From IMG/VR virus record IMGVR_UViG_3300045988_149468, positions 32,001 to 96,000 of that record: a stretch of 64,000 bases of DNA; one strand, given 5' to 3'. Below are positions 1-64,000 of the stretch, piece by piece (positions within the stretch are counted from its first letter, which is position 1; each line of letters starts with the position of its first letter). The position numbers were made by a program, and so were the translations under genes. This stretch comes from a virus. Below the pieces are notes generated by a model. It saw only the letters and a list, made by a program, of their open reading frames with translations. It did no database searches and was not told the origin of the DNA.

Positions 1-660
1 AAATTACCACTTAATGATGAAGGTGAAATATTATGTGATTATGATGAAGCAACAGGATATCATGAAGCAGTAAAAAATGCAGTTGGAGCTGGGGATAATG
101 TTGGTGTTGGCGTAGTTACAACTCCTTATACTGTTAGTTCTGAATCATTAGGTGATAATAAAAGTAAAGAACTATCTTATACTAGCAATGTAAAAGAGAG
201 AGCTTATGATGATGCTGGTATATCATCAGAAATATTTAATGGTTCACGTTCAAATAACCTTTCTGTTCAATATGGACAAATCTCAGATTCAATTCTTCCA
301 TTAAAACTACTTCAAATGTTTGAGGTATTTTGGAATAATTACATGGAAAATGATAAAATTCTAAAAAATTACATTTTATATTTTATAGACAATAATAGAT
401 TTAATAAAGCTGATAATATTAAGTTAGCTGTAAGTTCAATAGCATTATGGGACTCACGATTGAAATATTTAGCCACACTAGGACTAGAACCTTATGAGGC
501 TTTATGTATTCTTAATCAAGAAAAACTAATGGGTATAGATGAATTTATGCCACCTATGTTATCATCACATACTGCTACATCTGAAGACTTGGATCAAGGA
601 AGACCTTCTGCAAGTGAGAGTGAGACGAGTGATACAAATCAATCTGAATCTCAAAACTAG
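1..660 (+). CDS. portal protein, C-terminal part (5' end lies outside the window)
   Basis: Frame 1 is open from base 1 to the TAG at 658-660; the ORF track shows only the part after Met 316. It sits immediately upstream of the protease/scaffold/capsid genes and has an acidic S/T/E-rich tail. The portal assignment is positional, not motif-based. Confidence 0.4.
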   Translation, partial: KLPLNDEGEILCDYDEATGYHEAVKNAVGAGDNVGVGVVTTPYTVSSESLGDNKSKELSYTSNVKERAYDDAGISSEIFNGSRSNNLSVQYGQISDSILPLKLLQMFEVFWNNYMENDKILKNYILYFIDNNRFNKADNIKLAVSSIALWDSRLKYLATLGLEPYEALCILNQEKLMGIDEFMPPMLSSHTATSEDLDQGRPSASESETSDTNQSESQN

Positions 661-672
661 GAGGGATATAAA

Positions 673-1506
673 ATGGATAAATTTTTATGTAAAGGAATGA
701 AGACAAGTAATATTGAAAAGTTTCAATCACAAGGTTGGAGAGGTACAGGTATTAGCATATTAGTACTTGATACTGGATATTCTGAACATGAATACATAAA
801 GAAAAATATAGTTGAATGTAAAAACTTTACTAATGAAATAGATTACAAAGATAATAATGGACATGGCACTTTTGTAATAGGTGAAATATTACAAGTAGCT
901 CCTAATTCTAAAATATATGTTGGTAAAGTATTAGATGACAAAGGCAATGGGTCATATGATAGCATTATTAATGGATTAAAATGGGGTATTGAATTAGGAG
1001 TGGATATTATTAATATGTCTTTAGGTGCAACTAAAGATACTAATGAATTATACATTACTGTTAAAGAAGCTATTAATAAAGGAATAAGTATTGTTTGCTC
1101 AGCTGGGAATAATGGTGATGGTAATCCTAATACAGATGAATTAGAATATCCATCTTGCTATGAAGAAGTAATTAATGTCGGTGCAATTGATCTTAATAAA
1201 AGAATAGCACCTTATTCTAATAGTAATACTTATGTTGACTTATGTGCTGTTGGAACTGATATAACATCAACATACAAAGAAGGTAATAAATGGTGTAGAT
1301 GTAGTGGAACATCTATGTCAACACCTATTGTAAGTGGATTTCTAGCATTATTGAAAGAGAAATTTATCTATCAATGGGATAGAAAACCTAGTGAAAAAGA
1401 ATTATATGCAAGATTAATCAAAAATACAGTAGAAATAAAAGGATTAAAACCTCATGAATTAGGTAATGGATTTTTATATTATACTGATACAGATGATGAT
1501 TTATAA
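673..1506 (+). CDS. subtilisin-like (peptidase S8) serine protease
   Basis: Catalytic motifs occur in canonical order: VLDTGY (Asp), NGHGTFVIG (His), SAGNNGDG (oxyanion Asn), GTSMSTPIVSG (Ser). GGAGGG SD lies 7 nt upstream. Confidence 0.85.
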   Translation: MDKFLCKGMKTSNIEKFQSQGWRGTGISILVLDTGYSEHEYIKKNIVECKNFTNEIDYKDNNGHGTFVIGEILQVAPNSKIYVGKVLDDKGNGSYDSIINGLKWGIELGVDIINMSLGATKDTNELYITVKEAINKGISIVCSAGNNGDGNPNTDELEYPSCYEEVINVGAIDLNKRIAPYSNSNTYVDLCAVGTDITSTYKEGNKWCRCSGTSMSTPIVSGFLALLKEKFIYQWDRKPSEKELYARLIKNTVEIKGLKPHELGNGFLYYTDTDDDL

Positions 1507-1701
1507 ATGGAGGAGATTGGATTGAAATTTTTATATGTTAAAGATGAAAATATTAAAGATAAATTATTAGCTAATGGATTTACAATGTTGCAATGTAAAG
1601 AACAAAATGGTAAATATTATGTATTTGCTAATAATGGTGTATTAACATTTAGTGAAAATGATAAAAAGGAAATTTTATTTAGTAATGAAATACATTTGTA
1701 A
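1507..1701 (+). CDS. hypothetical small protein
   Basis: 64-codon ORF abutting the protease stop. ATG 1507 has no SD. In-frame TTG 1522 lies about 8 nt after GGAGGAG and may be the real start. Confidence 0.4.
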   Translation: MEEIGLKFLYVKDENIKDKLLANGFTMLQCKEQNGKYYVFANNGVLTFSENDKKEILFSNEIHL

Positions 1702-1753
1702 AATTGAATATGATAATTAATAAGGGAAGCGAGGAATATAAGGAGGCTAGTAT

Positions 1754-2695
1754 ATGCAAGATACTTATGAAAGAGTACAAGCAATAAATATCGATACAGG
1801 AGAAGTATTAGGAACAACTTATATCAAAACAAATGGATCTGAAGAAATAATTCTAAAAGCCGAAAAGAAAAAGGCATTAACTCCAGAACAACAAATGTTT
1901 TTAAATAATAAAATTCAATTAAGAAAACAGTGTAAGGTGTTAGGAGGTTTTGTTCATATGATTTATGCTAAAAATGAATTATTATTTAATAAATTAGGAT
2001 TAGATAAAGCTAATATTAGCAGAATAATATATTTAGCAACTTATTCTGATTATGAACAAAAGGGATTATTAACTATAAAAGAAAGAAGTAAAGATGGAAC
2101 ATTTTCATCTAATGCACCAATGAGTAGAAAACAAATTCAAAGTGTATTAGGTCTAGGTGATACAGCTTTTAGAAAATTCTTAAATAACATGAAAGAAAAT
2201 GATGTAATGTTTGAATTGGACAAATCTTATTTTGTAAACACTAAATATTTTATCAAAGGTGAAGTTGAAGATATTGATAAAACTAAACAAAGTTATTGTA
2301 GATTATTTATAAATACAATAAGAGAGTTATATGAAGGATGTCCAACTAATAAACATAAAACTTTGGCTAATGTATATCAATTAATACCATTTGTTCATTA
2401 TTCTAATAATATGATATGCCATGATCCTGATGTATTGGAAGACAAAGCTAAACCAATGACATTAACTGAGATTGGTAAATTATTAAACATTAAAGATGGA
2501 AAAGGTCATTTGAGAAGGTTAGTAAAAGAATTAGGAAATTTTTATGTTACTGTAAATGGTAGAGAATATAAATTATTTGCTTATAATATTAATGATGATA
2601 AAGACTTTTATTTTATCAATCCATATGTTGTATACAGTGGAAATGACATTAAGAAATTACGTTGGGTAGCTGATACATATTTCTTTAGAGATTAA
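1754..2695 (+). CDS. hypothetical protein (313 aa)
   Basis: AAGGAGG SD; preceded by the leader motif at 1704-1724; no motif recognised. Confidence 0.55.
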   Translation: MQDTYERVQAINIDTGEVLGTTYIKTNGSEEIILKAEKKKALTPEQQMFLNNKIQLRKQCKVLGGFVHMIYAKNELLFNKLGLDKANISRIIYLATYSDYEQKGLLTIKERSKDGTFSSNAPMSRKQIQSVLGLGDTAFRKFLNNMKENDVMFELDKSYFVNTKYFIKGEVEDIDKTKQSYCRLFINTIRELYEGCPTNKHKTLANVYQLIPFVHYSNNMICHDPDVLEDKAKPMTLTEIGKLLNIKDGKGHLRRLVKELGNFYVTVNGREYKLFAYNINDDKDFYFINPYVVYSGNDIKKLRWVADTYFFRD

Positions 2696-2867
2696 TTTTT
2701 CGTTTATCGTTATAAATTACCTTCACTACGTTCAATCAAGTTATTCATATAAACATAGGGTGGTTAAGTTATAATAAAGTGAAAATTAAGAAGGAATATG
2801 ATAATTAATACCTCGCAAAATGGAGGGATACAAACAACAAAACGTTGCAAAATGGAGGAGAAATAAA

Positions 2868-3047
2868 ATGAAACCAATATTTATATGTTATAACAAATAT
2901 TTAAAAAGATTTTTATGTAAAAATGGTCAAATATCATGGTGTTCTGGTATTAATAAAAGTTCAAAACATCAATTTTGGATATTTATGAATAGCAAAGAAC
3001 TAAGTGATTTAATTGAACAATACAATAAAGATAAAATACAAACTTAA
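2868..3047 (+). CDS. small hypothetical protein
   Basis: ATG 2868 is preceded by GGAGGAG; the longer 2820 start has no SD. The sequence pattern resembles small phage DUF5659-type proteins. This is from memory and weak. Confidence 0.4.
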   Translation: MKPIFICYNKYLKRFLCKNGQISWCSGINKSSKHQFWIFMNSKELSDLIEQYNKDKIQT

Positions 3048-3120
3048 ATTTAGCTTATTAAGAGATTTATTTGAATCTCTTTTTATTATATACAAAATTA
3101 TGGAAAGGAGGAAACCTTCC

Positions 3121-4365
3121 TTGAAAGAAAGAGTACAAGGTAAAATTGTATCTTTTGATTTGGAAAATAACAACAGTAGATTCGTTAGATGTAAGTTAAA
3201 ATTAATGCATGATGGCGAATCAAAAAATAGAACACAATTTACCAAAGAGGTTATGATGAATTGTGTAGAAAAAACTGTTAGAAATACACCGATATTATGT
3301 CATGTTTATAAAGATGTTGATGGCAATTATAAAATAGGAAATCACGATATGGATTTTGATTTAGAAAAAAATAAAGATGGTGATTTTGAATTTACTACAA
3401 CACATTTAGAAAAACCTGTTGGGTTTATACCAGAATCAACTGAAATATTTACTGAAGAAGAAGATGGAAGAACTTATGTTTATGCTATTGGATTATTATG
3501 GAAGCATTATATGGATAAATTAGAAGATTTATTATTAGATAAAGACTGTGTGTCTAATATATCTACTGAATTACTTTGTAATGATGCTGAAATGAATGAT
3601 GACAATATATTAGATATAAGGGAATTTGAACTTATGGGAACAACAATTATAAGTGCTGAAACAGGTATGCATAATACTGTTGGTGAATTTTATTTTTCAA
3701 ATGAAGATACAATGACTGTAGAAGATATGCAATTAGCATATAGTGAAGAATTGAGAGGAGGTGAAAAGGAAAACATGGATGAAAATGTAAAAGATCAAGT
3801 AGTTGAAAATGCTATCGAAGAACAAGAACCTCAAGTTGATGATTCGTTAGAAGAAACTGTTGTTGAAAATGCCGATAAAAAAGATAAAAAAGATAAAAAA
3901 GATGAACCTGAAAAGGATGAAGAAAAAACTGAAGAAGACGACAAGAAAAAGAAAAACGAATTAGAAGAAAAATATGAAGAGTTACAAGCTCAATTTGAAA
4001 GTTTAAAACAAGAAAACATAGCACTTAATGAAAAATTAGAATCAATGAAAGATTATGATGAATTAAAAGAATTTAAATTACAATCAGATAGAGCTAAGTT
4101 TGAACAAGAAGTTGAAGAAGTTACTGCTAAATTCGGATTAGCTGAAGAAGAAATATCTGAATTAAAAGGCAAAGTTTTAAACTATGAATTAGAATTAAAA
4201 GCTTATGAAAAAGAATTAGGTTATATGTATGCTATGAAAAAATTAGCTGAAACAAAAGTTGAAAAATTTAGCAAAGAAGAAATAAAAGAAGAAATGCCAC
4301 AAATAGATAATGGTGATTCTGAAGATGAACCTTATGGTGGATTATTTAGTATATTAGATAAATAG
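3121..4365 (+). CDS. scaffolding protein (globular N-terminal domain plus acidic coiled-coil C-terminal half)
   Basis: In-frame TTG 3121 lies 9 nt after AAGGAGG; ATG 3013 and 3100 lack an SD. The C-terminal half is D/E/K-rich and heptad-like (DKKDKKDKKDEPEKDEEKTEEDDKKKK, ELEEKYEELQAQFESLKQENIALNEKLE). It sits between the portal and capsid genes. The N-terminal part (NTPILCHVY region) might be prohead-protease-like; this is unverified. Confidence 0.6.
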   Translation: MKERVQGKIVSFDLENNNSRFVRCKLKLMHDGESKNRTQFTKEVMMNCVEKTVRNTPILCHVYKDVDGNYKIGNHDMDFDLEKNKDGDFEFTTTHLEKPVGFIPESTEIFTEEEDGRTYVYAIGLLWKHYMDKLEDLLLDKDCVSNISTELLCNDAEMNDDNILDIREFELMGTTIISAETGMHNTVGEFYFSNEDTMTVEDMQLAYSEELRGGEKENMDENVKDQVVENAIEEQEPQVDDSLEETVVENADKKDKKDKKDEPEKDEEKTEEDDKKKKNELEEKYEELQAQFESLKQENIALNEKLESMKDYDELKEFKLQSDRAKFEQEVEEVTAKFGLAEEEISELKGKVLNYELELKAYEKELGYMYAMKKLAETKVEKFSKEEIKEEMPQIDNGDSEDEPYGGLFSILDK

Positions 4366-4375
4366 GAGGAATAAT

Positions 4376-4849
4376 ATGTATACAGAGTTAAATCATGTAA
4401 ATGACAAAATGGCAGTTTCAGTTAAATTAGATGTAGACTGCGAAAATGGTGGATTCGTTAAAATAAGCGGATTAGCTGACTGTAAAGTTGGTAATTTTGA
4501 TTTAGGTGGAGAAGCGTTAAAAGGTGTTGCTTTAACTGATGGTTTTGGTGATGTTTATTGCTTAATAGCTTCTGATTATCATAGATATGATGAAAGAGTA
4601 TTATCAGGCGATATACCTAAACATAAAAAAGGTGAATTAGTTAGAGGTTACTTATTAGAAAAAGGTAATAGAGTAACTATAGAAAAAGCATTAGTTGATG
4701 GAGAAGTTGCTGTTGGTGATGTATTAGTTCCTACTGCTACTGGTACTACATTAGCTAAAGCTGAAGGTACTGAAAAAAATGCAATAGCTCAAGTTATAGA
4801 AGTTAGAAAATACATGAAAAAAGATTGTTATAAAATAATGTTTATATAA
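4376..4849 (+). CDS. head decoration/cement-like protein (positional)
   Basis: 157 aa with a strong SD, between scaffold and capsid genes. This matches the lambda Nu3-D-E order and sizes. No motif evidence. Confidence 0.35.
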   Translation: MYTELNHVNDKMAVSVKLDVDCENGGFVKISGLADCKVGNFDLGGEALKGVALTDGFGDVYCLIASDYHRYDERVLSGDIPKHKKGELVRGYLLEKGNRVTIEKALVDGEVAVGDVLVPTATGTTLAKAEGTEKNAIAQVIEVRKYMKKDCYKIMFI

Positions 4850-4900
4850 TAGGAATATATAAATTAATAATAGAAAAATAGGTTAAAATAGGAGGAAATT

Positions 4901-5920
4901 ATGTTAAGAGAAAACATGACTGATTTACAAAAGACTGCTTTCGACTGTTATAACAATACTGTTATAAAATACTCAGTTGCAGAAGCAGAAGACGTGATAA
5001 GAAAGGCTATAATAAATGAAATAGGTGAACCACCTGCAAGAAAAGAAAAAATGAATAGATGGTTTGAAAAAAATAAAGTTAGATTCTATGAATTATTAGA
5101 AGAAGTTTTAGAACCATTAGTAAATTTACCAAAATTAACTGACTTAGGTGGATATATATTAGTTGAATCTTGTGACTTTGGTGATAAGAAAACTTACAAA
5201 GTTAAAAATAAAGACTTATTTAAAGTTAGTCAAATAGCAACTGGTGTTGGAATGACTGATAGACAAAGATTACATGATAGTAAACTAGACACTAAAATGA
5301 CTAGATTAGGTATCAAAATATATGAAGAAGCATTTGAATTTTTAACTGGTAGAGTTTCTTGGACTGAATTAGTTAATAAAGTAAAAGATTCTTTTGATCA
5401 TACAGTAACAATGATGGTTATACAAACTGTTTTTGATGCTTATGATGTTGTTAATACTAACTTAAAAGCTACTACAAATGCTGATGGTGTTGGTGACAAA
5501 TTAAAACAAATGATAGCTAAAGTTAAAGGTGCTACTGGTGTAGAACCAGTTGTATTAGGTACTAAATCAGCATTAGCAACTATACCTAATTCTGGTGGAA
5601 CTGATTATGTTTTAGATAATGAAGATAGAAGAAATGGTGGTTATGTAAAATTATTTGAAGGTACAAGATGTGTAGAATTAACTCAATATTATGATGTTGA
5701 AAATAATAAATTCCATATACCAGATGATTATCTAATCATAACTGTTCCAGATGCAAACGGTAAATTAGCAGTTGTTACATACGAGGGTGGAGTTACAATA
5801 TTAGATTCTAATGATACATTAGCTAGAAAAGATTATCAATTAGAAATGGAAATGGAAAGATTTGTCCATGTTGGTGTCCCAGTAGCAATGCATTTTGCAA
5901 TGATAAAAATATCTGCATAA
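4901..5920 (+). CDS. major capsid protein
   Basis: 339 aa with a strong SD (AGGAGGA), directly after the scaffold and a small protein. The size matches gpE-type coat proteins. It is followed by a leader motif plus hairpin. The assignment rests on position and size. Confidence 0.6.
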   Translation: MLRENMTDLQKTAFDCYNNTVIKYSVAEAEDVIRKAIINEIGEPPARKEKMNRWFEKNKVRFYELLEEVLEPLVNLPKLTDLGGYILVESCDFGDKKTYKVKNKDLFKVSQIATGVGMTDRQRLHDSKLDTKMTRLGIKIYEEAFEFLTGRVSWTELVNKVKDSFDHTVTMMVIQTVFDAYDVVNTNLKATTNADGVGDKLKQMIAKVKGATGVEPVVLGTKSALATIPNSGGTDYVLDNEDRRNGGYVKLFEGTRCVELTQYYDVENNKFHIPDDYLIITVPDANGKLAVVTYEGGVTILDSNDTLARKDYQLEMEMERFVHVGVPVAMHFAMIKISA

Positions 5921-5994
5921 TTTGATAAATATAATAATTAATAACAGTTCCCTTTTTATTAAGGGGACTTATATAAAATAGGAGGAGATTAATA

Positions 5995-6621
5995 ATGGCA
6001 AGAGTAAGTAAGGCTGATTTAGAAAAGAAAAAAGCAGAAGAACAAACTGAAACACAGACTAAAGAAGTTGTAGAAGAAACAAAACCAAAAACTAAAACAG
6101 TATCAAGAAGACAACAATTTAAAGAAAAGAAAATAGAACTTAGGAAACAAGCTAGTGAGATACAAGTCGAAGTATTAAATATATCCGATGGTAATGCTTA
6201 TTTTGTTAGTAGAAAAACTGGTATACCTTATTTTGATTTAAGTCCTTCTGAAGATACAGTATTAACTTTAGATGAACTTGAAGAAGTAGTAAGAGATGCT
6301 AAAGGTTTTTTCACAAAAGATGTATTAGTTATGACTGATGTTTATAATGAAAAATACAATTTAGTTGATATAATGGAATATTTAAAATTAAAAGATTACG
6401 ATAAAGCTGGATATGATTATCTTGAAGAATTTATAGTTGATAGTTCTGATGCCGAATTTAAATCTAAATTAGAAAATGAATCAAGAGAGTATGTTAAAAG
6501 AATTGCTTGTAAAGCTATATACCTTGATGCAACTGAAGAATATATACTACCTCGTAGTAAAGAAACAATTCTTTGTAATTTATTAGGATTACAATTGCTA
6601 ATAGGTGAAAATGACAGATAG
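5995..6621 (+). CDS. hypothetical head-module protein with K/E-rich N-terminus
   Basis: Strong SD AGGAGGAG; 208 aa; no motif. Confidence 0.5.
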   Translation: MARVSKADLEKKKAEEQTETQTKEVVEETKPKTKTVSRRQQFKEKKIELRKQASEIQVEVLNISDGNAYFVSRKTGIPYFDLSPSEDTVLTLDELEEVVRDAKGFFTKDVLVMTDVYNEKYNLVDIMEYLKLKDYDKAGYDYLEEFIVDSSDAEFKSKLENESREYVKRIACKAIYLDATEEYILPRSKETILCNLLGLQLLIGENDR

Positions 6622-6631
6622 GAGGTGCATT

Positions 6632-7045
6632 ATGGCAACTTCTGTTCAAGATATTTATAAACGATTTTTAGCACAAATAGGCAAAGATGTAATAGCTGAG
6701 TTAGAACAAGAATTAGCTGAAGAACTAATGTTAATTTATTTAGAAGGCGCTATTTCAATGTTTGATATTTGTGAAAAAGACTTAACAATAGAAAATAATG
6801 AGTTTAAAGAAGATTTAACATTAAATGAACAATATATATTAGCTGATGGTATGATTTTATATTGGTTAAAACCAAAAATAAATACTGAAAAAATGATAGA
6901 TTTAATAATTACAACTAGTGATTATAACATTAAATCACCTGCCAATCTATTAGACAAATTAAATACTTTATATAATGATAGTTTTTATAAATTTAGAAAT
7001 AGAATTAATCGTTATTCGTTCAAAGGGAAAAAGGTGAATGGATAA
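6632..7045 (+). CDS. putative head-tail adaptor
   Basis: ATG 6632 lies 6 nt after AGGAGGTG; the track start at 6605 lacks an SD. The stop overlaps the next start (ATAATGA). Function is positional only. Confidence 0.35.
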   Translation: MATSVQDIYKRFLAQIGKDVIAELEQELAEELMLIYLEGAISMFDICEKDLTIENNEFKEDLTLNEQYILADGMILYWLKPKINTEKMIDLIITTSDYNIKSPANLLDKLNTLYNDSFYKFRNRINRYSFKGKKVNG

Positions 7046-7478
7046 TGAGTTATTTTGAAAGATATAAAATTAGAACACAAAGAGCATTAAATTGTAAAGA
7101 ATCTTTGTTAAAAGATGCTGAATATAGATTTCAACAGGTTATGGATGAAGCATTAACCACTCATATTGTTCAATATACTAAAAATGGTGAATTTCCAGAT
7201 TTAAAAAAGAATGGAACTATTAGAGTAAATATAAATGATATTACAAACAATGATAAATCAGCTTATGATGAAAAGAAAATTTTAGTTGATAAAAATGCTG
7301 ACATGGATGTTGGTTCGTACATATGGTTTAATAATTGTTGGTGGATAGCTGTATTTAAAGAACATCAAAGTTTAAATTTATATAAGAAATTGATATTTAA
7401 AGTTTGTAATCAAATAGTGAAATATAAATTAAATGGTACAACATATGATATACCTGTTAATATACACAATATGACGCT
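7045..7478 (+). CDS. neck/tail structural protein, exon 1
   Basis: The ORF runs into a stop at 7513 inside structured, GC-richer RNA. P1 pairing places the 5' splice site after U7478. See the intron feature. Confidence 0.6.
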
Positions 7479-7806
7479 AAACTGTATGGTGTCTTGCTAT
7501 AGAAATATAGCATAGGAAAATTGGGTAAAATCGGTCATATATGTAGTGATACATATGGTAAGAAAGGCTAAATCTATTTTTTATAGACAAGCTAATACCG
7601 AGTTAATTAATTAGATTACGAAAGGCTAATTAACAATGTAGAGCGTAGAAGGTGAATAAATATAATCCTTCCAAGAGTATCCAACATCTTAACGGATAAT
7701 GCTGAAGATGAAAATGTACGCCAAACTGAGTTGGAATTAACCAACTGATGAAAATGAGAGAAATCTCCAGAGCAGTAGATAAAAAGCTACTGGATAATAA
7801 TTATTG
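7479..7806 (+). ncRNA. group I intron, ORF-less (328 nt)
   Basis: P1: exon GACGCU (7473-78) pairs with GGUGUC (7488-93), with U7478.G7488 at the splice site. P10: 3' exon AUAUAG (7807-12) pairs with CUGUAU (7482-87). P2: UGCUAUA-GAAA-UAUAGCA (7495-7512), a GNRA loop. The last base G7806 serves as omega-G. There are further hairpins (GTTGG-AATTA-ACCAAC, CAGTAG-N8-CTACTG). ATG 7820 downstream has no SD. Exons 434 + 535 nt = 969 nt = 323 codons, in frame. Confidence 0.7.
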
Positions 7807-8341
7807 ATATAGTGATGGTATGAATGATGCTAGATATATGTCTTATGGCGATAGTAAATGTAGATTTGTTATAGGTAAAAATCCAATAACTGAAAATATA
7901 AATGTTGGAGCAAGATTCTTAGTAAATCATGATGTACCTTACAGAGTTACAAATAGAGTTGATTACGAATATAACGGATATACAAATGGTAGTGACGGTA
8001 TAATGAACTTTATACTATTACAAGTACCTAGATTGCCAGATGATGATATTGAAGATAATATTGCTTATAATAATTTTGGTAAATATGTTGATGAATTATT
8101 TGTTGGTAATGATATTTGTTACATAGGTGAAGAGAATGAATATATATTTAGAACAAAACAAATGATAAGTTATCAGCTTGAAACTGATACAAAAGAAATA
8201 ACTATATCTGTTGAAAATAATATATGTACGTTGCATTGTAATTATAATATGGATCTAATAGGTAAGACAGTAAGATTAATTGTTAATAATGATGAAGGTA
8301 ATTTTATAATTGATAAACAAATTTTAATTAAGGGGGTGTAG
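7807..8341 (+). CDS. neck/tail structural protein, exon 2
   Basis: The frame is open from 7808. Joining to exon 1 gives ...NIHNMT-L-YSDGMNDARYMSYGDSK... There is no SD before Met 7820. Confidence 0.6.
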
Positions 8342-8345
8342 GATT

Positions 8346-8885
8346 GTGAGCAGTATTATAAAGAATTTTTCAAGTAATTACATGACAAAATTAGCAACAA
8401 TATTCATGTTAGATAAACAAGTTAATAAATTTTTATATTACAACAATATTTTAGATGAAGATATACTTTCACAACCAGATGTTAAAAATCCTATATCAGC
8501 CTTAAATGAAAATAAAGTATTTGTTGATAGAAAGATAGATAAAATCATCAAAGAAGGAGATATTACATTATTTATAAATGTTAAAAGTGATGCTCCTTAT
8601 TCTGATGGTGCTAGAGTTTCTTCTTTATATAACGTATTAACGATTGAAGTTGGTGTTATATGTCATAAATCATGCCGAAAAACAATAAATGGAATACGAG
8701 AATTAGTGGTAACAGATAGAATTAGACAAATCTTAACTAAAACTCCAGAATTACAAGGTATTGGTGATTTAACAATTAAAAGTTGTTCACCAATGTATAG
8801 TATTCCTTATTATGATTATAATGGTTATTCTACACAATTTGAAATAATTTATTGGAAGGATGCTTATAACAATGAAATTTCCTAA
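8346..8885 (+). CDS. hypothetical neck/tail protein
   Basis: GTG start 8 nt after AAGGGGG; 179 aa. Confidence 0.5.
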   Translation: MSSIIKNFSSNYMTKLATIFMLDKQVNKFLYYNNILDEDILSQPDVKNPISALNENKVFVDRKIDKIIKEGDITLFINVKSDAPYSDGARVSSLYNVLTIEVGVICHKSCRKTINGIRELVVTDRIRQILTKTPELQGIGDLTIKSCSPMYSIPYYDYNGYSTQFEIIYWKDAYNNEIS

Positions 8886-9621
8886 ACAATGTGTTAGTGG
8901 GAAACCAATTGATTTAAAAAAAGATGAGCTAGGAATTATAAATCAATTCGTAGTAGATGATTTTATGGATGATTATGATATAAATGAATTTATCAGACCA
9001 TTTTATATTGAACAATCAATGATGTTATATGAAGATATCAAAAATTTAAATATACCATTATTAACTTATTTATCTACTTCATTAGGAAAAAATGAAGAAT
9101 TAATAAATTTATTATTTAAATCATTAAAATTTTTATATAAAGCTTCTGAAGTTAAATTAAGTGAAATAGATGGTGAATACATAATAATTATTAAAAAAGA
9201 TGGTAAAGGTATTGCAAATATAAATGATAGAAATTTTCATTTACTTAGTGATGTTATATTTGAAATATTATATTTTGAAAAACCTAAACCAGAAGAAAAA
9301 ATAGAAGGTTCACCAGAATTAATAAAAATGGTTAGAGAAGCTGAAGAAAAATATAGAAGAAAACATTTAAAAGATAATATTATGACATTTGAAATTATGG
9401 TACACGATGTCATTCATTATAGAAACTTAGATTATCAAGCAATTAAAAATTGGACTGTATGGCAATTAAAAGATACTTTTATTACTGAAATATATAAAGA
9501 AAATAAAGAGGATTCTTATTTATTGGCTACAGGTGGTAATTATAAAGTTGATTTAAAGAAAGTTAAAGACTGGAAAAAAGAAACTAGAGTAGTACACGAT
9601 GATGTACTTAATATGAAATAG
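8872..9621 (+). CDS. hypothetical neck/tail protein
   Basis: ATG 8872 lies about 10 nt after GGAAGGA; the track start is 8860. It overlaps the preceding gene. Confidence 0.5.
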   Translation: MKFPKQCVSGKPIDLKKDELGIINQFVVDDFMDDYDINEFIRPFYIEQSMMLYEDIKNLNIPLLTYLSTSLGKNEELINLLFKSLKFLYKASEVKLSEIDGEYIIIIKKDGKGIANINDRNFHLLSDVIFEILYFEKPKPEEKIEGSPELIKMVREAEEKYRRKHLKDNIMTFEIMVHDVIHYRNLDYQAIKNWTVWQLKDTFITEIYKENKEDSYLLATGGNYKVDLKKVKDWKKETRVVHDDVLNMK

Positions 9622-9634
9622 GAGGAAATATTAC

Positions 9635-10153
9635 ATGGCTAAAACAAGTGCAGATTTATATGCAATAAAAAAATGTGTAAATGGTACACTAACTGAAATA
9701 GGTGGAGGTGCAAAATCAATAAAAGTAGATTTTTGTAATACCTTCGATATGGAAACATCTTCAGATAAAATAACAGCTAGAGCTGATGGCGTAGATGTTA
9801 TTACTTGGAATACTTCAATAGAAAGAACATTCACATTAGGTTCTGAATGTATGAGTGATGATGCTTTAGCATTATTAGTAGGTGGTACAATAGATACAGC
9901 AACAAGTAAAATAACTGTTCCTAAAGATGTACCTTCAACTTGTTATTCTTATGAAGGTACATTTACAGTAGTCTATAAAGACGGTACTGTTGGTGTTAAA
10001 ACAATGAAAATACCTAAAGTACAACCAAACGTAGACAATTCATTATCATTATCTTCAGTAGATTTATCTACATTTGAAGTACAATTTAATATATTATCTG
10101 GTGATGAAGATTTTGTATTCACAATAGAACCTAAAACTGCTGAATCAGTATAA
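9635..10153 (+). CDS. major tail protein
   Basis: 172 aa with a strong SD AGGAGGAA. It is the last gene before the chaperone pair and the tape measure, and a strong terminator hairpin follows. No sheath gene is present. The assignment is positional. Confidence 0.55.
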   Translation: MAKTSADLYAIKKCVNGTLTEIGGGAKSIKVDFCNTFDMETSSDKITARADGVDVITWNTSIERTFTLGSECMSDDALALLVGGTIDTATSKITVPKDVPSTCYSYEGTFTVVYKDGTVGVKTMKIPKVQPNVDNSLSLSSVDLSTFEVQFNILSGDEDFVFTIEPKTAESV

Positions 10154-10185
10154 AATTGAATATATTAATTAATAAGACACTTAAT

Positions 10186-10218
10186 AACTCTCTATGAAAA
10201 TAGGGAGTTATTTTTTTT
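10186..10218 (+). terminator. rho-independent terminator
   Basis: 10-bp stem AACTCTCTAT/ATAGGGAGTT (one G.U pair), GAAA loop, then T8. Confidence 0.75.
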
Positions 10219-10253
10219 ATGTATTTTTAAATTTTATTTTAAAAGGAGGAATT

Positions 10254-10832
10254 ATGGATAGAACATTCAAATTAAAATTTAATATAGATGAAGACATCCT
10301 TATTGTTCCAGAGGTAGAAACCTTTACGAAAGACAATAATATATTCAATATATGTCTTGAATTATATAAAAATGGAAAAACAAAAGAGTTACAAATAAAA
10401 AAGACTGAATTGAAAGATTATAAAGTTGAATTATTTGTTTGTAAACCACCCATGCTAAAAGAATGGGTATCTTGCATTGGTGAAGTTGATGAAAAAAACA
10501 ATCGTATAAATTTCCCAATAGATGATACTTTTACAGATACGAAAGGTGCATATAAATGTGAAGTTTCAATTTCACATGATGAACAAATGTTAATTACACA
10601 ACCATTCATATATAGAGTTAATGGTAGTGTTACTGACGGTGCAATAAAAGAAGAGAAAGTAATCATTAATAAAATAGAACCTAAAATTATTAACAATTTA
10701 ATTACTACTAATGGTGAAGTAGCTTTAAGTGCTAAACAAGGATACATATTAAATGAAAGAATAACTGAAGTTGTTAAAGAGCTTAACGCTAGAATAGATA
10801 GAATATTTGATAATCAACAAGATTTAAAATAA
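10254..10832 (+). CDS. Ig-like (BppU_N-type) domain tail protein
   Basis: ATG 10254 follows AAAGGAGGA; the track start 10194 lies inside the terminator. The N-terminal pattern (KGAYKCEVSISHDEQMLITQPFIYRVNGS) resembles the BppU N-terminal Ig-like domain and is paralogous to 29396 and 42280. Confidence 0.45.
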   Translation: MDRTFKLKFNIDEDILIVPEVETFTKDNNIFNICLELYKNGKTKELQIKKTELKDYKVELFVCKPPMLKEWVSCIGEVDEKNNRINFPIDDTFTDTKGAYKCEVSISHDEQMLITQPFIYRVNGSVTDGAIKEEKVIINKIEPKIINNLITTNGEVALSAKQGYILNERITEVVKELNARIDRIFDNQQDLK

Positions 10833-10867
10833 TATAAAATTTTAATTAGTGATGGGAGGGTAAATTA

Positions 10868-11332
10868 ATGAAGATAAGTGAATTAAAAGGAAATCATTTA
10901 AGAAATTCATTTATATTTAGTATAGATGATGAAATTAGAGAGGTTAATGTGTTTAATCCAACACAAGAACAGAGAGAGATATTACTTAATAGAATAAAAG
11001 AATTAAGCAATAATGATAAAAATGATTCAGAAATAGCTGAAGAATTATATACAGATATATTATTAAATTGTACTGATTTAGAAATAGATGAACCAATAGT
11101 AGATATGTTGGCTAATCCAACTGGTAATTTATTATTGCTAATGAGAGATATAATAGATATATTTAATGAATTGCAAATGGAAATGTTGCTTAATCAATAT
11201 AATGCTATCAATGAATTAGAAAAATTACAATATACTCAATTAATGATATTAAAATCTCAAAAAATAGATATCATTAAGAAAAAAGCAGAGAAAATCCAAG
11301 ATGAAATAGATGAGTTAAAAAAGGATGATTAA
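10868..11332 (+). CDS. tail assembly chaperone (gpG-like, positional)
   Basis: 154 aa, acidic, immediately upstream of the tape measure. It ends in the slippery run A_AAA_AAG at 11317-11323. Confidence 0.45.
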   Translation: MKISELKGNHLRNSFIFSIDDEIREVNVFNPTQEQREILLNRIKELSNNDKNDSEIAEELYTDILLNCTDLEIDEPIVDMLANPTGNLLLLMRDIIDIFNELQMEMLLNQYNAINELEKLQYTQLMILKSQKIDIIKKKAEKIQDEIDELKKDD

Positions 11333-11762
11333 TATGGATTTTAATAATATACAAGAAATTGTAAAATATGTAGAAGGAATTTCACAAGATGGCTTAGTTT
11401 CACTTAAAGATGATTTTAAGGAAACTATGAGTAATGAAATAGAGGAACAGATATATAATGATCATGAGCCTGAAGTATATGAGAGAACGGAACAATTAAA
11501 AAATACACCAGAAGTTGTTATTGGAGATAAGCTTCTTACTGCAAGCTTTGAAGATAATGGTGATTGGGAAAGTTGGAATGGTGGTCACTTCTTTCCTATG
11601 ATTGCTTGGGAAAATAGTGGGACAGTTAGAAGAAGTACGAGTCAAGGTGGTGGGACTTATCCTTTAACACATATTACTGAAGGTGCTTATCAAAAATTAG
11701 ATAGAGAAATTCCTGTTAAATTTAAACAATACCTTATTTCCAGAGGATTGAAGATAGAATAA
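11325..11762 (+). CDS. hypothetical protein, possible gpT-like partner
   Basis: It overlaps the previous ORF in the +1 frame. It has its own ATGs at 11325 and 11334 after AAAAAGGA. No motif recognised. Confidence 0.4.
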   Translation: MINMDFNNIQEIVKYVEGISQDGLVSLKDDFKETMSNEIEEQIYNDHEPEVYERTEQLKNTPEVVIGDKLLTASFEDNGDWESWNGGHFFPMIAWENSGTVRRSTSQGGGTYPLTHITEGAYQKLDREIPVKFKQYLISRGLKIE

Positions 11763-11778
11763 TAAGGTGGTGAATTAA

Positions 11779-13672
11779 ATGGCAGATCATCAATTTAATA
11801 TTAAATTAGGTATTAAAGTTGAAAAAGGTGATTCTGAAAAACAGTTAGAGAATCTCAAAAAATCATTAGAAGAGAAGAAAATTACTTTAAAATTAGATGT
11901 AACTAAGCTTAATGAACAATTAAAAACATTTAAAGATTCGTTAAGTGATGTTAATAAAAAATTAAATGATGCTTTTAAGTTAAATAATGGTGCATTAGAT
12001 AATTTAAAGAATTTAAAAACCGTATTAGAGGAAATCAACAAATTAAGTGGTAAAACTAAAATACAAATTAATAATAGTAAAGACGTAAACACAATTACTA
12101 AAAATTTAGAAACACAGAAACAAAAGTATGCTGAATTAATAAGGTTGAAACAAAGCCTTGAAAAACAAAGAGCTAAAACAACTAATGCTGAATCGTATAA
12201 TGCATTAACAAGAGAAATTGATTTAGTTTCACAAAAAGCAGAAGAATGTAAAACTAAACTTAGTGAACTAACTAAGATTAAGTTAAATGCCGACATGACT
12301 AAAAGTATGGCATCGCAATTTCAAACAATTCAAAAAGAAGCTCAATCCTTAAAAACTTCATTAGAAAATACTTTAAAAAATTCTAATTTAACAATGACTC
12401 AGCAACATGATTTAGAAAATCTCTTAAAAACTATCGAAAAAATCAAAGGTAAAAAAGTAGATTTAAAAACTGATGGAGCAAAAACTAAATTACAAGATAT
12501 AAAAACCAATTTAGAAAGTATTAAAGAAAAATATTCATCAATTAAAATAGATATAAAAACTAACGACAATATTAGAAGTGCGATAAAAACAACTAATGAT
12601 TTTATTAACAAAATTAATTCTGCTCAAAAATCTAAAACTGGTGTAAATTCATTTATTGATGAAGGAAAATTAAATAATTTAAAAACTAAAGTTAAAGATT
12701 TAAGAACTCAATTGTCCGATGTACATTTAAAACCTAATGTTGAATCAGAGATTGAAAACATTATAAAAAAATTAGATAGATGTAAGGTTGAGTTTAAAGA
12801 ATTACAAAATTCAGCTAAATTAAGCATGAAAATAGATGGTGATGTAAATTCACAAACTAAACAGATTGATACTATGTTAAATAAGCTAAAAGAAATGAAA
12901 CAATGGAAAATTGGTTCAAATGCTTATATAGATGAATCTAAAATCAATGAAGCGATATCTAAATTAGAACAGTATAAAAATGAATTGAAAAATTTAGACG
13001 TTAATGATGAAAAAGTTGCATCTGAATTTGAGACTATAAAAAGTAAAATCAATGAAACAACACAAGAAATAAAAGAATTTCAAAATCAAGCTAAGCAAGG
13101 TATGAAAATTGATAGCAATAATGCTAGTATAGATTCATTAAAAAACAAAATCACTCAGTTAAAAAATGAAGAAAAATTAACTGCTGAACAAGCTGAACAA
13201 CTTAAACAAAAATTAAATCAAATATCACAAATGGATGTTGGAAAACAAGCTAATGCTATAAAACATTTTAGAAACGAATTAAAACAAGCTACAGATGAAA
13301 CTTCCAGATTGCAAACTGGTGTTAAAAGAACAAGCACATTCTTTAGTAATCTATATTCAACAATGTCTACATTCTCTCTAGGTAATATTATAAGTATGCA
13401 AATAACCAAAGCTATTTATGGTATAAGTGATACTATTAGAGAATTAGATAAAGCATTTGTTGGGTTAACTAAAGTTGCACCAGATTCATTTCATGGTACT
13501 GCTGAAGAATTAGAAAATGTAAGACAAAAAGCAGTAGAGGTTGGACAAGATGTTGCTCGTAGTGCTACGGATATAATTAATTCAACTGCATCAGCTTTAC
13601 AGTTAGGCGTAAGTAATATTGATAGAGCTATGGAATATGCTAAAAATGTCAATTTATACGCAAATGTCGCAG
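11779..13672 (+). CDS. tail tape measure protein, exon 1
   Basis: Strong SD; about 500 aa of coiled-coil followed by the conserved TMP core (...VGQDVARSATDIINSTASALQLGVSNIDRAMEYAKNVNLYANVA). The uninterrupted frame would stop at 13698, inside intron sequence. Confidence 0.75.
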
Positions 13673-14043
13673 AAACAACATTCTGCCTATGTTTATAAAG
13701 AGCATAGCAAACTCATTGAATTGCTGGAAAGCCCTAAAGCTCAAATGCCACAACATAATTGGAAACGATAAGTGTGATGGAACGAAAGTAGAAAAAAGTT
13801 TTGAGATAGTATAAGGTTAAACCCTAAGTACTAAAATAATGGGTAATCAGCCTCCAAGTCTCTATAAAGTGAGAAAGGATAAACGACTATTCCGTGACGG
13901 GAAGTACACATATAAGCTATTGATATGTGGAAGTGGTGAGGTTCTTTTTATTGAAAAAGAATGTGATATAGTCTACTCTTATATGAAAGTATAAGAAGTT
14001 CATAAGAGAACTGTCTAGCGTAGCGAGCTAGATGAATACAAGG
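13673..14043 (+). ncRNA. group I intron TMP-I1 (ORF-less, 371 nt; boundaries inferred)
   Basis: Core elements occur in order: P GAATTGCTGGAAA 13718-30, Q AATCAGCC 13845-52, R AAACGACTATTCC 13881-93, S GATATAGTCT 13965-74. The 3' tail is GTTCATAAGAGAAC 13998-14011 plus hairpin TCTAGC/GCTAGA. It is richer in G+C than the flanks. Confidence 0.75.
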
Positions 14044-14190
14044 ATATTTCAGAAGAGGATTCAGATAAATATTTAAAATCAATAATGTCAGCGTATGGTG
14101 GCGTTGATGAATCATTGGATGCTATGAGTACCAAAGTTAAAGGTGCTGGTGATAATTACAGTAGATTAACTGATTATATGGATCAGGCAG
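14044..14190 (+). CDS. tail tape measure protein, exon 2
   Basis: Open stretch reading (D)ISEEDSDKYLKSIMSAYGGVDESLDAMSTKVKGAGDNYSRLTDYMDQA; no start codon or SD of its own. Confidence 0.6.
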
Positions 14191-14563
14191 ATGTTTGCCT
14201 AGTTGTATAGTAATATGCAACCGAAAACAACTCTAATTGCAGGTAATGGGTAAAGCCTTACACTACAATATGCCAGAAATGAGTATATGATAGTGCGAAA
14301 GCGGAAACAACGTAAGGATTCTCATATGGTTAAATCCTAAGTGGGAAATGATTAAATTCATACAATCCCTGTTCATGCAACCAAGCTCCCCTGTATATAA
14401 CGAGGAGAAGGCTCAACGACTAATTGTACATTACAAGCCAATGGTAATGGAAAAGGGTTGCTCCTATTTATATAGGATGAAGAAATAGTCTAATCTTATG
14501 TGAAAGCATAAGCAGTTTGTAAGAGAACGGCATAAATCTTGCGAATTTATGTGAATATGAAAG
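14191..14563 (+). ncRNA. group I intron TMP-I2 (ORF-less, 373 nt; boundaries inferred)
   Basis: P TAATTGCAGGTAA 14234-46, Q-like GTTCATGCAACC 14371-82, R CTCAACGACTAAT 14412-24, S AAATAGTCT 14483-91, tail GTTTGTAAGAGAAC 14515-28 plus hairpin CATAAAT/ATTTATG. It is closest to I4. Confidence 0.7.
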
Positions 14564-14577
14564 AAACTATGCAGGTG
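14564..14577 (+). CDS. tail tape measure protein, micro-exon 3 (14 nt; alternatively 13 nt, 14564-14576)
   Basis: This is the only segment between I2 and I3 whose length keeps exons 2 and 4 in frame: (E)TMQV in the 14-nt solution, (A)NYAG in the 13-nt solution. Confidence 0.4.
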
Positions 14578-14922
14578 AAAGTTTAATCGCCTAGTAATAC
14601 AAGTGATTGTATTATTTTACTTTTTGAATTGCTGGAAACTCCTTAGAGTCTTAAATACTACAACATAATCTGAAAAGATAAGTGTGAAAGTTTAAAAAAT
14701 TTAAGAATTGGAAAATCAGCAGGTAAGATTCTAAGTTGATTATAAAATCAATATGAATAAACTTCAACGACTATTCCTGGCAAGGAAGTACATTCAAGCG
14801 AATGGAAGTGGAAAGCTCTTATAATAATTATAAGATAAAGATATAGTCTAGTATCCTATTGAAAAATAGGGAAGTTCATAAGAGAACTGATTAGGAAGTA
14901 GCGAACCTAATTGAATATAACG
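14578..14922 (+). ncRNA. group I intron TMP-I3 (ORF-less, 345 nt; boundaries inferred)
   Basis: P GAATTGCTGGAAA 14626-38, Q AATCAGCAGG 14714-23, R TTCAACGACTATTCC 14763-77, S GATATAGTCT 14840-49, tail GTTCATAAGAGAAC 14874-87 plus hairpin ATTAGG/CCTAAT. It is closest to I1. Confidence 0.7.
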
Positions 14923-15411
14923 AATAATTTTGCTGTTACATCAGCCGACATAGGTGAAGCATTAATGAGAAGTGCTTCAGCTTTTAAATCTAATGGTATG
15001 GATATAAATGAAGGTATAGGATTAATTGTAGGTGCTCAAGAAACGGTTCAAAATGCGGGTAAAGTAGGAAATAGTTTTAAAACAATGATAAATCGTCTTA
15101 ATGGGGTTACTTACTCTATGAAAGAAGGAGATGTTATTGCTAACAAAACTGCACAAGCATTTGAAAAATTAGCAGGTATCAAAATAGTAGATTGGGATAC
15201 TAACAAAGTAAAAGATGCTTATACTATCTTTAGTCAATTAGCAGATAAATGGGATGATATGAACGATGTTCAAAAAAATGGTATAGCAGACGCATTAGGT
15301 GGTGCTCACCATTTGAACACATTACAAGCTTTAATGAACAACTGGGACACTGTCGTACAATATCAACAAGAATATAACGATGGATTCATGGTTGGATCAG
15401 CTGAAAAAGAG
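14923..15411 (+). CDS. tail tape measure protein, exon 4
   Basis: NNFAVTSADIGEALMRSASAFKSNGMDINEGIGLIVGAQETVQNAGKVGNSFKTMINRL... is the typical TMP core. The track ORF 14911-15447 extends into intron sequence on both sides. Confidence 0.65.
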
Positions 15412-15647
15412 AAACAACATTCTCCGTATGTACAGAAATGTGCATAGGACACAACTTGAATTGCAGGTACAACCTAAGAGCCTTACACCACAATATTGGA
15501 GAAATCACAATATGAAGGTACGAAAGTAGAAACAACGTAAGGATAGATATAAGGTTAAATCCTAAGTATCTAAATGTAATTAAAGTAATTATTACATTAC
15601 AATGGTAGTTCATGCAGAGAAATTCCTAAATTTAATTTATAAAATCA

Positions 15648-15676
15648 TTGACAATATTTACCATTGGTGTTATTAT
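15648..15676 (+). promoter_or_regulatory. sigma-70-type promoter inside intron I4
   Basis: TTGACA (15648-53), 17 bp, TATTAT (15671-76), 11 bp, AATTAATAAGGAGG (15688-), then ATG 15710. Confidence 0.5.
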
Positions 15677-15709
15677 TTAAATATAATAATTAATAAGGAG
15701 GTGATTATT

Positions 15710-16861
15710 ATGGCAAAAAAATATAATGAAAAAGATATTATTGAAATTTTAGAAAAAAATAATGTGATATTATTATCAAATTATAAAAATAGCACAACAG
15801 AATTAAAAATGATTTGTAGCTGTGGAAAGCATTTTAGTAAATCGTTTAAAATAATGAAACGAAGTGGAAATTTTAAATGTAATGATTGTATAAAAAAAGA
15901 ACAAGTAAAAAAACAAACTATGCCTTATGAAATTGCAAAACAGAGAGTTGAAAACTTAGGATATAAATTGTTAACAACCAAAGAAGAATATATTAAAGCT
16001 AGTGAAAAAAACAAATTACAATGTCCAAATGGGCATATATATGAACAAATATTATTAGATTTATTTAAAGGACACAGATGTAAAAAATGTGCATCTAAAA
16101 TAAACGGAGATAAATCTAAATTTAAATACGAAGATGTTAAAAAGGTTATAACTGATTTAGGATTTGAATTATTATCAGCAGAATATGTAAATAATGATAC
16201 TCCTTTAAAAGTTAAATGTAAAAAATGTAATCATATATTTTCCCCAACTTTACATAATTTAAAAAACGGAACTGGCTGTCCAAATTGTTATTCAAAAATT
16301 AGGGGTAAATCTACAATCATACCATACGAGGATAGAGTAAATTATGTTGAAAATTTTAATTATAAAATCTTAACACCAAAAGAAGAATATATTAATGGTG
16401 AAAATAAGGTGAAATTAAAATGTTCAAAAGGACATATTTATGAAGCTAGATTGCATGATTTTTACATTGGAAATAGATGTCCGCATTGTAAGGAATCTAA
16501 AGGTGAAAGAAAAATTGAAAGATTTTTAAAAGAAAATGACATTAGATTTGAAAAACAATACATTATAAAAAGATGTAAATTTAAAAGATATTTACCTTTT
16601 GATTTTTATTTACCTGATTATAACCTTCTTATAGAATATGATGGGAAGCAACATTTTGAAATAAGTGATTATTTTGGGGGTTATGAAAGTTTCATAGATA
16701 CCAAGATAAGAGATACAATTAAAAACATTTATTGTCAAAATAATAACATAGATTTATTGAGAATCTCTTATTGGGATTATAAAAATATTGAGAATATATT
16801 GGCTGATAAATTAAAATTAAACAAGGAAAACTTTCAACGACTAGAGTTGAGATACTCGTAG
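15710..16861 (+). CDS. intron-encoded homing endonuclease: tandem zinc-ribbon modules plus C-terminal Vsr/PD-(D/E)XK-like nuclease domain
   Basis: ATG 15710 follows AAGGAGG. There are four repeats of CxxGH...GxxCPxC-type ribbons (CSCGKH..CNDC, CPNGH..CKKC, CKKCNH..CPNC, CSKGH..CPHC). The C-terminus FDFYLPDYNLLIEYDGKQHFE...RD matches Vsr/DUF559-like and EDxHD-type nucleases. The last codons overlap intron element R. Confidence 0.75.
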   Translation: MAKKYNEKDIIEILEKNNVILLSNYKNSTTELKMICSCGKHFSKSFKIMKRSGNFKCNDCIKKEQVKKQTMPYEIAKQRVENLGYKLLTTKEEYIKASEKNKLQCPNGHIYEQILLDLFKGHRCKKCASKINGDKSKFKYEDVKKVITDLGFELLSAEYVNNDTPLKVKCKKCNHIFSPTLHNLKNGTGCPNCYSKIRGKSTIIPYEDRVNYVENFNYKILTPKEEYINGENKVKLKCSKGHIYEARLHDFYIGNRCPHCKESKGERKIERFLKENDIRFEKQYIIKRCKFKRYLPFDFYLPDYNLLIEYDGKQHFEISDYFGGYESFIDTKIRDTIKNIYCQNNNIDLLRISYWDYKNIENILADKLKLNKENFQRLELRYS

Positions 16862-17000
16862 GATATAAGCGATTGATATCCGAAGTGGGTTGCCCCTAAC
16901 GTAAAGACGAGGGTGAAGAAATAGTCTGCTCATCTATAGAAATATAGAGAAGTTCATAAGAGAACTGCATAGGTATAGCGAATCTATGTGAACAAAAAGG

Positions 17001-20000
17001 AATGCTAGATTTATAGATAGCATAGAAGGTAAAATAACAAAATTAAAAGAACAATTTAATAGTTTGGTTACAACTACAATAAGTACGGATAGTGTTAAAA
17101 CATTTTTAGATGTATTAACAAGTGTATTAGAAACAGTTAATGGTATAGTAAAAGCATTTGATAATATAGGTATGTCTGCTCCTTTGATGATTGGTGTTTT
17201 TGCTAGTTTAGGTAAAACTATAAAAGCTTTAGGTACAGGTTCAGCATTAACTGTGACTGGGGGAAGTATATTTTCAAATTTATTAGGTAGAGCTGGTGTT
17301 CAAATACCACAAACTCTACAACAAAGTACTACTGCAACTGAAGGATTTAGAGTAGCTTTAACTAATGTAAGTGGAGCATCTATGTTAGCTTCAGCAAAAA
17401 CTGCTGTTTTAACTGCGGGTGTAACATTATTAAATACAGTTATGACAGGATTAGCTATTGGTGCTATTGCTTTAGTTTGTAAAGCTTTATATGATTATGT
17501 CAATGCTAATCAAATTGCACATGATAGAATAGAAGATAATATTGATACTACTAAAAGTAATATTAATAGTTATACCAAACAAAAGAATAGCTTAAAAGGT
17601 ATTGCAGAAGAATATGATAATTTAGCGGACAAAACTAATAAAAGTACAAAAGAATCTGAAAGATATCATGAATTACAACAACAAATAGCTGATACTGCAC
17701 CAGATTTAGTTTTAGGACAAGATTCTAATGGAAATCCAATTTTAGCTTTAAATGGATCATTAGAAGATTATATAGATAATTTAGATAGTGCAATAAAAAG
17801 AGAACAAGAGTTTTTAAAAATTCAACAAAATGCATTAGCAAATACTTCAATAGGGAATTTAGTTAAATATACTAAAGATAGAAGTATAGTTGAGTCATCT
17901 CTTGGGAATATGACAAACTTTTCAGATGCATGGGACGATAGTGGTTCATGGTGGAATAAAAAAGGATTAAAAAATGCTAAAGATGGCGCTGATGCCTATG
18001 TTCGTATAGTGCAAGAAAGAAATGATAAAGTAAATAAACTTAATAAAACTTTAACAGAACATTTTACTGAAGTTTCTCAAATAGAAGCAGAACAACAACA
18101 AAAAGTATTTAATGAATTAGGAGATGAATATCTTTATAAAAATTATAATAAGTTATCTAAAGACGGAATTAAGAATACTAAAAATATTATGGATACACTT
18201 ATTGGTAATTTTAACTGGGGTAGTGAAGTCGTAGATACAGTAGCGAAACAAAAGGATTTCATAGAAAGTTTTGATGAAATAGCTTCTAAAGTTGGTAAAA
18301 GCAAAGAAGAAATGCAAGAATGGAATAAAACTTTAAGTGAAGCTAATTATGCTTTCCAAGAAACAGGTGATTATGAACAATTCCAAAAAGACATAAGTGG
18401 TATAACTGAAGAATTAGAAAAAATGACTGGAATTGACGCTGAAAAATGGGCAATTGGATTTACACCAGCTTTACAAGGTTCATTAGATGCTGATTCTATA
18501 GCATTGAGTAAATTTTTAAAGAATTATAATAAAACACTTACAGAACTTAAATCTGGTGATAAAGTAGCAATAAGAATACAAGCCGAATATGAAGATACCA
18601 ATGATTTCATACAAAAGATAACTAATATGGAAGATAGACAGCAACAGATTGATTATATGGTTAAAATTAATACTGGTGAAGTTGAATATGGCAATCTTCC
18701 TTACCAAATTCAAGAAATGATTAAAGGTACTCTTGATGGTGGTAAAACAATGCAAGATTGGGAATCTGATGTTGTTATGAGAATTGCTACTGAAATTCAA
18801 TCTAATGGTGAATTAGATGATAAAACATTTGATTTAATTGCTAGAATGTTAAATGGTGAATTAACCGATACGGAAATTAAAGCAGGGATAACATTACCTA
18901 GTGGTGATGTATTAAATGCACAACTTGTTGGTGAAATAAATGAGGTTAATAAAAATAAAGATAAAAACATTAAAGTAGGAATTGAAGCTGATTCAGAGAA
19001 ATTAGATGAAGATTTATCTACCATTTTAGGTGATAAAGAAGAAGCTAAACAGTTAAAAGTTGATTTAGTTACTAATTTTAATGAAGATAAATTTGAAACA
19101 TTCAATGAATTAATTAAAGATATGGATTCTGATAAACAAATTCAAATAGCTACTGCTTTTGTTAATAATGGTGATGCAGATCCAGATGAAATAGAACAAT
19201 TTATATCATCTTTACCTGATGAAATCCAAAAGATAGTTAGAATTAAGTATGAAGAAAGTGGCAAAAATGATGTTGAAAATAGTGTGTTTAATGAATCTAA
19301 AGTACAGACAATTATACTTGATGCTGATGATGAAAAGGCACAAGCTAAGATTAAGAAATTAGGTAAAACGCTAGATGATATGGACGGTGTTGATAGAAAT
19401 ATTAAAGTTGGTATTATTGAAAATGCTGGTACAGGTAATGTAAAAGATATGATGAAAGCATTAGATTTAGTAAAAGATTTACCAGAAGAAAAAAGATTGG
19501 ATGTTATAAGTAATTTACAAGATATAATGGTAAACTTTTCTGAAGCTGACAAAAAACAACTTAAACCTAAAATAATGGAAATACTTGGTGATAATTCTGA
19601 TGCTAATTCTAAAATAGATAACACAAACGCAAAAGATACCCCAGACAAGAATTTGGATATTAATGCTAACGATAACGCTAGTAATAAAATTCATAAGGTA
19701 CAACAAGAAAGTATAGCCGACAAATTCTTCAACATAGTTGTTGGCGTAAAAGAAACCGTTGCAGGTGCATGGAAAGCTCTAACTAGTGGTGTAGGTGGAT
19801 TATATTCTAAAGGTGATAATAGTACTATAAAACACAAGTCAATTAGTGAATTTTCTAATATAGGAGATAACCCAATAGATGTTGATAGTGCTACACCAAC
19901 AGCTCAAAGTATGGATTTTAACTCTATGTCGGATAGTCCTTCAGTAGTAGATTCTGATTCAACAATAGATAATACAAGCTCAGCTATTAGTAAAGTAAAA

Positions 20001-21935
20001 GCATTTACTACTCAAGCATTAAGAGGATTTACAGATATAGGTAAAACAACTACAATAGGTACAAAAATAGACATAAAGAAAAACACATTAGATTCTATAG
20101 AGTATGCTGTAAACTTAATGCAAGAATTAGAATATCGTATTGATAATGTCAATGATAAATTATCTTTATTGGATGTTAAAATGGAAAATGCAGTAGGTAC
20201 TAAGAAAATTGAATACTTACAAAAACAAAATGCGTTATATGAAGAACAAGCTAAATTACAAAAAGAACTTTATGATAATTTAACTCAAGAAAAGCAAATA
20301 GTTAAAGATAAATTAAGAACATATGGTTTTACAATAGATGCACAAGGGAATCTTAGAAATTATGAAGAAACACTTCTTAAAATGGAAAAAAGAGCTAAAG
20401 AGCTAGAAGACCAAGCCGAAAAAACTAGTAAAAAAGCATCAGATTATGATACTAAAAGTAATAGTAAGTCTAGTAAGAAAACTAAAAAGTCATTACAAAA
20501 GAAAGCCGATAGTTCTAAAGACGCTTCAGATAAATATAAAGAAAAACTTGAAAAGGTAAAAGATTTAACGGAACAATATCTAAAAATGCAAAGAGATGAA
20601 ATTCCAGATGCAGAAAAAGAATGGTTAGAAATGCAAAATGCTATTAAAAAAAATAATGATGAAATAGAAAAGTTAGAATTAGAAGATAAATTATATAAAT
20701 TCAAAAATAGTGTTACTGGATTGACTAATCAATATGACATATGGGGAGATAAAATTGACTTAATAGATACTAAGCTAAACAATTCATTACAAACAGATAA
20801 GGTTTCTTTATATCAACAAAAATTATCAGCTTTAAATAAACAACTTGAAATACAAGAAAAAACATTAGAATCTTTAAAAAATCAATTACCAGTTTATCAA
20901 GAAGCATTATCGAAATATGGTGTTCAGTTTGGAGAAAATGGTAATATCATCAATATGTCTAATGTATTAAATGAATATCAAAATAGTGAAGATTTAGAAA
21001 AGATTAATGATTTAATGAAAGAATATAATGACTTAATCAGAGATACAATTCCAAATGCACAACAAGAATATGAAGATTTGAATAATGCAATTCAAGATGT
21101 TTATAATAGTCAATTAGATGTTGTAAAAGATATTGAAGATAAGATTACTGATGTTATTAAGGATCAAATTGATAAACGTAAAGATTTAATTCAAAAACAA
21201 TATGATAAAGAAATTGAATTACTTAATAAACGAAAAGATGAATATAATAACAATAAAAATACAAATGATTATTATAAAAACTTAGAAGAAGCACAATCTG
21301 AAATTGATAAAATACAAGCTAAAATTAATAGACTAAGTTTTGACAATTCATTATCTAGTAAAAGTAAGATAAGCGATTTAATGGATGATTTAAAAGATGC
21401 ACAAGATAAATATAATGATTTAGTTAACGATAGACAAGACGATTTAATTAATAATATGTATGACGATGAAATTGATAAACTTCAAAAAGAACAAGAAGAT
21501 AAAATACAAGAGCTTGAAGATAAATGGTCAGATAGTAAAATAGCTGAATTAGTTGCTAATGCGTTAGGTACACAACAATTTATAGATATTGACGGAAATG
21601 TTCATAATTTACAAGATACACTGCTTAGTTTTGCTGAAGAAAGTGGAGATGCATTAGGAATATTAGGTGATAAGATTAAAAGTGAATTAGTATTAAATCT
21701 TCAAGATGCTTTAGAATATGCTAAAGATTATAGTAATATATTTGACAACTTAGGATTAAAACATCTAGGTAATGTAAACTATAGTGATAAACTTAATAAC
21801 AAAACATTACGAGTTGATGATATAAGTATTAATGTATATGGTACTGACAACATGGATGAACAAAAAATAGCTAAAGAAGTAGCTAAACAACTTGATGGTA
21901 AATTTAGTGAAATAACAAATGGAGGACTTTTATAG
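17001..21935 (+). CDS. tail tape measure protein, exon 5
   Basis: NARFIDSIEGKITKLKEQFNSLVTT..., then a hydrophobic segment and a long coiled-coil. No SD or ATG; the track assigns TTG 17064. The frame is open from 16992. Confidence 0.75.
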   Translation, partial: NARFIDSIEGKITKLKEQFNSLVTTTISTDSVKTFLDVLTSVLETVNGIVKAFDNIGMSAPLMIGVFASLGKTIKALGTGSALTVTGGSIFSNLLGRAGVQIPQTLQQSTTATEGFRVALTNVSGASMLASAKTAVLTAGVTLLNTVMTGLAIGAIALVCKALYDYVNANQIAHDRIEDNIDTTKSNINSYTKQKNSLKGIAEEYDNLADKTNKSTKESERYHELQQQIADTAPDLVLGQDSNGNPILALNGSLEDYIDNLDSAIKREQEFLKIQQNALANTSIGNLVKYTKDRSIVESSLGNMTNFSDAWDDSGSWWNKKGLKNAKDGADAYVRIVQERNDKVNKLNKTLTEHFTEVSQIEAEQQQKVFNELGDEYLYKNYNKLSKDGIKNTKNIMDTLIGNFNWGSEVVDTVAKQKDFIESFDEIASKVGKSKEEMQEWNKTLSEANYAFQETGDYEQFQKDISGITEELEKMTGIDAEKWAIGFTPALQGSLDADSIALSKFLKNYNKTLTELKSGDKVAIRIQAEYEDTNDFIQKITNMEDRQQQIDYMVKINTGEVEYGNLPYQIQEMIKGTLDGGKTMQDWESDVVMRIATEIQSNGELDDKTFDLIARMLNGELTDTEIKAGITLPSGDVLNAQLVGEINEVNKNKDKNIKVGIEADSEKLDEDLSTILGDKEEAKQLKVDLVTNFNEDKFETFNELIKDMDSDKQIQIATAFVNNGDADPDEIEQFISSLPDEIQKIVRIKYEESGKNDVENSVFNESKVQTIILDADDEKAQAKIKKLGKTLDDMDGVDRNIKVGIIENAGTGNVKDMMKALDLVKDLPEEKRLDVISNLQDIMVNFSEADKKQLKPKIMEILGDNSDANSKIDNTNAKDTPDKNLDINANDNASNKIHKVQQESIADKFFNIVVGVKETVAGAWKALTSGVGGLYSKGDNSTIKHKSISEFSNIGDNPIDVDSATPTAQSMDFNSMSDSPSVVDSDSTIDNTSSAISKVKAFTTQALRGFTDIGKTTTIGTKIDIKKNTLDSIEYAVNLMQELEYRIDNVNDKLSLLDVKMENAVGTKKIEYLQKQNALYEEQAKLQKELYDNLTQEKQIVKDKLRTYGFTIDAQGNLRNYEETLLKMEKRAKELEDQAEKTSKKASDYDTKSNSKSSKKTKKSLQKKADSSKDASDKYKEKLEKVKDLTEQYLKMQRDEIPDAEKEWLEMQNAIKKNNDEIEKLELEDKLYKFKNSVTGLTNQYDIWGDKIDLIDTKLNNSLQTDKVSLYQQKLSALNKQLEIQEKTLESLKNQLPVYQEALSKYGVQFGENGNIINMSNVLNEYQNSEDLEKINDLMKEYNDLIRDTIPNAQQEYEDLNNAIQDVYNSQLDVVKDIEDKITDVIKDQIDKRKDLIQKQYDKEIELLNKRKDEYNNNKNTNDYYKNLEEAQSEIDKIQAKINRLSFDNSLSSKSKISDLMDDLKDAQDKYNDLVNDRQDDLINNMYDDEIDKLQKEQEDKIQELEDKWSDSKIAELVANALGTQQFIDIDGNVHNLQDTLLSFAEESGDALGILGDKIKSELVLNLQDALEYAKDYSNIFDNLGLKHLGNVNYSDKLNNKTLRVDDISINVYGTDNMDEQKIAKEVAKQLDGKFSEITNGGLL

Positions 21936-21970
21936 TTCTCCTTTTTTATATTATAGAAAGGAGGATAATC

Positions 21971-22708
21971 ATGTTTTTAAGTCCTTATTTTTCATTTAAA
22001 GGGATTGATTGTAGAAATTATTTTATAATGATAACTACTACTGATAAAGATGATATAGTAGAAGTCGGTGTTCCATACAAAACAAATTTAACAATGGAAA
22101 ATTCATTTCATTATACGGAAGAAGATGAAACTCCAGATCCAATAGAATTTAATCTAACATTAGTAGATGAAAATAGAATACCTTTAAAATGGACGAATGA
22201 ATATTTTCAAAATATTAAAGATTGGTTGATAAGCGATGATTTTGAAGAATTTGTAAGTTATGATAATCCAGAGTATGTTTATTATTTTAAATGTATAAGT
22301 ATAGTAAAAAATTTCACATATGGTAAAGAAGGTTGGATAACTACAACATTTCAACCTTTAAATCATTATGCATATAAAAAACTGAACATCGATAAACTTG
22401 TGGATGGAAAAGAATATATTGAAATTAATAATATAACTAAAAAGGATTATGAACCAAAAATAATAATTAATAATCTAGGTACAGAAAATAAAACAATAAG
22501 AATAAATAATATGTTATTAAAAGATATAAAGAATAATGAAAATGTAACAATAGATAATTATATGTGTACTATATATGGGGATATGACTGGAAATTTATTA
22601 TCTAATAGTAATAGAAATTGGATTGTATTAAAACCTGGTCTAAATAAGATTCTAGTAGAGGGAAGTATGTTTATAAATATATTATGTGAATTTCCAGTCA
22701 TAATATAA
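21971..22708 (+). CDS. distal tail protein (Dit-like)
   Basis: 245 aa, SD AAAGGAGGA, immediately after the TMP. The assignment rests on position and size. Confidence 0.5.
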   Translation: MFLSPYFSFKGIDCRNYFIMITTTDKDDIVEVGVPYKTNLTMENSFHYTEEDETPDPIEFNLTLVDENRIPLKWTNEYFQNIKDWLISDDFEEFVSYDNPEYVYYFKCISIVKNFTYGKEGWITTTFQPLNHYAYKKLNIDKLVDGKEYIEINNITKKDYEPKIIINNLGTENKTIRINNMLLKDIKNNENVTIDNYMCTIYGDMTGNLLSNSNRNWIVLKPGLNKILVEGSMFINILCEFPVII

Positions 22709-22721
22709 GGAGGGGGATCAT

Positions 22722-25700
22722 TTGAAAATTAAACAATTAAGAACGATTAATAAATTAGAATTATGTAAAATTAATAAAACAATAATTGGAGAAATACCAA
22801 TCAAATTTTTAACTGAAGAAGAGTGTAAATTAGATGAAATTGGAACGTTAAATTTACAAATTCCTAAATATTTTCAAGATAATCACACTTTAAAAAAGAC
22901 AGAAGTATTAATCTATGATGATTTAAAGAATGAAAGATTTATAAAAGTAAATGAGTCAGATTATTATGTTATTAAAGAAATTAAAGAAGATAAAATAAAC
23001 AAAGTTAAAACAATTACAACTTATTCATATGAAAAGAAATTAGAAAAAAATAATATAGTTTTATCAGATATATCTTTATCACTACTTGATGTTGATGAAG
23101 AAAATGAAATATATTCTTTTAATGACGAATTGTATAAAACAACAGGTTGGAGTTTAGGGTATGTTGATGATACAGTAAGATATGATGAAACTGGTAGACC
23201 TAGAGTTAGAGTTCAAGAAAATACTGATACAAGCTTTTATCAATTTATTAAAGAAACAATTCAAGAACAATTTTGTTGTATTGCTGATTTTGATATTAAA
23301 AATAAAAAAGTAAATCTTTATGATGAAGATAGTTTTGGTGATGAGATAAAGATAATATTAAATAAAGATAATTATCTTAAAAATTTAGAAAATACAAGTA
23401 ATACTACTAGTTTAGTAACTCAACTAACATTACAAGGGAATGAAGATAAATGTATTGTTGAAGATGCAAATCCTAATGGAACAAATTATATAGAAGATTA
23501 TTCATACTTTGTTGAAACGGAAGAAATGAGTGAAGAATTAATTAATGCTTTAAACTTATATAATAAATTAACTGAAAAAAGAATAGCTGAATGGAGAGAA
23601 TTAAATACTCAAAAATCAATATTATTATCAGATATAAATAATAAAACAGGCAACGAAAATATTCTCACAAGCATGGTGAAAGAATATGAAAATTATATTA
23701 TAGCACATGAAAATATTGAAGAAGAAGGTATGGAATATGATTTAACTGATTTCAAAAATCAATTACAAATAAAAAGAGATGAATTAGTTGAATTAAATAA
23801 AGAATTAACTGATTTAGAACAACAATTAAATAATGTGAATAATAGAATTAAAGAATTAAATGGGTTGATTTTAAAAGAAACATCTAAGGATGGACAAGGT
23901 AATTTCATATTTAATGATAAACTATTAGATGAATTAAAAGAGTTTACATATAATGATACTTATTCAGAAGATTCTTTTATAGATGCTAATGAAATATTAA
24001 GAACTGGAAGACATTTATTAGAAAGTAAATGTAAACCAACAGTTGAATATTCTATTGATGTAAATGATTTTACAAGTAGAATAATATCAAACAAAACAAA
24101 AGGTGAATGGCAAGGAGAATTATCATTAGGAGATTTAATAGTATTATATGATAAAGAAACTAAAAAAGAAGAATATGTTTATTTTGTTGGTTGGAATAAA
24201 AAATACAATTATCAAAATGATTCGAATAGTGTCACAACAGAACTATCATTAGATCTATCTAACAAAAAAACGAATAAAACTAATACAAAAGTTATAGCCG
24301 ACTTATTAAAAGATAGCAAAAATAATAAAAAACAAATAAATTCAACAAAACATTTATTGAATGACCAAAAATATAATAGATTTAAATCTAATTTATTAAA
24401 TAATGAAGATATACTTTTGGACTTAGATGAACCTAGGCTGAACGATATGACTAAAGTTACAGGTATTGATTTAAATATATCAACTTTAACATTAGACATA
24501 AATGTTAGTAAACAAATAAAAGCATATGTTAGACCTACAACAGCAAAAAATACAAATGTTATATGGTCATCTTCAGATAACAATATAGCTACTGTGAGTA
24601 CTACTGGACTTGTTAAAGGTGTTAACTATGGTTCTTGTACAATAACAGCTATTACTGAAGAGGGTAATTTTAAATCTGTTTGTCAAGTTACTATTCAAAA
24701 ATCAATTGAAAATGAAGTTAAAGTAACTGGTGTTCAAGTATTAAATAGTAATATAGCACTTGATATTGGAGAAGAAGAATATATAATTCCAAATATTTTA
24801 CCTAATAATGCTACAAATCAAGACGTAACTTATGTTAGTAGTTCTCCTACTATTGCTACTGTAGATAATACTGGTAAAATTACAGGCGTTAATTATGGTA
24901 TTTGTGAAATAAAAGTTATACCTGTAGATAATCCTGAGATATCAGCTAGATGCTATATTTCAATTAGCACAGAAGACAAAAAGGATTATACAACCCTAAA
25001 CAATGCATTATTTATAGGTGATGGCAGAATTGCTGAAATGAATAGTTTAGGTATACTTAATAAATTATATGTTGATGCTAAAGCCGATGTTGATATAACT
25101 TACTTTAATAGTAGAATAAATACTTATCCTGTAAATCCAACTTGTATAATTGTAATGCCTAATATAAATGATTTAAGTGAACAAGGCGCATTTAATGTTA
25201 AGACATTATTAACTACTTTAAAAAATAAGTACCCAACTAAAAATATTTATCTTGTAACTCCATTACCAGTAGGTGTAAATTATGAAAGTTCTAAATTATA
25301 TTCTGAAGTTAATAATCAAATTACCAAATTTAATTCATTAATAAAAGATTATGCTAATTTGTTAAATGTTAAGAGTGTAAATGCTAATTTAAACTTAGTA
25401 ACAAATGGTACATTAAATAGTTATTATAGTAAAGATGGATATTATTTAACTGAAACAGGATATAGGATATTATGTAATAATATTACTAATACCATTTTAA
25501 ATTATATGAATGTTAAACAAGATACACCAAAAGACGATGATGATAAAAAAGATGATGATAATAATTCTAGTGGTGGATTAAGTAAACAAAGACAATTAAT
25601 AATTGACAGAGCTGAGGAAATTGTTAAGATGTGTAAAAATGGTAAAACTTGGTATAGTCAATATAATAGAACAACAGATTGGAATAAGAAACAAATAATA

Positions 25701-26729
25701 AAATATTCTAGTGAGACAATATATTCTCAAGGTAAACAATATACTTACAAACAACCAGGAAAAGGGAAAATCGGATTTGATTGTAGTTCGTTTGTCGGAG
25801 TTTGCTATCAAAACGCTGGATATGACTTCATGAAAGGTTTATCTTGTGCTGGTGGTAATTTACAATCTACAGCTAAGAAACACAATGCTAAGATGTGGAG
25901 ATATGTTGATAGTAAATTTGAGAAATGTTTACCAGGCGATATAGTAATGATGGCAAATGATTCCGTTGATTTAACTAAAAGTAATATGGCAACTTGTTCA
26001 ACACATCATACAGCTATTTACATGGGAAATGGATATATAGCCGAAGCTGTCGGGTATTCGACAGGAATAGTGAAAAGAAAGAGAACCCCTAATAGTCAAT
26101 GGTTCTTTATGAGAATTGAAGAATTAACTAAGACAGATAAAAAATCAAATGATGATTCTAGTGAAAGCGGAAGTAATGATAATTCAAGTTCAGATAATGG
26201 AAGTGGAAAAAACTGTATAAATCAATCAGGTACCATTGATGGACATAAATATATTTATAGATTTGCAAAAGCTCGTTGTACGGCTTATGGAGATAGTTCA
26301 AGTACAGGTGCTGGTGGCAAATTAACTATTGGAAAAAGTTGTGGTGCACATAATCTTCCGTATTCTACTAAGCTTTTTATACCTTCAACTGTTGGTAAAT
26401 TTGGTAATAAAGATGGCATATGGGAAGTTAAAGACACAGGTGGATATACAACTGATTTTGACCTATTGATTGCTAAATCTGATAGTCAGGCTGAAAAATT
26501 ATTAGGAAATCCTTTGGTGACAGACGTATACGTTCTCGAATGGGGAGATGGTAAAACAGCATGGTCATTTACGGAAGCCATTGAATGGTGTAATAAATAT
26601 TATGGAGTAGGTGCTTTTCATACTTCATGGAAAACATATATGAAATATGGTGGTTGTACAATAAACTTCTGGAGATTCAAAGACCATGACAAAACTATAA
26701 AATCTAAATCTTGGTATAATAAATTATAA
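22722..26729 (+). CDS. tail-associated lysin (Tal) with Big_2 x2, SGNH/GDSL esterase, NlpC/P60 and 3D domains
   Basis: TTG start after AAGGAGGGGG. Two Ig-like repeats at about 24490-24950 (ATVSTTGLVKGVNYGSCTITA and ATVDNTGKITGVNYGICEIKV). SGNH-like region at about 25000-25510 (LFIGDGR ... SKDGYYLTETGY). NlpC/P60 at about 25600-26100 (GFDCSSFVGVCY, HHTAIYMGNG). C-terminal 3D-like region at about 26210-26729 (RCTAYGDSS..., VKDTGG, DFDLLI). Confidence 0.8.
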   Translation: MKIKQLRTINKLELCKINKTIIGEIPIKFLTEEECKLDEIGTLNLQIPKYFQDNHTLKKTEVLIYDDLKNERFIKVNESDYYVIKEIKEDKINKVKTITTYSYEKKLEKNNIVLSDISLSLLDVDEENEIYSFNDELYKTTGWSLGYVDDTVRYDETGRPRVRVQENTDTSFYQFIKETIQEQFCCIADFDIKNKKVNLYDEDSFGDEIKIILNKDNYLKNLENTSNTTSLVTQLTLQGNEDKCIVEDANPNGTNYIEDYSYFVETEEMSEELINALNLYNKLTEKRIAEWRELNTQKSILLSDINNKTGNENILTSMVKEYENYIIAHENIEEEGMEYDLTDFKNQLQIKRDELVELNKELTDLEQQLNNVNNRIKELNGLILKETSKDGQGNFIFNDKLLDELKEFTYNDTYSEDSFIDANEILRTGRHLLESKCKPTVEYSIDVNDFTSRIISNKTKGEWQGELSLGDLIVLYDKETKKEEYVYFVGWNKKYNYQNDSNSVTTELSLDLSNKKTNKTNTKVIADLLKDSKNNKKQINSTKHLLNDQKYNRFKSNLLNNEDILLDLDEPRLNDMTKVTGIDLNISTLTLDINVSKQIKAYVRPTTAKNTNVIWSSSDNNIATVSTTGLVKGVNYGSCTITAITEEGNFKSVCQVTIQKSIENEVKVTGVQVLNSNIALDIGEEEYIIPNILPNNATNQDVTYVSSSPTIATVDNTGKITGVNYGICEIKVIPVDNPEISARCYISISTEDKKDYTTLNNALFIGDGRIAEMNSLGILNKLYVDAKADVDITYFNSRINTYPVNPTCIIVMPNINDLSEQGAFNVKTLLTTLKNKYPTKNIYLVTPLPVGVNYESSKLYSEVNNQITKFNSLIKDYANLLNVKSVNANLNLVTNGTLNSYYSKDGYYLTETGYRILCNNITNTILNYMNVKQDTPKDDDDKKDDDNNSSGGLSKQRQLIIDRAEEIVKMCKNGKTWYSQYNRTTDWNKKQIIKYSSETIYSQGKQYTYKQPGKGKIGFDCSSFVGVCYQNAGYDFMKGLSCAGGNLQSTAKKHNAKMWRYVDSKFEKCLPGDIVMMANDSVDLTKSNMATCSTHHTAIYMGNGYIAEAVGYSTGIVKRKRTPNSQWFFMRIEELTKTDKKSNDDSSESGSNDNSSSDNGSGKNCINQSGTIDGHKYIYRFAKARCTAYGDSSSTGAGGKLTIGKSCGAHNLPYSTKLFIPSTVGKFGNKDGIWEVKDTGGYTTDFDLLIAKSDSQAEKLLGNPLVTDVYVLEWGDGKTAWSFTEAIEWCNKYYGVGAFHTSWKTYMKYGGCTINFWRFKDHDKTIKSKSWYNKL

Positions 26730-26815
26730 AATTTTACAAAAATAGGTTTAAAATTTCCTCCTTTTGATAACAATATATAATATGAATATAAAAATTAATA
26801 AGGGGGAATTAACTT

Positions 26816-27829
26816 ATGTATTTTAATTTAGAACACAAACAGATGGTAGAAAATCGTGGCTATATTTATATTTACAGTTATGATAGAAAAGAAGTAACAT
26901 TAGATAGTAAAAATAAGAATAAAAATAAAATTCATATAAGAGTGAAATGTCCTTATTGTAAGAAAAAATATGACATAGATATTTATACATTTAGAAATGG
27001 TTCACATTGTAAATATTGTTGTCATGAATATAAAAAATCATTTGCATATTATATTGAAGAAGAATTAGGGTTAGACCTTAATGATGTTTGGGATTGGGAA
27101 GAGAATAGCAGACGAGGAATTAATCCTTGGGATATATTAATAAAAAGTGATAAAATAATTTATATATGGTGTCAAGATAAATGGTATCATGGTAGTTATA
27201 AAACAGCACCTAGCTTATTTTACAAAGGAAGAAGATGTCCCTATTGTAATCCTTTTGCTAGTCATAGAGTGCATAAGTTAGATAGTTTTGGATATTTATA
27301 TCCAGAGAAAGCTAAGTACTGGGATTATGAAAAAAACAAAAATAAAAAACATAAAACTCCATTTGATGTGGCACCTCATAGTACTATTGAAAAATATTGG
27401 TTTAAATGCGAAAAATGTAATACACCATTTGAGAGAAGTTTAAACAGCATGAATCGAGAAGATACAGGGGTAGTATGTGAACAATGTAATGGGTCTCAAC
27501 TAGAACAAAAAGTAAAAAAAGTTTTAGACAAATATAATCAATTTTATTATAGAGAAAAAGAATTTAATAATTTAATAGGTCATGGAAAAAGAAATTTAAG
27601 ATTTGATTTTTATTTACCTAATCATAATTTATTAATAGAATGTAATGGTAAACAACATGAAGAATTTACATCTTTCTTTTGTAAAAATAAAGCAGACTTT
27701 GAAAGACAATTAGAGCACGATAGACGCAAGAAACAATACTCAATTGACCATAACATCAACTTCTTAGAAATTTGGTATTATGATATAGATAATATAGAAC
27801 AAATACTAACAAAGCAATTAAATCTATAA
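26816..27829 (+). CDS. free-standing paralogue of the intron homing endonuclease (zinc ribbons plus Vsr/PD-(D/E)XK-like domain)
   Basis: It has its own leader motif (TATAAT 26776-81, 11 bp, AATTAATAAGGGGG) and terminator. It contains CPYC..CKYC, CPYC and CEKC..CEQC ribbons. The C-terminus reads FDFYLPNHNLLIECNGKQHEE, compared with ...LLIEYDGKQHFE in the intron copy. Confidence 0.7.
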   Translation: MYFNLEHKQMVENRGYIYIYSYDRKEVTLDSKNKNKNKIHIRVKCPYCKKKYDIDIYTFRNGSHCKYCCHEYKKSFAYYIEEELGLDLNDVWDWEENSRRGINPWDILIKSDKIIYIWCQDKWYHGSYKTAPSLFYKGRRCPYCNPFASHRVHKLDSFGYLYPEKAKYWDYEKNKNKKHKTPFDVAPHSTIEKYWFKCEKCNTPFERSLNSMNREDTGVVCEQCNGSQLEQKVKKVLDKYNQFYYREKEFNNLIGHGKRNLRFDFYLPNHNLLIECNGKQHEEFTSFFCKNKADFERQLEHDRRKKQYSIDHNINFLEIWYYDIDNIEQILTKQLNL

Positions 27830-27842
27830 TATAGAAATTAAT

Positions 27843-27868
27843 AAGGCATCTTAGTGTGCCTTATTTTT
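27843..27868 (+). terminator. rho-independent terminator
   Basis: Stem AAGGCA/TGCCTT with an 8-nt loop, followed by ATTTTTAT. Confidence 0.6.
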
Positions 27869-27890
27869 ATGTTTAAAAGGAGGTGAAATA

Positions 27891-29384
27891 ATGGCATTAT
27901 TAAATAATTCCCCTGCGAATGGATATATATACTTTGAAAATCCATGTATACAATACAATGGAACAATCTATACAATCAATTCAATGTATACAAATAAACC
28001 ATATATTTATTTTGATATATCTGATCCTAAAATATTAAAAGACTTTGATTATAGACAACCTGATGAAAATTTAATACTAGTTGTAAAAAATAATGATGGT
28101 TTTGCTATGATTTTAGAAGGTAACACAGCTTTAGAACTAACTTTTGACGGAATTAATGCAAAAACATTAGCTAATAAACTAAATTCAGTTAATAAAAACT
28201 CACAAGAATATAAAAATGAATTAAGTGAAATTAATGATAGCGTTAATTCTCTATCTGATGATTTAGTTAAGACTAATACGTTCAATGAGATTAAAGAAAC
28301 ATTTAATACATCAACAATACAGCTAAATAATAAATTGGTAAGTTTAACTGTATTAGTTAAAAATAGTGTATCGGATAATTTGTTAACTACTTCTGAAAAA
28401 GGAAATATAAATTATGAATATGGTTTATTTGAACAACGAATATTAGAAGTCCTATCTCAATCAAATTCATTAATAGCTTTATATAGTACTTCTTCTAGTA
28501 ATATAGATGAAAATGTTATATCTTCTGTAGAAAATAATGAATCTGAATTAACTGGATTGGTTGCCGAACTAAACATTCAAATGAACGAATTAGTTAATCT
28601 TCAAACAGAAGCTGTAACTTCTGCTGATATAGTTGATATAACTAGTAACTTAACAACTATAAGTTCATCATTGGTATCATTAAAAGATAATTGTAATAAT
28701 TTAATATATCTTGGTGCAGGAAATACTATTGTAGACACAACAAATAATATTTCTTTTAGATTGGACACTTTAGACAACATTGTATCTGAATTAAAAGAAA
28801 GTGTTACTTCTGGATTTGAAGAGGAAAAGAAAAATATCCAAAATATAATAAACAATGATATAAATATATGTAACAAATTAGGAAATTTATTATATCAAAT
28901 AGTTTCAAGTGATGGAAATCAAATGACGCAATCTCAGAAATCATCTATAGGAACATATTGTAATGGATTAGAAAATAATTTGAATAAATTAAAAGGTATA
29001 TATGAAGTTTATTATGAAAACGAAGCATTAGACAGCACGTTAAAAAAACAATTTAAAGAAAGTATGGACGATTTTATAAAAATACAAACTACAATGACAG
29101 ATGATTTAAAAGAAAGTATTAGTGATTTAATTCTTACATCTAAAGAATATAGAAGATATTTTGCTTATTTAGAATTGTTTAGAAGTGCAAGGAGTGATTT
29201 ATCTAGTAAATTTATGTCAGTTATAAACTTAGTTATTAATTCACAAGGTTCAGATAGTATAGATGCTATTAATACAAAGATACAAAATATAAATGACAGT
29301 ATAGCAAGTATAACACAAGAAATAAATACTATAAAAAATAAATGTGATGATTTTGATAAAAGATTAAAAGCATTAGAAGGATAG
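27891..29384 (+). CDS. coiled-coil baseplate/fibre structural protein
   Basis: 497 aa, SD AAAGGAGGTG, long low-complexity helical regions. Structural by context. Confidence 0.5.
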   Translation: MALLNNSPANGYIYFENPCIQYNGTIYTINSMYTNKPYIYFDISDPKILKDFDYRQPDENLILVVKNNDGFAMILEGNTALELTFDGINAKTLANKLNSVNKNSQEYKNELSEINDSVNSLSDDLVKTNTFNEIKETFNTSTIQLNNKLVSLTVLVKNSVSDNLLTTSEKGNINYEYGLFEQRILEVLSQSNSLIALYSTSSSNIDENVISSVENNESELTGLVAELNIQMNELVNLQTEAVTSADIVDITSNLTTISSSLVSLKDNCNNLIYLGAGNTIVDTTNNISFRLDTLDNIVSELKESVTSGFEEEKKNIQNIINNDINICNKLGNLLYQIVSSDGNQMTQSQKSSIGTYCNGLENNLNKLKGIYEVYYENEALDSTLKKQFKESMDDFIKIQTTMTDDLKESISDLILTSKEYRRYFAYLELFRSARSDLSSKFMSVINLVINSQGSDSIDAINTKIQNINDSIASITQEINTIKNKCDDFDKRLKALEG

Positions 29385-29395
29385 GTGATAATAAA

Positions 29396-30658
29396 ATGGA
29401 AAGAGAATATACTTTAATAATACAAAAACAAAAAAGTGTATTAAGTGAAGCATTATCTATTTCTAAAGATGATGATGGTGTTAGTGTTTATTTAAGATTA
29501 TTAGGTTCTCCATTCTTTGATATAAGTAAACATAATTACACATATTCTAAAATATCAATAACAGATAAATATAAAGTAATAAAAGAAAATGCAATAACAC
29601 CTATAGTTGATAATAGGATATTATTTAAAATAAATAATGAATTAACTAATGTTTTAGAAATAGGAGAATATCAACTATATATAAGATTAATTGATGATAG
29701 AGGTCAATATTATACTTTACCACCAATTAAAATGGAATGTATAAAATCAAATGAATTATCAACATTAACATTAGATGAAGGAACGATAGAAAAAGGTAAC
29801 GTTGATAATGTATCTATTCAAAGTTTAGGAGAGGATATTCCATCTTATTTAACTGATGGTAGTTATAATAGAACAATATGGCAAACCAATGATTTGATTA
29901 CTGGAAATAAAATGAATAAAATTGAATCTGTTCTTAATGATGAAGTTGATAATAGTATTCAGTTTGTTCAAGCATTAGAATTATTAAATAAAGAAAAAGG
30001 TTATAACCTTAAAGAAGGAACTTCAGTTAATCCTATTAACATATATAACCTTCCAGTAGGAAATTACATTCTTAATGGATATATAAAAGATTTATCAAAT
30101 AGTACAGTACAAGAAGTTGAAAATGCAAGATATTATGTAGTATATAAAGATGAAGATTGTAGTTATATATTAAGAAATTTATCTACGGATAAAATTCCAA
30201 TTTTATTGAAATACGATTCATACCATAATCAAGTATTAGCAGTCACAGGGCAAGTTAAGATACTTAAAACGGCATCAGATACGTTACAATTAACAAATGA
30301 CGAATTTCAATTTTTAAGCATTGGCGACTTGGTTAAATTGAAATTACCAAAGAATATTGACTTTACTAGAATACATTTATTCATATTACCCACATCAGAT
30401 TTAACCATTACTTTTCCTAAGATTTCATGGGAAAATTACCCATTATTAAACCAAGATATGTTTACCGAAATAACACTAACTTGTTATAATAATGTATGGT
30501 ATGGGAAAGCACATACATTTGAAAAATCAACTACAACAACAACTTATAGTGAGGAAATGACATTTAATGTTAATTCTGTAGGCTGTGATTTAGATTATGA
30601 TGATTATAAAGATATAATTAAAAATACAGTCGGGGAGGAATATATTAAAAATGAATAA
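29396..30658 (+). CDS. baseplate upper protein-like (BppU_N Ig-like N-terminus)
   Basis: N-terminal pattern ...GEYQLYIRLIDDRGQYYTLPPIKMECIKS, typical of BppU_N. Confidence 0.5.
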   Translation: MEREYTLIIQKQKSVLSEALSISKDDDGVSVYLRLLGSPFFDISKHNYTYSKISITDKYKVIKENAITPIVDNRILFKINNELTNVLEIGEYQLYIRLIDDRGQYYTLPPIKMECIKSNELSTLTLDEGTIEKGNVDNVSIQSLGEDIPSYLTDGSYNRTIWQTNDLITGNKMNKIESVLNDEVDNSIQFVQALELLNKEKGYNLKEGTSVNPINIYNLPVGNYILNGYIKDLSNSTVQEVENARYYVVYKDEDCSYILRNLSTDKIPILLKYDSYHNQVLAVTGQVKILKTASDTLQLTNDEFQFLSIGDLVKLKLPKNIDFTRIHLFILPTSDLTITFPKISWENYPLLNQDMFTEITLTCYNNVWYGKAHTFEKSTTTTTYSEEMTFNVNSVGCDLDYDDYKDIIKNTVGEEYIKNE

Positions 30659-31502
30659 TTGTAAAAAATATATGGGTTTAATAACTGAATCAATACAATC
30701 GTATATAGATAAAGCCTTAGAAAAATTTGACCTTTCAATAAAAAAGATTAAAGACAATGTTCCTGCTGATGTTGATTTTAATACTACTAGTAGAAAAATA
30801 CAACTTATGTCCAAGGATGGTGTAAGACTAGGTGAAGGTGTTGTATTGCCATCTACTGATTGGGGTGGCAATATAGACACAGCTAAATTTGCTAGAACAG
30901 AAGATGTTCCCACTAAAATGTCACAATTAACAAACGATAATAATTATGTTACTGAAAGTGATTTAGTTGATAAAGGATATCTTACGTCACATCAAGACAT
31001 TAGCGGTAAAGTTGACAAAGTAGAGGGAAAACAATTAACCACTAATGATTATGATGATACTGAAAGAAACAAACTTAAAAATCTATATGACAATCAATTA
31101 GCTGATACAATTATGATAAATGGAAAACTTTATTTAGTAAAAAAAGACGGTGCAATTATTGGTGAGGGTACAACTATATATAATAATACTACTGATGAAT
31201 TAACTGACTATGCTAAAAAAAATGAAGTTGCAAATGATTTATTTTTAAATTCTTCAACAAATAGATTACAACTTATAGATACTACTGGTAAAAAAATTGG
31301 CAATGGTATATTATTACCAATTAACAGTGGTACTGTCGATGGAAGTTTGGCAACTATTTATAAAAATAGCCTTCCGACTGCAACAAACGATGATGATGGC
31401 AAAATAGCGATAAAGAGAGTTGCTGGAAAAGATGATACAGTTCACATATGTATTAGACAATCTAATGGAACAAGTGCTTGGAAGAAAATAATGTTAGAAT
31501 AA
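30651..31502 (+). CDS. tail fibre protein with repeated x-L-x-L-x-x-x-D-G-x-x-I-G-x-G motif
   Basis: Repeats IQLMSKDGVRLGEGVVLPS, LYLVKKDGAIIGEGTTIYN and LQLIDTTGKKIGNGILLPI. The same motif occurs in 42797-45229. Confidence 0.5.
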   Translation: MNNCKKYMGLITESIQSYIDKALEKFDLSIKKIKDNVPADVDFNTTSRKIQLMSKDGVRLGEGVVLPSTDWGGNIDTAKFARTEDVPTKMSQLTNDNNYVTESDLVDKGYLTSHQDISGKVDKVEGKQLTTNDYDDTERNKLKNLYDNQLADTIMINGKLYLVKKDGAIIGEGTTIYNNTTDELTDYAKKNEVANDLFLNSSTNRLQLIDTTGKKIGNGILLPINSGTVDGSLATIYKNSLPTATNDDDGKIAIKRVAGKDDTVHICIRQSNGTSAWKKIMLE

Positions 31503-31580
31503 TTTTTTTTAAATAATACAAGAGTGGTTATTAACTTAACTACTCTTTTTATATAAAAAATAAAGGAGGGATGAAAATTC

Positions 31581-32972
31581 ATGTATGGTAAATTTATAAA
31601 TGACGAATTAATTGAAGCACCAAATACATATAAAACGCCAATGGGTGAATTAATAACTAATTTCACTAATTCTGTTGAATTAATGAAAGCTTATGGATTT
31701 AAAGAAATCACAGGAAATCAACCGAATTATGATCCTAACTATGAAGTATTAATAATTACATCTCATATAGAGCATGAAGACACAATAGAATGTGTTTATG
31801 AAAAAGTTTCAATGGCATCGTTACTTAAAACTAATATATCACATGATAAAAAAATAGATTATACTAGAGGTGAAATATTAGAAGCTAGAAAAAGTACTAA
31901 ATTAGTAAATGGTGAAACCACAACTAAAGAGTATTCTTCTTTAAAAGAAAGATTAGATAATATGGAAACTTTTGTTTATGAAAGAGTAGATATATCTAAT
32001 ACTACCCCAAATATAAATATAGAAAATAAAAAAATGTATATTTGCAATGAAAGTATAACCAATATATCGTTGATAACACCTGCTAATGTTGATGTCAACT
32101 TTTCATCTAAATTGTATTTTTCTTCAGATTCGGATTTAACATTGGATAATGTATTATTTATGGGTGACCATTGTGAAAATGGAAAATTAAATATTAAAGA
32201 AAATAACGAATATATTGTTGATTTTGTATATGCTACAAGATTCATAGGATTAGTTTCATCTTCAAATGTAATTGATGGTGATCCACCACAACCAAGCGAC
32301 CCTGGTGAAGATGTTGAAAATAAATTGCACTCATTTAGTGGTGGTGCTGAATTGGTTAGAATAGCTAAAACATATTGGGAAAATAGAGCAAATTATATGA
32401 CTTATGGTATGCAAAACATTTTAACTGATGGTGCTACATTAGGCTGGACAAAAGTTACAACTAAGGGTGCTGATAGCCCAGATGGTAGATATAGAAAATT
32501 AGACTGCTCTGCTTTTGTTGGTTTGGCAATGAGAGGAATAGAATTTAGAGATGTATTTAAAGATAGTAATACATTTGCTAAGAAAGATTTATCTCCTCGA
32601 AATTCTAAATATCCATGGGCAACTCAATTAAGCAGAACATCAGCTAATATGTGCAAGGATTGTGAAAACTTAGGTTGGGCAGTTCCACCAGATAATTGGC
32701 ATACTGATTCAGCTAAAACTAATTGGTTGGGATTAGAGGTTGGAGATTTAATATTCCTTAAAGGTGATTCTGATAATGGCAGATACAAAGCTGTAAATCA
32801 TGTATGCATTTATTATGGGGATAATAGTAAAGGAGAAAAATGTATAATTGAGTTTACAGGTGGTGCAACAGTTAAAAAACATTCCGATGGTAAAAATTAT
32901 GGATGTCAAATAATACCATTAGCAAGAAAAAATAGAGCAAACATAGTAACTGTTGCTAGATGTCAAAAATAG
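31581..32972 (+). CDS. structural protein with C-terminal NlpC/P60-like (C40) peptidase domain
   Basis: RKLDCSAFVGLAMRG (Cys) and VNHVCIYYGDN (His); SD AAAGGAGGG. Confidence 0.6.
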   Translation: MYGKFINDELIEAPNTYKTPMGELITNFTNSVELMKAYGFKEITGNQPNYDPNYEVLIITSHIEHEDTIECVYEKVSMASLLKTNISHDKKIDYTRGEILEARKSTKLVNGETTTKEYSSLKERLDNMETFVYERVDISNTTPNINIENKKMYICNESITNISLITPANVDVNFSSKLYFSSDSDLTLDNVLFMGDHCENGKLNIKENNEYIVDFVYATRFIGLVSSSNVIDGDPPQPSDPGEDVENKLHSFSGGAELVRIAKTYWENRANYMTYGMQNILTDGATLGWTKVTTKGADSPDGRYRKLDCSAFVGLAMRGIEFRDVFKDSNTFAKKDLSPRNSKYPWATQLSRTSANMCKDCENLGWAVPPDNWHTDSAKTNWLGLEVGDLIFLKGDSDNGRYKAVNHVCIYYGDNSKGEKCIIEFTGGATVKKHSDGKNYGCQIIPLARKNRANIVTVARCQK

Positions 32973-32986
32973 TTAGAGGTGATTAT

Positions 32987-33358
32987 ATGGTGATTTTAAA
33001 TAAAGGGAAATATAATAAAAATCAATGGAATGAACCAATTGATTTAACCAAAGAAAAAATGGATAAAATTGAAAATGCTTTAAGTTATACTATAGATATG
33101 GATGTAAAATATAAAAAAATAACAAATGACATTTTTAATTTATCAACCGACAAATATCAATATTTAACAATAGATAAAGACTTAACTATTAATTTGCCGA
33201 TATTAGATTATGATATGATAACACATTTATTTCTAAATTGCGAACAAGAACTTAAAATCAAATTTATTTCTAGCGGAGATGAACGAGCTGTTTATCTCCC
33301 TATTAATTTATATGATATAGAACTGATATACATCGGTGAATGGATAGTTAAAATTTAG
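32987..33358 (+). CDS. hypothetical tail protein
   Basis: ATG 32987 follows AGAGGTG; the track start 32960 overlaps the previous gene. Confidence 0.45.
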   Translation: MVILNKGKYNKNQWNEPIDLTKEKMDKIENALSYTIDMDVKYKKITNDIFNLSTDKYQYLTIDKDLTINLPILDYDMITHLFLNCEQELKIKFISSGDERAVYLPINLYDIELIYIGEWIVKI

Positions 33359-33369
33359 GAGGTGATATT

Positions 33370-36300
33370 TTGAGTAAAATACATATGTTAAATGGTAACA
33401 ATTCTAATTCTTTTACAGGCATTCCTTCACTACCTAATAATTTAGTTTTACAAACTATCACACAAGCTAAAGTAAATGAATGGAATAAAAAAATCGGAGA
33501 AAAAGAATTAAATTCTGCATTAGATTCTATCAATAATAAAATATCATCTATTAATAGAGATATACAAACATTAAATAGTGCAGATGAAGTTCATACTGCT
33601 GATATTAAAACTTTAAAAGCTAAATTAAATGAGTTAAATTTAGCTTTAGGAGATATAATTGATACCACATTTGAAAATAATAAGTATTTAAGTAATATAG
33701 CACAAAACATAGGTAAAATAAATGAATTTATCAATAGTGGATACACAGATGCTATAATAAATTTAAATAAGAGACTGGATGGCAAAGCTGATAGTTACAT
33801 TCAATCGACTCCACCACACCCAGAATACAGAAATGTAGCAGATAATAACAACTATAATGTATGGGTTGGAGATTTATGGAGAAATCCTAAAGAAAATAAA
33901 GATTATAAATATGTAAAAATTGAAATTAATCCTAATGCTTATAGTTATTACTGGGAAGAACAAACTGGTGCTATACCAGATGGATTATTTGACATGATAG
34001 ATGGAAAATCAAGTATATATTTTTCTAAACCTTCATCTTATAATGCTAGAGATTGTTGGATATTAGAGAGCGATGATGTACATCCACCTAACAAAATGGG
34101 TACTTTGTTATTCGCTAATGCAACTAGAAAAATGTATGTTGCTAGTGACTGGATTGATTTAATGCAATATGTCACTAAAAACGATTATGAGAATTATATT
34201 AAAAAGATAAATGACTTCATTAATAAAACATATAATAATGAAATTAAAAATCTTAATGATAAAATAGATGGAAAAGCTGATAGTTTTGTACAAGAAACAC
34301 CTCCACATCCCGAATATTTTGGAATAGAAGAAAAAACACAATATGACGGTTGGATAGGAGATTTATGGAGAAAGTCATCTACAGGAGCAGATTATAGATA
34401 TCTACGAAGACAACTTTCTAATGGTAATTATGATTACTACTGGGAGTTACAAACTACTTCAATACCAGATGATCTATTTGATAAAATAGATGGAAAAGCA
34501 TCAATTTATTTCACAAAACCAACATCTTATTCTAAACGAGATTGTTGGATTCTTGAAAACGATAGTGTTCATTACCCAAATAAAAAAGGAACAATTCTTT
34601 TTGCAAATAGATCAAATACAGTATATAATCCAGATGATTGGGTAGATTTATTATCTTATGTGACAGATGATGATTATGATGTTATAAAATCTAAACTTGA
34701 AAATTTTATTAATAATACTTATAACGATGAAATAAAGGATATAAATAATAAAATAGATGGAAAAGCTAATAGTTATGTGCAAGAATATCCACCACATGAT
34801 GAATATTTAAATGTTGAACAAACAAGCGAATATGACGGTTGGTTGGGTGATATTTGGAGAAAAATTTCAAGTGGTGAAGACTTTAAATATGTTAGAATTA
34901 AAAATGTAGATGGAACATACAGTTATCGCTGGGAAGCACAATCAGCATCTATACCTGATAGTTTGTTTGATTTGATAGATGGGAAAGCTACTATATTTTT
35001 TAGTAAACCAGACAGTTATTCAGCAAGAGATTGTTGGATATTAGAAAATGATACAGTGCATCCCCCAAATAAAAAGGGAACAATGTTATTCTCTATTAAA
35101 GATAATGACCATTATGATGCTACTGATTGGGTGGATTTAATATCTTATATAACTAGAGGAGAGTATGAGGATTATAAAAAAGAAGTAGAAAATTGGATTA
35201 ATAATACCTATACTGAAGAAATTAAAAATATAAACAGTAAAATTGATAATAAAGCCGATAGTTATGTGCAAGAAGATAAACCTCACCCAGAGTATAATAA
35301 TATAGCTGAAAATACCGAATATAATGGCTGGCTCGGTGATATTTGGAGAAAAATTTCAAGTGGAGCTGACTATAAATATTTAAGAAGTCAAAATAAAGAT
35401 GGTACATTTAATTATTATTGGGAATTACAAACAACAACTATCCCAGATGATATTTTTGATAAAATAGATGGTAAATCTTCAATTTATTTTAGTAAGCCCA
35501 CAAGCTATTCAATACATGACTGCTGGATACTTGAAAATGATAATGTTCACCCACCTCATAAAAAGGGAACTCTTTTATTTGCAAACAAATCAAATAGTGT
35601 ATATGATGCTGACGATTGGATTGATTTAGTTTCTTATGTAACCGAAGATAAGCATAACGAAATTGTTACTAGATTAAATGAATTTATTAATAATACTTAC
35701 ACAGATGAAATTAAAAGAATAAATAGTAAGATTGATAATAAAGCAAATTCTTATGTTCAAGAAGCTAGACCACATGAAGAATATTATAACGTAACACAAA
35801 ATATTACTTATGATGGTTGGTTGGGTGATATTTGGAGAAAAATTTCAAGTGGTGAAGACTTTAAATATGTTCGTGTACAAGGTACTTCATCTAATACTTA
35901 CACATATAGATGGGAAGCTCAATCTATGTCAGTTCCCGATAGTTTATATGACTTAATTGATGGTAAAGCTACAATTTATTTTAGTAGACCAGATAGCTAT
36001 TCGATAAGAGATTGTTGGATTCTTGAATCAGATGAAATACATCCACCTAATAAAAAAGGTGAAATGTTATTTGCAAAGAGTAGTAATACATCTTATAATT
36101 CAGCGGATTGGGTCGATTTATTAAGTTATATAGACAAAAGTCAACATGATGACTTAGTTAATAGAGTTAATACATTTATTAATAATACCTATACCAATGA
36201 TATTAAAGATATAAACAATAAAATAGATAATAAAGCTAATAGTTATGTTCAAGAAAACTCACCTCATGCTCAATACACTACTTCAAGTAAAGTGACAGAG

Positions 36301-38136
36301 TATGAAGGTTGGATAGGCGATATATGGAGAAAACCCTCAACTTCTGAAGATTATAAATATGTTAGAGTAGATAATCCAAATGGAAAATATACTTACAAAT
36401 GGGAATTACAAACTACTAAAATTCCAGATGAATTATATGATAAAATAGATGGTAAGGCTAGTATTTATTTTTCTAAACCGTCTAGTTATTTTGCACATGA
36501 TTGTTGGATATTAGAAAATGACACAGTATATCCACCATATTTGAAAGGGACTTTATTATTCTCTAATTATGATAATACAACATATGATGCTAGTGACTGG
36601 GTGGATTTAGTAAATTATATTAACAAAACAGACTATAATGAAGGAATCAATAATGTAACTAAAAAATATGAAGAATTGTCAGATAGATTTTCATGGCTTG
36701 TTACGAATGGTTCAAGTTCATCAAGCTTAATTATAACAGATAAATTAATACAAGCAATAGCAACAAGCAACATACAACTTTCAGCTAAAAAAATATTAAT
36801 CAACGGTCTTTTAGAAGGAGTAGGCTGGAGAGTTGATGAGGAAGGAAATTTTGTTGTTAATGATTTAAATATTGAAGGTACATTAACTTGTCAAAACTTC
36901 TCAACAGAAAATTTAGTCGGAGCAACTATAGGCAGGGTATTAGATAGTGATCAAGATTACTATGCTAGTTCATCTAACAGTATAACTGATATATTAGATG
37001 ATATACCTTATAACTTAAATGGTTATAAAGTTAATATATATGTTACTGAAAATTTAACGGAAGATATAACATTGAGAAAACATATAAATGGCTCAATTAA
37101 AATATTCATGTGTGGTTATCCATTATATGGTTATATTCATACAATGCACAACAATTCAATATATGAGATTTACGGTGGAAGTAGCGAAAGTGATTCAACT
37201 AAAGCTAAAATAATGCCTTACACTGGTTATGTTCTAAATTCTTATGTTTATACGATTCTATGCTCTTATTCCCCAAATATTTATTTGAAAAATTTAATAA
37301 TTTATGGTGATAAATCAAACACATCAAAAAATGTTGGTGTTGGTGGAACTCAAAAATCTGATATTATAATGAACAATGTATCATTTATAGGTTGTAAGAG
37401 CAACTGTAGAACATATTCATTAACTAGAGTTCATTGTGATGCATCAACAGGTAGAGCTAGTGGCGTAGGTTGGTATGCAGGTACAGGAAGTAGAATAAGT
37501 TTTGGTGCAGGAACTCAAGCTGGTGGTTCTACTGATAACACAGACACAGGTTCTAATGGTCAAGTATTATCTAGTGGTGTGACGTTTAGTTCATCTGCTG
37601 ATAGTGGTAGTAATAATAATACTGGTGGAACTAATAGTACTGTTAAAAGTGTCACTTATTATCCTAAGTACTCCGACAATTATCGTAGTACCCATTATTA
37701 CAGTTGGAGAAAAGATGGCGTTGCAAAACAAGGTAGATGGAGTAAAAATGGTGCAGAAAGTGGCAGTTGTAATGGATACTTCTTTTTTGGAAATCAATTC
37801 TCAGAACTTAAAGGATGTAATATAACCAAAGTTGTAATTACATTATCAAGAAAGTCTGGTGTAGGTAATTCAGCTAGTTGTAATCATCCTATTTATTATC
37901 ATACTTACAGTGGTAGACCAAGTTCTAACCCTTCAATGCAAAGTTGTAATGCAAGTGTCAATATGGCATGGGGAGAAACAGATTCAGCAACAATAACAAA
38001 TTCTAATGTTTTAACTGGTATAGCAAACGGCACAGTTAAAGGGTTCGGTATTAAGTCTACATATGATTCCTCACATTACAGTGGTATTAGTACTTGCAAA
38101 GTTCGAATTTATTATACTGGTGAAATAGAAGATTAG
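33370..38136 (+). CDS. giant tail fibre (1,588 aa) with six tandem repeats of about 165 aa
   Basis: TTG start after AGGAGGTG. The repeats are followed by a non-repetitive C-terminal region with a G/S/N/T-rich linker. Confidence 0.7.
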   Translation: MSKIHMLNGNNSNSFTGIPSLPNNLVLQTITQAKVNEWNKKIGEKELNSALDSINNKISSINRDIQTLNSADEVHTADIKTLKAKLNELNLALGDIIDTTFENNKYLSNIAQNIGKINEFINSGYTDAIINLNKRLDGKADSYIQSTPPHPEYRNVADNNNYNVWVGDLWRNPKENKDYKYVKIEINPNAYSYYWEEQTGAIPDGLFDMIDGKSSIYFSKPSSYNARDCWILESDDVHPPNKMGTLLFANATRKMYVASDWIDLMQYVTKNDYENYIKKINDFINKTYNNEIKNLNDKIDGKADSFVQETPPHPEYFGIEEKTQYDGWIGDLWRKSSTGADYRYLRRQLSNGNYDYYWELQTTSIPDDLFDKIDGKASIYFTKPTSYSKRDCWILENDSVHYPNKKGTILFANRSNTVYNPDDWVDLLSYVTDDDYDVIKSKLENFINNTYNDEIKDINNKIDGKANSYVQEYPPHDEYLNVEQTSEYDGWLGDIWRKISSGEDFKYVRIKNVDGTYSYRWEAQSASIPDSLFDLIDGKATIFFSKPDSYSARDCWILENDTVHPPNKKGTMLFSIKDNDHYDATDWVDLISYITRGEYEDYKKEVENWINNTYTEEIKNINSKIDNKADSYVQEDKPHPEYNNIAENTEYNGWLGDIWRKISSGADYKYLRSQNKDGTFNYYWELQTTTIPDDIFDKIDGKSSIYFSKPTSYSIHDCWILENDNVHPPHKKGTLLFANKSNSVYDADDWIDLVSYVTEDKHNEIVTRLNEFINNTYTDEIKRINSKIDNKANSYVQEARPHEEYYNVTQNITYDGWLGDIWRKISSGEDFKYVRVQGTSSNTYTYRWEAQSMSVPDSLYDLIDGKATIYFSRPDSYSIRDCWILESDEIHPPNKKGEMLFAKSSNTSYNSADWVDLLSYIDKSQHDDLVNRVNTFINNTYTNDIKDINNKIDNKANSYVQENSPHAQYTTSSKVTEYEGWIGDIWRKPSTSEDYKYVRVDNPNGKYTYKWELQTTKIPDELYDKIDGKASIYFSKPSSYFAHDCWILENDTVYPPYLKGTLLFSNYDNTTYDASDWVDLVNYINKTDYNEGINNVTKKYEELSDRFSWLVTNGSSSSSLIITDKLIQAIATSNIQLSAKKILINGLLEGVGWRVDEEGNFVVNDLNIEGTLTCQNFSTENLVGATIGRVLDSDQDYYASSSNSITDILDDIPYNLNGYKVNIYVTENLTEDITLRKHINGSIKIFMCGYPLYGYIHTMHNNSIYEIYGGSSESDSTKAKIMPYTGYVLNSYVYTILCSYSPNIYLKNLIIYGDKSNTSKNVGVGGTQKSDIIMNNVSFIGCKSNCRTYSLTRVHCDASTGRASGVGWYAGTGSRISFGAGTQAGGSTDNTDTGSNGQVLSSGVTFSSSADSGSNNNTGGTNSTVKSVTYYPKYSDNYRSTHYYSWRKDGVAKQGRWSKNGAESGSCNGYFFFGNQFSELKGCNITKVVITLSRKSGVGNSASCNHPIYYHTYSGRPSSNPSMQSCNASVNMAWGETDSATITNSNVLTGIANGTVKGFGIKSTYDSSHYSGISTCKVRIYYTGEIED
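33716..36650 (+). repeat. six tandem in-frame repeats of about 490-495 nt
   Basis: Units start near 33716, 34201, 34693, 35186, 35675 and 36165. Each encodes ...FINNTY..EIK.IN.KIDGKA.SYVQE..PH.EY....YDGW.GDIWRK.S.G.D.KY.R.....Y.Y.WE.Q...IPD.L.D.IDGK..IYFSKP.SY..RDCWILE.D.VHPP.KKGT.LFA...Y...DW.DL.SY. Confidence 0.85.
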
Positions 38137-38150
38137 ATGGTGGTGATAAA

Positions 38151-38459
38151 ATGGGTGAAGAAATAATATTAATCGCAGAAATAACTACAGCGATAATCAC
38201 AATAGGTGGTGTTTTAGGAAGTGTATGGAAATTGTTTAAAAAAATAAATAATTTTCAAGAAACATTAAATTATAATACATTAGAAACATTAAAATTAATT
38301 ATAATTAATAAAAATATACCATTAGATGAAAGAGTATTAGCTGGACAAACATACATCAAACTTAATGGGAATGGTGCAATAAAAAGATTAGTTTTAGAAC
38401 TTGAAGAGCAATTAGCAAATCAATATGTTGGTGAAAATGATGAAGATCCTTATGAATAA
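38151..38459 (+). CDS. small membrane-anchored protein
   Basis: N-terminal hydrophobic helix IILIAEITTAIITIGGVLGSVW. Confidence 0.45.
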   Translation: MGEEIILIAEITTAIITIGGVLGSVWKLFKKINNFQETLNYNTLETLKLIIINKNIPLDERVLAGQTYIKLNGNGAIKRLVLELEEQLANQYVGENDEDPYE

Positions 38460-38743
38460 TGGAGGTGGTTATATTGACAACTAAAAAAGTAAAAGGTAAG
38501 GTGGTATTAACAACAGTACCTAATCAAGAAATATTAGACGATGATAATGATATAACAACAGTAGTTGTATTAAATAATGTAACAATACAAAACATGAGTG
38601 AAATAGATGTTCATGTCAGAGTTAATCAAGGTGATGAAATATTAATACAAACAGATGAACAAATAAAAATAGTTGGTACTGGTGTTGATTCTATTATAGT
38701 AAAAGAAAAAAATAGCAAAGTTAGATATATAGGATTAAGTTAA
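38459..38743 (+). CDS. hypothetical protein
   Basis: 94 codons with ATGA overlap. A TTG at 38474 after GGAGGTGG is an alternative start. Confidence 0.4.
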   Translation: MEVVILTTKKVKGKVVLTTVPNQEILDDDNDITTVVVLNNVTIQNMSEIDVHVRVNQGDEILIQTDEQIKIVGTGVDSIIVKEKNSKVRYIGLS

Positions 38744-38749
38744 TTATAA

Positions 38750-38790
38750 AATAAGTTAATGTATGAATTGTGCATTAACTTATTTTATTA
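38750..38790 (+). terminator. rho-independent terminator
   Basis: Stem ATAAGTTAATG/CATTAACTTAT followed by TTTATT. Confidence 0.55.
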
Positions 38791-38852
38791 AAAAATATAT
38801 AATCAATAAAATGGAAACTTAACAATACCATATGCATTAGGAGGTGTTTGGT

Positions 38853-39134
38853 GTGAGTAATAACAATGAAGTTTGGATTAAAAAGAAAAAACATAGTACT
38901 AGAAAATGGGTAATACCTCTAGTTATTGGATCAATATTTATATTTACAGCAATAGCAATATGGTTACAATATGCTACTAGCACAGAGTTATCTTCAACTT
39001 TAATAACTTGTTTTTATGGATTTTGTGGTGGTGAATTATGGTTATTAGCCTCTATTACAAAAACTAAAACAAAAAGTAACAATAGCGATGAAGAAGAAAA
39101 TAATAATAATGATGATTTAGAAGGAGAGGGATAA
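38853..39134 (+). CDS. holin-like membrane protein (two TM segments, acidic tail)
   Basis: GTG 38853 lies 8 nt after AGGAGG. TM segments WVIPLVIGSIFIFTAIAIWL and LITCFYGFCGGELWLLASI. It is upstream of the lysins. Confidence 0.5.
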   Translation: MSNNNEVWIKKKKHSTRKWVIPLVIGSIFIFTAIAIWLQYATSTELSSTLITCFYGFCGGELWLLASITKTKTKSNNSDEEENNNNDDLEGEG

Positions 39135-39136
39135 AA

Positions 39137-39472
39137 ATGGATATTGAAACTATTTTAATATTAATTGTTTTATTATTGGTTTTAATATTTTCAGTATATC
39201 AATTTGTAAAATTAGGCAAAGTAAAACAAATAGAAAATATAAAACAATGGTTAATATATGCTTGTCTTGAAGCTGAAAAAATATTAGGTAGTAAAACAGG
39301 GCAAGTGAAACTTAGATATGTATATGATTTATTTATAAGTAAATTTAAATTTGTATCTTATTTTATATCGTTTGAATTATTTAGTAAATGGGTAGACGAT
39401 TCATTAATAGAAATGAAAGATATGATAAATAACAATGATTCAATTAGAAAAATAGTAGAAGGTGATAAATAA
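39137..39472 (+). CDS. LL-H-type holin-like protein
   Basis: A single N-terminal TM segment (ILILIVLLLVLIFSVYQFV) followed by LEAEKILGSKTGQVKLRYVYD, as in the phage holin LL-H family. This is from memory. Confidence 0.55.
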   Translation: MDIETILILIVLLLVLIFSVYQFVKLGKVKQIENIKQWLIYACLEAEKILGSKTGQVKLRYVYDLFISKFKFVSYFISFELFSKWVDDSLIEMKDMINNNDSIRKIVEGDK

Positions 39473-40302
39473 TGACAGTAAATAAACCAGTTATTGTAGA
39501 AAAATGGCAAAAGAAAAATAAATATGGTAGACCAGGAACAAAATTAAATTATACAAAAGTGGCAATACATTACACAGGACAAGCAGATGTTAAAGGTATA
39601 AGTACAGTTAGCTATTTTAACAATGTAGTTGCAAATGGAACAAAAGTTAATGGTAAATACATATATGCTTCAGCACATTTTGTTATTGATTTAGACGGAA
39701 CAATATATCAATTAATACCTCTAAATGAAATGTGCTATTGTACAAATTCAGCTAATAGATATGCTATTGGAGTTGAAGTTGCAACAACAGGAAAAGATAA
39801 TCATTACACAGATGCAACTTATAAATCAATGGTGCATTTATGTGCTTGGTTATGTGATAGAAAAGGACTAAATTGTAAAAAAGATATAATAAGACATACA
39901 GATGTTGTAGGACGTGCTTACAAACTATGCCCTATTTACATGGTTTTAAATCCTAGAAAATACGAACAATTTAGATTAGATTGTTACAATTTAACAAAAG
40001 GTAAAATACAAGTTAAAGATATAGTTAACTGTACAAACGGTAAAGGTAAAATAACTCAAGTTCCTAATACTTCAATAGATAAAAACATCTCAACAAAACA
40101 ACAATTTATAAGAATATTACAAGATGTTAATGTCCATTCAACACCAGATTTCGATGCTAGTTCAATATGTGGTAAAGCCAAAAAAGGTGAGGCATTAACA
40201 ATAATTAAAAAAATTGAAAGAAAAGGAACGGATATGTATTATGTGAAAGCAGGATATTATATAACTGCATCAACAAAATATGTAGAAGTATTTGAAAGAT
40301 AG
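39472..40302 (+). CDS. endolysin: N-acetylmuramoyl-L-alanine amidase (Amidase_2/PGRP) plus SH3-like C-terminus
   Basis: VAIHYTG, SAHFVIDLDGTIYQ, IGVEV and IIRHTDV...KLCP motifs. C-terminus: IRILQDVNVHSTPDFDASSICGKAKKGEALTI. Confidence 0.85.
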   Translation: MTVNKPVIVEKWQKKNKYGRPGTKLNYTKVAIHYTGQADVKGISTVSYFNNVVANGTKVNGKYIYASAHFVIDLDGTIYQLIPLNEMCYCTNSANRYAIGVEVATTGKDNHYTDATYKSMVHLCAWLCDRKGLNCKKDIIRHTDVVGRAYKLCPIYMVLNPRKYEQFRLDCYNLTKGKIQVKDIVNCTNGKGKITQVPNTSIDKNISTKQQFIRILQDVNVHSTPDFDASSICGKAKKGEALTIIKKIERKGTDMYYVKAGYYITASTKYVEVFER

Positions 40303-40313
40303 AGGTGATTTAT

Positions 40314-41102
40314 ATGATTGGGATAACAACTGCTAATTTAAATGTAAGAACTGGTACTGACACAAATTATACTTCTATTGCAATATTACCTAAAGGTACA
40401 AAAGTTAATATATTAGAAGAAAATGTTAAAACAGGTTGGTACAAAATACAATTTGATGAGATTTATGCTTTTGTGTCAAGTAAATATGTTAAAATACAAT
40501 CTAATAAACCATCATCTAAAACACAAAGTAATAAAGAAGAATATAAAAATTGTATTAATGAACAAGGTATAAAAGACGGGCATAAATATGTTTACACATT
40601 AAAGAATTGTAAAATAACAGCATATGGATCTAATAGTTCTAGTGCTTGTAAAATACCATTACAACTTGGTCACACTTGCGGAACTTTCAATCTTCCTTAT
40701 AATACTAAAATATACATTCCTTCAATGAAAGGATTTAAATTTACAGATGGTAATGGTAAAACAGCAGTTTGTGATGGAGTATTTATTTGTAATGATACAG
40801 GTATAGGTTGTGCTGATTTTGACTTATACATGAGTACATACACCGACTATAACGCTGAAAGAAATCTTGGTTCTACAAAATATGAAGATGTATATATTTT
40901 AGAATATGGTAAAGGTTATGGTTATGCTTGGAGTTATACTCAATCATATGAATTTGCAGATAAAAATAATAGATTAGAATTATATAAAAAAGCATTTAAA
41001 GACTATATAAAAAATGGCGGGACATTAATTAACTTTTTGAAATTTAAAGATATTGATAAAAATATTAGAAAATCAACATATTGGAAGAAATTAAATAATT
41101 AA
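40314..41102 (+). CDS. second lysin: SH3_3 plus 3D (MltA/RlpA-like) domain
   Basis: ATG 40314 follows AGAGGTG. SH3: LNVRTGTDTNYTSIAILPKGTKVNILEE..GWYKIQ. The C-terminal 170 aa are a paralogue of the Tal C-terminus (CKITAYGS.., CNDTGIG, DFDLYM, ...LINFLKFKDIDKNIRKSTYWKKL). Confidence 0.7.
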   Translation: MIGITTANLNVRTGTDTNYTSIAILPKGTKVNILEENVKTGWYKIQFDEIYAFVSSKYVKIQSNKPSSKTQSNKEEYKNCINEQGIKDGHKYVYTLKNCKITAYGSNSSSACKIPLQLGHTCGTFNLPYNTKIYIPSMKGFKFTDGNGKTAVCDGVFICNDTGIGCADFDLYMSTYTDYNAERNLGSTKYEDVYILEYGKGYGYAWSYTQSYEFADKNNRLELYKKAFKDYIKNGGTLINFLKFKDIDKNIRKSTYWKKLNN

Positions 41103-41159
41103 TATACAAAAAAGAGGACTCACATTAAGGGTTCTCTTTTTTATGAGGGAGATGATAAT

Positions 41160-42143
41160 GTGAGTAATATTTATAATAAATATGATACAGCAGAAAAATA
41201 TAAAGAAGTAAATCAATATAATAAAGATTTATTAGATGAATTTATTTTAAATTTAAAAGCTGAAGGGAAAAAAGATGGAACAATTAGAATGTATAAAGCG
41301 AATATAAAAATTATGTTTGTTTATATATTAGAAGAATTAGGAAATAAACCTATTTCACAACTAAAGAAAAAGCAATTTAGAAATTATGTTTTATGGCTAC
41401 AACAAAAAGGATTAAGTGTAGCTAGGATCAATAATTTAAAATCAGCTTGTTCATCAATGTTATCCTTTGCTTGTGATGATGATGATTATGAAGAAGATAT
41501 TCCAGTTAATCAAATTAGAAAATTAAAACCTATTAGCAAAGAAGCACGAAGGGAAATTATATTTTTAACAGATGAACAAATAACAAAAATAAGAGATGAA
41601 TTAATAAAAAGAGAAAAATATCAAATAGCATTATTACTTTCATTAATGTATGATAGTGGTGCAAGAAGAAATGAATGTTATCAAATAATGAAAGATGACA
41701 TAGAAATAGATAAGCATATGACAAAAAGAAAAGTGACTGGGAAAAGAGGTAAAACATTTAATATATATTATCATGATTGGACTATTGAATGTTATAAAAT
41801 GTATATGTCAAGTAGAGGCGAGGATAATGTGAAAGAATTATGGGTAACTCAAACAGGTGAACCAGCATCATATGAAACCCTATATTCATGGATAATTTAT
41901 TGCAGAAACATACTTAAAGAACTTGAAGGGGAGGAAATACCTTTTAATCCTCATACATTTAGGCATTCTTTTGCAACTAATATGACAAATGGAACACATT
42001 ACTTATGTAGGCAATTAAATAAAAAGTTTTCATTAGAAGAAATTCAAATATTATTAAACCATAGTTCAATAGAAACAACAAACAGTTATATTAAAAGTAG
42101 AGATGAAGAAATTATAAATAATGCTTTCGGTTGGTCAAATTAA
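41160..42143 (+). CDS. tyrosine recombinase/integrase 1
   Basis: GTG start after AGGGAG. SGARRNE (Arg), HTFRHSFAT (H-x-x-R), LLNHSSIETTNSYIK (His, Tyr). Confidence 0.8.
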   Translation: MSNIYNKYDTAEKYKEVNQYNKDLLDEFILNLKAEGKKDGTIRMYKANIKIMFVYILEELGNKPISQLKKKQFRNYVLWLQQKGLSVARINNLKSACSSMLSFACDDDDYEEDIPVNQIRKLKPISKEARREIIFLTDEQITKIRDELIKREKYQIALLLSLMYDSGARRNECYQIMKDDIEIDKHMTKRKVTGKRGKTFNIYYHDWTIECYKMYMSSRGEDNVKELWVTQTGEPASYETLYSWIIYCRNILKELEGEEIPFNPHTFRHSFATNMTNGTHYLCRQLNKKFSLEEIQILLNHSSIETTNSYIKSRDEEIINNAFGWSN

Positions 42144-42279
42144 AGGATTAAATACATTAAGAGATTTTTTAAAAGGCTTATATTCGCCAATATATAAGTG
42201 ATTTTAAAGAAGAATAATTAGTACGTGGTATTAAATCTTATTGATAAAATAGAATTATAAATGAATTGAGGTGAATTTG

Positions 42280-42783
42280 ATGCTCGATAAAAGATATAAA
42301 GCTATGAAGTTAGATTTAATTTCAGATAAAGAAGATAATTTACTTATGAAGTTTTCATTAAGTGATAATCAAACTTCAGATTTTTATATTAACATAACTA
42401 GAGATAACAGTAAAATTAATTTATCAGATTACAAGACAACGCTATATATAGAAACTCCAAACAAAGAAATATTAAAAAAAGAACTTACAGAATATGACGA
42501 AGCGAGTAATTTATATTATTGTAATTTAGAAACAGAATATAAAAATGAAGTAGGGGAATATCATTGTCAAATCATGATAGAAGATAAATATACTAACGAA
42601 AGGATTATTCCTTTGAATAATTTTAAATATAAAGTATTTGATGACACTATATCTAAAAGTGGGACAACTCCAGATATTCCAAGTGGCGGAGCAACTATTA
42701 ATTATGATCCTGTAACAGGTAATTTAACAATACGCTCAAATAGTTTAGATTATAATTCACAATCAGGTAATTTAAAAATTTAA
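42280..42783 (+). CDS. BppU_N Ig-like domain protein (third paralogue)
   Basis: ATG 42280 follows GAGGTG. Pattern GEYHCQIMIEDKYTNERIIPLNNFKYKVFDD. Confidence 0.5.
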   Translation: MLDKRYKAMKLDLISDKEDNLLMKFSLSDNQTSDFYINITRDNSKINLSDYKTTLYIETPNKEILKKELTEYDEASNLYYCNLETEYKNEVGEYHCQIMIEDKYTNERIIPLNNFKYKVFDDTISKSGTTPDIPSGGATINYDPVTGNLTIRSNSLDYNSQSGNLKI

Positions 42784-42796
42784 AGGAGGTAATAAA

Positions 42797-45229
42797 ATGG
42801 CAGAAATTGATATACTTAGTATAAATAATAAAAAAATACAAGATGTAGAAGCTAGAAAAGATATTCAAGTAATTAAAGAAAATAATACTGCAATAAAACA
42901 GGATATAAATGACATTAAAGCTAGTATAGGTACAGAAGCATTAACTACTACTGCTAAAGATTTGAAAGGGGCAGTTAATGAAGTTAGTGCACAATATAAA
43001 GATATTGCGAACTTATCTCTTGCACTAGGAAAAGATGGACTATTATATATTAAAAAACAAGATGGAACACTTATAGGAACTGGTGTTAAAGTTAATAATG
43101 ATACTGATTTATCTAAAGTAACTATGCAAATAAATGGTAATACGTTAATATTATTGAATAATGGAACTCAAATAGCATCTGTAGATTTGCCTAACAACAT
43201 GAGTGCTACCGATGTATCTAACTTAATAAAAAAAGGTGTTTCAGAAACTAACTATAATGCTTTAGATACTACGGATAAACGTATTATAGGTGGAATTAAT
43301 GAAATTAATATACACTTAAACAGTACGGCGAAAAAAACAATCGTAGAAGGAAATAAAATATATTTAGCAAAAAGTGATGGAACAAAATTAGATACAGGAA
43401 CTATATTACCTACAGGTGGAACTGGTAAACCTTATGATGACACTTCCATAAAATCTGATATAAGCAATATTAAAAATGACTTAGGTACTGCACAACTAAC
43501 TACAACTGCTCAAAATGTTAAAGGAGCAATAAATGAAATTGATGCAAAATGCGATGATATTGCAGTCAAAACTATTACAACCGAAGAGAGAACAAAATTA
43601 ACTAACTTAAAAAATTATGATGACACAAGTATAAAAACAGACATAAATAATATTAAGACTAATTTAGGTACTGCACAACTAACTACAACTGCTAAAGATG
43701 TTAAAGGTGCAATTAATGAAGTTAATAAAAAAATTGGAACTGGGGTAGCTTATGATGACACTGCGATAAAATCTGATATAAATACCATCAAAACTAACTT
43801 AGGTACAGACAAATTAAATACAACTGCTAAGGATTTAAAAGGGGCAGTTAATGAACTTAATACACAATATAAAGATATCGCATCTAGGACTATTACAACC
43901 GAAGAGAGAAATAAATTAAATAGTCTAAATAATTATGATGACACAAGTATAAAAAATGATATACAAACAATTAATACACAATTAGGAGATATTGCGAACA
44001 AATTTACAACCGAACAAACAGATAATAATTTTATATTAAAATATGGTGATAAAATAATAGCAACTATTCCTATAAACGGAACATTAGTTAATTATGGTAG
44101 TATAGTTATATCTTGTAATGAAATTTTAGAAATAAACGAAGGTGAAACATTAGACATTGAAGTTTATTTAAGTTCAAAACCTACAAATAATCAATCTATA
44201 GTTATTACAACAAGCAATTCTAATATAACTACATCAGTAAGTGAATTAACTTTTACCCCTAATAACTATGCAACAAGTCAAATTATTACTTTAACTGCTA
44301 TACATGATGTTAGTTCATTTGATGATAAAAATTGTTTAGTTACATTTGCAAGTGAAAATGTAGAAAATATAACTATTACTGTTACTATAAAAAATACTGA
44401 TGTTCAACAGTCACATTATATTACAGATGGATTAAGTTTATACTATGATTTTACAGAAACTCCAACAAACCCAACAACTGTTTATGATAAAGTTAATAAT
44501 GTATCTATATATAATAAAAATTATACAGCTGATAATTATACAAGCAATGGTGTGTATTTGATAAACGGTGGCGGTTCAGAAGCATATAAATTTGGCTCTA
44601 GTAGTGTTAGTGTTTTCGAATATCAAACAATGCCTGAATTTAACAATTTCTTGAATAAAATCAAAGAAGGTAATGGATTGACTATTGAGTATTTCGGACA
44701 ATATATTCCTGTATCTATCATGTATGCATATAATAGTGGGGTTAATGCATCGGGTACAGGAGCAATTGGTGGTGGATATTTAACAAAATACGAGTCTCTA
44801 GGTGGTGTTACCTTTAAATATTTAAATACATCTAATGAAACAACTAGCGTTAGTTTAGCTCAAAGTGATAAAGCAACAAAAGATGGTCAATCAATACTTG
44901 CTTATTCCGCTGATAATAAAGCTGATACTTATATACATCTAGTTATTACTGCTGATGAAACAGGAAAATTAACATGGTATTTAAATGGAAATGTTATGAG
45001 TAATACTGCTACTGCAACTGATTTTGCATCGTGGGATTATGATACTATGTTTAAAGCTAATTATTGTATGCTTGTTAGATGTGGAGTTGAAGATACAAAT
45101 AGACTTATATACCCCGCAACAAGTATAAAAATATATAATAGAGCTTTAATACAAGATGAAATAAAAACTAATTTAGAGTATGAAATAAGCAAAACAAATT
45201 TTGTTAATTCAGCAAGTGTTACTCCCTAG
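42797..45229 (+). CDS. tail fibre with repeated DDTSIK...LGTAQLTTTAK.VKGAINE units and a C-terminal LamG/ConA-like region
   Basis: SD AAAGGAGG. At least five units of about 45-60 aa, and the same DG-x-x-IG-x-G hairpin motif as 30651-31502. The C-terminal jelly-roll call is weak. Confidence 0.6.
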   Translation: MAEIDILSINNKKIQDVEARKDIQVIKENNTAIKQDINDIKASIGTEALTTTAKDLKGAVNEVSAQYKDIANLSLALGKDGLLYIKKQDGTLIGTGVKVNNDTDLSKVTMQINGNTLILLNNGTQIASVDLPNNMSATDVSNLIKKGVSETNYNALDTTDKRIIGGINEINIHLNSTAKKTIVEGNKIYLAKSDGTKLDTGTILPTGGTGKPYDDTSIKSDISNIKNDLGTAQLTTTAQNVKGAINEIDAKCDDIAVKTITTEERTKLTNLKNYDDTSIKTDINNIKTNLGTAQLTTTAKDVKGAINEVNKKIGTGVAYDDTAIKSDINTIKTNLGTDKLNTTAKDLKGAVNELNTQYKDIASRTITTEERNKLNSLNNYDDTSIKNDIQTINTQLGDIANKFTTEQTDNNFILKYGDKIIATIPINGTLVNYGSIVISCNEILEINEGETLDIEVYLSSKPTNNQSIVITTSNSNITTSVSELTFTPNNYATSQIITLTAIHDVSSFDDKNCLVTFASENVENITITVTIKNTDVQQSHYITDGLSLYYDFTETPTNPTTVYDKVNNVSIYNKNYTADNYTSNGVYLINGGGSEAYKFGSSSVSVFEYQTMPEFNNFLNKIKEGNGLTIEYFGQYIPVSIMYAYNSGVNASGTGAIGGGYLTKYESLGGVTFKYLNTSNETTSVSLAQSDKATKDGQSILAYSADNKADTYIHLVITADETGKLTWYLNGNVMSNTATATDFASWDYDTMFKANYCMLVRCGVEDTNRLIYPATSIKIYNRALIQDEIKTNLEYEISKTNFVNSASVTP
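43430..43990 (+). repeat. intragenic direct repeats of about 180 nt
   Basis: TTAGGTACTGCACAACTAACTACAACTGCT recurs at 43481 and 43664. TATGATGACAC recurs near 43434, 43617, 43750 and 43934. Confidence 0.6.
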
Positions 45230-47153
45230 TGCGGCTACAAGTTATTCTTATACAGAATTACCTTATGCTGTAAATACAATTCCTGCATCTGCTATAAATG
45301 ACTGTGAAATTTTAGGAACTGTTGAGAATGACGAAGTAGCCCAAATTAATGATAATTATATAAGTTGTTATAAAAGTGGAGAAACAAATATAAACATTCA
45401 AGTGAACTATAAAGCATCAAAGATCTTTAACATAGAAGTTCCTTTAAAAGTTATTGATACTGTTGATTATGAAGCAACTTCTACTAGAACAATTGAACCT
45501 ACAGGTATATCAATAGTAAATAAAATTACTGAATTGAAATTAGGGGAAGAATTTGTCCTATTGGCAATACTATATCCTTACCATCCTTATATGGATAATT
45601 TAATTGAGTTTACATCAAGTGATGATTCAATATGTTCTGTTAAGTTTGGTGTTTTAAAAGCTAATAAAATAGGAACTTGTACTATTACTGCAACTGGTAT
45701 TGGAACAAACATATCAGAAAGTTTTAATATAAACATAATAGCGAATGAAGAAGAAAGTTTATTAGATTCGGAGATATATAACGTTTTATTACCTTGTGTT
45801 ACCACAAATGGTCAATTATATAATGACGGATCCAATGAAGAAGAGACAACTTATGCTATCCAAGATTTATTAAGCTATGCAAGTGAAAATAATTATAAAA
45901 AAATAGTATTTCCAAAAGGAACTTATTCTGTAACGGCTGATATTTATGGATCTGATGTCATTGGACCTACATTGTTTTATGTACCATCTAATTTAATAAT
46001 TGATTTTTCAGACGCTATAATTCAAATGCAACCAAATTCACATACTTTATCTCCAAACGGAACTGCTGGAACTGGCGGTGGATATACGACATTTATGTTT
46101 GATAACAATTGTCAAAATAGTAAAATAATAAATGCTGATATTAGAGGTTGTAGAGAATTAATAGATTATGATATAGCAACAACCGGAGAACAATGTAAAA
46201 ATGTAAGTTTTTATGATGCTGTAAACTGTTCTTTAGAAAATTGTAGTATAGGAAATAGTTGTGGTTTTAATATGGCTATGATAAGAAATACATACAATGG
46301 TTGGGATGGAAGAATATTTATAATGCCAAGTAACATAGAGGCTGGAGGAATAGCAGATGACGGTTCAAAAGATGATGTAAATACATCATGGAATTGGAGA
46401 ACTATAAATATGTTAAGTCTAGATAAATTAGGAGATAGACTTAGTTTTGATATCGGAAATTATCAAGGTTGGGGTGGTTATCAAATAGCAGGTAGATTAT
46501 ATGATATCGCTTTCTATGATGAAAATGAAACCTTTATAGAAATTATGAGAAATTGTAGGGTTTATTGTAGATATAATAGACCAAGTAATTCAAAATATTT
46601 TCATATAGTTTTTCATCAAGAAGAACAACCTACAGAAGGTGTTACTGATTATGGATATTTATATACACTTCAAAGTACAAAAGAACCTTATAGATGTTCT
46701 ATAAAGAATTGTGTTATACATGATAACTATTCTATAGGAATAGCTATAGTTGGTGGAAAAAATAATACATTTGAAGGAAATACATTTATAAATAATAAAG
46801 GTCGTGACCCAAATTGTCATCTTGATTATGAAGATGGTAGAGAGGCTATGATAGGCGATATATGGAGATATAATTCATTTGATAGCCGAAGCGGATATTT
46901 ATGTATTATGGCAGGAAACGCTATGACATTTAGAAATAATATATTTAACTGTTCTGTACAATTTACAGGAAGATGTGAAGGTTGGAGAGTTTATAATAAT
47001 AAATTCAATGGTTCAACAATAACTCAAGGAACTCAATCTGATTCGGTTTTTGCTTTTAACTTATTAAATAAAACTACACTTGAAAACCCTTCGTACTATC
47101 ATGGAGAAAATTCTCAATATAAAGTACATTATTTTAATAATACTGTGTTATAA
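45201..47153 (+). CDS. Big_2 plus right-handed beta-helix (pectate-lyase-like) protein, putative depolymerase
   Basis: Ig-like CSVKFGVLKANKIGTCTITATG. Beta-helix rungs NCSLENCSIGNSCGFN and IKNCVIHDNYSIGIAIVGGKNNTFEGNTFINNKG. There is no SD or ATG at the 5' end, and the frame opens at 45189. See the frameshift finding. Confidence 0.65.
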   Translation: MLIQQVLLPSAATSYSYTELPYAVNTIPASAINDCEILGTVENDEVAQINDNYISCYKSGETNINIQVNYKASKIFNIEVPLKVIDTVDYEATSTRTIEPTGISIVNKITELKLGEEFVLLAILYPYHPYMDNLIEFTSSDDSICSVKFGVLKANKIGTCTITATGIGTNISESFNINIIANEEESLLDSEIYNVLLPCVTTNGQLYNDGSNEEETTYAIQDLLSYASENNYKKIVFPKGTYSVTADIYGSDVIGPTLFYVPSNLIIDFSDAIIQMQPNSHTLSPNGTAGTGGGYTTFMFDNNCQNSKIINADIRGCRELIDYDIATTGEQCKNVSFYDAVNCSLENCSIGNSCGFNMAMIRNTYNGWDGRIFIMPSNIEAGGIADDGSKDDVNTSWNWRTINMLSLDKLGDRLSFDIGNYQGWGGYQIAGRLYDIAFYDENETFIEIMRNCRVYCRYNRPSNSKYFHIVFHQEEQPTEGVTDYGYLYTLQSTKEPYRCSIKNCVIHDNYSIGIAIVGGKNNTFEGNTFINNKGRDPNCHLDYEDGREAMIGDIWRYNSFDSRSGYLCIMAGNAMTFRNNIFNCSVQFTGRCEGWRVYNNKFNGSTITQGTQSDSVFAFNLLNKTTLENPSYYHGENSQYKVHYFNNTVL

Positions 47154-47186
47154 TGAATAAAAAAAGACATTGTCATGGGGGAAATT

Positions 47187-47780
47187 ATGTTTACAGATTT
47201 AAAACAATTATTAATTCAACAAAAATTAAAAAGAGAACATAAAAATTTTTATATTTATAGACCATCATCAATAAGTTTAGCAAAAACTTCAAAGATACAA
47301 ATAAAAGGAAGTTTAACCTTTAATGATGTATATTCTTCAAACCAAAAAAGAAAATTAAGCATATTAGTTATGGGAGAAGATTCTAAATTAGAAGTTAATG
47401 GAAATTTTTCGTTTTTTAGTGGTTGTAGAGTTGGGGTTTTAAAAGGGGCTACACTTTCATTGGGTAACGGATATATGAATTTTGATTCTAAAATATATTG
47501 CTATAATAATATAAAAATAGGGAATAGAGTTTTTATATCAGAAGGAGTAACAATAATAGATTCAGATGTTCATAGTATATCTAATAAAGATGTATCTGCT
47601 CCTATTGTAATTGGAGATAATGTTTGGATAGGAATAAATGCAACTATATTAAAAGGTGTTACTATTGGAGATGGTGCAGTAATAGGTGCTGGAGCAGTAG
47701 TTACTAAAGATATTCCATCTAAATGTTTGGCTGTAGGAAATCCAGCTAAAGTAATAAAAGAAAATATAGAATGGAAATAG
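47187..47780 (+). CDS. hexapeptide-repeat (LbH) O-acetyltransferase
   Basis: IGNRVFISEGVTIIDSDVH...VIGDNVWIGINATILKGVTIGDGAVIGAGAVVTKDIP...GNPAKVIK. ATG 47187 follows GGGGGAA. Confidence 0.8.
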   Translation: MFTDLKQLLIQQKLKREHKNFYIYRPSSISLAKTSKIQIKGSLTFNDVYSSNQKRKLSILVMGEDSKLEVNGNFSFFSGCRVGVLKGATLSLGNGYMNFDSKIYCYNNIKIGNRVFISEGVTIIDSDVHSISNKDVSAPIVIGDNVWIGINATILKGVTIGDGAVIGAGAVVTKDIPSKCLAVGNPAKVIKENIEWK

Positions 47781-47805
47781 ACTAGAAATTAATCTAGTCT
47801 ATTTT
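47777..47805 (+). terminator. rho-independent terminator
   Basis: 9-bp stem TAGACTAGA/TCTAGTCTA, 6-nt loop, then T5. It overlaps the stop codon. Confidence 0.7.
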
Positions 47806-47954
47806 TAATACGCAGTTAGTTCGCAATTTAAAAATATTGCGTATATAATGTGATCAACAGAATATTCATTATATATTTTAAATATCATGTATAGAATAAA
47901 CAAATAAAGGATAAATTATTATTAGTTATTCTATTTGTATGTATTTTTATTATA

Positions 47955-47992
47955 ACCCTTTAGTGATTATTTGCTAAAGGGTATTTTTTTTT
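47955..47992 (+). terminator. rho-independent terminator
   Basis: 9-bp stem ACCCTTTAG/CTAAAGGGT followed by A and T9. Confidence 0.7.
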
Positions 47993-47998
47993 ATTTAT

Positions 47999-48027
47999 TT
48001 GACAATCTTTCAGATATTTGTTATCAT
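47999..48027 (+). promoter_or_regulatory. sigma-70-type promoter
   Basis: TTGACA, 17 bp, TATCAT. Confidence 0.45.
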
Positions 48028-48132
48028 AATTAAAGATATAAATAATATTCTCATATTAACTTACATTATCAAATTTTCAATAGAACTATTTTATTTTTTT
48101 AATAGTCCTATTATTTTTTTGTTTAAAATGTA

Positions 48133-48182
48133 TTGAAAATAATAACTAATTATGTTATAATTCAATTATAATAATTAATAAG
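48133..48182 (+). promoter_or_regulatory. promoter plus conserved leader
   Basis: TTGAAA (48133-38), 17 bp, TATAAT (48156-61), 11 bp, AATTAATAAG (48173-82), then AGGAGAG and ATG 48199. Confidence 0.55.
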
Positions 48183-48198
48183 AGGAGAGTAAAGCAAT

Positions 48199-49182
48199 AT
48201 GAAGAATGATAATGAAAAACTAATAAAACAAATAATGAATCATATAAAAAATAATGTTATTACCAAAGATGAAATAGAAAAAATATTATATGAAACTATA
48301 AGAGATTTTAATATTGAAATAAATATTCATCAAAAACATAATAATCAAGATATTCTCGATGAATATAAACAAGATATGGAAACTTTAGATTATTCAAGTG
48401 GAACTATTAGAAACAGAATGTATACCTTAAAATATTTCTTAGATTATATAAACAAAGAGATTCCTCAAATTACAGTAGTTGATTTAAAAGCTTATTTAAA
48501 TTTTAAAAAGAAATCAGTAAAAACTTCAACTATAAATGGATTAATTTCAGTAATAAAATCATTTTTCAGCTGGTTAGTAGAAGAAGAATACATAGATAAA
48601 AATCCAACGAAGAAAATAAGAAAAATAAAAGAACCACAAAGAATTAGAGAGCCTCTGTCTATAGAAGAAATGGAAAATTTAAGAATGTGTTGTAAGACAG
48701 ATAGAGAAAGAGCTTTAGTTGAATTTATGTTAGCGACAGGTATGAGAGTTTCTGAAATTCAAAAGACAAACATATTTGAATTGGATCTTTCTTCAAATAA
48801 ATTAAAAACAATTGGGAAAGGAAACAAAGAAAGAATTATATTATTTAATGATAAATGTAAATTATATTTAAAACAATATTTAGACAATAGAAAAGGTAAA
48901 AATGAAGCTTTGTTTATTTCTGAAAGAAAACCGTACAGAAGACTTGGAGTTAGAGCAATTCAAAAGATATTAACAAATATATCAAAAAGAAAAACAATTC
49001 TTCCCATTGTATATCCTCATAAATTAAGACATACTTTTGCTACATCACTATTTAATAGTGGAGAAGACATTGAAACTGTTCAATTTCTTTTAGGACATGA
49101 AAACATAACAACAACTCAAATATATACAAAAACATCAATGGATAAAGTTAATTATCAATATAATAAATGTTTGATTGTATAA
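48199..49182 (+). CDS. tyrosine recombinase 2 (XerC/D-like)
   Basis: ATGMRVSE (Arg), HKLRHTFATSLF (H-x-x-R), LLGHENITTTQIYTK (His, Tyr). It has an N-terminal SAM-like core-binding region. Confidence 0.8.
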   Translation: MKNDNEKLIKQIMNHIKNNVITKDEIEKILYETIRDFNIEINIHQKHNNQDILDEYKQDMETLDYSSGTIRNRMYTLKYFLDYINKEIPQITVVDLKAYLNFKKKSVKTSTINGLISVIKSFFSWLVEEEYIDKNPTKKIRKIKEPQRIREPLSIEEMENLRMCCKTDRERALVEFMLATGMRVSEIQKTNIFELDLSSNKLKTIGKGNKERIILFNDKCKLYLKQYLDNRKGKNEALFISERKPYRRLGVRAIQKILTNISKRKTILPIVYPHKLRHTFATSLFNSGEDIETVQFLLGHENITTTQIYTKTSMDKVNYQYNKCLIV

Positions 49183-49315
49183 ATATTCTAAAATAAAGTT
49201 TTTAACCTAACTTTTTAGATCAACTCTTAGTTTTTACTAAGGGAATTTTTTTTATTTATTTTTAGTAATATTTTTAAGGAATATCACATATAATTCAGTA
49301 AAAGGAGGGATAATT

Positions 49316-49501
49316 ATGAAAAATAAAAAATCTTTTGAGGTAAGTTTCAAGAATAATATGGAAGACACTCTTTTATATTCCTGGTTAGAAGAAAAATTTA
49401 TAATTCATGGAAATAAGAGTGCCTATGTTAAATATGTTTTAAGAGAAAAAATGTACTCTGAATTAAATCAATCTACTCAAGTAATCAAAAGCAAAAGCTA
49501 A
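49316..49501 (+). CDS. small hypothetical protein, possibly a ribbon-helix-helix type DNA binder
   Basis: 61 aa with a strong SD AAAGGAGGG. The fold guess is weak. Confidence 0.45.
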   Translation: MKNKKSFEVSFKNNMEDTLLYSWLEEKFIIHGNKSAYVKYVLREKMYSELNQSTQVIKSKS

Positions 49502-49591
49502 TCCAAACCAAAACATTGCTTCACCCATTTTATATCACCTCGTTTAATCATAATTATATTATTAGTTTAACCTTAAAGGAGGATTTTATAC

Positions 49592-49966
49592 ATGAAATCT
49601 TATACTTTTGAAGAATATAAACTAATGATGAATAATAAAGAATCACTTCTTGATAAATTTATTTCAAGTCTAAATCAAATTGAATATAAAAAATTAATTA
49701 TTCTGATAGCTTTGTTTATGCATAAAAATTCAATAGTATATTGTGCTACAACTGAAGCAGAGATATCTATGATGGCTAATCAAATATTGCATATTTTAAT
49801 GATATTCAGTAAGTATGGATGTATGTGTATGGGAGTTAAAGCTATTATTGAAAATGCATTACAAGGTGCAAATTTTCGACAAGCTACAACATCTGGTATT
49901 CAATATTTTTTGATATATATTCTTTTAACATTATATCCTAAATTATTTGCTATGATTAAAATGTAA
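49592..49966 (+). CDS. membrane protein (three hydrophobic segments)
   Basis: SD AAAGGAGGA. Segments LIILIALFM, ILHILMIFSKYGCMCMG and IQYFLIYILLTLYP. Confidence 0.5.
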   Translation: MKSYTFEEYKLMMNNKESLLDKFISSLNQIEYKKLIILIALFMHKNSIVYCATTEAEISMMANQILHILMIFSKYGCMCMGVKAIIENALQGANFRQATTSGIQYFLIYILLTLYPKLFAMIKM

Positions 49967-49978
49967 GGAGGTTATATT

Positions 49979-50230
49979 ATGGAAGAAAAGATTGATAAAT
50001 TAATAAATATCATGGATAATTTTTTACACCCAATAGAATCATTTAAAGAATTTGGGTATCAACTTTTAATTAACATTGATAAATTTTCATTTAATATATG
50101 TCTTTTAGCAGGTTTTATAGCTTTATTACTTTATGTATTTGGGTATGATAAAGGTAAAAAATGGGCATTTATAATCCCTTGTGTATATTTGATTTTAAAT
50201 ATTATCATAGGAGTAGTTGCAAATGCTTAA
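49979..50230 (+). CDS. small membrane protein (two TM segments)
   Basis: SD TAAGGAGG. Segments ICLLAGFIALLLYVFG and AFIIPCVYLILNIIIGVV. Confidence 0.5.
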   Translation: MEEKIDKLINIMDNFLHPIESFKEFGYQLLINIDKFSFNICLLAGFIALLLYVFGYDKGKKWAFIIPCVYLILNIIIGVVANA

Positions 50231-52427
50231 CATTCCTATTTCTAAATATATAGAAATTAAACAACAAAAATATATTTATCTAAAACTTATACCCACTAAA
50301 TCAATTAAAAATAATCAAACATATGATATATTAAAATTAGTTAATAAAATGTTTATAAATCTAAATAAACAAATAAAAATTCAAGATAAAAAATTAATAA
50401 TACAAACTCAAATGAAAGCTAGTTATTATATCTACATTACTAAAGAGAAAATCAACTTCTATTTTATTGTTCCTGAAGTATTCTATTCTAAATTTAAAAT
50501 TAAATTTAAAGAAGTATGGAAATCGGTTCAAATAGAGGAATGTAATTATATACCACACATTGAAAACGGATTACAATATCAACTAATATATAAGAAGAAA
50601 GATTTTCTTTCTAGTAATGCAGATATGAGAAATAATGAATTATTAAATGCAAATATGACAATAATGGAATTATTAGAAAATCAAGAAGAAGTGGGAATAT
50701 TATATAATTTCCACCCAATTTCAGAAAAACAAATCAATTATTTTAAAATTTCATGTCAAAAATTCATCAGAGAATATAAGGAAAATTCCATAAAATATAC
50801 GAATAATCAATATTTTAATATAATAATTAAATGTTTAGATTATATGATAGAATTTATCAACTCAACGTTAAACTTTATATTTAATACTAAACAAGTAAAA
50901 AAAATAACACCACAAAAATATTCAGAAAGCACTATAAGAAAAAGTAAATCTGAAATGTGTAAAACTCAAATAGTATTAAATATAAAAGGAAAAAATCAAA
51001 ACCATTCAAAGACATTACTTGAAGGTTTAGTTAATTCATATAGTGAAATTTCAGATGATAATGAATTTATATGTAAAAAGGTTAAGAATGGAAATATAAA
51101 GTCATTAAATACTTCAATATATGAGTGTTCTAATTTTATAAGTTTACCTGGAGATAGTTTAATCAAAGAATATAATAATATAGAACATAATAATATTTAT
51201 GATAAGTCAATTCCTAATTGTTTGAAGAGAGGGCAAGTCCTTCTCGGAAATTCTTTAAAGAATACAAATGTTTATTATTCATCTGATAAAGAATGTAGTA
51301 GATTAGGTAAAGTATTTATAGGAGGAATGGGAAGTGGAAAAACCTACTCAATGATTAAATTAGCCAAACAAATAATAAATAAAGGTGATGGATTAGTCGT
51401 GTTAGATATTATTAAAAATTGTGAATTAGCAGATAGCATTAAGAAAATAACGCCTAAAGATAAATTAATTGAAATAGATTGTGCAAATATAGATCAACTA
51501 CAAGGGTTTTGCTTTAATGAATTAACTTATAATAAATTAGACGAATATGATAAATTAGCTAAATGCATGGAAAAAGCTAATCAACTTCATATTTTGTTAA
51601 ATACAATTAATACAGATACTAAATTAACACCTAGAATGGTTAGGTATTTTTATTCAGCTTGCACAATAGTCTTTTATAGTAATTTTAATGCTAGTTTTAG
51701 AGAGATAACGAGGGTACTTATGTATCCTAAAGAACGAAAGAAAGCCTTAGAATCGCTTACAGAAAGGCAACTTTTTTTACTTCAAGATGAAATAAATAAT
51801 TTAAAAGAGTTGGATAAAGAAAATAAGAACGGAACAATAGAAAACTATGATTCTAAAATAGATGGAATAATTGATAGAGTTAGTATTTTACAAACTAATT
51901 TATATACCAAGTTAGCATTTAATAAATCAGCAGATAAGAATATTAATTTTGTTGAAGCATTAAGTAAAAATAAAGTAATATTAATTAAAGCTAAAGAAAG
52001 TAATTTCACTAATAGAAGTATTAGAGACTTAATAGCAACATTTTTTATTAATAAGGTATGGTTAAGCAAACAATTAAATGCTAATACTAGAACAGAAATA
52101 TTCATAGATGAGATCAATTTATTCCCAACAGCACAAAATATATTCCAAGACACATTAACTGAATGTAGAAAATATAATTTTATACCTACAATTTCATTAC
52201 ACTTCTTTAATCAATGTAATAAAAAATGTAAAGAAGCCATATTAAATTCTGGAATGAATTTTATATTATTAGCTGGTGCAGACATAAGAAATTTTTATGA
52301 ATTAGAAACATTATTTAATAAAGAAGGGTATGATAAGATTGATTTTGTTAATCTCAAAAGATATCAAGCATTATGTTTAATTAGGAATGAAGAAACTGTA
52401 TATTCATCTTTTGTGGTAAATATGTAA
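50223..52427 (+). CDS. FtsK/HerA/VirB4-superfamily P-loop ATPase with an N-terminal domain of about 340 aa of unknown function
   Basis: Walker A VFIGGMGSGKTYS at about aa 365. Walker B TEIFIDEINLF at about aa 620. ATG 50223 lies 9 nt after TAGGAG. Confidence 0.7.
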   Translation: MLNIPISKYIEIKQQKYIYLKLIPTKSIKNNQTYDILKLVNKMFINLNKQIKIQDKKLIIQTQMKASYYIYITKEKINFYFIVPEVFYSKFKIKFKEVWKSVQIEECNYIPHIENGLQYQLIYKKKDFLSSNADMRNNELLNANMTIMELLENQEEVGILYNFHPISEKQINYFKISCQKFIREYKENSIKYTNNQYFNIIIKCLDYMIEFINSTLNFIFNTKQVKKITPQKYSESTIRKSKSEMCKTQIVLNIKGKNQNHSKTLLEGLVNSYSEISDDNEFICKKVKNGNIKSLNTSIYECSNFISLPGDSLIKEYNNIEHNNIYDKSIPNCLKRGQVLLGNSLKNTNVYYSSDKECSRLGKVFIGGMGSGKTYSMIKLAKQIINKGDGLVVLDIIKNCELADSIKKITPKDKLIEIDCANIDQLQGFCFNELTYNKLDEYDKLAKCMEKANQLHILLNTINTDTKLTPRMVRYFYSACTIVFYSNFNASFREITRVLMYPKERKKALESLTERQLFLLQDEINNLKELDKENKNGTIENYDSKIDGIIDRVSILQTNLYTKLAFNKSADKNINFVEALSKNKVILIKAKESNFTNRSIRDLIATFFINKVWLSKQLNANTRTEIFIDEINLFPTAQNIFQDTLTECRKYNFIPTISLHFFNQCNKKCKEAILNSGMNFILLAGADIRNFYELETLFNKEGYDKIDFVNLKRYQALCLIRNEETVYSSFVVNM

Positions 52428-52433
52428 AATAAT

Positions 52434-52456
52434 AGGAGGATAATTCCTCCTTTTTC
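52434..52456 (+). terminator. rho-independent terminator
   Basis: Stem AGGAGGA/TCCTCCT, TAAT loop, then T-run. Confidence 0.65.
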
Positions 52457-52794
52457 TTTATTTTTCTTGAATTATTTTTAGCATAATACTCACTCAAATT
52501 GCTATAACCTTGATATGAACATTCCACAATTAATTCTCAGTCGCTATCGCTCCTTTCATAATTGTTACATATATCATAGCATATGATTTTTGTCTTAAAA
52601 AATATTCCAATTTAACAATATTTTAACATTTATATTATTTATTAATTTGAAGACAATATTAATATACACTTTTACCAACCAATTATTAATTATTATATTC
52701 AATATATACATTGACAAATAATAATTAATATGAATGCTTATGTTACTATCTTATTAATTACTATGTAAGTATAATTTTAATATTAGTATTTTAA

Positions 52795-52830
52795 AAGGGT
52801 TATCGTAATTGATAACCCTTCTTTTTTTTT
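52795..52830. terminator. bidirectional terminator hairpin between convergent blocks
   Basis: 10-bp stem AAGGGTTATC/GATAACCCTT, with T9 on the + side and TTTTAAAA on the - side, 16 nt past the stop of 52846-53226. Confidence 0.65.
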
Positions 52831-52845
52831 ATTTATTTTTAATTG

Positions 52846-53226
52846 TTAATCTGTTGTATCTTGTATCATTTCAATTATATATTTCTCTGGTATTGTGTTA
52901 ATTTCTATAAGATTTTGACAAGCTCTAATACCAACAAAGAAAAATATTATAACTATTATTGGCGTGATTACAGCACAACCTATTGTTATTACATCATCAT
53001 AATATGTATCTTCTGACCATTTAATAAGTTTGACAGACAAATATATAGATATTATTATTGTTAATATTGATATAACTAACCAAAATATACTAGTGTAAGT
53101 TATATATTTAGTTATTCTAACCATTAAATCTTGTAAGTAAGGAATTATATTACTTGATGACCAATCAATTGCTATTCCGAACTTATCACATATATGATCT
53201 AAAACTTTAATCGCTTCATTACTCAT
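52846..53226 (-). CDS. membrane protein
   Basis: SD AAGGAGGG; two long hydrophobic segments. Confidence 0.5.
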   Translation of the reverse strand: MSNEAIKVLDHICDKFGIAIDWSSSNIIPYLQDLMVRITKYITYTSIFWLVISILTIIISIYLSVKLIKWSEDTYYDDVITIGCAVITPIIVIIFFFVGIRACQNLIEINTIPEKYIIEMIQDTTD

Positions 53227-53238
53227 ATTTAACCCTCC

Positions 53239-53508
53239 TTATATTGTAGGTTTGAAATCTCTATTGTAAGCTGATATAAATTCACTAACATCTCTAATTA
53301 ACCATTCTTTTTCATATTTACCTCTTGAAAACATAAACCAATCTACTTTTTTATTATTTCTCCATACTTCTATATAATTTGATTCAGTAGAAAATATTGA
53401 ATCTAAAGCTTTCATTGGATTTTCTGTAACTCTTAATACTTCCCAATCGTCACAAGGTGAAGAATACATACAAACATAAGTTGTTGTACATTTATCTTTA
53501 TCAATCAT
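53239..53508 (-). CDS. hypothetical protein
   Basis: ATG 53508 follows AAGGGAG. The longer track ORF (to 53601) would overlap the upstream gene. Confidence 0.45.
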   Translation of the reverse strand: MIDKDKCTTTYVCMYSSPCDDWEVLRVTENPMKALDSIFSTESNYIEVWRNNKKVDWFMFSRGKYEKEWLIRDVSEFISAYNRDFKPTI

Positions 53509-53521
53509 CACAAACACTCCC

Positions 53522-53935
53522 TTATTCATCATCTTCTGATTTAAACACCATAGTGTGACCTTTATTTTCCGTTGAATAATCATTAACGGTAGTACCATCA
53601 AGTACTGTACTAAATCCTAAATCTTTTTTATTTAACACCTCACATGATGTTGTTACACATTCTATGCTTTCACCTAATAGAGAATTTAAAAACAAATCTA
53701 CATCATCAATTAAATATTTTTGTTTAAATTTATGACCTCTAAATACAATATCTAAATTAGATTTTCTAACTACTATTGGTTCTGGTATTTTTAACTTTAA
53801 TTCTCTTGCTACATCTTTAATATGTTTAGCTTGATATTCAGTATGACAAAGTATTGGATATTCCATTCTAGCACTACGTTTTACTAAAAAGTATGTTTTA
53901 CCTCTGCCTCTATCTAAATTTACTATTTCCATCAT
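53522..53935 (-). CDS. hypothetical protein with a GRGKT P-loop-like motif
   Basis: SD GGAGGG. N-terminal LDRGRGKTY. Confidence 0.5.
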   Translation of the reverse strand: MMEIVNLDRGRGKTYFLVKRSARMEYPILCHTEYQAKHIKDVARELKLKIPEPIVVRKSNLDIVFRGHKFKQKYLIDDVDLFLNSLLGESIECVTTSCEVLNKKDLGFSTVLDGTTVNDYSTENKGHTMVFKSEDDE

Positions 53936-53964
53936 TTATTTCCCTCCATATTTGTTTAAATTAA

Positions 53965-54162
53965 TCATTGTTTTCTTCCTTTCATTTTCCTTTCTTCTAG
54001 TATTATTTCTCCAATTATATAAGAAAGATATATCCCTAATGCTATAAATAATAAATTACTACCTATTTTAGTTGAAAAACTAAAAAATATAAATGCTGTT
54101 ATAAGAATTATTGGTATTGATCCAATTATAATAGCTTGAATTATTTGTTTAAATTTATTCAT
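53965..54162 (-). CDS. small membrane protein
   Basis: SD GGAGGAA; two TM segments. Confidence 0.45.
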   Translation of the reverse strand: MNKFKQIIQAIIIGSIPIILITAFIFFSFSTKIGSNLLFIALGIYLSYIIGEIILEERKMKGRKQ

Positions 54163-54451
54163 TATTTAATTCCTCCAATGGTAATATCTCTTCTAATAAA
54201 TAAAAATCAGATTGTTTAGCTAAATCATAATCTATTATTTCATCTCTTACAAATTTAATAAATTCTTTATCAACTTCTCCAAATTCTAATAGTTTAACAG
54301 TACTTTCATCAGATGATTCTATTTTATTAACTAAACCATTTGTTAATTTATTCGCTGTAACTAAGGCTTTTGTTAATGATTTTAATTCACCACTTTCTTC
54401 CATATCTATTGCTGAAAAATCACATTGACCATTAACGTATATTATCTTCAT
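54155..54451 (-). CDS. hypothetical acidic protein
   Basis: SD AAAGGAGA. Confidence 0.5.
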   Translation of the reverse strand: MKIIYVNGQCDFSAIDMEESGELKSLTKALVTANKLTNGLVNKIESSDESTVKLLEFGEVDKEFIKFVRDEIIDYDLAKQSDFYLLEEILPLEELNNE

Positions 54452-54504
54452 TCTTATCTCCTTTCTAAAAATAAATCTCTATTTCATAATCTTTTAAATT
54501 ATTG

Positions 54505-54729
54505 TCAACTATTTTTATTTTCATATTCTAATATTTTATTAAGAACATCAGTTTGTATATCTTGAAAAATATCTAATCTAATTTTTAATTTCTCTATTTC
54601 TTTATTCAAACATTCTCTTAACTCACTTGATATACTATAGCCTAAAAGATTCTCCATAGCCTTTATTTTATTCTTTATTGGGTCTTGCTTTCTTTCAAAT
54701 AAATTATTCATTTCATTATATAAGATCAT
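54505..54729 (-). CDS. hypothetical protein
   Basis: ATG 54729 follows AAAGGAGAA. The track start 54828 overlaps the upstream small ORF. Confidence 0.45.
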   Translation of the reverse strand: MILYNEMNNLFERKQDPIKNKIKAMENLLGYSISSELRECLNKEIEKLKIRLDIFQDIQTDVLNKILEYENKNS

Positions 54730-54740
54730 ATTATTCTCCT

Positions 54741-54896
54741 TTATTTTTTTAATAATAAAACTGTTATAACATAAATTATTATTTCTAATAATGTGACTAT
54801 TACTACTGGTGCGAACACTACCCACCAAGAAATAGTAATTAATTTTAATAATTTTAAAACTAATAATACTATTGTAATTGCTCCAGATAATGACAT
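54741..54896 (-). CDS. 51-aa hydrophobic peptide (not in the ORF track)
   Basis: My translation: MSLSGAITIVLLVLKLLKLITISWWVVFAPVVIVTLLEIIIYVITVLLLKK. SD GGGAGGAAA lies 5 nt upstream. Confidence 0.4.
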   Translation of the reverse strand: MSLSGAITIVLLVLKLLKLITISWWVVFAPVVIVTLLEIIIYVITVLLLKK

Positions 54897-55006
54897 AAAA
54901 TTTCCTCCCTTATTTTAAAATAAAATTCAGATTTTATTGTTATATTTTAAAGATGCCTAATAGAATAGTCATATGACCGTCCTAGAAGGCATCTCAGCTT
55001 ATTTAA

Positions 55007-55237
55007 CTAACTTTCTAACAAATATGAGTACCAAACCCATATACCACTATCGCATTCGAGTTTATATTCGGGTATATTTTCATCGTCCCAATTTTCTTTA
55101 TCAATTACTTCCTTAACTCTTGTTTCTTTTCCACCATATTTAATCATAGATTTTACTAAATCAAATTTATCTTCTTTATATAATCCTTGTAGTATTTCTT
55201 TAGGTTTTATTTTAACTTTATCCCCTATTTTAAACAT
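55007..55237 (-). CDS. hypothetical protein
   Basis: SD AAGGTGG. Confidence 0.5.
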   Translation of the reverse strand: MFKIGDKVKIKPKEILQGLYKEDKFDLVKSMIKYGGKETRVKEVIDKENWDDENIPEYKLECDSGIWVWYSYLLES

Positions 55238-55255
55238 ATATTACCACCTTATCAT

Positions 55256-56035
55256 TTATTTAGTTCCTGTAGAGCCATCATTGTCAGTATTGTTGTATTG
55301 ATTATTTTCTAATTTTTTATAATTGTCCATGCATTCTTTGGAACAAAATTTACTTGATTTATCTCTCGATTTTATTACCTCGTATTCTTTCCCACAAAAT
55401 TTACATATCTTTTTTACTGAATTTAATTTATGTTTTTCACCTTGATGTATTTTAGCGTGTTCACTTCTAGTAACAATTAGAAGATTACTTATGGAATTAT
55501 TTCTTTTATTTTTATCTATATGATGTACGTCCAAATTAGGATTTAAAACTTTTGCTCCGTTTATATAGATTAAATCACTTTCTTTGGCTAGATATTTTTC
55601 TGCCAAATATCTATGTTCTAAAATTCTTCCATCTCTATCCGATAAAGGATGATTAGGTTTATATATTTTTAAATATCCATTTGAAGTTATACGATTATCA
55701 TTTCTCCAACTTGAATTTTTATTGCCTTTCACTCCATATTGATGATTATTTTCACCAAGCATAGTTATCTTTTTTGACTCATAAAAACATTGTTTAGAAC
55801 AATAATTATTTTTGGATTTTTTTATATGAGATTCTTTTTTATGAAAATATTTGCCACAGTTATCACATTTACAATTATTTTTAGTCATTTTCTTTCTATA
55901 TTCACCTTCACATTTTTTACAACAAAAAGCCAACGCCCTAGTTAATCTTTCTTTATGATATATGAAGATTAACTTTCCACAATTATTACATATCCTAAAT
56001 CCTTTTATTTTTCCTTTACTTGCCACTACTACCAA
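55256..56035 (-). CDS. HNH homing endonuclease with multiple CxxC zinc ribbons
   Basis: DVHHIDKNKRNNSISNLLIVTRSEHAKIH, plus four or five CxxC...CxxC pairs. The start is TTG 56035 or GTG 56026. It overlaps the dUTPase 3' end. Confidence 0.75.
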   Translation of the reverse strand: MVVVASKGKIKGFRICNNCGKLIFIYHKERLTRALAFCCKKCEGEYRKKMTKNNCKCDNCGKYFHKKESHIKKSKNNYCSKQCFYESKKITMLGENNHQYGVKGNKNSSWRNDNRITSNGYLKIYKPNHPLSDRDGRILEHRYLAEKYLAKESDLIYINGAKVLNPNLDVHHIDKNKRNNSISNLLIVTRSEHAKIHQGEKHKLNSVKKICKFCGKEYEVIKSRDKSSKFCSKECMDNYKKLENNQYNNTDNDGSTGTK

Positions 56036-56465
56036 ACCCCCCTGTTCTTTCTTTATTTATACAACAGTCATCATCGGTAGTTAAATATTTTTCAAATATA
56101 CATTGACAAACTCGTTCATTTTCTTCTAACACCACTTCTTTATCCGTTGTATTATACAGTTTAACCCCTATATTTCTAGGGTAATATGATGCATCTATTA
56201 TTCCAGTTCCATTAGAAAGAATAAGTCCTTTTTTGCACCCGATACTACTTCTAACAAATATTTTTAAAACTTCATCATCTTGCATATAAGCACATATATC
56301 TGTAAACTCTAATTCAGAATGCGAATGTGGTGGAATAACCATTCTACATGGTACACGTAAATCATATCCTGCACTACATTTATCATTTCTTTGTGGTAAT
56401 TGAATATTTACTTCTGGATGTTTTCTAAATTCATCTCTCACCAATTCAAAACCTCTTATTTTCAT
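56016..56465 (-). CDS. dut: dUTPase
   Basis: SAGYDL, VRSSIG, GIIDASYY and ERTGGFGSSGK motifs. ATG 56465 (MKIRGFE) follows GGAGGAG. Confidence 0.85.
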   Translation of the reverse strand: MKIRGFELVRDEFRKHPEVNIQLPQRNDKCSAGYDLRVPCRMVIPPHSHSELEFTDICAYMQDDEVLKIFVRSSIGCKKGLILSNGTGIIDASYYPRNIGVKLYNTTDKEVVLEENERVCQCIFEKYLTTDDDCCINKERTGGFGSSGK

Positions 56466-56566
56466 ATTTGCATCTCCTCCATTAACTATTTTATCGTATT
56501 TTTCTAATGCTCTTGCATAATTTTTATATTTATTCATAAATTCATAAGTCAAGCATATCAAACCTC

Positions 56567-56782
56567 CTAGTTTTTTTTAATAAATCCTATCATCTTTAAA
56601 GTATCGTCAAATAACCAATTGATTAATAAATCACCTATAGTTAAACCTACTATAAATACAATAAATGATTCGAATTTGTAAAGTGTGTTTCCAAATATAT
56701 TAGCATATATAATCACTACTATATACAAACTTAAAAAATTAACACAAGCATTTCTCATTGCTTTAAATATTTTATTCCACAT
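56567..56782 (-). CDS. small membrane protein
   Basis: SD GAAGGAGAA; two TM segments. Confidence 0.45.
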   Translation of the reverse strand: MWNKIFKAMRNACVNFLSLYIVVIIYANIFGNTLYKFESFIVFIVGLTIGDLLINWLFDDTLKMIGFIKKN

Positions 56783-56784
56783 AA

Positions 56785-57303
56785 TTATTCTCCTTCAGTT
56801 TTAATTAATATATTTTTTAAATAAGCTAAACCAATACCTATTGCATCACATATATCATCATTTTTGTCCTTATTTTTAGGTATAAATTCAAAATCTATGA
56901 TGTTATTTTTAATCAAATAATCATAACATTTTTTCTTTTTATCATTACTTGTGCCTTTATTTATGCCTAATATTTTTCTCCATTCATTCGGGAAGTAATA
57001 ATGAACGTTTATATCGAATCTATTAGCTGTCCTCATAATTCCACCTATTAATTTTCTTAATACTAATATTGTTTTACTATTCACAGATGTAAACTGATCT
57101 TCACAAACTAGTTCGTCTATTTCATATTTAATTATTAATTGTTCTATTTCATCACATATATAATTAAGTCTTAAATCTTCTGTTTTGAATTTATCTTTTT
57201 TAGTAACTATTTTGCCATATTTTATTAATTGTTCACCTTCAAATATTGCATATCCTGTACTGGCTATACTTGCATCTAAACTTAATAAAATAATAACAAT
57301 CAC
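56785..57303 (-). CDS. RuvC-like Holliday junction resolvase
   Basis: LSLDASIASTGYAIFE (first Asp), ELVCEDQF (Glu) and DDICDAIGIG (Asp). The start is uncertain because GTG abuts the SD; an in-frame ATT about 8 nt downstream is possible. Confidence 0.7.
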   Translation of the reverse strand: MIVIILLSLDASIASTGYAIFEGEQLIKYGKIVTKKDKFKTEDLRLNYICDEIEQLIIKYEIDELVCEDQFTSVNSKTILVLRKLIGGIMRTANRFDINVHYYFPNEWRKILGINKGTSNDKKKKCYDYLIKNNIIDFEFIPKNKDKNDDICDAIGIGLAYLKNILIKTEGE

Positions 57304-57404
57304 CTCCTTCCTTATTAATTATTATATTTGATTATTTATTATTGAATAAGGATTTAATTAAAAATATTAACAATAATATTAATAAATATAATAAACCTTT
57401 CATT

Positions 57405-57578
57405 CTATTTCTCCTTTAATTCATCTATAGCTGAAGTAAATACATCACACAATGTATAAGCATTTACATCTTCATTTCTATCACAAGTTGATCTTATAGG
57501 ACAATTCACACAACTTTCTATTTCATCTAATGCTCTTGACAATCTTTTAAATATTAATAATAATTTTGTTTCATCCAT
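57405..57578 (-). CDS. 57-aa Cys-rich protein (not in the ORF track)
   Basis: My translation: MDETKLLLIFKRLSRALDEIESCVNCPIRSTCDRNEDVNAYTLCDVFTSAIDELKEK. SD GGAGAG. Confidence 0.4.
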   Translation of the reverse strand: MDETKLLLIFKRLSRALDEIESCVNCPIRSTCDRNEDVNAYTLCDVFTSAIDELKEK

Positions 57579-57581
57579 TAT

Positions 57582-58160
57582 TTACTCTCCTTGTAAATTT
57601 CTACTACTCGCCCATAGAAAACAGTAATTGGCAAGATCTACTATTGTATCTGTTATAGATTCATCCCTAACTTCTACTTTTCCATTTTCTAACAAAGAAC
57701 ATATCCTATTGTATTTATCTGTTATTCTCACCAAATAACTTACATCACCAAATTTTTCATATGTGTCTTGTACACTTGAACCATAATCGGCATTTTTACG
57801 TTTGCACAACTTAACAGTTTCATTTACTATTCTTTCATATTCTTCCATGAATGGATTGACAGGATCATCTTCAACTTTTACATTTTTAATTTCTTGTGGT
57901 TTTGATAATTTCGTTAATTCCTCAAACATTTTACAATCTATAATATCTTTCGTAAGATATTTACCCTCTTCAATTATTGGATTGCATAATTCTATTTCAT
58001 CTTCGTTGCATTGATAATATTTGTCAGCTTCTATTTGATATTCTTCAAACGATTGTTGTTTGTCATTTTCATCTAAATATTCATTATATCCCCTTGATAT
58101 TATTATCCCTACTATACCATTTGATCTTATTCTTACTTTTTCTCCTAAATTGAATTTCAT
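57582..58160 (-). CDS. DUF1599 (Nmad1) domain protein with SH3-like N-terminus
   Basis: KRKNADYGSSVQDTYEKFGDVSYLVRITDKYNRI...DTIVDLANYCFLW matches the DUF1599 pattern. Confidence 0.65.
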   Translation of the reverse strand: MKFNLGEKVRIRSNGIVGIIISRGYNEYLDENDKQQSFEEYQIEADKYYQCNEDEIELCNPIIEEGKYLTKDIIDCKMFEELTKLSKPQEIKNVKVEDDPVNPFMEEYERIVNETVKLCKRKNADYGSSVQDTYEKFGDVSYLVRITDKYNRICSLLENGKVEVRDESITDTIVDLANYCFLWASSRNLQGE

Positions 58161-58212
58161 ATAACTACCCCTTTCTGGAGGGAATTACCCTCCTTATTAA
58201 TTTATATATTGT

Positions 58213-58422
58213 TTATAATCTTTCTAATATGAATAAACTTTTATTGTCAAATATACCATATAGATTATCTTTTATATTGATTAACTTATTTGTTTTTAAT
58301 TTAATGTGTTTACCTGATGATGTAGTTAAATATGTCTCTTTATCTTGTGTTAATTCACAAGTATCATTGATTATTCCATATAGATTTTTATAATCACTCT
58401 TTAAAAATAATATTTTATACAT
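58213..58422 (-). CDS. hypothetical protein
   Basis: SD AAGGAGC with the leader motif. Confidence 0.45.
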   Translation of the reverse strand: MYKILFLKSDYKNLYGIINDTCELTQDKETYLTTSSGKHIKLKTNKLINIKDNLYGIFDNKSLFILERL

Positions 58423-58454
58423 TATATCAGCTCCTTATTAATTTCTATATTAAT

Positions 58455-58483
58455 ATAATAACATAAATGGTATTTATTGTCAA
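58455..58483 (-). promoter_or_regulatory. sigma-70-type promoter plus conserved leader
   Basis: On the minus strand: TTGACA (58483-78), 17 bp, TATTAT (58460-55), 11 bp, AATTAATAAGGAG (58443-). Confidence 0.5.
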
Positions 58484-58489
58484 TACTTA

Positions 58490-59035
58490 TTATGAAATAT
58501 ATTCAAATTCATAATCATAATTATTTGCTTTTTTACCTTTCAATATTGAAGTTATTGTTTTTCTATTCAATTTCAATTCATTAGCACAAGAACGTATTGA
58601 TTTAAATATAAATTCTTCTCCTGTAATTTTATGAATTGCTTTAACACCACATCTATATGTGCTTCTGTATAAATTAGAATCATATGAGTGTTGTGTATTT
58701 TTACTATTAGAAATCCATTCTAAATTTTTAGCATTATTATTTAATTTGTCCCCATCTATATGATTGACCATGCAATTTATATTTGTCTTACCTTCCACAA
58801 ATGCTTCAGCTACTAATTGATGAACTCTTTTATAACATCTTTTCTTATCTTTTCTCAATATTACTTGTTTGTACCCCACATTATCAACCCATTGACATAA
58901 TTCTTTTTCTTTAGTTTTAACTCTAGATATCACTATTCCATCATCTGTTATATAATAATTTGGAAAACCTATTATTTCTTTTATCACATTTAATACCCCA
59001 CTCAATATTATATTAATTAAATCCCTCCTACCCAA
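58490..59035 (-). CDS. HNH_3/NUMOD4-type homing endonuclease
   Basis: GFPNYYITDDGIVISR (NUMOD4) and VNHIDGDKLNNNAKNLEW (HNH). The likely start is GTG 58987 rather than TTG 59035. Confidence 0.75.
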   Translation of the reverse strand: MGRRDLINIILSGVLNVIKEIIGFPNYYITDDGIVISRVKTKEKELCQWVDNVGYKQVILRKDKKRCYKRVHQLVAEAFVEGKTNINCMVNHIDGDKLNNNAKNLEWISNSKNTQHSYDSNLYRSTYRCGVKAIHKITGEEFIFKSIRSCANELKLNRKTITSILKGKKANNYDYEFEYIS

Positions 59036-59155
59036 CCCTTTAAATTATTAACTATATAATTTAATCATCATTAATTTGGATAATTGTTTTTCTAAAGTGT
59101 TAACTATTTGATGCATAAAATCCACCTCCTATTATTAATTTATATATTTAAAATA

Positions 59156-61444
59156 TTATTCACATTTTGTATATGAACAATTAGGGCAAGAAACACAATT
59201 TCCTGTACTATCAAGATCACTTGAACAAATTGGACATTTTCTAAAATTTATTGCAAACCAATCTTCACCATATTTTTTAATCAGTTCTTTTTCTTCATTT
59301 GTAAATTTATTTTCTTCTTTTATTGTTCTATTAGTTTTATAATATCCTAATTCTACTAATTCAGATAAACATTCATTCTGTAATTCTTTTTCGACATCTA
59401 ATAAAGTATATAATATACTTGTTCCACAAGAATTTCCTTTTGATACATATTTTCCTTTCGCCCTAGCTGTTGCATAACTACTACATTTACCTGCTCCTTC
59501 AAAAGATTTTTTATAAGATGCTAATGTACTTCCATGTCTTAATCCATTAGATATTGATATTGCTATATTTTGAATATTCAAAGCACAACCACCAGCTGAG
59601 GAATTAGTAACATAGACATCAAATATTCTTTTTTCTTTTGGAATTACAGATATATGTAACATCATTTTTCCACAACCCGAATATATTTTTCTTGTAACTT
59701 CTATTAAATTGTCAGGTTTCTTTTCATATTCACCTCTATGTAATTCATCTTCTATTTTGCTTTCATTGGTAGTTAATATTCCCATCCTTTTGCAACCATC
59801 TCTAAAACAAGTAATACCTTTAAGTCCATACTTCCATGCTTCCATATATATATTTTCTATATCTTCTACTGTTGTATCATTAGGTAAATTTATTGTTGAA
59901 GATATTCCTGTATCTATATATTTTTGCCAAGTACCTTGCATTTTTATCCTATTTATATAAGATATATCTTGTGATTCAATGAAATAATTTGGTAAATTAT
60001 CTGAATTATCATTTGTTACTTGTTTATAGTCTTTTACAATTTGACTATCTACTTTAAAATATTTATCTCCATTACCTAAACTTTCTGTCTTTCTATTATA
60101 TGAGAACCTAAAATTAGGTTCAATACCAGTTGATGTACCTAGCATAGTCCCTATGCTTCCAGTAGGAGCAATAGAAGTTAATGATACATTTCTTAATCCA
60201 TTTTCTTTAACTATCTCTTTTACTTCATCGCATATTATATCATTATACAATTTAGATTTTAATAAAGAATAATAATTATAATTAGGGAAAACGCCCTGTT
60301 CTTTAGCTAATAATGAAGATTGTTTTATGCATTCGTTTATAAAGATATTTCCTAAATCTTCACTAAATTTTAATGATTGTTCATCTCCATATGTAAATCC
60401 TAATTTAATAAATGTATCAGAAAGTCCCATTATACCTATACCAACTTGTCTCCATAATTTCGATTGATCTTGTTGCTCTTTTAATGGTAATCTATAAATG
60501 TTTTCATCTAATACTTCATTCATAGCTCTAACTACTACTTTAATTGCTTTTATAAATGATTCATAATCAAATTTTGAATCATTTGTAAATGGATTTAAAA
60601 CAAATTCCGATAAATTTAATGATGAAAGCAAACATGAGGAATTTTCTGATAAAGGTTGCTCACCACATGGATTTGTTGAAGTTATATTATAATTTTCATA
60701 ACCATTTGTAAGATTATAATTTTGTATTCTATTATTAAATAAACAACCAGGTTCTCCCATTTCATGATTATTCTCACATAATTTTCTAAATATCTTTCTT
60801 GCATTTACATTTTTTTTCAAAATATCTCCATGCTCAGTTATAAATTTTAATTCCCAATCTTTATTATTTTCGACAGCTTTCATGAATTTATCATTAACTT
60901 TAACTGATATATTCGCCTTAGTAACCCTATCTAAATCTTTTTTTATATCTATAAATTCTTCAATATCAGGATGATCTATTTCCATTGTCAACATCAAAGC
61001 ACCTTTCCTGTTGTTTTGTCCTATTATTTCTGTAGTTAATGAATATAAATCCATGAAACTAACTGCCCCTGTTGTTGTCTTAGCACTATTATTAACTTTC
61101 ATTCCATTAGGTCTTAAATTACTAATATCAAAACCTACTCCACCACCAAAGCTGAATACTCTTGCTGATTTTTTAGCTGTATCAAATATTGATTCTATAC
61201 TATCTTTAGGTGCTGGAATTACAAAACAATTTGACATACAACTATTATTATTTATTCCTCTATTTGAAAGTATGCGTCCTCCAAATAAAAATTTCTTATC
61301 TATTATTAACTGTTTTAATTCTTTATCCCCATTTGATATTCTATCTAGCCATTCATCGAATGTTTCATTATCATATTGATATTTATTTTTCCATATATCT
61401 TGTCCTAATTTATTGTCTTTTCCTAACCACTCTTGTACTAACAT
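59156..61444 (-). CDS. nrdJ: class II (B12-dependent) ribonucleotide reductase
   Basis: TNPCGEQPL active-site motif, 762 aa, C-terminal Cys-rich tail CPICSS...CVSCPNC. SD AAGGAG. Confidence 0.8.
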   Translation of the reverse strand: MLVQEWLGKDNKLGQDIWKNKYQYDNETFDEWLDRISNGDKELKQLIIDKKFLFGGRILSNRGINNNSCMSNCFVIPAPKDSIESIFDTAKKSARVFSFGGGVGFDISNLRPNGMKVNNSAKTTTGAVSFMDLYSLTTEIIGQNNRKGALMLTMEIDHPDIEEFIDIKKDLDRVTKANISVKVNDKFMKAVENNKDWELKFITEHGDILKKNVNARKIFRKLCENNHEMGEPGCLFNNRIQNYNLTNGYENYNITSTNPCGEQPLSENSSCLLSSLNLSEFVLNPFTNDSKFDYESFIKAIKVVVRAMNEVLDENIYRLPLKEQQDQSKLWRQVGIGIMGLSDTFIKLGFTYGDEQSLKFSEDLGNIFINECIKQSSLLAKEQGVFPNYNYYSLLKSKLYNDIICDEVKEIVKENGLRNVSLTSIAPTGSIGTMLGTSTGIEPNFRFSYNRKTESLGNGDKYFKVDSQIVKDYKQVTNDNSDNLPNYFIESQDISYINRIKMQGTWQKYIDTGISSTINLPNDTTVEDIENIYMEAWKYGLKGITCFRDGCKRMGILTTNESKIEDELHRGEYEKKPDNLIEVTRKIYSGCGKMMLHISVIPKEKRIFDVYVTNSSAGGCALNIQNIAISISNGLRHGSTLASYKKSFEGAGKCSSYATARAKGKYVSKGNSCGTSILYTLLDVEKELQNECLSELVELGYYKTNRTIKEENKFTNEEKELIKKYGEDWFAINFRKCPICSSDLDSTGNCVSCPNCSYTKCE

Positions 61445-61475
61445 ATAATCACTCCTTATTAATTAATATATTGAA

Positions 61476-61616
61476 TTATTTATCTTTAGCTACTAAATCA
61501 TAATTATTTAATAACCATTTTAATAAACAATCAACAAATTCTTCTGTTCTACATATTCTGTCACATTCTTTATTTTCACAATATTGTTCGTGTTTATTTA
61601 ATAACTCCTCCATCAT
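61476..61616 (-). CDS. 46-aa Cys-containing peptide (not in the ORF track)
   Basis: My translation: MMEELLNKHEQYCENKECDRICRTEEFVDCLLKWLLNNYDLVAKDK. SD GGAGA. Confidence 0.35.
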   Translation of the reverse strand: MMEELLNKHEQYCENKECDRICRTEEFVDCLLKWLLNNYDLVAKDK

Positions 61617-61690
61617 TATTATCATCTCCAAATACAAATTTCTCTATTAAACAAAGCACAATTATTAAACCTATTAATCCACCTATTACT

Positions 61691-61855
61691 TTAATCATCT
61701 TCGTCCACCATCATTTCTAATTCATCTTTAAACTGTAATTCATATTCATCATCTATACATTTCATATTACCTTTTTCATCATAAGTAATATATAAATGTA
61801 ACATAAAACTTGGCACTTCTCTTTTTGTCTTCTTATTTATAATCCTTACCTTCAA
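61691..61855 (-). CDS. 54-aa hypothetical protein (not in the ORF track)
   Basis: TTG start 7 nt after GGAGGTGG. It ends in an acidic tail MMVDEDD. Confidence 0.35.
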   Translation of the reverse strand: MKVRIINKKTKREVPSFMLHLYITYDEKGNMKCIDDEYELQFKDELEMMVDEDD

Positions 61856-61872
61856 ATAACCACCTCCTATTA

Positions 61873-62262
61873 TTAATTATTTATATACCAATCACCAAAT
61901 ATTTCGTTATGACTAAACATATGAAGTTCTGTTATCCATTTATTATATTCTGTATCAAAGTAAAATACACTTTCATTTCTATTAGGTGAAGTTATATATT
62001 TTGTTCCACTATAACAACTTTCTATCTCTTTCCCTTCTTTTAAGGATTTCATAGCCTCTTCAAAAGTATATTTTTTCTTGTCTAATATAAATATATCATT
62101 TAAACTAACACCAATATCCTTATATTCATCATCAAATTTAAATATTATACTGTTATAGGTTTTTTGAATTTTTGTTAATCTTTTATTTTTGTATTTATTA
62201 AGCCAAATTTCACCATCATTAATTGTATTTATTACTTCTTGAAATGTTTTTTCAACTACCAT
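61873..62262 (-). CDS. hypothetical protein
   Basis: SD TAGGAGGT with the leader motif. Confidence 0.5.
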   Translation of the reverse strand: MVVEKTFQEVINTINDGEIWLNKYKNKRLTKIQKTYNSIIFKFDDEYKDIGVSLNDIFILDKKKYTFEEAMKSLKEGKEIESCYSGTKYITSPNRNESVFYFDTEYNKWITELHMFSHNEIFGDWYINN

Positions 62263-62397
62263 TTTGACCTCCTATTATTAATTTCTATATTGAATATATA
62301 AGTATTTCAAGGTATAAACACCTTATGAACTTTTTTGAAAGCCCTAAAATCGCTTTTAGACAGTAGCTATTTTTAGTGTTTATACCAAATTATTTAA

Positions 62398-62679
62398 CTA
62401 TTTAGCTTCATGTGGTACATGAGGAACAACATCGTCTATGTATTTCTTTAATTCATCAACTTTATTTATTAATGATTCTAAATCAGATGCATTTGTTATT
62501 TTTAATTCTTTGTCTACAATATATTTTAATGCTGAATTTATAGATGGACAAAATCCAATATCTTTAAATTCTTTTTCTACTAATCCTGTATTTCTTCTAG
62601 TTATCTCTACTTCTTTTTGTACAATGTAACAATAAGCATCACTTGTTATTCTATAATCATTTCCTAGGTTTAATATCAT
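62398..62679 (-). CDS. hypothetical protein
   Basis: SD TAGGAGGT. Confidence 0.5.
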   Translation of the reverse strand: MILNLGNDYRITSDAYCYIVQKEVEITRRNTGLVEKEFKDIGFCPSINSALKYIVDKELKITNASDLESLINKVDELKKYIDDVVPHVPHEAK

Positions 62680-62703
62680 TTTATTACCTCCTAAATTGTT
62701 TTT

Positions 62704-63045
62704 TTAATTTAAAAATATAGAATCAATTATATCAGATATGTTTATTAGATCAACATTAGTTGTTTTATCACCAACTAATTTAACTATTATATTTTCTAAT
62801 AAACAATCACAATTCTCTTTGTAATAATTTATTTTAATTTCAAGTTCTTTATCATCACTATAATAATTAGCCTTCATACATGATTGTTGAATTTCTTTAG
62901 CATTTATAGTTCTGATATCTGTTAATTTTAATTTATATTTTTTAAATAATTTTGTATTTATGGCAAGAAGTTTATTGTATATGTGTAATATATTAATGTT
63001 TTCGTTATATTTAAGTATTATTTTTAATTCATTTTTAGTGTTCAT
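62704..63045 (-). CDS. hypothetical protein
   Basis: Start coupled to the upstream stop (TAATATG). Confidence 0.45.
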   Translation of the reverse strand: MNTKNELKIILKYNENINILHIYNKLLAINTKLFKKYKLKLTDIRTINAKEIQQSCMKANYYSDDKELEIKINYYKENCDCLLENIIVKLVGDKTTNVDLINISDIIDSIFLN

Positions 63046-63046
63046 A

Positions 63047-63235
63047 TTAATTCAACAACTGATATGTTGTTTCTCTTTCTACAAAATCATCATATACAAT
63101 TAAAACTCCTATTAATTTATCATTTAATTTCATTGGTTTAATATCTAATACTTCTTTTATATTATCTTCTAGCCAATCATTTACTTTTTGTTCTATTTTC
63201 TTTGCACTTTCATCTACTATAAACTTAACTTTCAT
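63047..63235 (-). CDS. hypothetical protein
   Basis: ATG 63235 follows AAGGGG; the track start is 63244. Confidence 0.45.
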   Translation of the reverse strand: MKVKFIVDESAKKIEQKVNDWLEDNIKEVLDIKPMKLNDKLIGVLIVYDDFVERETTYQLLN

Positions 63236-63271
63236 TATCGTCACCCCTTACTTATTAATTTCTATATTTAT

Positions 63272-63300
63272 ATATTACCATATTTAACATTTATTGTCAA
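63272..63300 (-). promoter_or_regulatory. sigma-70-type promoter plus conserved leader
   Basis: On the minus strand: TTGACA (63300-295), 17 bp, TAATAT (63277-72), 11 bp, AATTAATAAG (63260-51). Confidence 0.5.
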
Positions 63301-63303
63301 TGA

Positions 63304-64000
63304 TTATTTTGTAAATTTTTTATATTTTGTTAAAATCATTTCTTTATCTTCTAATTCTATCCATTTGTCACCTTCTTTTTTCTTTTTATTCTTAATTTGA
63401 TATCCTTTAATACTAATCACATCACCTATTTCTAATGGATCTTGCTTAAAATTCTTTTTATATATTTTTACATCTTTTAATTTACCATTTCCTATACCAT
63501 ATAAAGTAATTCTAGGTGTGTATTTAGTATTTATATCTGTAATAATACATTTATTTCCCATAGATTTATCTATTATATTACAATTACCACAAAATTCAAA
63601 ATAGGTTTTAATTAATTCTATAGTGTCTGTTCCATTATCCTTAATATGTTTTTCTATTGCAATTAACATTGGTAATATATCAATAAAAATATATTTTTTT
63701 TCTGTTTCTCTTTCAGCATATTTACTAAATATTTTATTTAAGCTAGGATATTTATCTTTTGATAATTGTTTTTTACCATAAAATGTTTGATAAAATTCAT
63801 ATACTTTTAATAGTTTTTGAACACCACCAAATTCACTAAAGAAATTCAATGATATTAATATTGTCATTTGTTTAGAGTTTATTTTTTTACCTATGTCAAC
63901 TAATAATTCTACAAAAGAATTATAATTATTATCTTTTAAAGAATATAATAATTCACCTGCATTTTTATTTAAGTTTTTAATTGATTTTATACCTTTATAT
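63304..64000 (-). CDS. DNA polymerase III alpha-like replicative polymerase, C-terminal part (continues beyond the window)
   Basis: The minus-strand frame stays open from 63867 to the window edge (checked codon by codon). ...KINSKQMTILISLNFFSEFGG resembles the helix-hairpin-helix region (LI.aGAFD.fG), followed by an OB-fold-like segment. Confidence 0.6.
   Translation of the reverse strand, partial: YKGIKSIKNLNKNAGELLYSLKDNNYNSFVELLVDIGKKINSKQMTILISLNFFSEFGGVQKLLKVYEFYQTFYGKKQLSKDKYPSLNKIFSKYAERETEKKYIFIDILPMLIAIEKHIKDNGTDTIELIKTYFEFCGNCNIIDKSMGNKCIITDINTKYTPRITLYGIGNGKLKDVKIYKKNFKQDPLEIGDVISIKGYQIKNKKKKEGDKWIELEDKEMILTKYKKFTK

Follow-up and report, generated by a model that had tools for sequence, protein, structure and literature searches.

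In a human-gut phage of ~140 kb and Clostridium type, distantly related to C. difficile phiCD211, the late operon ends in an accessory, hypervariable receptor-binding slot, the contents of which are very probably exchanged as a cassette between two direct copies of one dyad-symmetric 29-bp sequence, here called the joint. We put the probability of a site-bounded, exchangeable cassette, taken without a choice of catalyst, at about 0.9. An earlier note on this DNA had proposed an exchangeable host-range module delimited or driven by the two tyrosine recombinases that bracket it, Int1 and Int2. Comparative genomics bears out the exchange but not the role given to the recombinases, since the limits of variation lie inside the bracket, Int1 belongs to the backbone and Int2 is an indel.

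Twelve near-identical backbones carry about 11 different cargos at the position of the slot. The relatives are ten contigs with an identical Int2 protein (L035–L044) together with L001, their flanks being 96–99.8% identical to the window, the whole stretch of 64,000 nucleotides analysed here. In all of them the cassette of the window is swapped for unrelated DNA, with cargos of 2–6 kb encoding Metallophos, GH16 plus Big_2, GDSL, pectate-lyase, CotH or Acyl_transf_3 domains. The variable segment begins 870 nt past the Int1 stop codon, beyond the BppU_N gene and 72 codons of the fibre gene, and ends 355 nt before the Int2 start. Its right boundary is sharp, homology picking up again at 47816–47822 in 11 of 11 relatives. 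Further breakpoints lie in the same fibre gene at 42883, 43189, 43325 and 43731, and the amidase region of L001 is swapped too; hence, ordinary mosaic recombination is active at the locus. An assembly artefact is an unlikely source of the cassette pattern because it is seen again in independent samples and with independent assemblers, and because the final assembly k-mers exceed the joint in length.

Table 1. Features of the slot and its surroundings, with positions in the window.
Feature	Position	Strand	Evidence or remark
Amidase_2 endolysin, end of lysis genes	39472..40302	+	Pfam Amidase_2 4e-24, PHROG endolysin
SH3_3 protein	40305..41102	+	Pfam SH3_3 8e-12
Int1, Xer-like tyrosine recombinase	41160..42143	+	Phage_integrase 3e-19 and SAM-like N-domain; NCBIfam
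BppU_N adaptor, conserved left part of slot	42271..42783	+	Pfam BppU_N 8e-15
Tail fibre, 810 aa, 4–5 internal repeats	42797..45229	+	PHROG tail fibre 3e-11; repeats D1–D3
Conserved fibre N-terminal anchor, aa 1–72	42797..43012	+	Alignment of 12 first-slot genes
5' joint, in frame: TTAGTG CACAAT ATAAAGAT ATTGCG AAC	42984..43012	+	Encodes VSAQYKDIAN
Replaceable cassette: fibre body, Ig/beta-helix protein, acetyltransferase, hairpin	43013..47815	+	
Internal joint-like dyad in a fibre repeat: CACAAT-TAGGAGAT-ATTGCG	43977..43996	+	
Ig/beta-helix protein, 645 aa	45201/45216-47153	+	Pfam Beta_helix 8e-9, PHROG tailspike 1e-12
Hexapeptide-repeat O-acetyltransferase, passenger gene	47175..47780	+	Pfam Hexapep 4e-15; WbbJ/Maa-like
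Hairpin and T-run, cassette 3' end	47780..47806	+	Read directly from sequence
3' joint, non-coding: TTAGTT CGCAAT TTAAAAAT ATTGCG TAT	47816..47844	+	
Conserved spacer	47845..48120	+	Strong terminator 47955-47991, promoter-like site 47999-48027
Int2 unit, 1124 bp, clean indel	48121..49244	+	Absent from L001, junction in T-run
Int2 promoter, TTGAAA-17-TATAAT	48133-48161		Promoter scan
Int2 gene	48199-49182	+	Phage_integrase 3e-35
Int2 terminator, hairpin/T-run	49224-49251		Terminator scan
Four conserved right-hand genes (61, 124, 83, 736 aa)	49316..52427	+	After fibre genes in all relatives

All the open reading frames described earlier were found in place, their identities being given by Pfam and PHROG (Table 1). 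Two lysins had been placed before Int1. The endolysin stands, while the SH3_3 protein may instead be tail-associated: its C-terminal ~190 aa are 65–70% identical to proteins encoded just 5' of fibre genes in 20–50 kb phages. The 170-aa BppU_N protein, 96–99% identical in all close relatives, has the features of a BppU-type baseplate adaptor, its domain scoring above cut-off and a fibre gene following 13 nt downstream, a pairing also present in L008 and L009. Its proposed paralogy with main-tail proteins is genuine, though weak, for the product of 10194–10832 (BLASTP 1e-4; Pfam hits both) and finds no sequence support for that of 29396–30658 (E=0.37, no Pfam match), and the likeness of the fibre to 30651–31502 is weak only (4e-4). 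A homologue of the 29396–30658 protein directly precedes a fibre gene in a relative.

Alignment of 12 first-slot fibres shows that all diverge immediately past KDIA(N). Beyond this point the genes within the cassette are 0–21 nt apart with no joints between them, and its terminal hairpin recurs as the end of many unrelated cassettes. The AF2 model of the Ig/beta-helix protein (pLDDT 88, pTM 0.89) comprises two Ig-like domains and a right-handed parallel beta-helix, the fold of tailspikes and depolymerases. Its best PDB folds in Foldseek are GH110 galactosidases, AlgE4 and the HK620, Det7 and CBA120 tailspikes (probability 1.0), and the protein is predicted to be glycan-active, depolymerase-like or glycanase-like. 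Close relatives of it are absent from IMG/VR; its homologues form the C-terminal parts of 1000-aa proteins, one of which carries BppU_N.

The two joints overlap a 28-nt direct repeat, identical at 24 of 28 positions, at 42982–43009 and 47814–47841, the 5' copy lying at the end of the 72-aa fibre anchor. The earlier report of no flanking repeats thus holds at the edges of the Int1–Int2 bracket, where repeats are at chance level only, and fails inside it. The core CRCAAT-N8-ATTGYG occurs three times in the window against 0.01 expected. Across 96 distinct non-coding 3' contexts and 48 coding 5' copies, conservation ends 6 nt 5' and 3 nt 3' of the 20-mer used in the search. The joint has a 9-8-9 dyad, GTTCRCAAT-N8-ATTGYGWAC, the symmetry of which reaches into the non-coding flanks. 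One spacer base differs systematically, being G in the 48 5' copies and A in the 96 3' copies. Variant joints retain the symmetry (CGTAAT...ATTACG), and identical arms are also found around other spacers. First-slot joints have a degenerate left arm and still serve as junctions. Position R2 is linked to the left context and +21/+23 to the right, Y19 being linked only in part to the right flank. At multi-site loci all joints lie on one strand. Inspection of the site list led us to reject a hairpin: the non-pairing combination CACAAT...ATTGCG is common, and arm pairing is therefore not under selection. A literature search for the joint sequence found no match, and we take it to be unlike the Firmicutes dif consensus.

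The joint is not confined to this lineage. More than 119 IMG/VR stretches carry it, with 55 distinct joint-bounded cassettes in 48 clusters, so that there are at least 48 cassette types. Copies of the 3' joint fall into 63 left-context and 30 right-context classes. Near-identical cassettes lie between unrelated flanks (99.7% over 1224 nt; 99.8% over 2099 nt), and one fibre body is joined to at least six different N termini.

Int1 and Int2 are both 327 aa long, with SAM-like core-binding domains as the only N-terminal domains detected, and share only 29% identity. Each belongs to the tyrosine recombinase superfamily, having a Phage_integrase domain and intact R-K-H-R-H/W-Y residues (Int1 R169, K195, H265, R268, H301 and Y310; Int2 R183, K207, H274, R277, H300 and Y309), every one of them kept in at least 97% of ~120 relatives. 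NCBIfam scores fall below the equivalog cut-offs for XerA (Int1 108 and Int2 209 against 220) and XerC (99 and 199 against 335); as judged from sequence, the two are Xer-like in architecture only and not XerC, XerD or XerA equivalogs. Homologues of Int1 in 161 phage records are 41–45% identical over 95–99% of its length. Both this full-length homology and its late-arm position, immediately downstream of the endolysin, are those of the post-endolysin recombinase known from large lytic siphophages of Firmicutes (Staphylococcus SEP9/6ec and Enterococcus VPE25/VFW; PMC6507118). Int1 is 96–99.8% conserved across 12 of 12 close relatives and is a backbone gene at its family's usual position.

The Int2 unit is self-contained, with its own promoter and terminator, and is present or absent between collinear genomes in the manner of a moron; L001, a 97% identical relative, is without it and yet has a different cargo. 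Int2 is thus an independent indel that comes and goes separately from the cassette, and would represent an optional gene unit for an Xer-like integrase or resolvase. Both recombinase genes beside the slot are probably bystanders.

The BppU_N adaptor and the first 72 fibre residues stay fixed and the cassette changes from site to site, the in-frame 5' joint fusing an incoming body to the resident anchor. We propose that cassettes pass from one phage to another, co-infecting or resident, through two crossovers, one per joint. A second receptor specificity would be conferred by the adaptor, fibre and beta-helix proteins, which presumably form part of the virion. As catalyst we narrowly prefer general recombination, by host RecA or a phage annealing protein for which joints would be short, portable arms of homology, to a site-specific reaction at the joints. 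This choice is tentative, falling a little short of even odds, and the explanation as a whole, with Int1 (the backbone recombinase that follows the endolysin in phages of this class) and Int2 as bystanders, is held with no more than near-even confidence. The ordinary mosaic breakpoints in the same gene and the amidase swap of L001 favour it, as do the partial linkage of Y19 and the degenerate left arms of joints that still act as junctions. Moreover, no recombinase or nuclease is consistently found in cis near joints, only lysis and structural genes recurring downstream. However, homology alone does not require a 9-8-9 dyad, which suggests a dimeric DNA-binding protein; variants that preserve symmetry, identical arms with other spacers and the systematic base difference between 5' and 3' copies also speak against it. 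At this locus the two joints have, within 1 kb, two Xer-like recombinase genes that encode intact active sites, and a double crossover in two homologies of 17–29 bp would be expected to be rare.

Alternatively, joints may be core sites of an Xer-like tyrosine recombinase acting by cassette exchange, a possible but on balance unlikely reading. The enzyme would be Int1 or Int2, or else come in trans from the host or another phage, and phages without a recombinase gene would be passive cassette arrays. The fixed G/A difference would disfavour deletion of the cassette and permit a swap with a donor that has the same pair. The symmetric conservation of the dyad in non-coding flanks, the retention of arms around alternative spacers and the symmetry of arm variants all fit such a site, as do breakpoints that fall only within the joint (R2 linked to the left, +21/+23 to the right) and precise site-to-site cassettes between unrelated flanks. 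Int1 and Int2, simple Xer-type enzymes, adjoin the joints; Int2 homologues lie ~400 nt 3' of the 3' joint in three lineages; and related dyads bound a variable slot that adjoins a 50%-identical Int1. Against this, 115 of 119 joint-bearing stretches have no nearby Xer-like gene (an Int2-like gene in 4 and Int1 in 0, in ~8-kb stretches read), downstream gene families are inconsistent, and contigs of the Int1 family overlap with joint-bearing contigs just once. Joints and variable cargo are present in L001, which lacks Int2, and in L026 and L034, which have no Int1 nearby. Except in one Clostridium-type lineage, joint-like dyads are absent within 6 kb of other Int1-family genes, both SEP9/VPE25-like and most of those in IMG/VR. 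The degenerate left arms at first slots and the partial unlinking of Y19 also argue against a recombinase core site. To our knowledge no inter-phage cassette system of the site-specific type exists, and our literature search found none.

Compatible with every exchange mechanism is a doubtful further role for this one cargo as a receptor-modification unit, acting in lysogenic conversion or superinfection exclusion, in which the acetyltransferase would O-acetylate the surface polysaccharide recognized by the co-encoded fibre and beta-helix enzyme. The hexapeptide protein is of WbbJ/Maa/WcaF type and shares its cassette with a predicted glycan-active beta-helix, and another cargo has an Acyl_transf_3 gene; yet all its NCBIfam matches score far below cut-offs, the phage layout matches that of lytic SEP9/VPE25-type phages, and the gene lies in the late operon, rather than in a unit expressed from a prophage. 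The enzymes of other cargos are of quite different kinds.

We regard as improbable that a sequence-specific nuclease, either phage homing-type or from the host, cuts a competitor's joints, with gap repair from the co-infecting genome converting the cassette. The phage has two HNH endonuclease genes in its right arm, the 29-bp targets are dyad-symmetric and replacement is precise from site to site. However, targets of HNH enzymes are usually asymmetric, donors bear the same joints and would be cut as well, and joints have no linked nuclease gene.

It is highly improbable that the Int1–Int2 block is itself mobile, excised or inverted by Int1 and Int2 at flanking sites, as only gene order speaks for it and against it stand flanking repeats at chance level, variability limits well inside the block, conservation of Int1 alongside the lysins in phages lacking such a block, and separate gain and loss of Int2. 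Recombinase-controlled switching, also suggested earlier, is unsupported because inverted repeats, reverse-strand alternative ends and inverted arrangements are all absent from 12 related contigs. No excision variant of the block was found either, and an inversion switch or shufflon was rejected: there is no inverted repeat beyond chance, no reverse-strand open reading frame of note, and orientation is constant in 12 of 12 relatives.

An integron was ruled out by integrase scores, site type and gene spacing. Int1 and Int2 score 39 and 94 against an integrase cut-off of 265 (TIGR02249/PRK15417), the sites are a sequence-conserved 29-mer, and both recombinase genes point the same way as the cargo, not divergently. 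Like integrons (IntI, attI, attC), the slot has discrete cassettes with a site at the 3' end, arrays often without a recombinase, and an adjoining Xer-like tyrosine recombinase gene. Unlike attC hairpins, joints are sequence-conserved double-strand dyads, the 5' site being in frame.

Recombination at a 'His box' in the distal tail fibres of T-even phages was reportedly described by Tetart et al. in 1998. In that system, as in the exchange of anchor and receptor domains among Klebsiella and other phages, a conserved N-terminal anchor is kept and the receptor-binding body swapped, with short border motifs as crossovers and general recombination as the presumed engine. The present slot differs in that its 3' border is a conserved non-coding 29-bp element, both borders copy one dyad-symmetric sequence, and multi-gene cassettes cross unrelated backbones of 20–50 kb and 105–146 kb. 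Variable cassettes between short direct repeats, one coding and one 3' non-coding, are likewise found in Borrelia vlsE/vls (17-bp repeats) and Neisseria pilE/pilS (3' Sma/Cla repeat), where gene conversion proceeds without a dedicated site-specific recombinase, a further likeness. Those systems serve intragenomic antigenic variation in bacteria from silent donor arrays, whereas the present slot has other phages as its donors and its repeats show dyad symmetry. The G segments of Mu (Gin) and P1 (Cin) and the R64 shufflon also place a recombination site in frame where the constant part of an adhesin or fibre gene meets the variable part, and Rci of the shufflon is a tyrosine recombinase encoded beside its sites. 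Gin, Cin and Rci invert DNA between inverted sites in one genome; here the sites are direct and the variation is seen from one genome to the next.

Phage use, and our understanding of phage–bacterium dynamics in the gut, are limited above all by host range. The joint is a short, defined mark of the points at which receptor-binding modules are naturally cut out and pasted in, over phages that differ greatly in size and backbone. It gives a testable handle on host-range reshuffling, whether by short homology or site-specific, a design rule for plug-in fibre engineering in Clostridium-type phages, and a means of cataloguing receptor-binding cassettes in metagenomes. Should an Xer-like enzyme, Int1 or Int2 in cis or in trans, be responsible, which we think unlikely, the slot would be a natural case of recombinase-mediated cassette exchange for host-recognition genes in a phage community. 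Any receptor-binding body with its passenger enzymes would then plug into any resident anchor, in an integron-like host-range system working by translational fusion.

The Int1 locus offers a well-mapped context for one more enigmatic recombinase of large lytic Firmicutes phages. The genome layout is that of SEP9 and VPE25, with a recombinase immediately behind the lysin in a late arm that runs rightward (also in 6ec and VFW) and a leftward arm of replication and nucleotide-metabolism genes. In those phages the recombinase is the last gene of its arm, whereas here the arm runs ~10 kb beyond it through the adaptor, cassette, Int2 and four conserved genes.

Megablast of the 40–50 kb part of the window against isolate phages and plasmids gave zero matches; neither the joint region nor the N-terminal module matched an isolate phage in distant blastn, and the window contains no known RNA elements or tRNA genes that might act as att sites. 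A scan of host genomes gave 27 matches to the joint. Most were chance matches; true joint context was found only in Clostridium sp. 1001270J_160509_D11 and in two Clostridiales/Firmicutes MAGs.

Portable receptor-binding cassettes of many gut phages are delimited by a conserved pair of dyad-symmetric 29-bp sequences, here termed joints. In the window, the 5′ joint lies within the fibre gene and the 3′ joint behind the cassette, so that both borders carry one common sequence in direct orientation. At the right border, homology to every relative restarts at 47816–47822, 36–42 nt past the acetyltransferase stop codon. At the left, the first-slot fibres, encoded after the BppU_N adaptor, all have a common N-terminal anchor and split right behind ...KDIA(N), residue 72. 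A newly acquired body is fused to the resident anchor, since the 5′ joint keeps the reading frame. In 64 kb there are three copies of the core CRCAAT-N8-ATTGYG, each of them in the cassette (0.01 expected), and only the accessory slot of the window uses joints. Re-reading returned exactly the ORF coordinates of the earlier note.

Genes and joints of the cassette region (window coordinates)
Feature	Coordinates	Sequence	Context or source
Amidase_2 endolysin	39472-40302		Pfam, PHROGs, NCBIfam
SH3_3 protein	40305-41102		Pfam, PHROGs, NCBIfam
Int1, tyrosine recombinase	41160-42143		Pfam, PHROGs, NCBIfam
BppU_N protein	42271-42783		Pfam, PHROGs, NCBIfam
810-aa tail fibre with internal repeats	42797-45229		Pfam, PHROGs, NCBIfam
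5′ joint	42984-43012	TTAGTG CACAAT ATAAAGAT ATTGCG AAC	in frame
Beta-helix protein	45216-47153		Pfam, PHROGs, NCBIfam
Hexapeptide acetyltransferase	47175-47780		Pfam, PHROGs, NCBIfam
3′ joint	47816-47844	TTAGTT CGCAAT TTAAAAAT ATTGCG TAT	non-coding
Int2, tyrosine recombinase	48199-49182		Pfam, PHROGs, NCBIfam

Ten different Int2 neighbourhoods among the matches listed, together with L001, a 97%-identical relative without Int2, share the order Int1, BppU_N, cargo, spacer of ~380 nt, (Int2) and genes of 61, 124, 83 and 734 aa. Their flanks are 96–99.8% identical to the window, and it is these flanks around mutually unrelated cargos that bear out the exchangeable host-range module proposed in the earlier note. 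The cargos comprise one to seven genes in 2–6 kb, with domains including Metallophos, GH16+Big_2, GDSL esterase, pectate lyase, CotH and Acyl_transf_3. L001 also has a second joint-bounded fibre slot (6189–8917, compared with 39525–40077 of the window), encoding a 489-aa fibre between a 111-aa gene and the amidase, the catalytic domain of which differs from that in the window.

An exact-pattern scan of IMG/VR returned at least 119 stretches with the joint, on contigs of 20–50 kb and 105–140 kb. Among the matches listed, copies split into two classes by spacer. Those with TTAAAGAT (at least 48 distinct copies) lie where a conserved fibre N-terminus, of at least eight types, meets a variable body; those with TTAAAAAT (at least 96 distinct copies) are non-coding, lie behind the last cassette gene and have unrelated right flanks. 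Conservation of the non-coding joints reaches 6 nt 5′ (TTAGTT) and 3 nt 3′ (WAC) of the searched 20-mer, with background beyond, giving a 9-8-9 dyad, GTTCRCAAT-N8-ATTGYGWAC, in at least 63 left-context and at least 30 right-context classes. All multi-copy loci among the matches listed carry their joints on one strand, and intervals from a 5′ joint to the next 3′ joint comprise at least 55 distinct cassettes in at least 48 clusters (1.2–4.8 kb).

The exchange unit runs from joint to joint, and cassettes transfer between unrelated phage backbones. The cassettes of L064 and L136 are 99.7% identical over 1224 nt and those of L105 and L128 99.8% over 2099 nt, both flanks being unrelated up to the joints in each pair. 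The body NNQPTDL... is found on at least six different N-termini, the fusion point always being the joint. Empty slots consist of an N-terminal stub ending in a 3′-type joint (L036, L040, L026, L054, L085). In other relatives of 125–140 kb (L063, L050, L102), joint-bounded fibres occupy the main baseplate slot, behind the 29396–30658 homologue, and a slot near the neck genes, just 5′ of the 10868–11332 homologue.

Related dyads, CACAAT-YTGAATCW-ATTGCG, are present at the right border of the variable slot in the L002 lineage (also L004–L007 and L010; 50%-identical Int1). Three direct repeats of ~230 bp (L002 1566–1801, 8050–8285 and 10967–11204) each contain a ribosome-binding site and a 70-aa N-terminal module (LKKLIKMYNEKYGDTLG...) heading a gene with a variable body, one of which begins directly behind the Int1-like gene. 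An unrelated conserved element in acetogenic Clostridium chromosomes (C. ljungdahlii, C. ragsdalei, C. carboxidivorans; L167, L175, L187, L188), CTCAACTTT-CGCAATTTAAAAATATTGCG, has the same palindrome as the joint in a different context.

A double crossover, one per joint, would exchange the cassette. Evidence on the catalyst is split. We narrowly favour general recombination on short homology, at roughly 40–45%. The fibre gene itself has further breakpoints which, like the amidase-region swap, represent ordinary mosaic recombination; joints of the first slot act as junctions even where the left arm is poor; and the linkage between one polymorphic joint position and the right flank is only partial. 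Moreover, Int1-family contigs and joint-bearing contigs overlap just once, and such dyads are absent within 6 kb of other Int1-family genes, one Clostridium-type lineage excepted. Site-specific recombination at a protein-recognised joint is a more tentative reading. Homology alone does not account for the dyad symmetry, which is kept in variant sites (CGTAAT...ATTACG in L001 and L007); identical arms also occur with other spacers, 5′ and 3′ copies differ by one fixed spacer base, and two simple Xer-type recombinases lie near the joints in the window. Near joints, neither a recombinase nor a nuclease is consistently found among the stretches listed, a further point for general recombination, and nuclease-triggered conversion is improbable. 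Least credible is a mobile or invertible Int1–Int2 block, which the earlier note had described as bracketed and, in one of its options, driven by its two recombinases: no repeats bracket it (our repeat search agrees with that note on the lack of long ones), 0 of 12 relatives have the inverted arrangement, and the variability borders fall inside it. Int1 and Int2 are not the borders of the exchange unit.

At L077 14261, compared with L060 5049–5093, a hybrid joint has the left arm of the usual 3′ joint, but its spacer and right arm are those of the TTGAATCA variant. It looks as if 25 nt had been deleted from one CRCAAT arm to another. Judged by sequence, the joint arms may themselves be recombination-prone.

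Joint-bounded cassettes add a further version to modular fibre exchange; there is a real chance, though less than even, that they form a new site-specific cassette system. We found no description of the joint or a comparable cassette system in the searchable literature. Functionally, the slot can be likened to anchor/body exchange of T-even phages (His boxes) and Klebsiella phages, and the repeat-flanked cassettes of Borrelia vls and Neisseria pilS. Mu Gin, P1 Cin and the R64 shufflon place an in-frame site at a constant/variable junction, as at the 5′ joint, and integrons have one 3′ site per cassette and enzyme-less arrays, as here. Membership of either group was rejected, inverted sites being absent in the first case and an IntI-type integrase and attC-type sites in the second.

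Int1 and Int2 are 29% identical and keep the complete catalytic residue set; both are Xer-like, yet fall under every NCBIfam equivalog cut-off. Full-length Int1 relatives (41–45% identity) are found in 161 isolate genomes (Staphylococcus, Enterococcus, Lactococcus, Lactobacillus, Bacillus, Geobacillus). In SEP9 and VPE25 the relative is the final gene of the late arm, immediately behind the endolysin, so Int1 is at its family's usual position; the ~10 kb downstream of it here is unusual for the family. SEP9 and relatives are reported to be lytic, and VPE25, for which no lysogens were detected, is likewise thought obligately lytic; the role of their post-endolysin recombinase is described as unclear (PMC6507118, PMC4999554). 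In L214, L218 and L221, an Int1-family recombinase gene has an M23 peptidase or lysis gene on one side and the tape-measure gene on the other, and therefore the family is not invariably at the late-arm end. Four close relatives (L036, L037, L040, L044) carry a 1.35-kb IS200/IS605-type element, its sole gene TnpB/OrfB, in the ribosome-binding region just 5′ of Int1 (window ~41147–41151).

L001 lacks exactly 48121–49244, which contains a good predicted promoter, the Int2 gene and a terminator, with the junction within a T-run. The Int2 protein is unchanged on >86 contigs. Its relatives (83–89% identity) lie ~400 nt behind fibre genes in two other lineages without Int1 nearby, and a third large lineage has neither recombinase within 10 kb.

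The window (26% GC) is 100% identical across 18.4 kb to a 139,830-bp contig from a human-gut metagenome. Among isolates, the 130-kb C. difficile phiCD211/LIBA6276 group is closest, with capsid identity of only 34–38%. In bacterial genomes, genuine copies of the joint are those of Clostridium sp. 1001270J_160509_D11 and of two Clostridiales/Firmicutes MAGs. The leftward arm encodes HNH endonucleases, dUTPase, a RuvC-like resolvase, ribonucleotide reductase and DNA polymerase; in layout the phage thus matches large siphophages of the SEP9/VPE25 type.

In the model of the beta-helix protein (pLDDT 88), a right-handed beta-helix is accompanied by two Ig-like domains, and the nearest folds to this predicted structure are GH110 galactosidases, AlgE4 and HK620/CBA120 tailspikes. 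Its homologues are often the C-terminal portion of 1000-aa proteins, one with a BppU_N domain. The proposed paralogy of cassette and main-tail proteins held weakly for 10194–10832, found no sequence support for 29396–30658 and was marginal for the fibre against 30651–31502. The SH3_3 protein, previously called a second lysin, may on sequence grounds be tail-associated instead. Its C-terminal ~190 aa are 65–70% identical to proteins encoded just upstream of joint-bearing fibre genes on 20–50 kb phage contigs. The 1588-aa gene at 33370–38136 contains about six tandem repeats (33715–36628) of ~489 nt (163 aa) each, mutually 65–70% identical.
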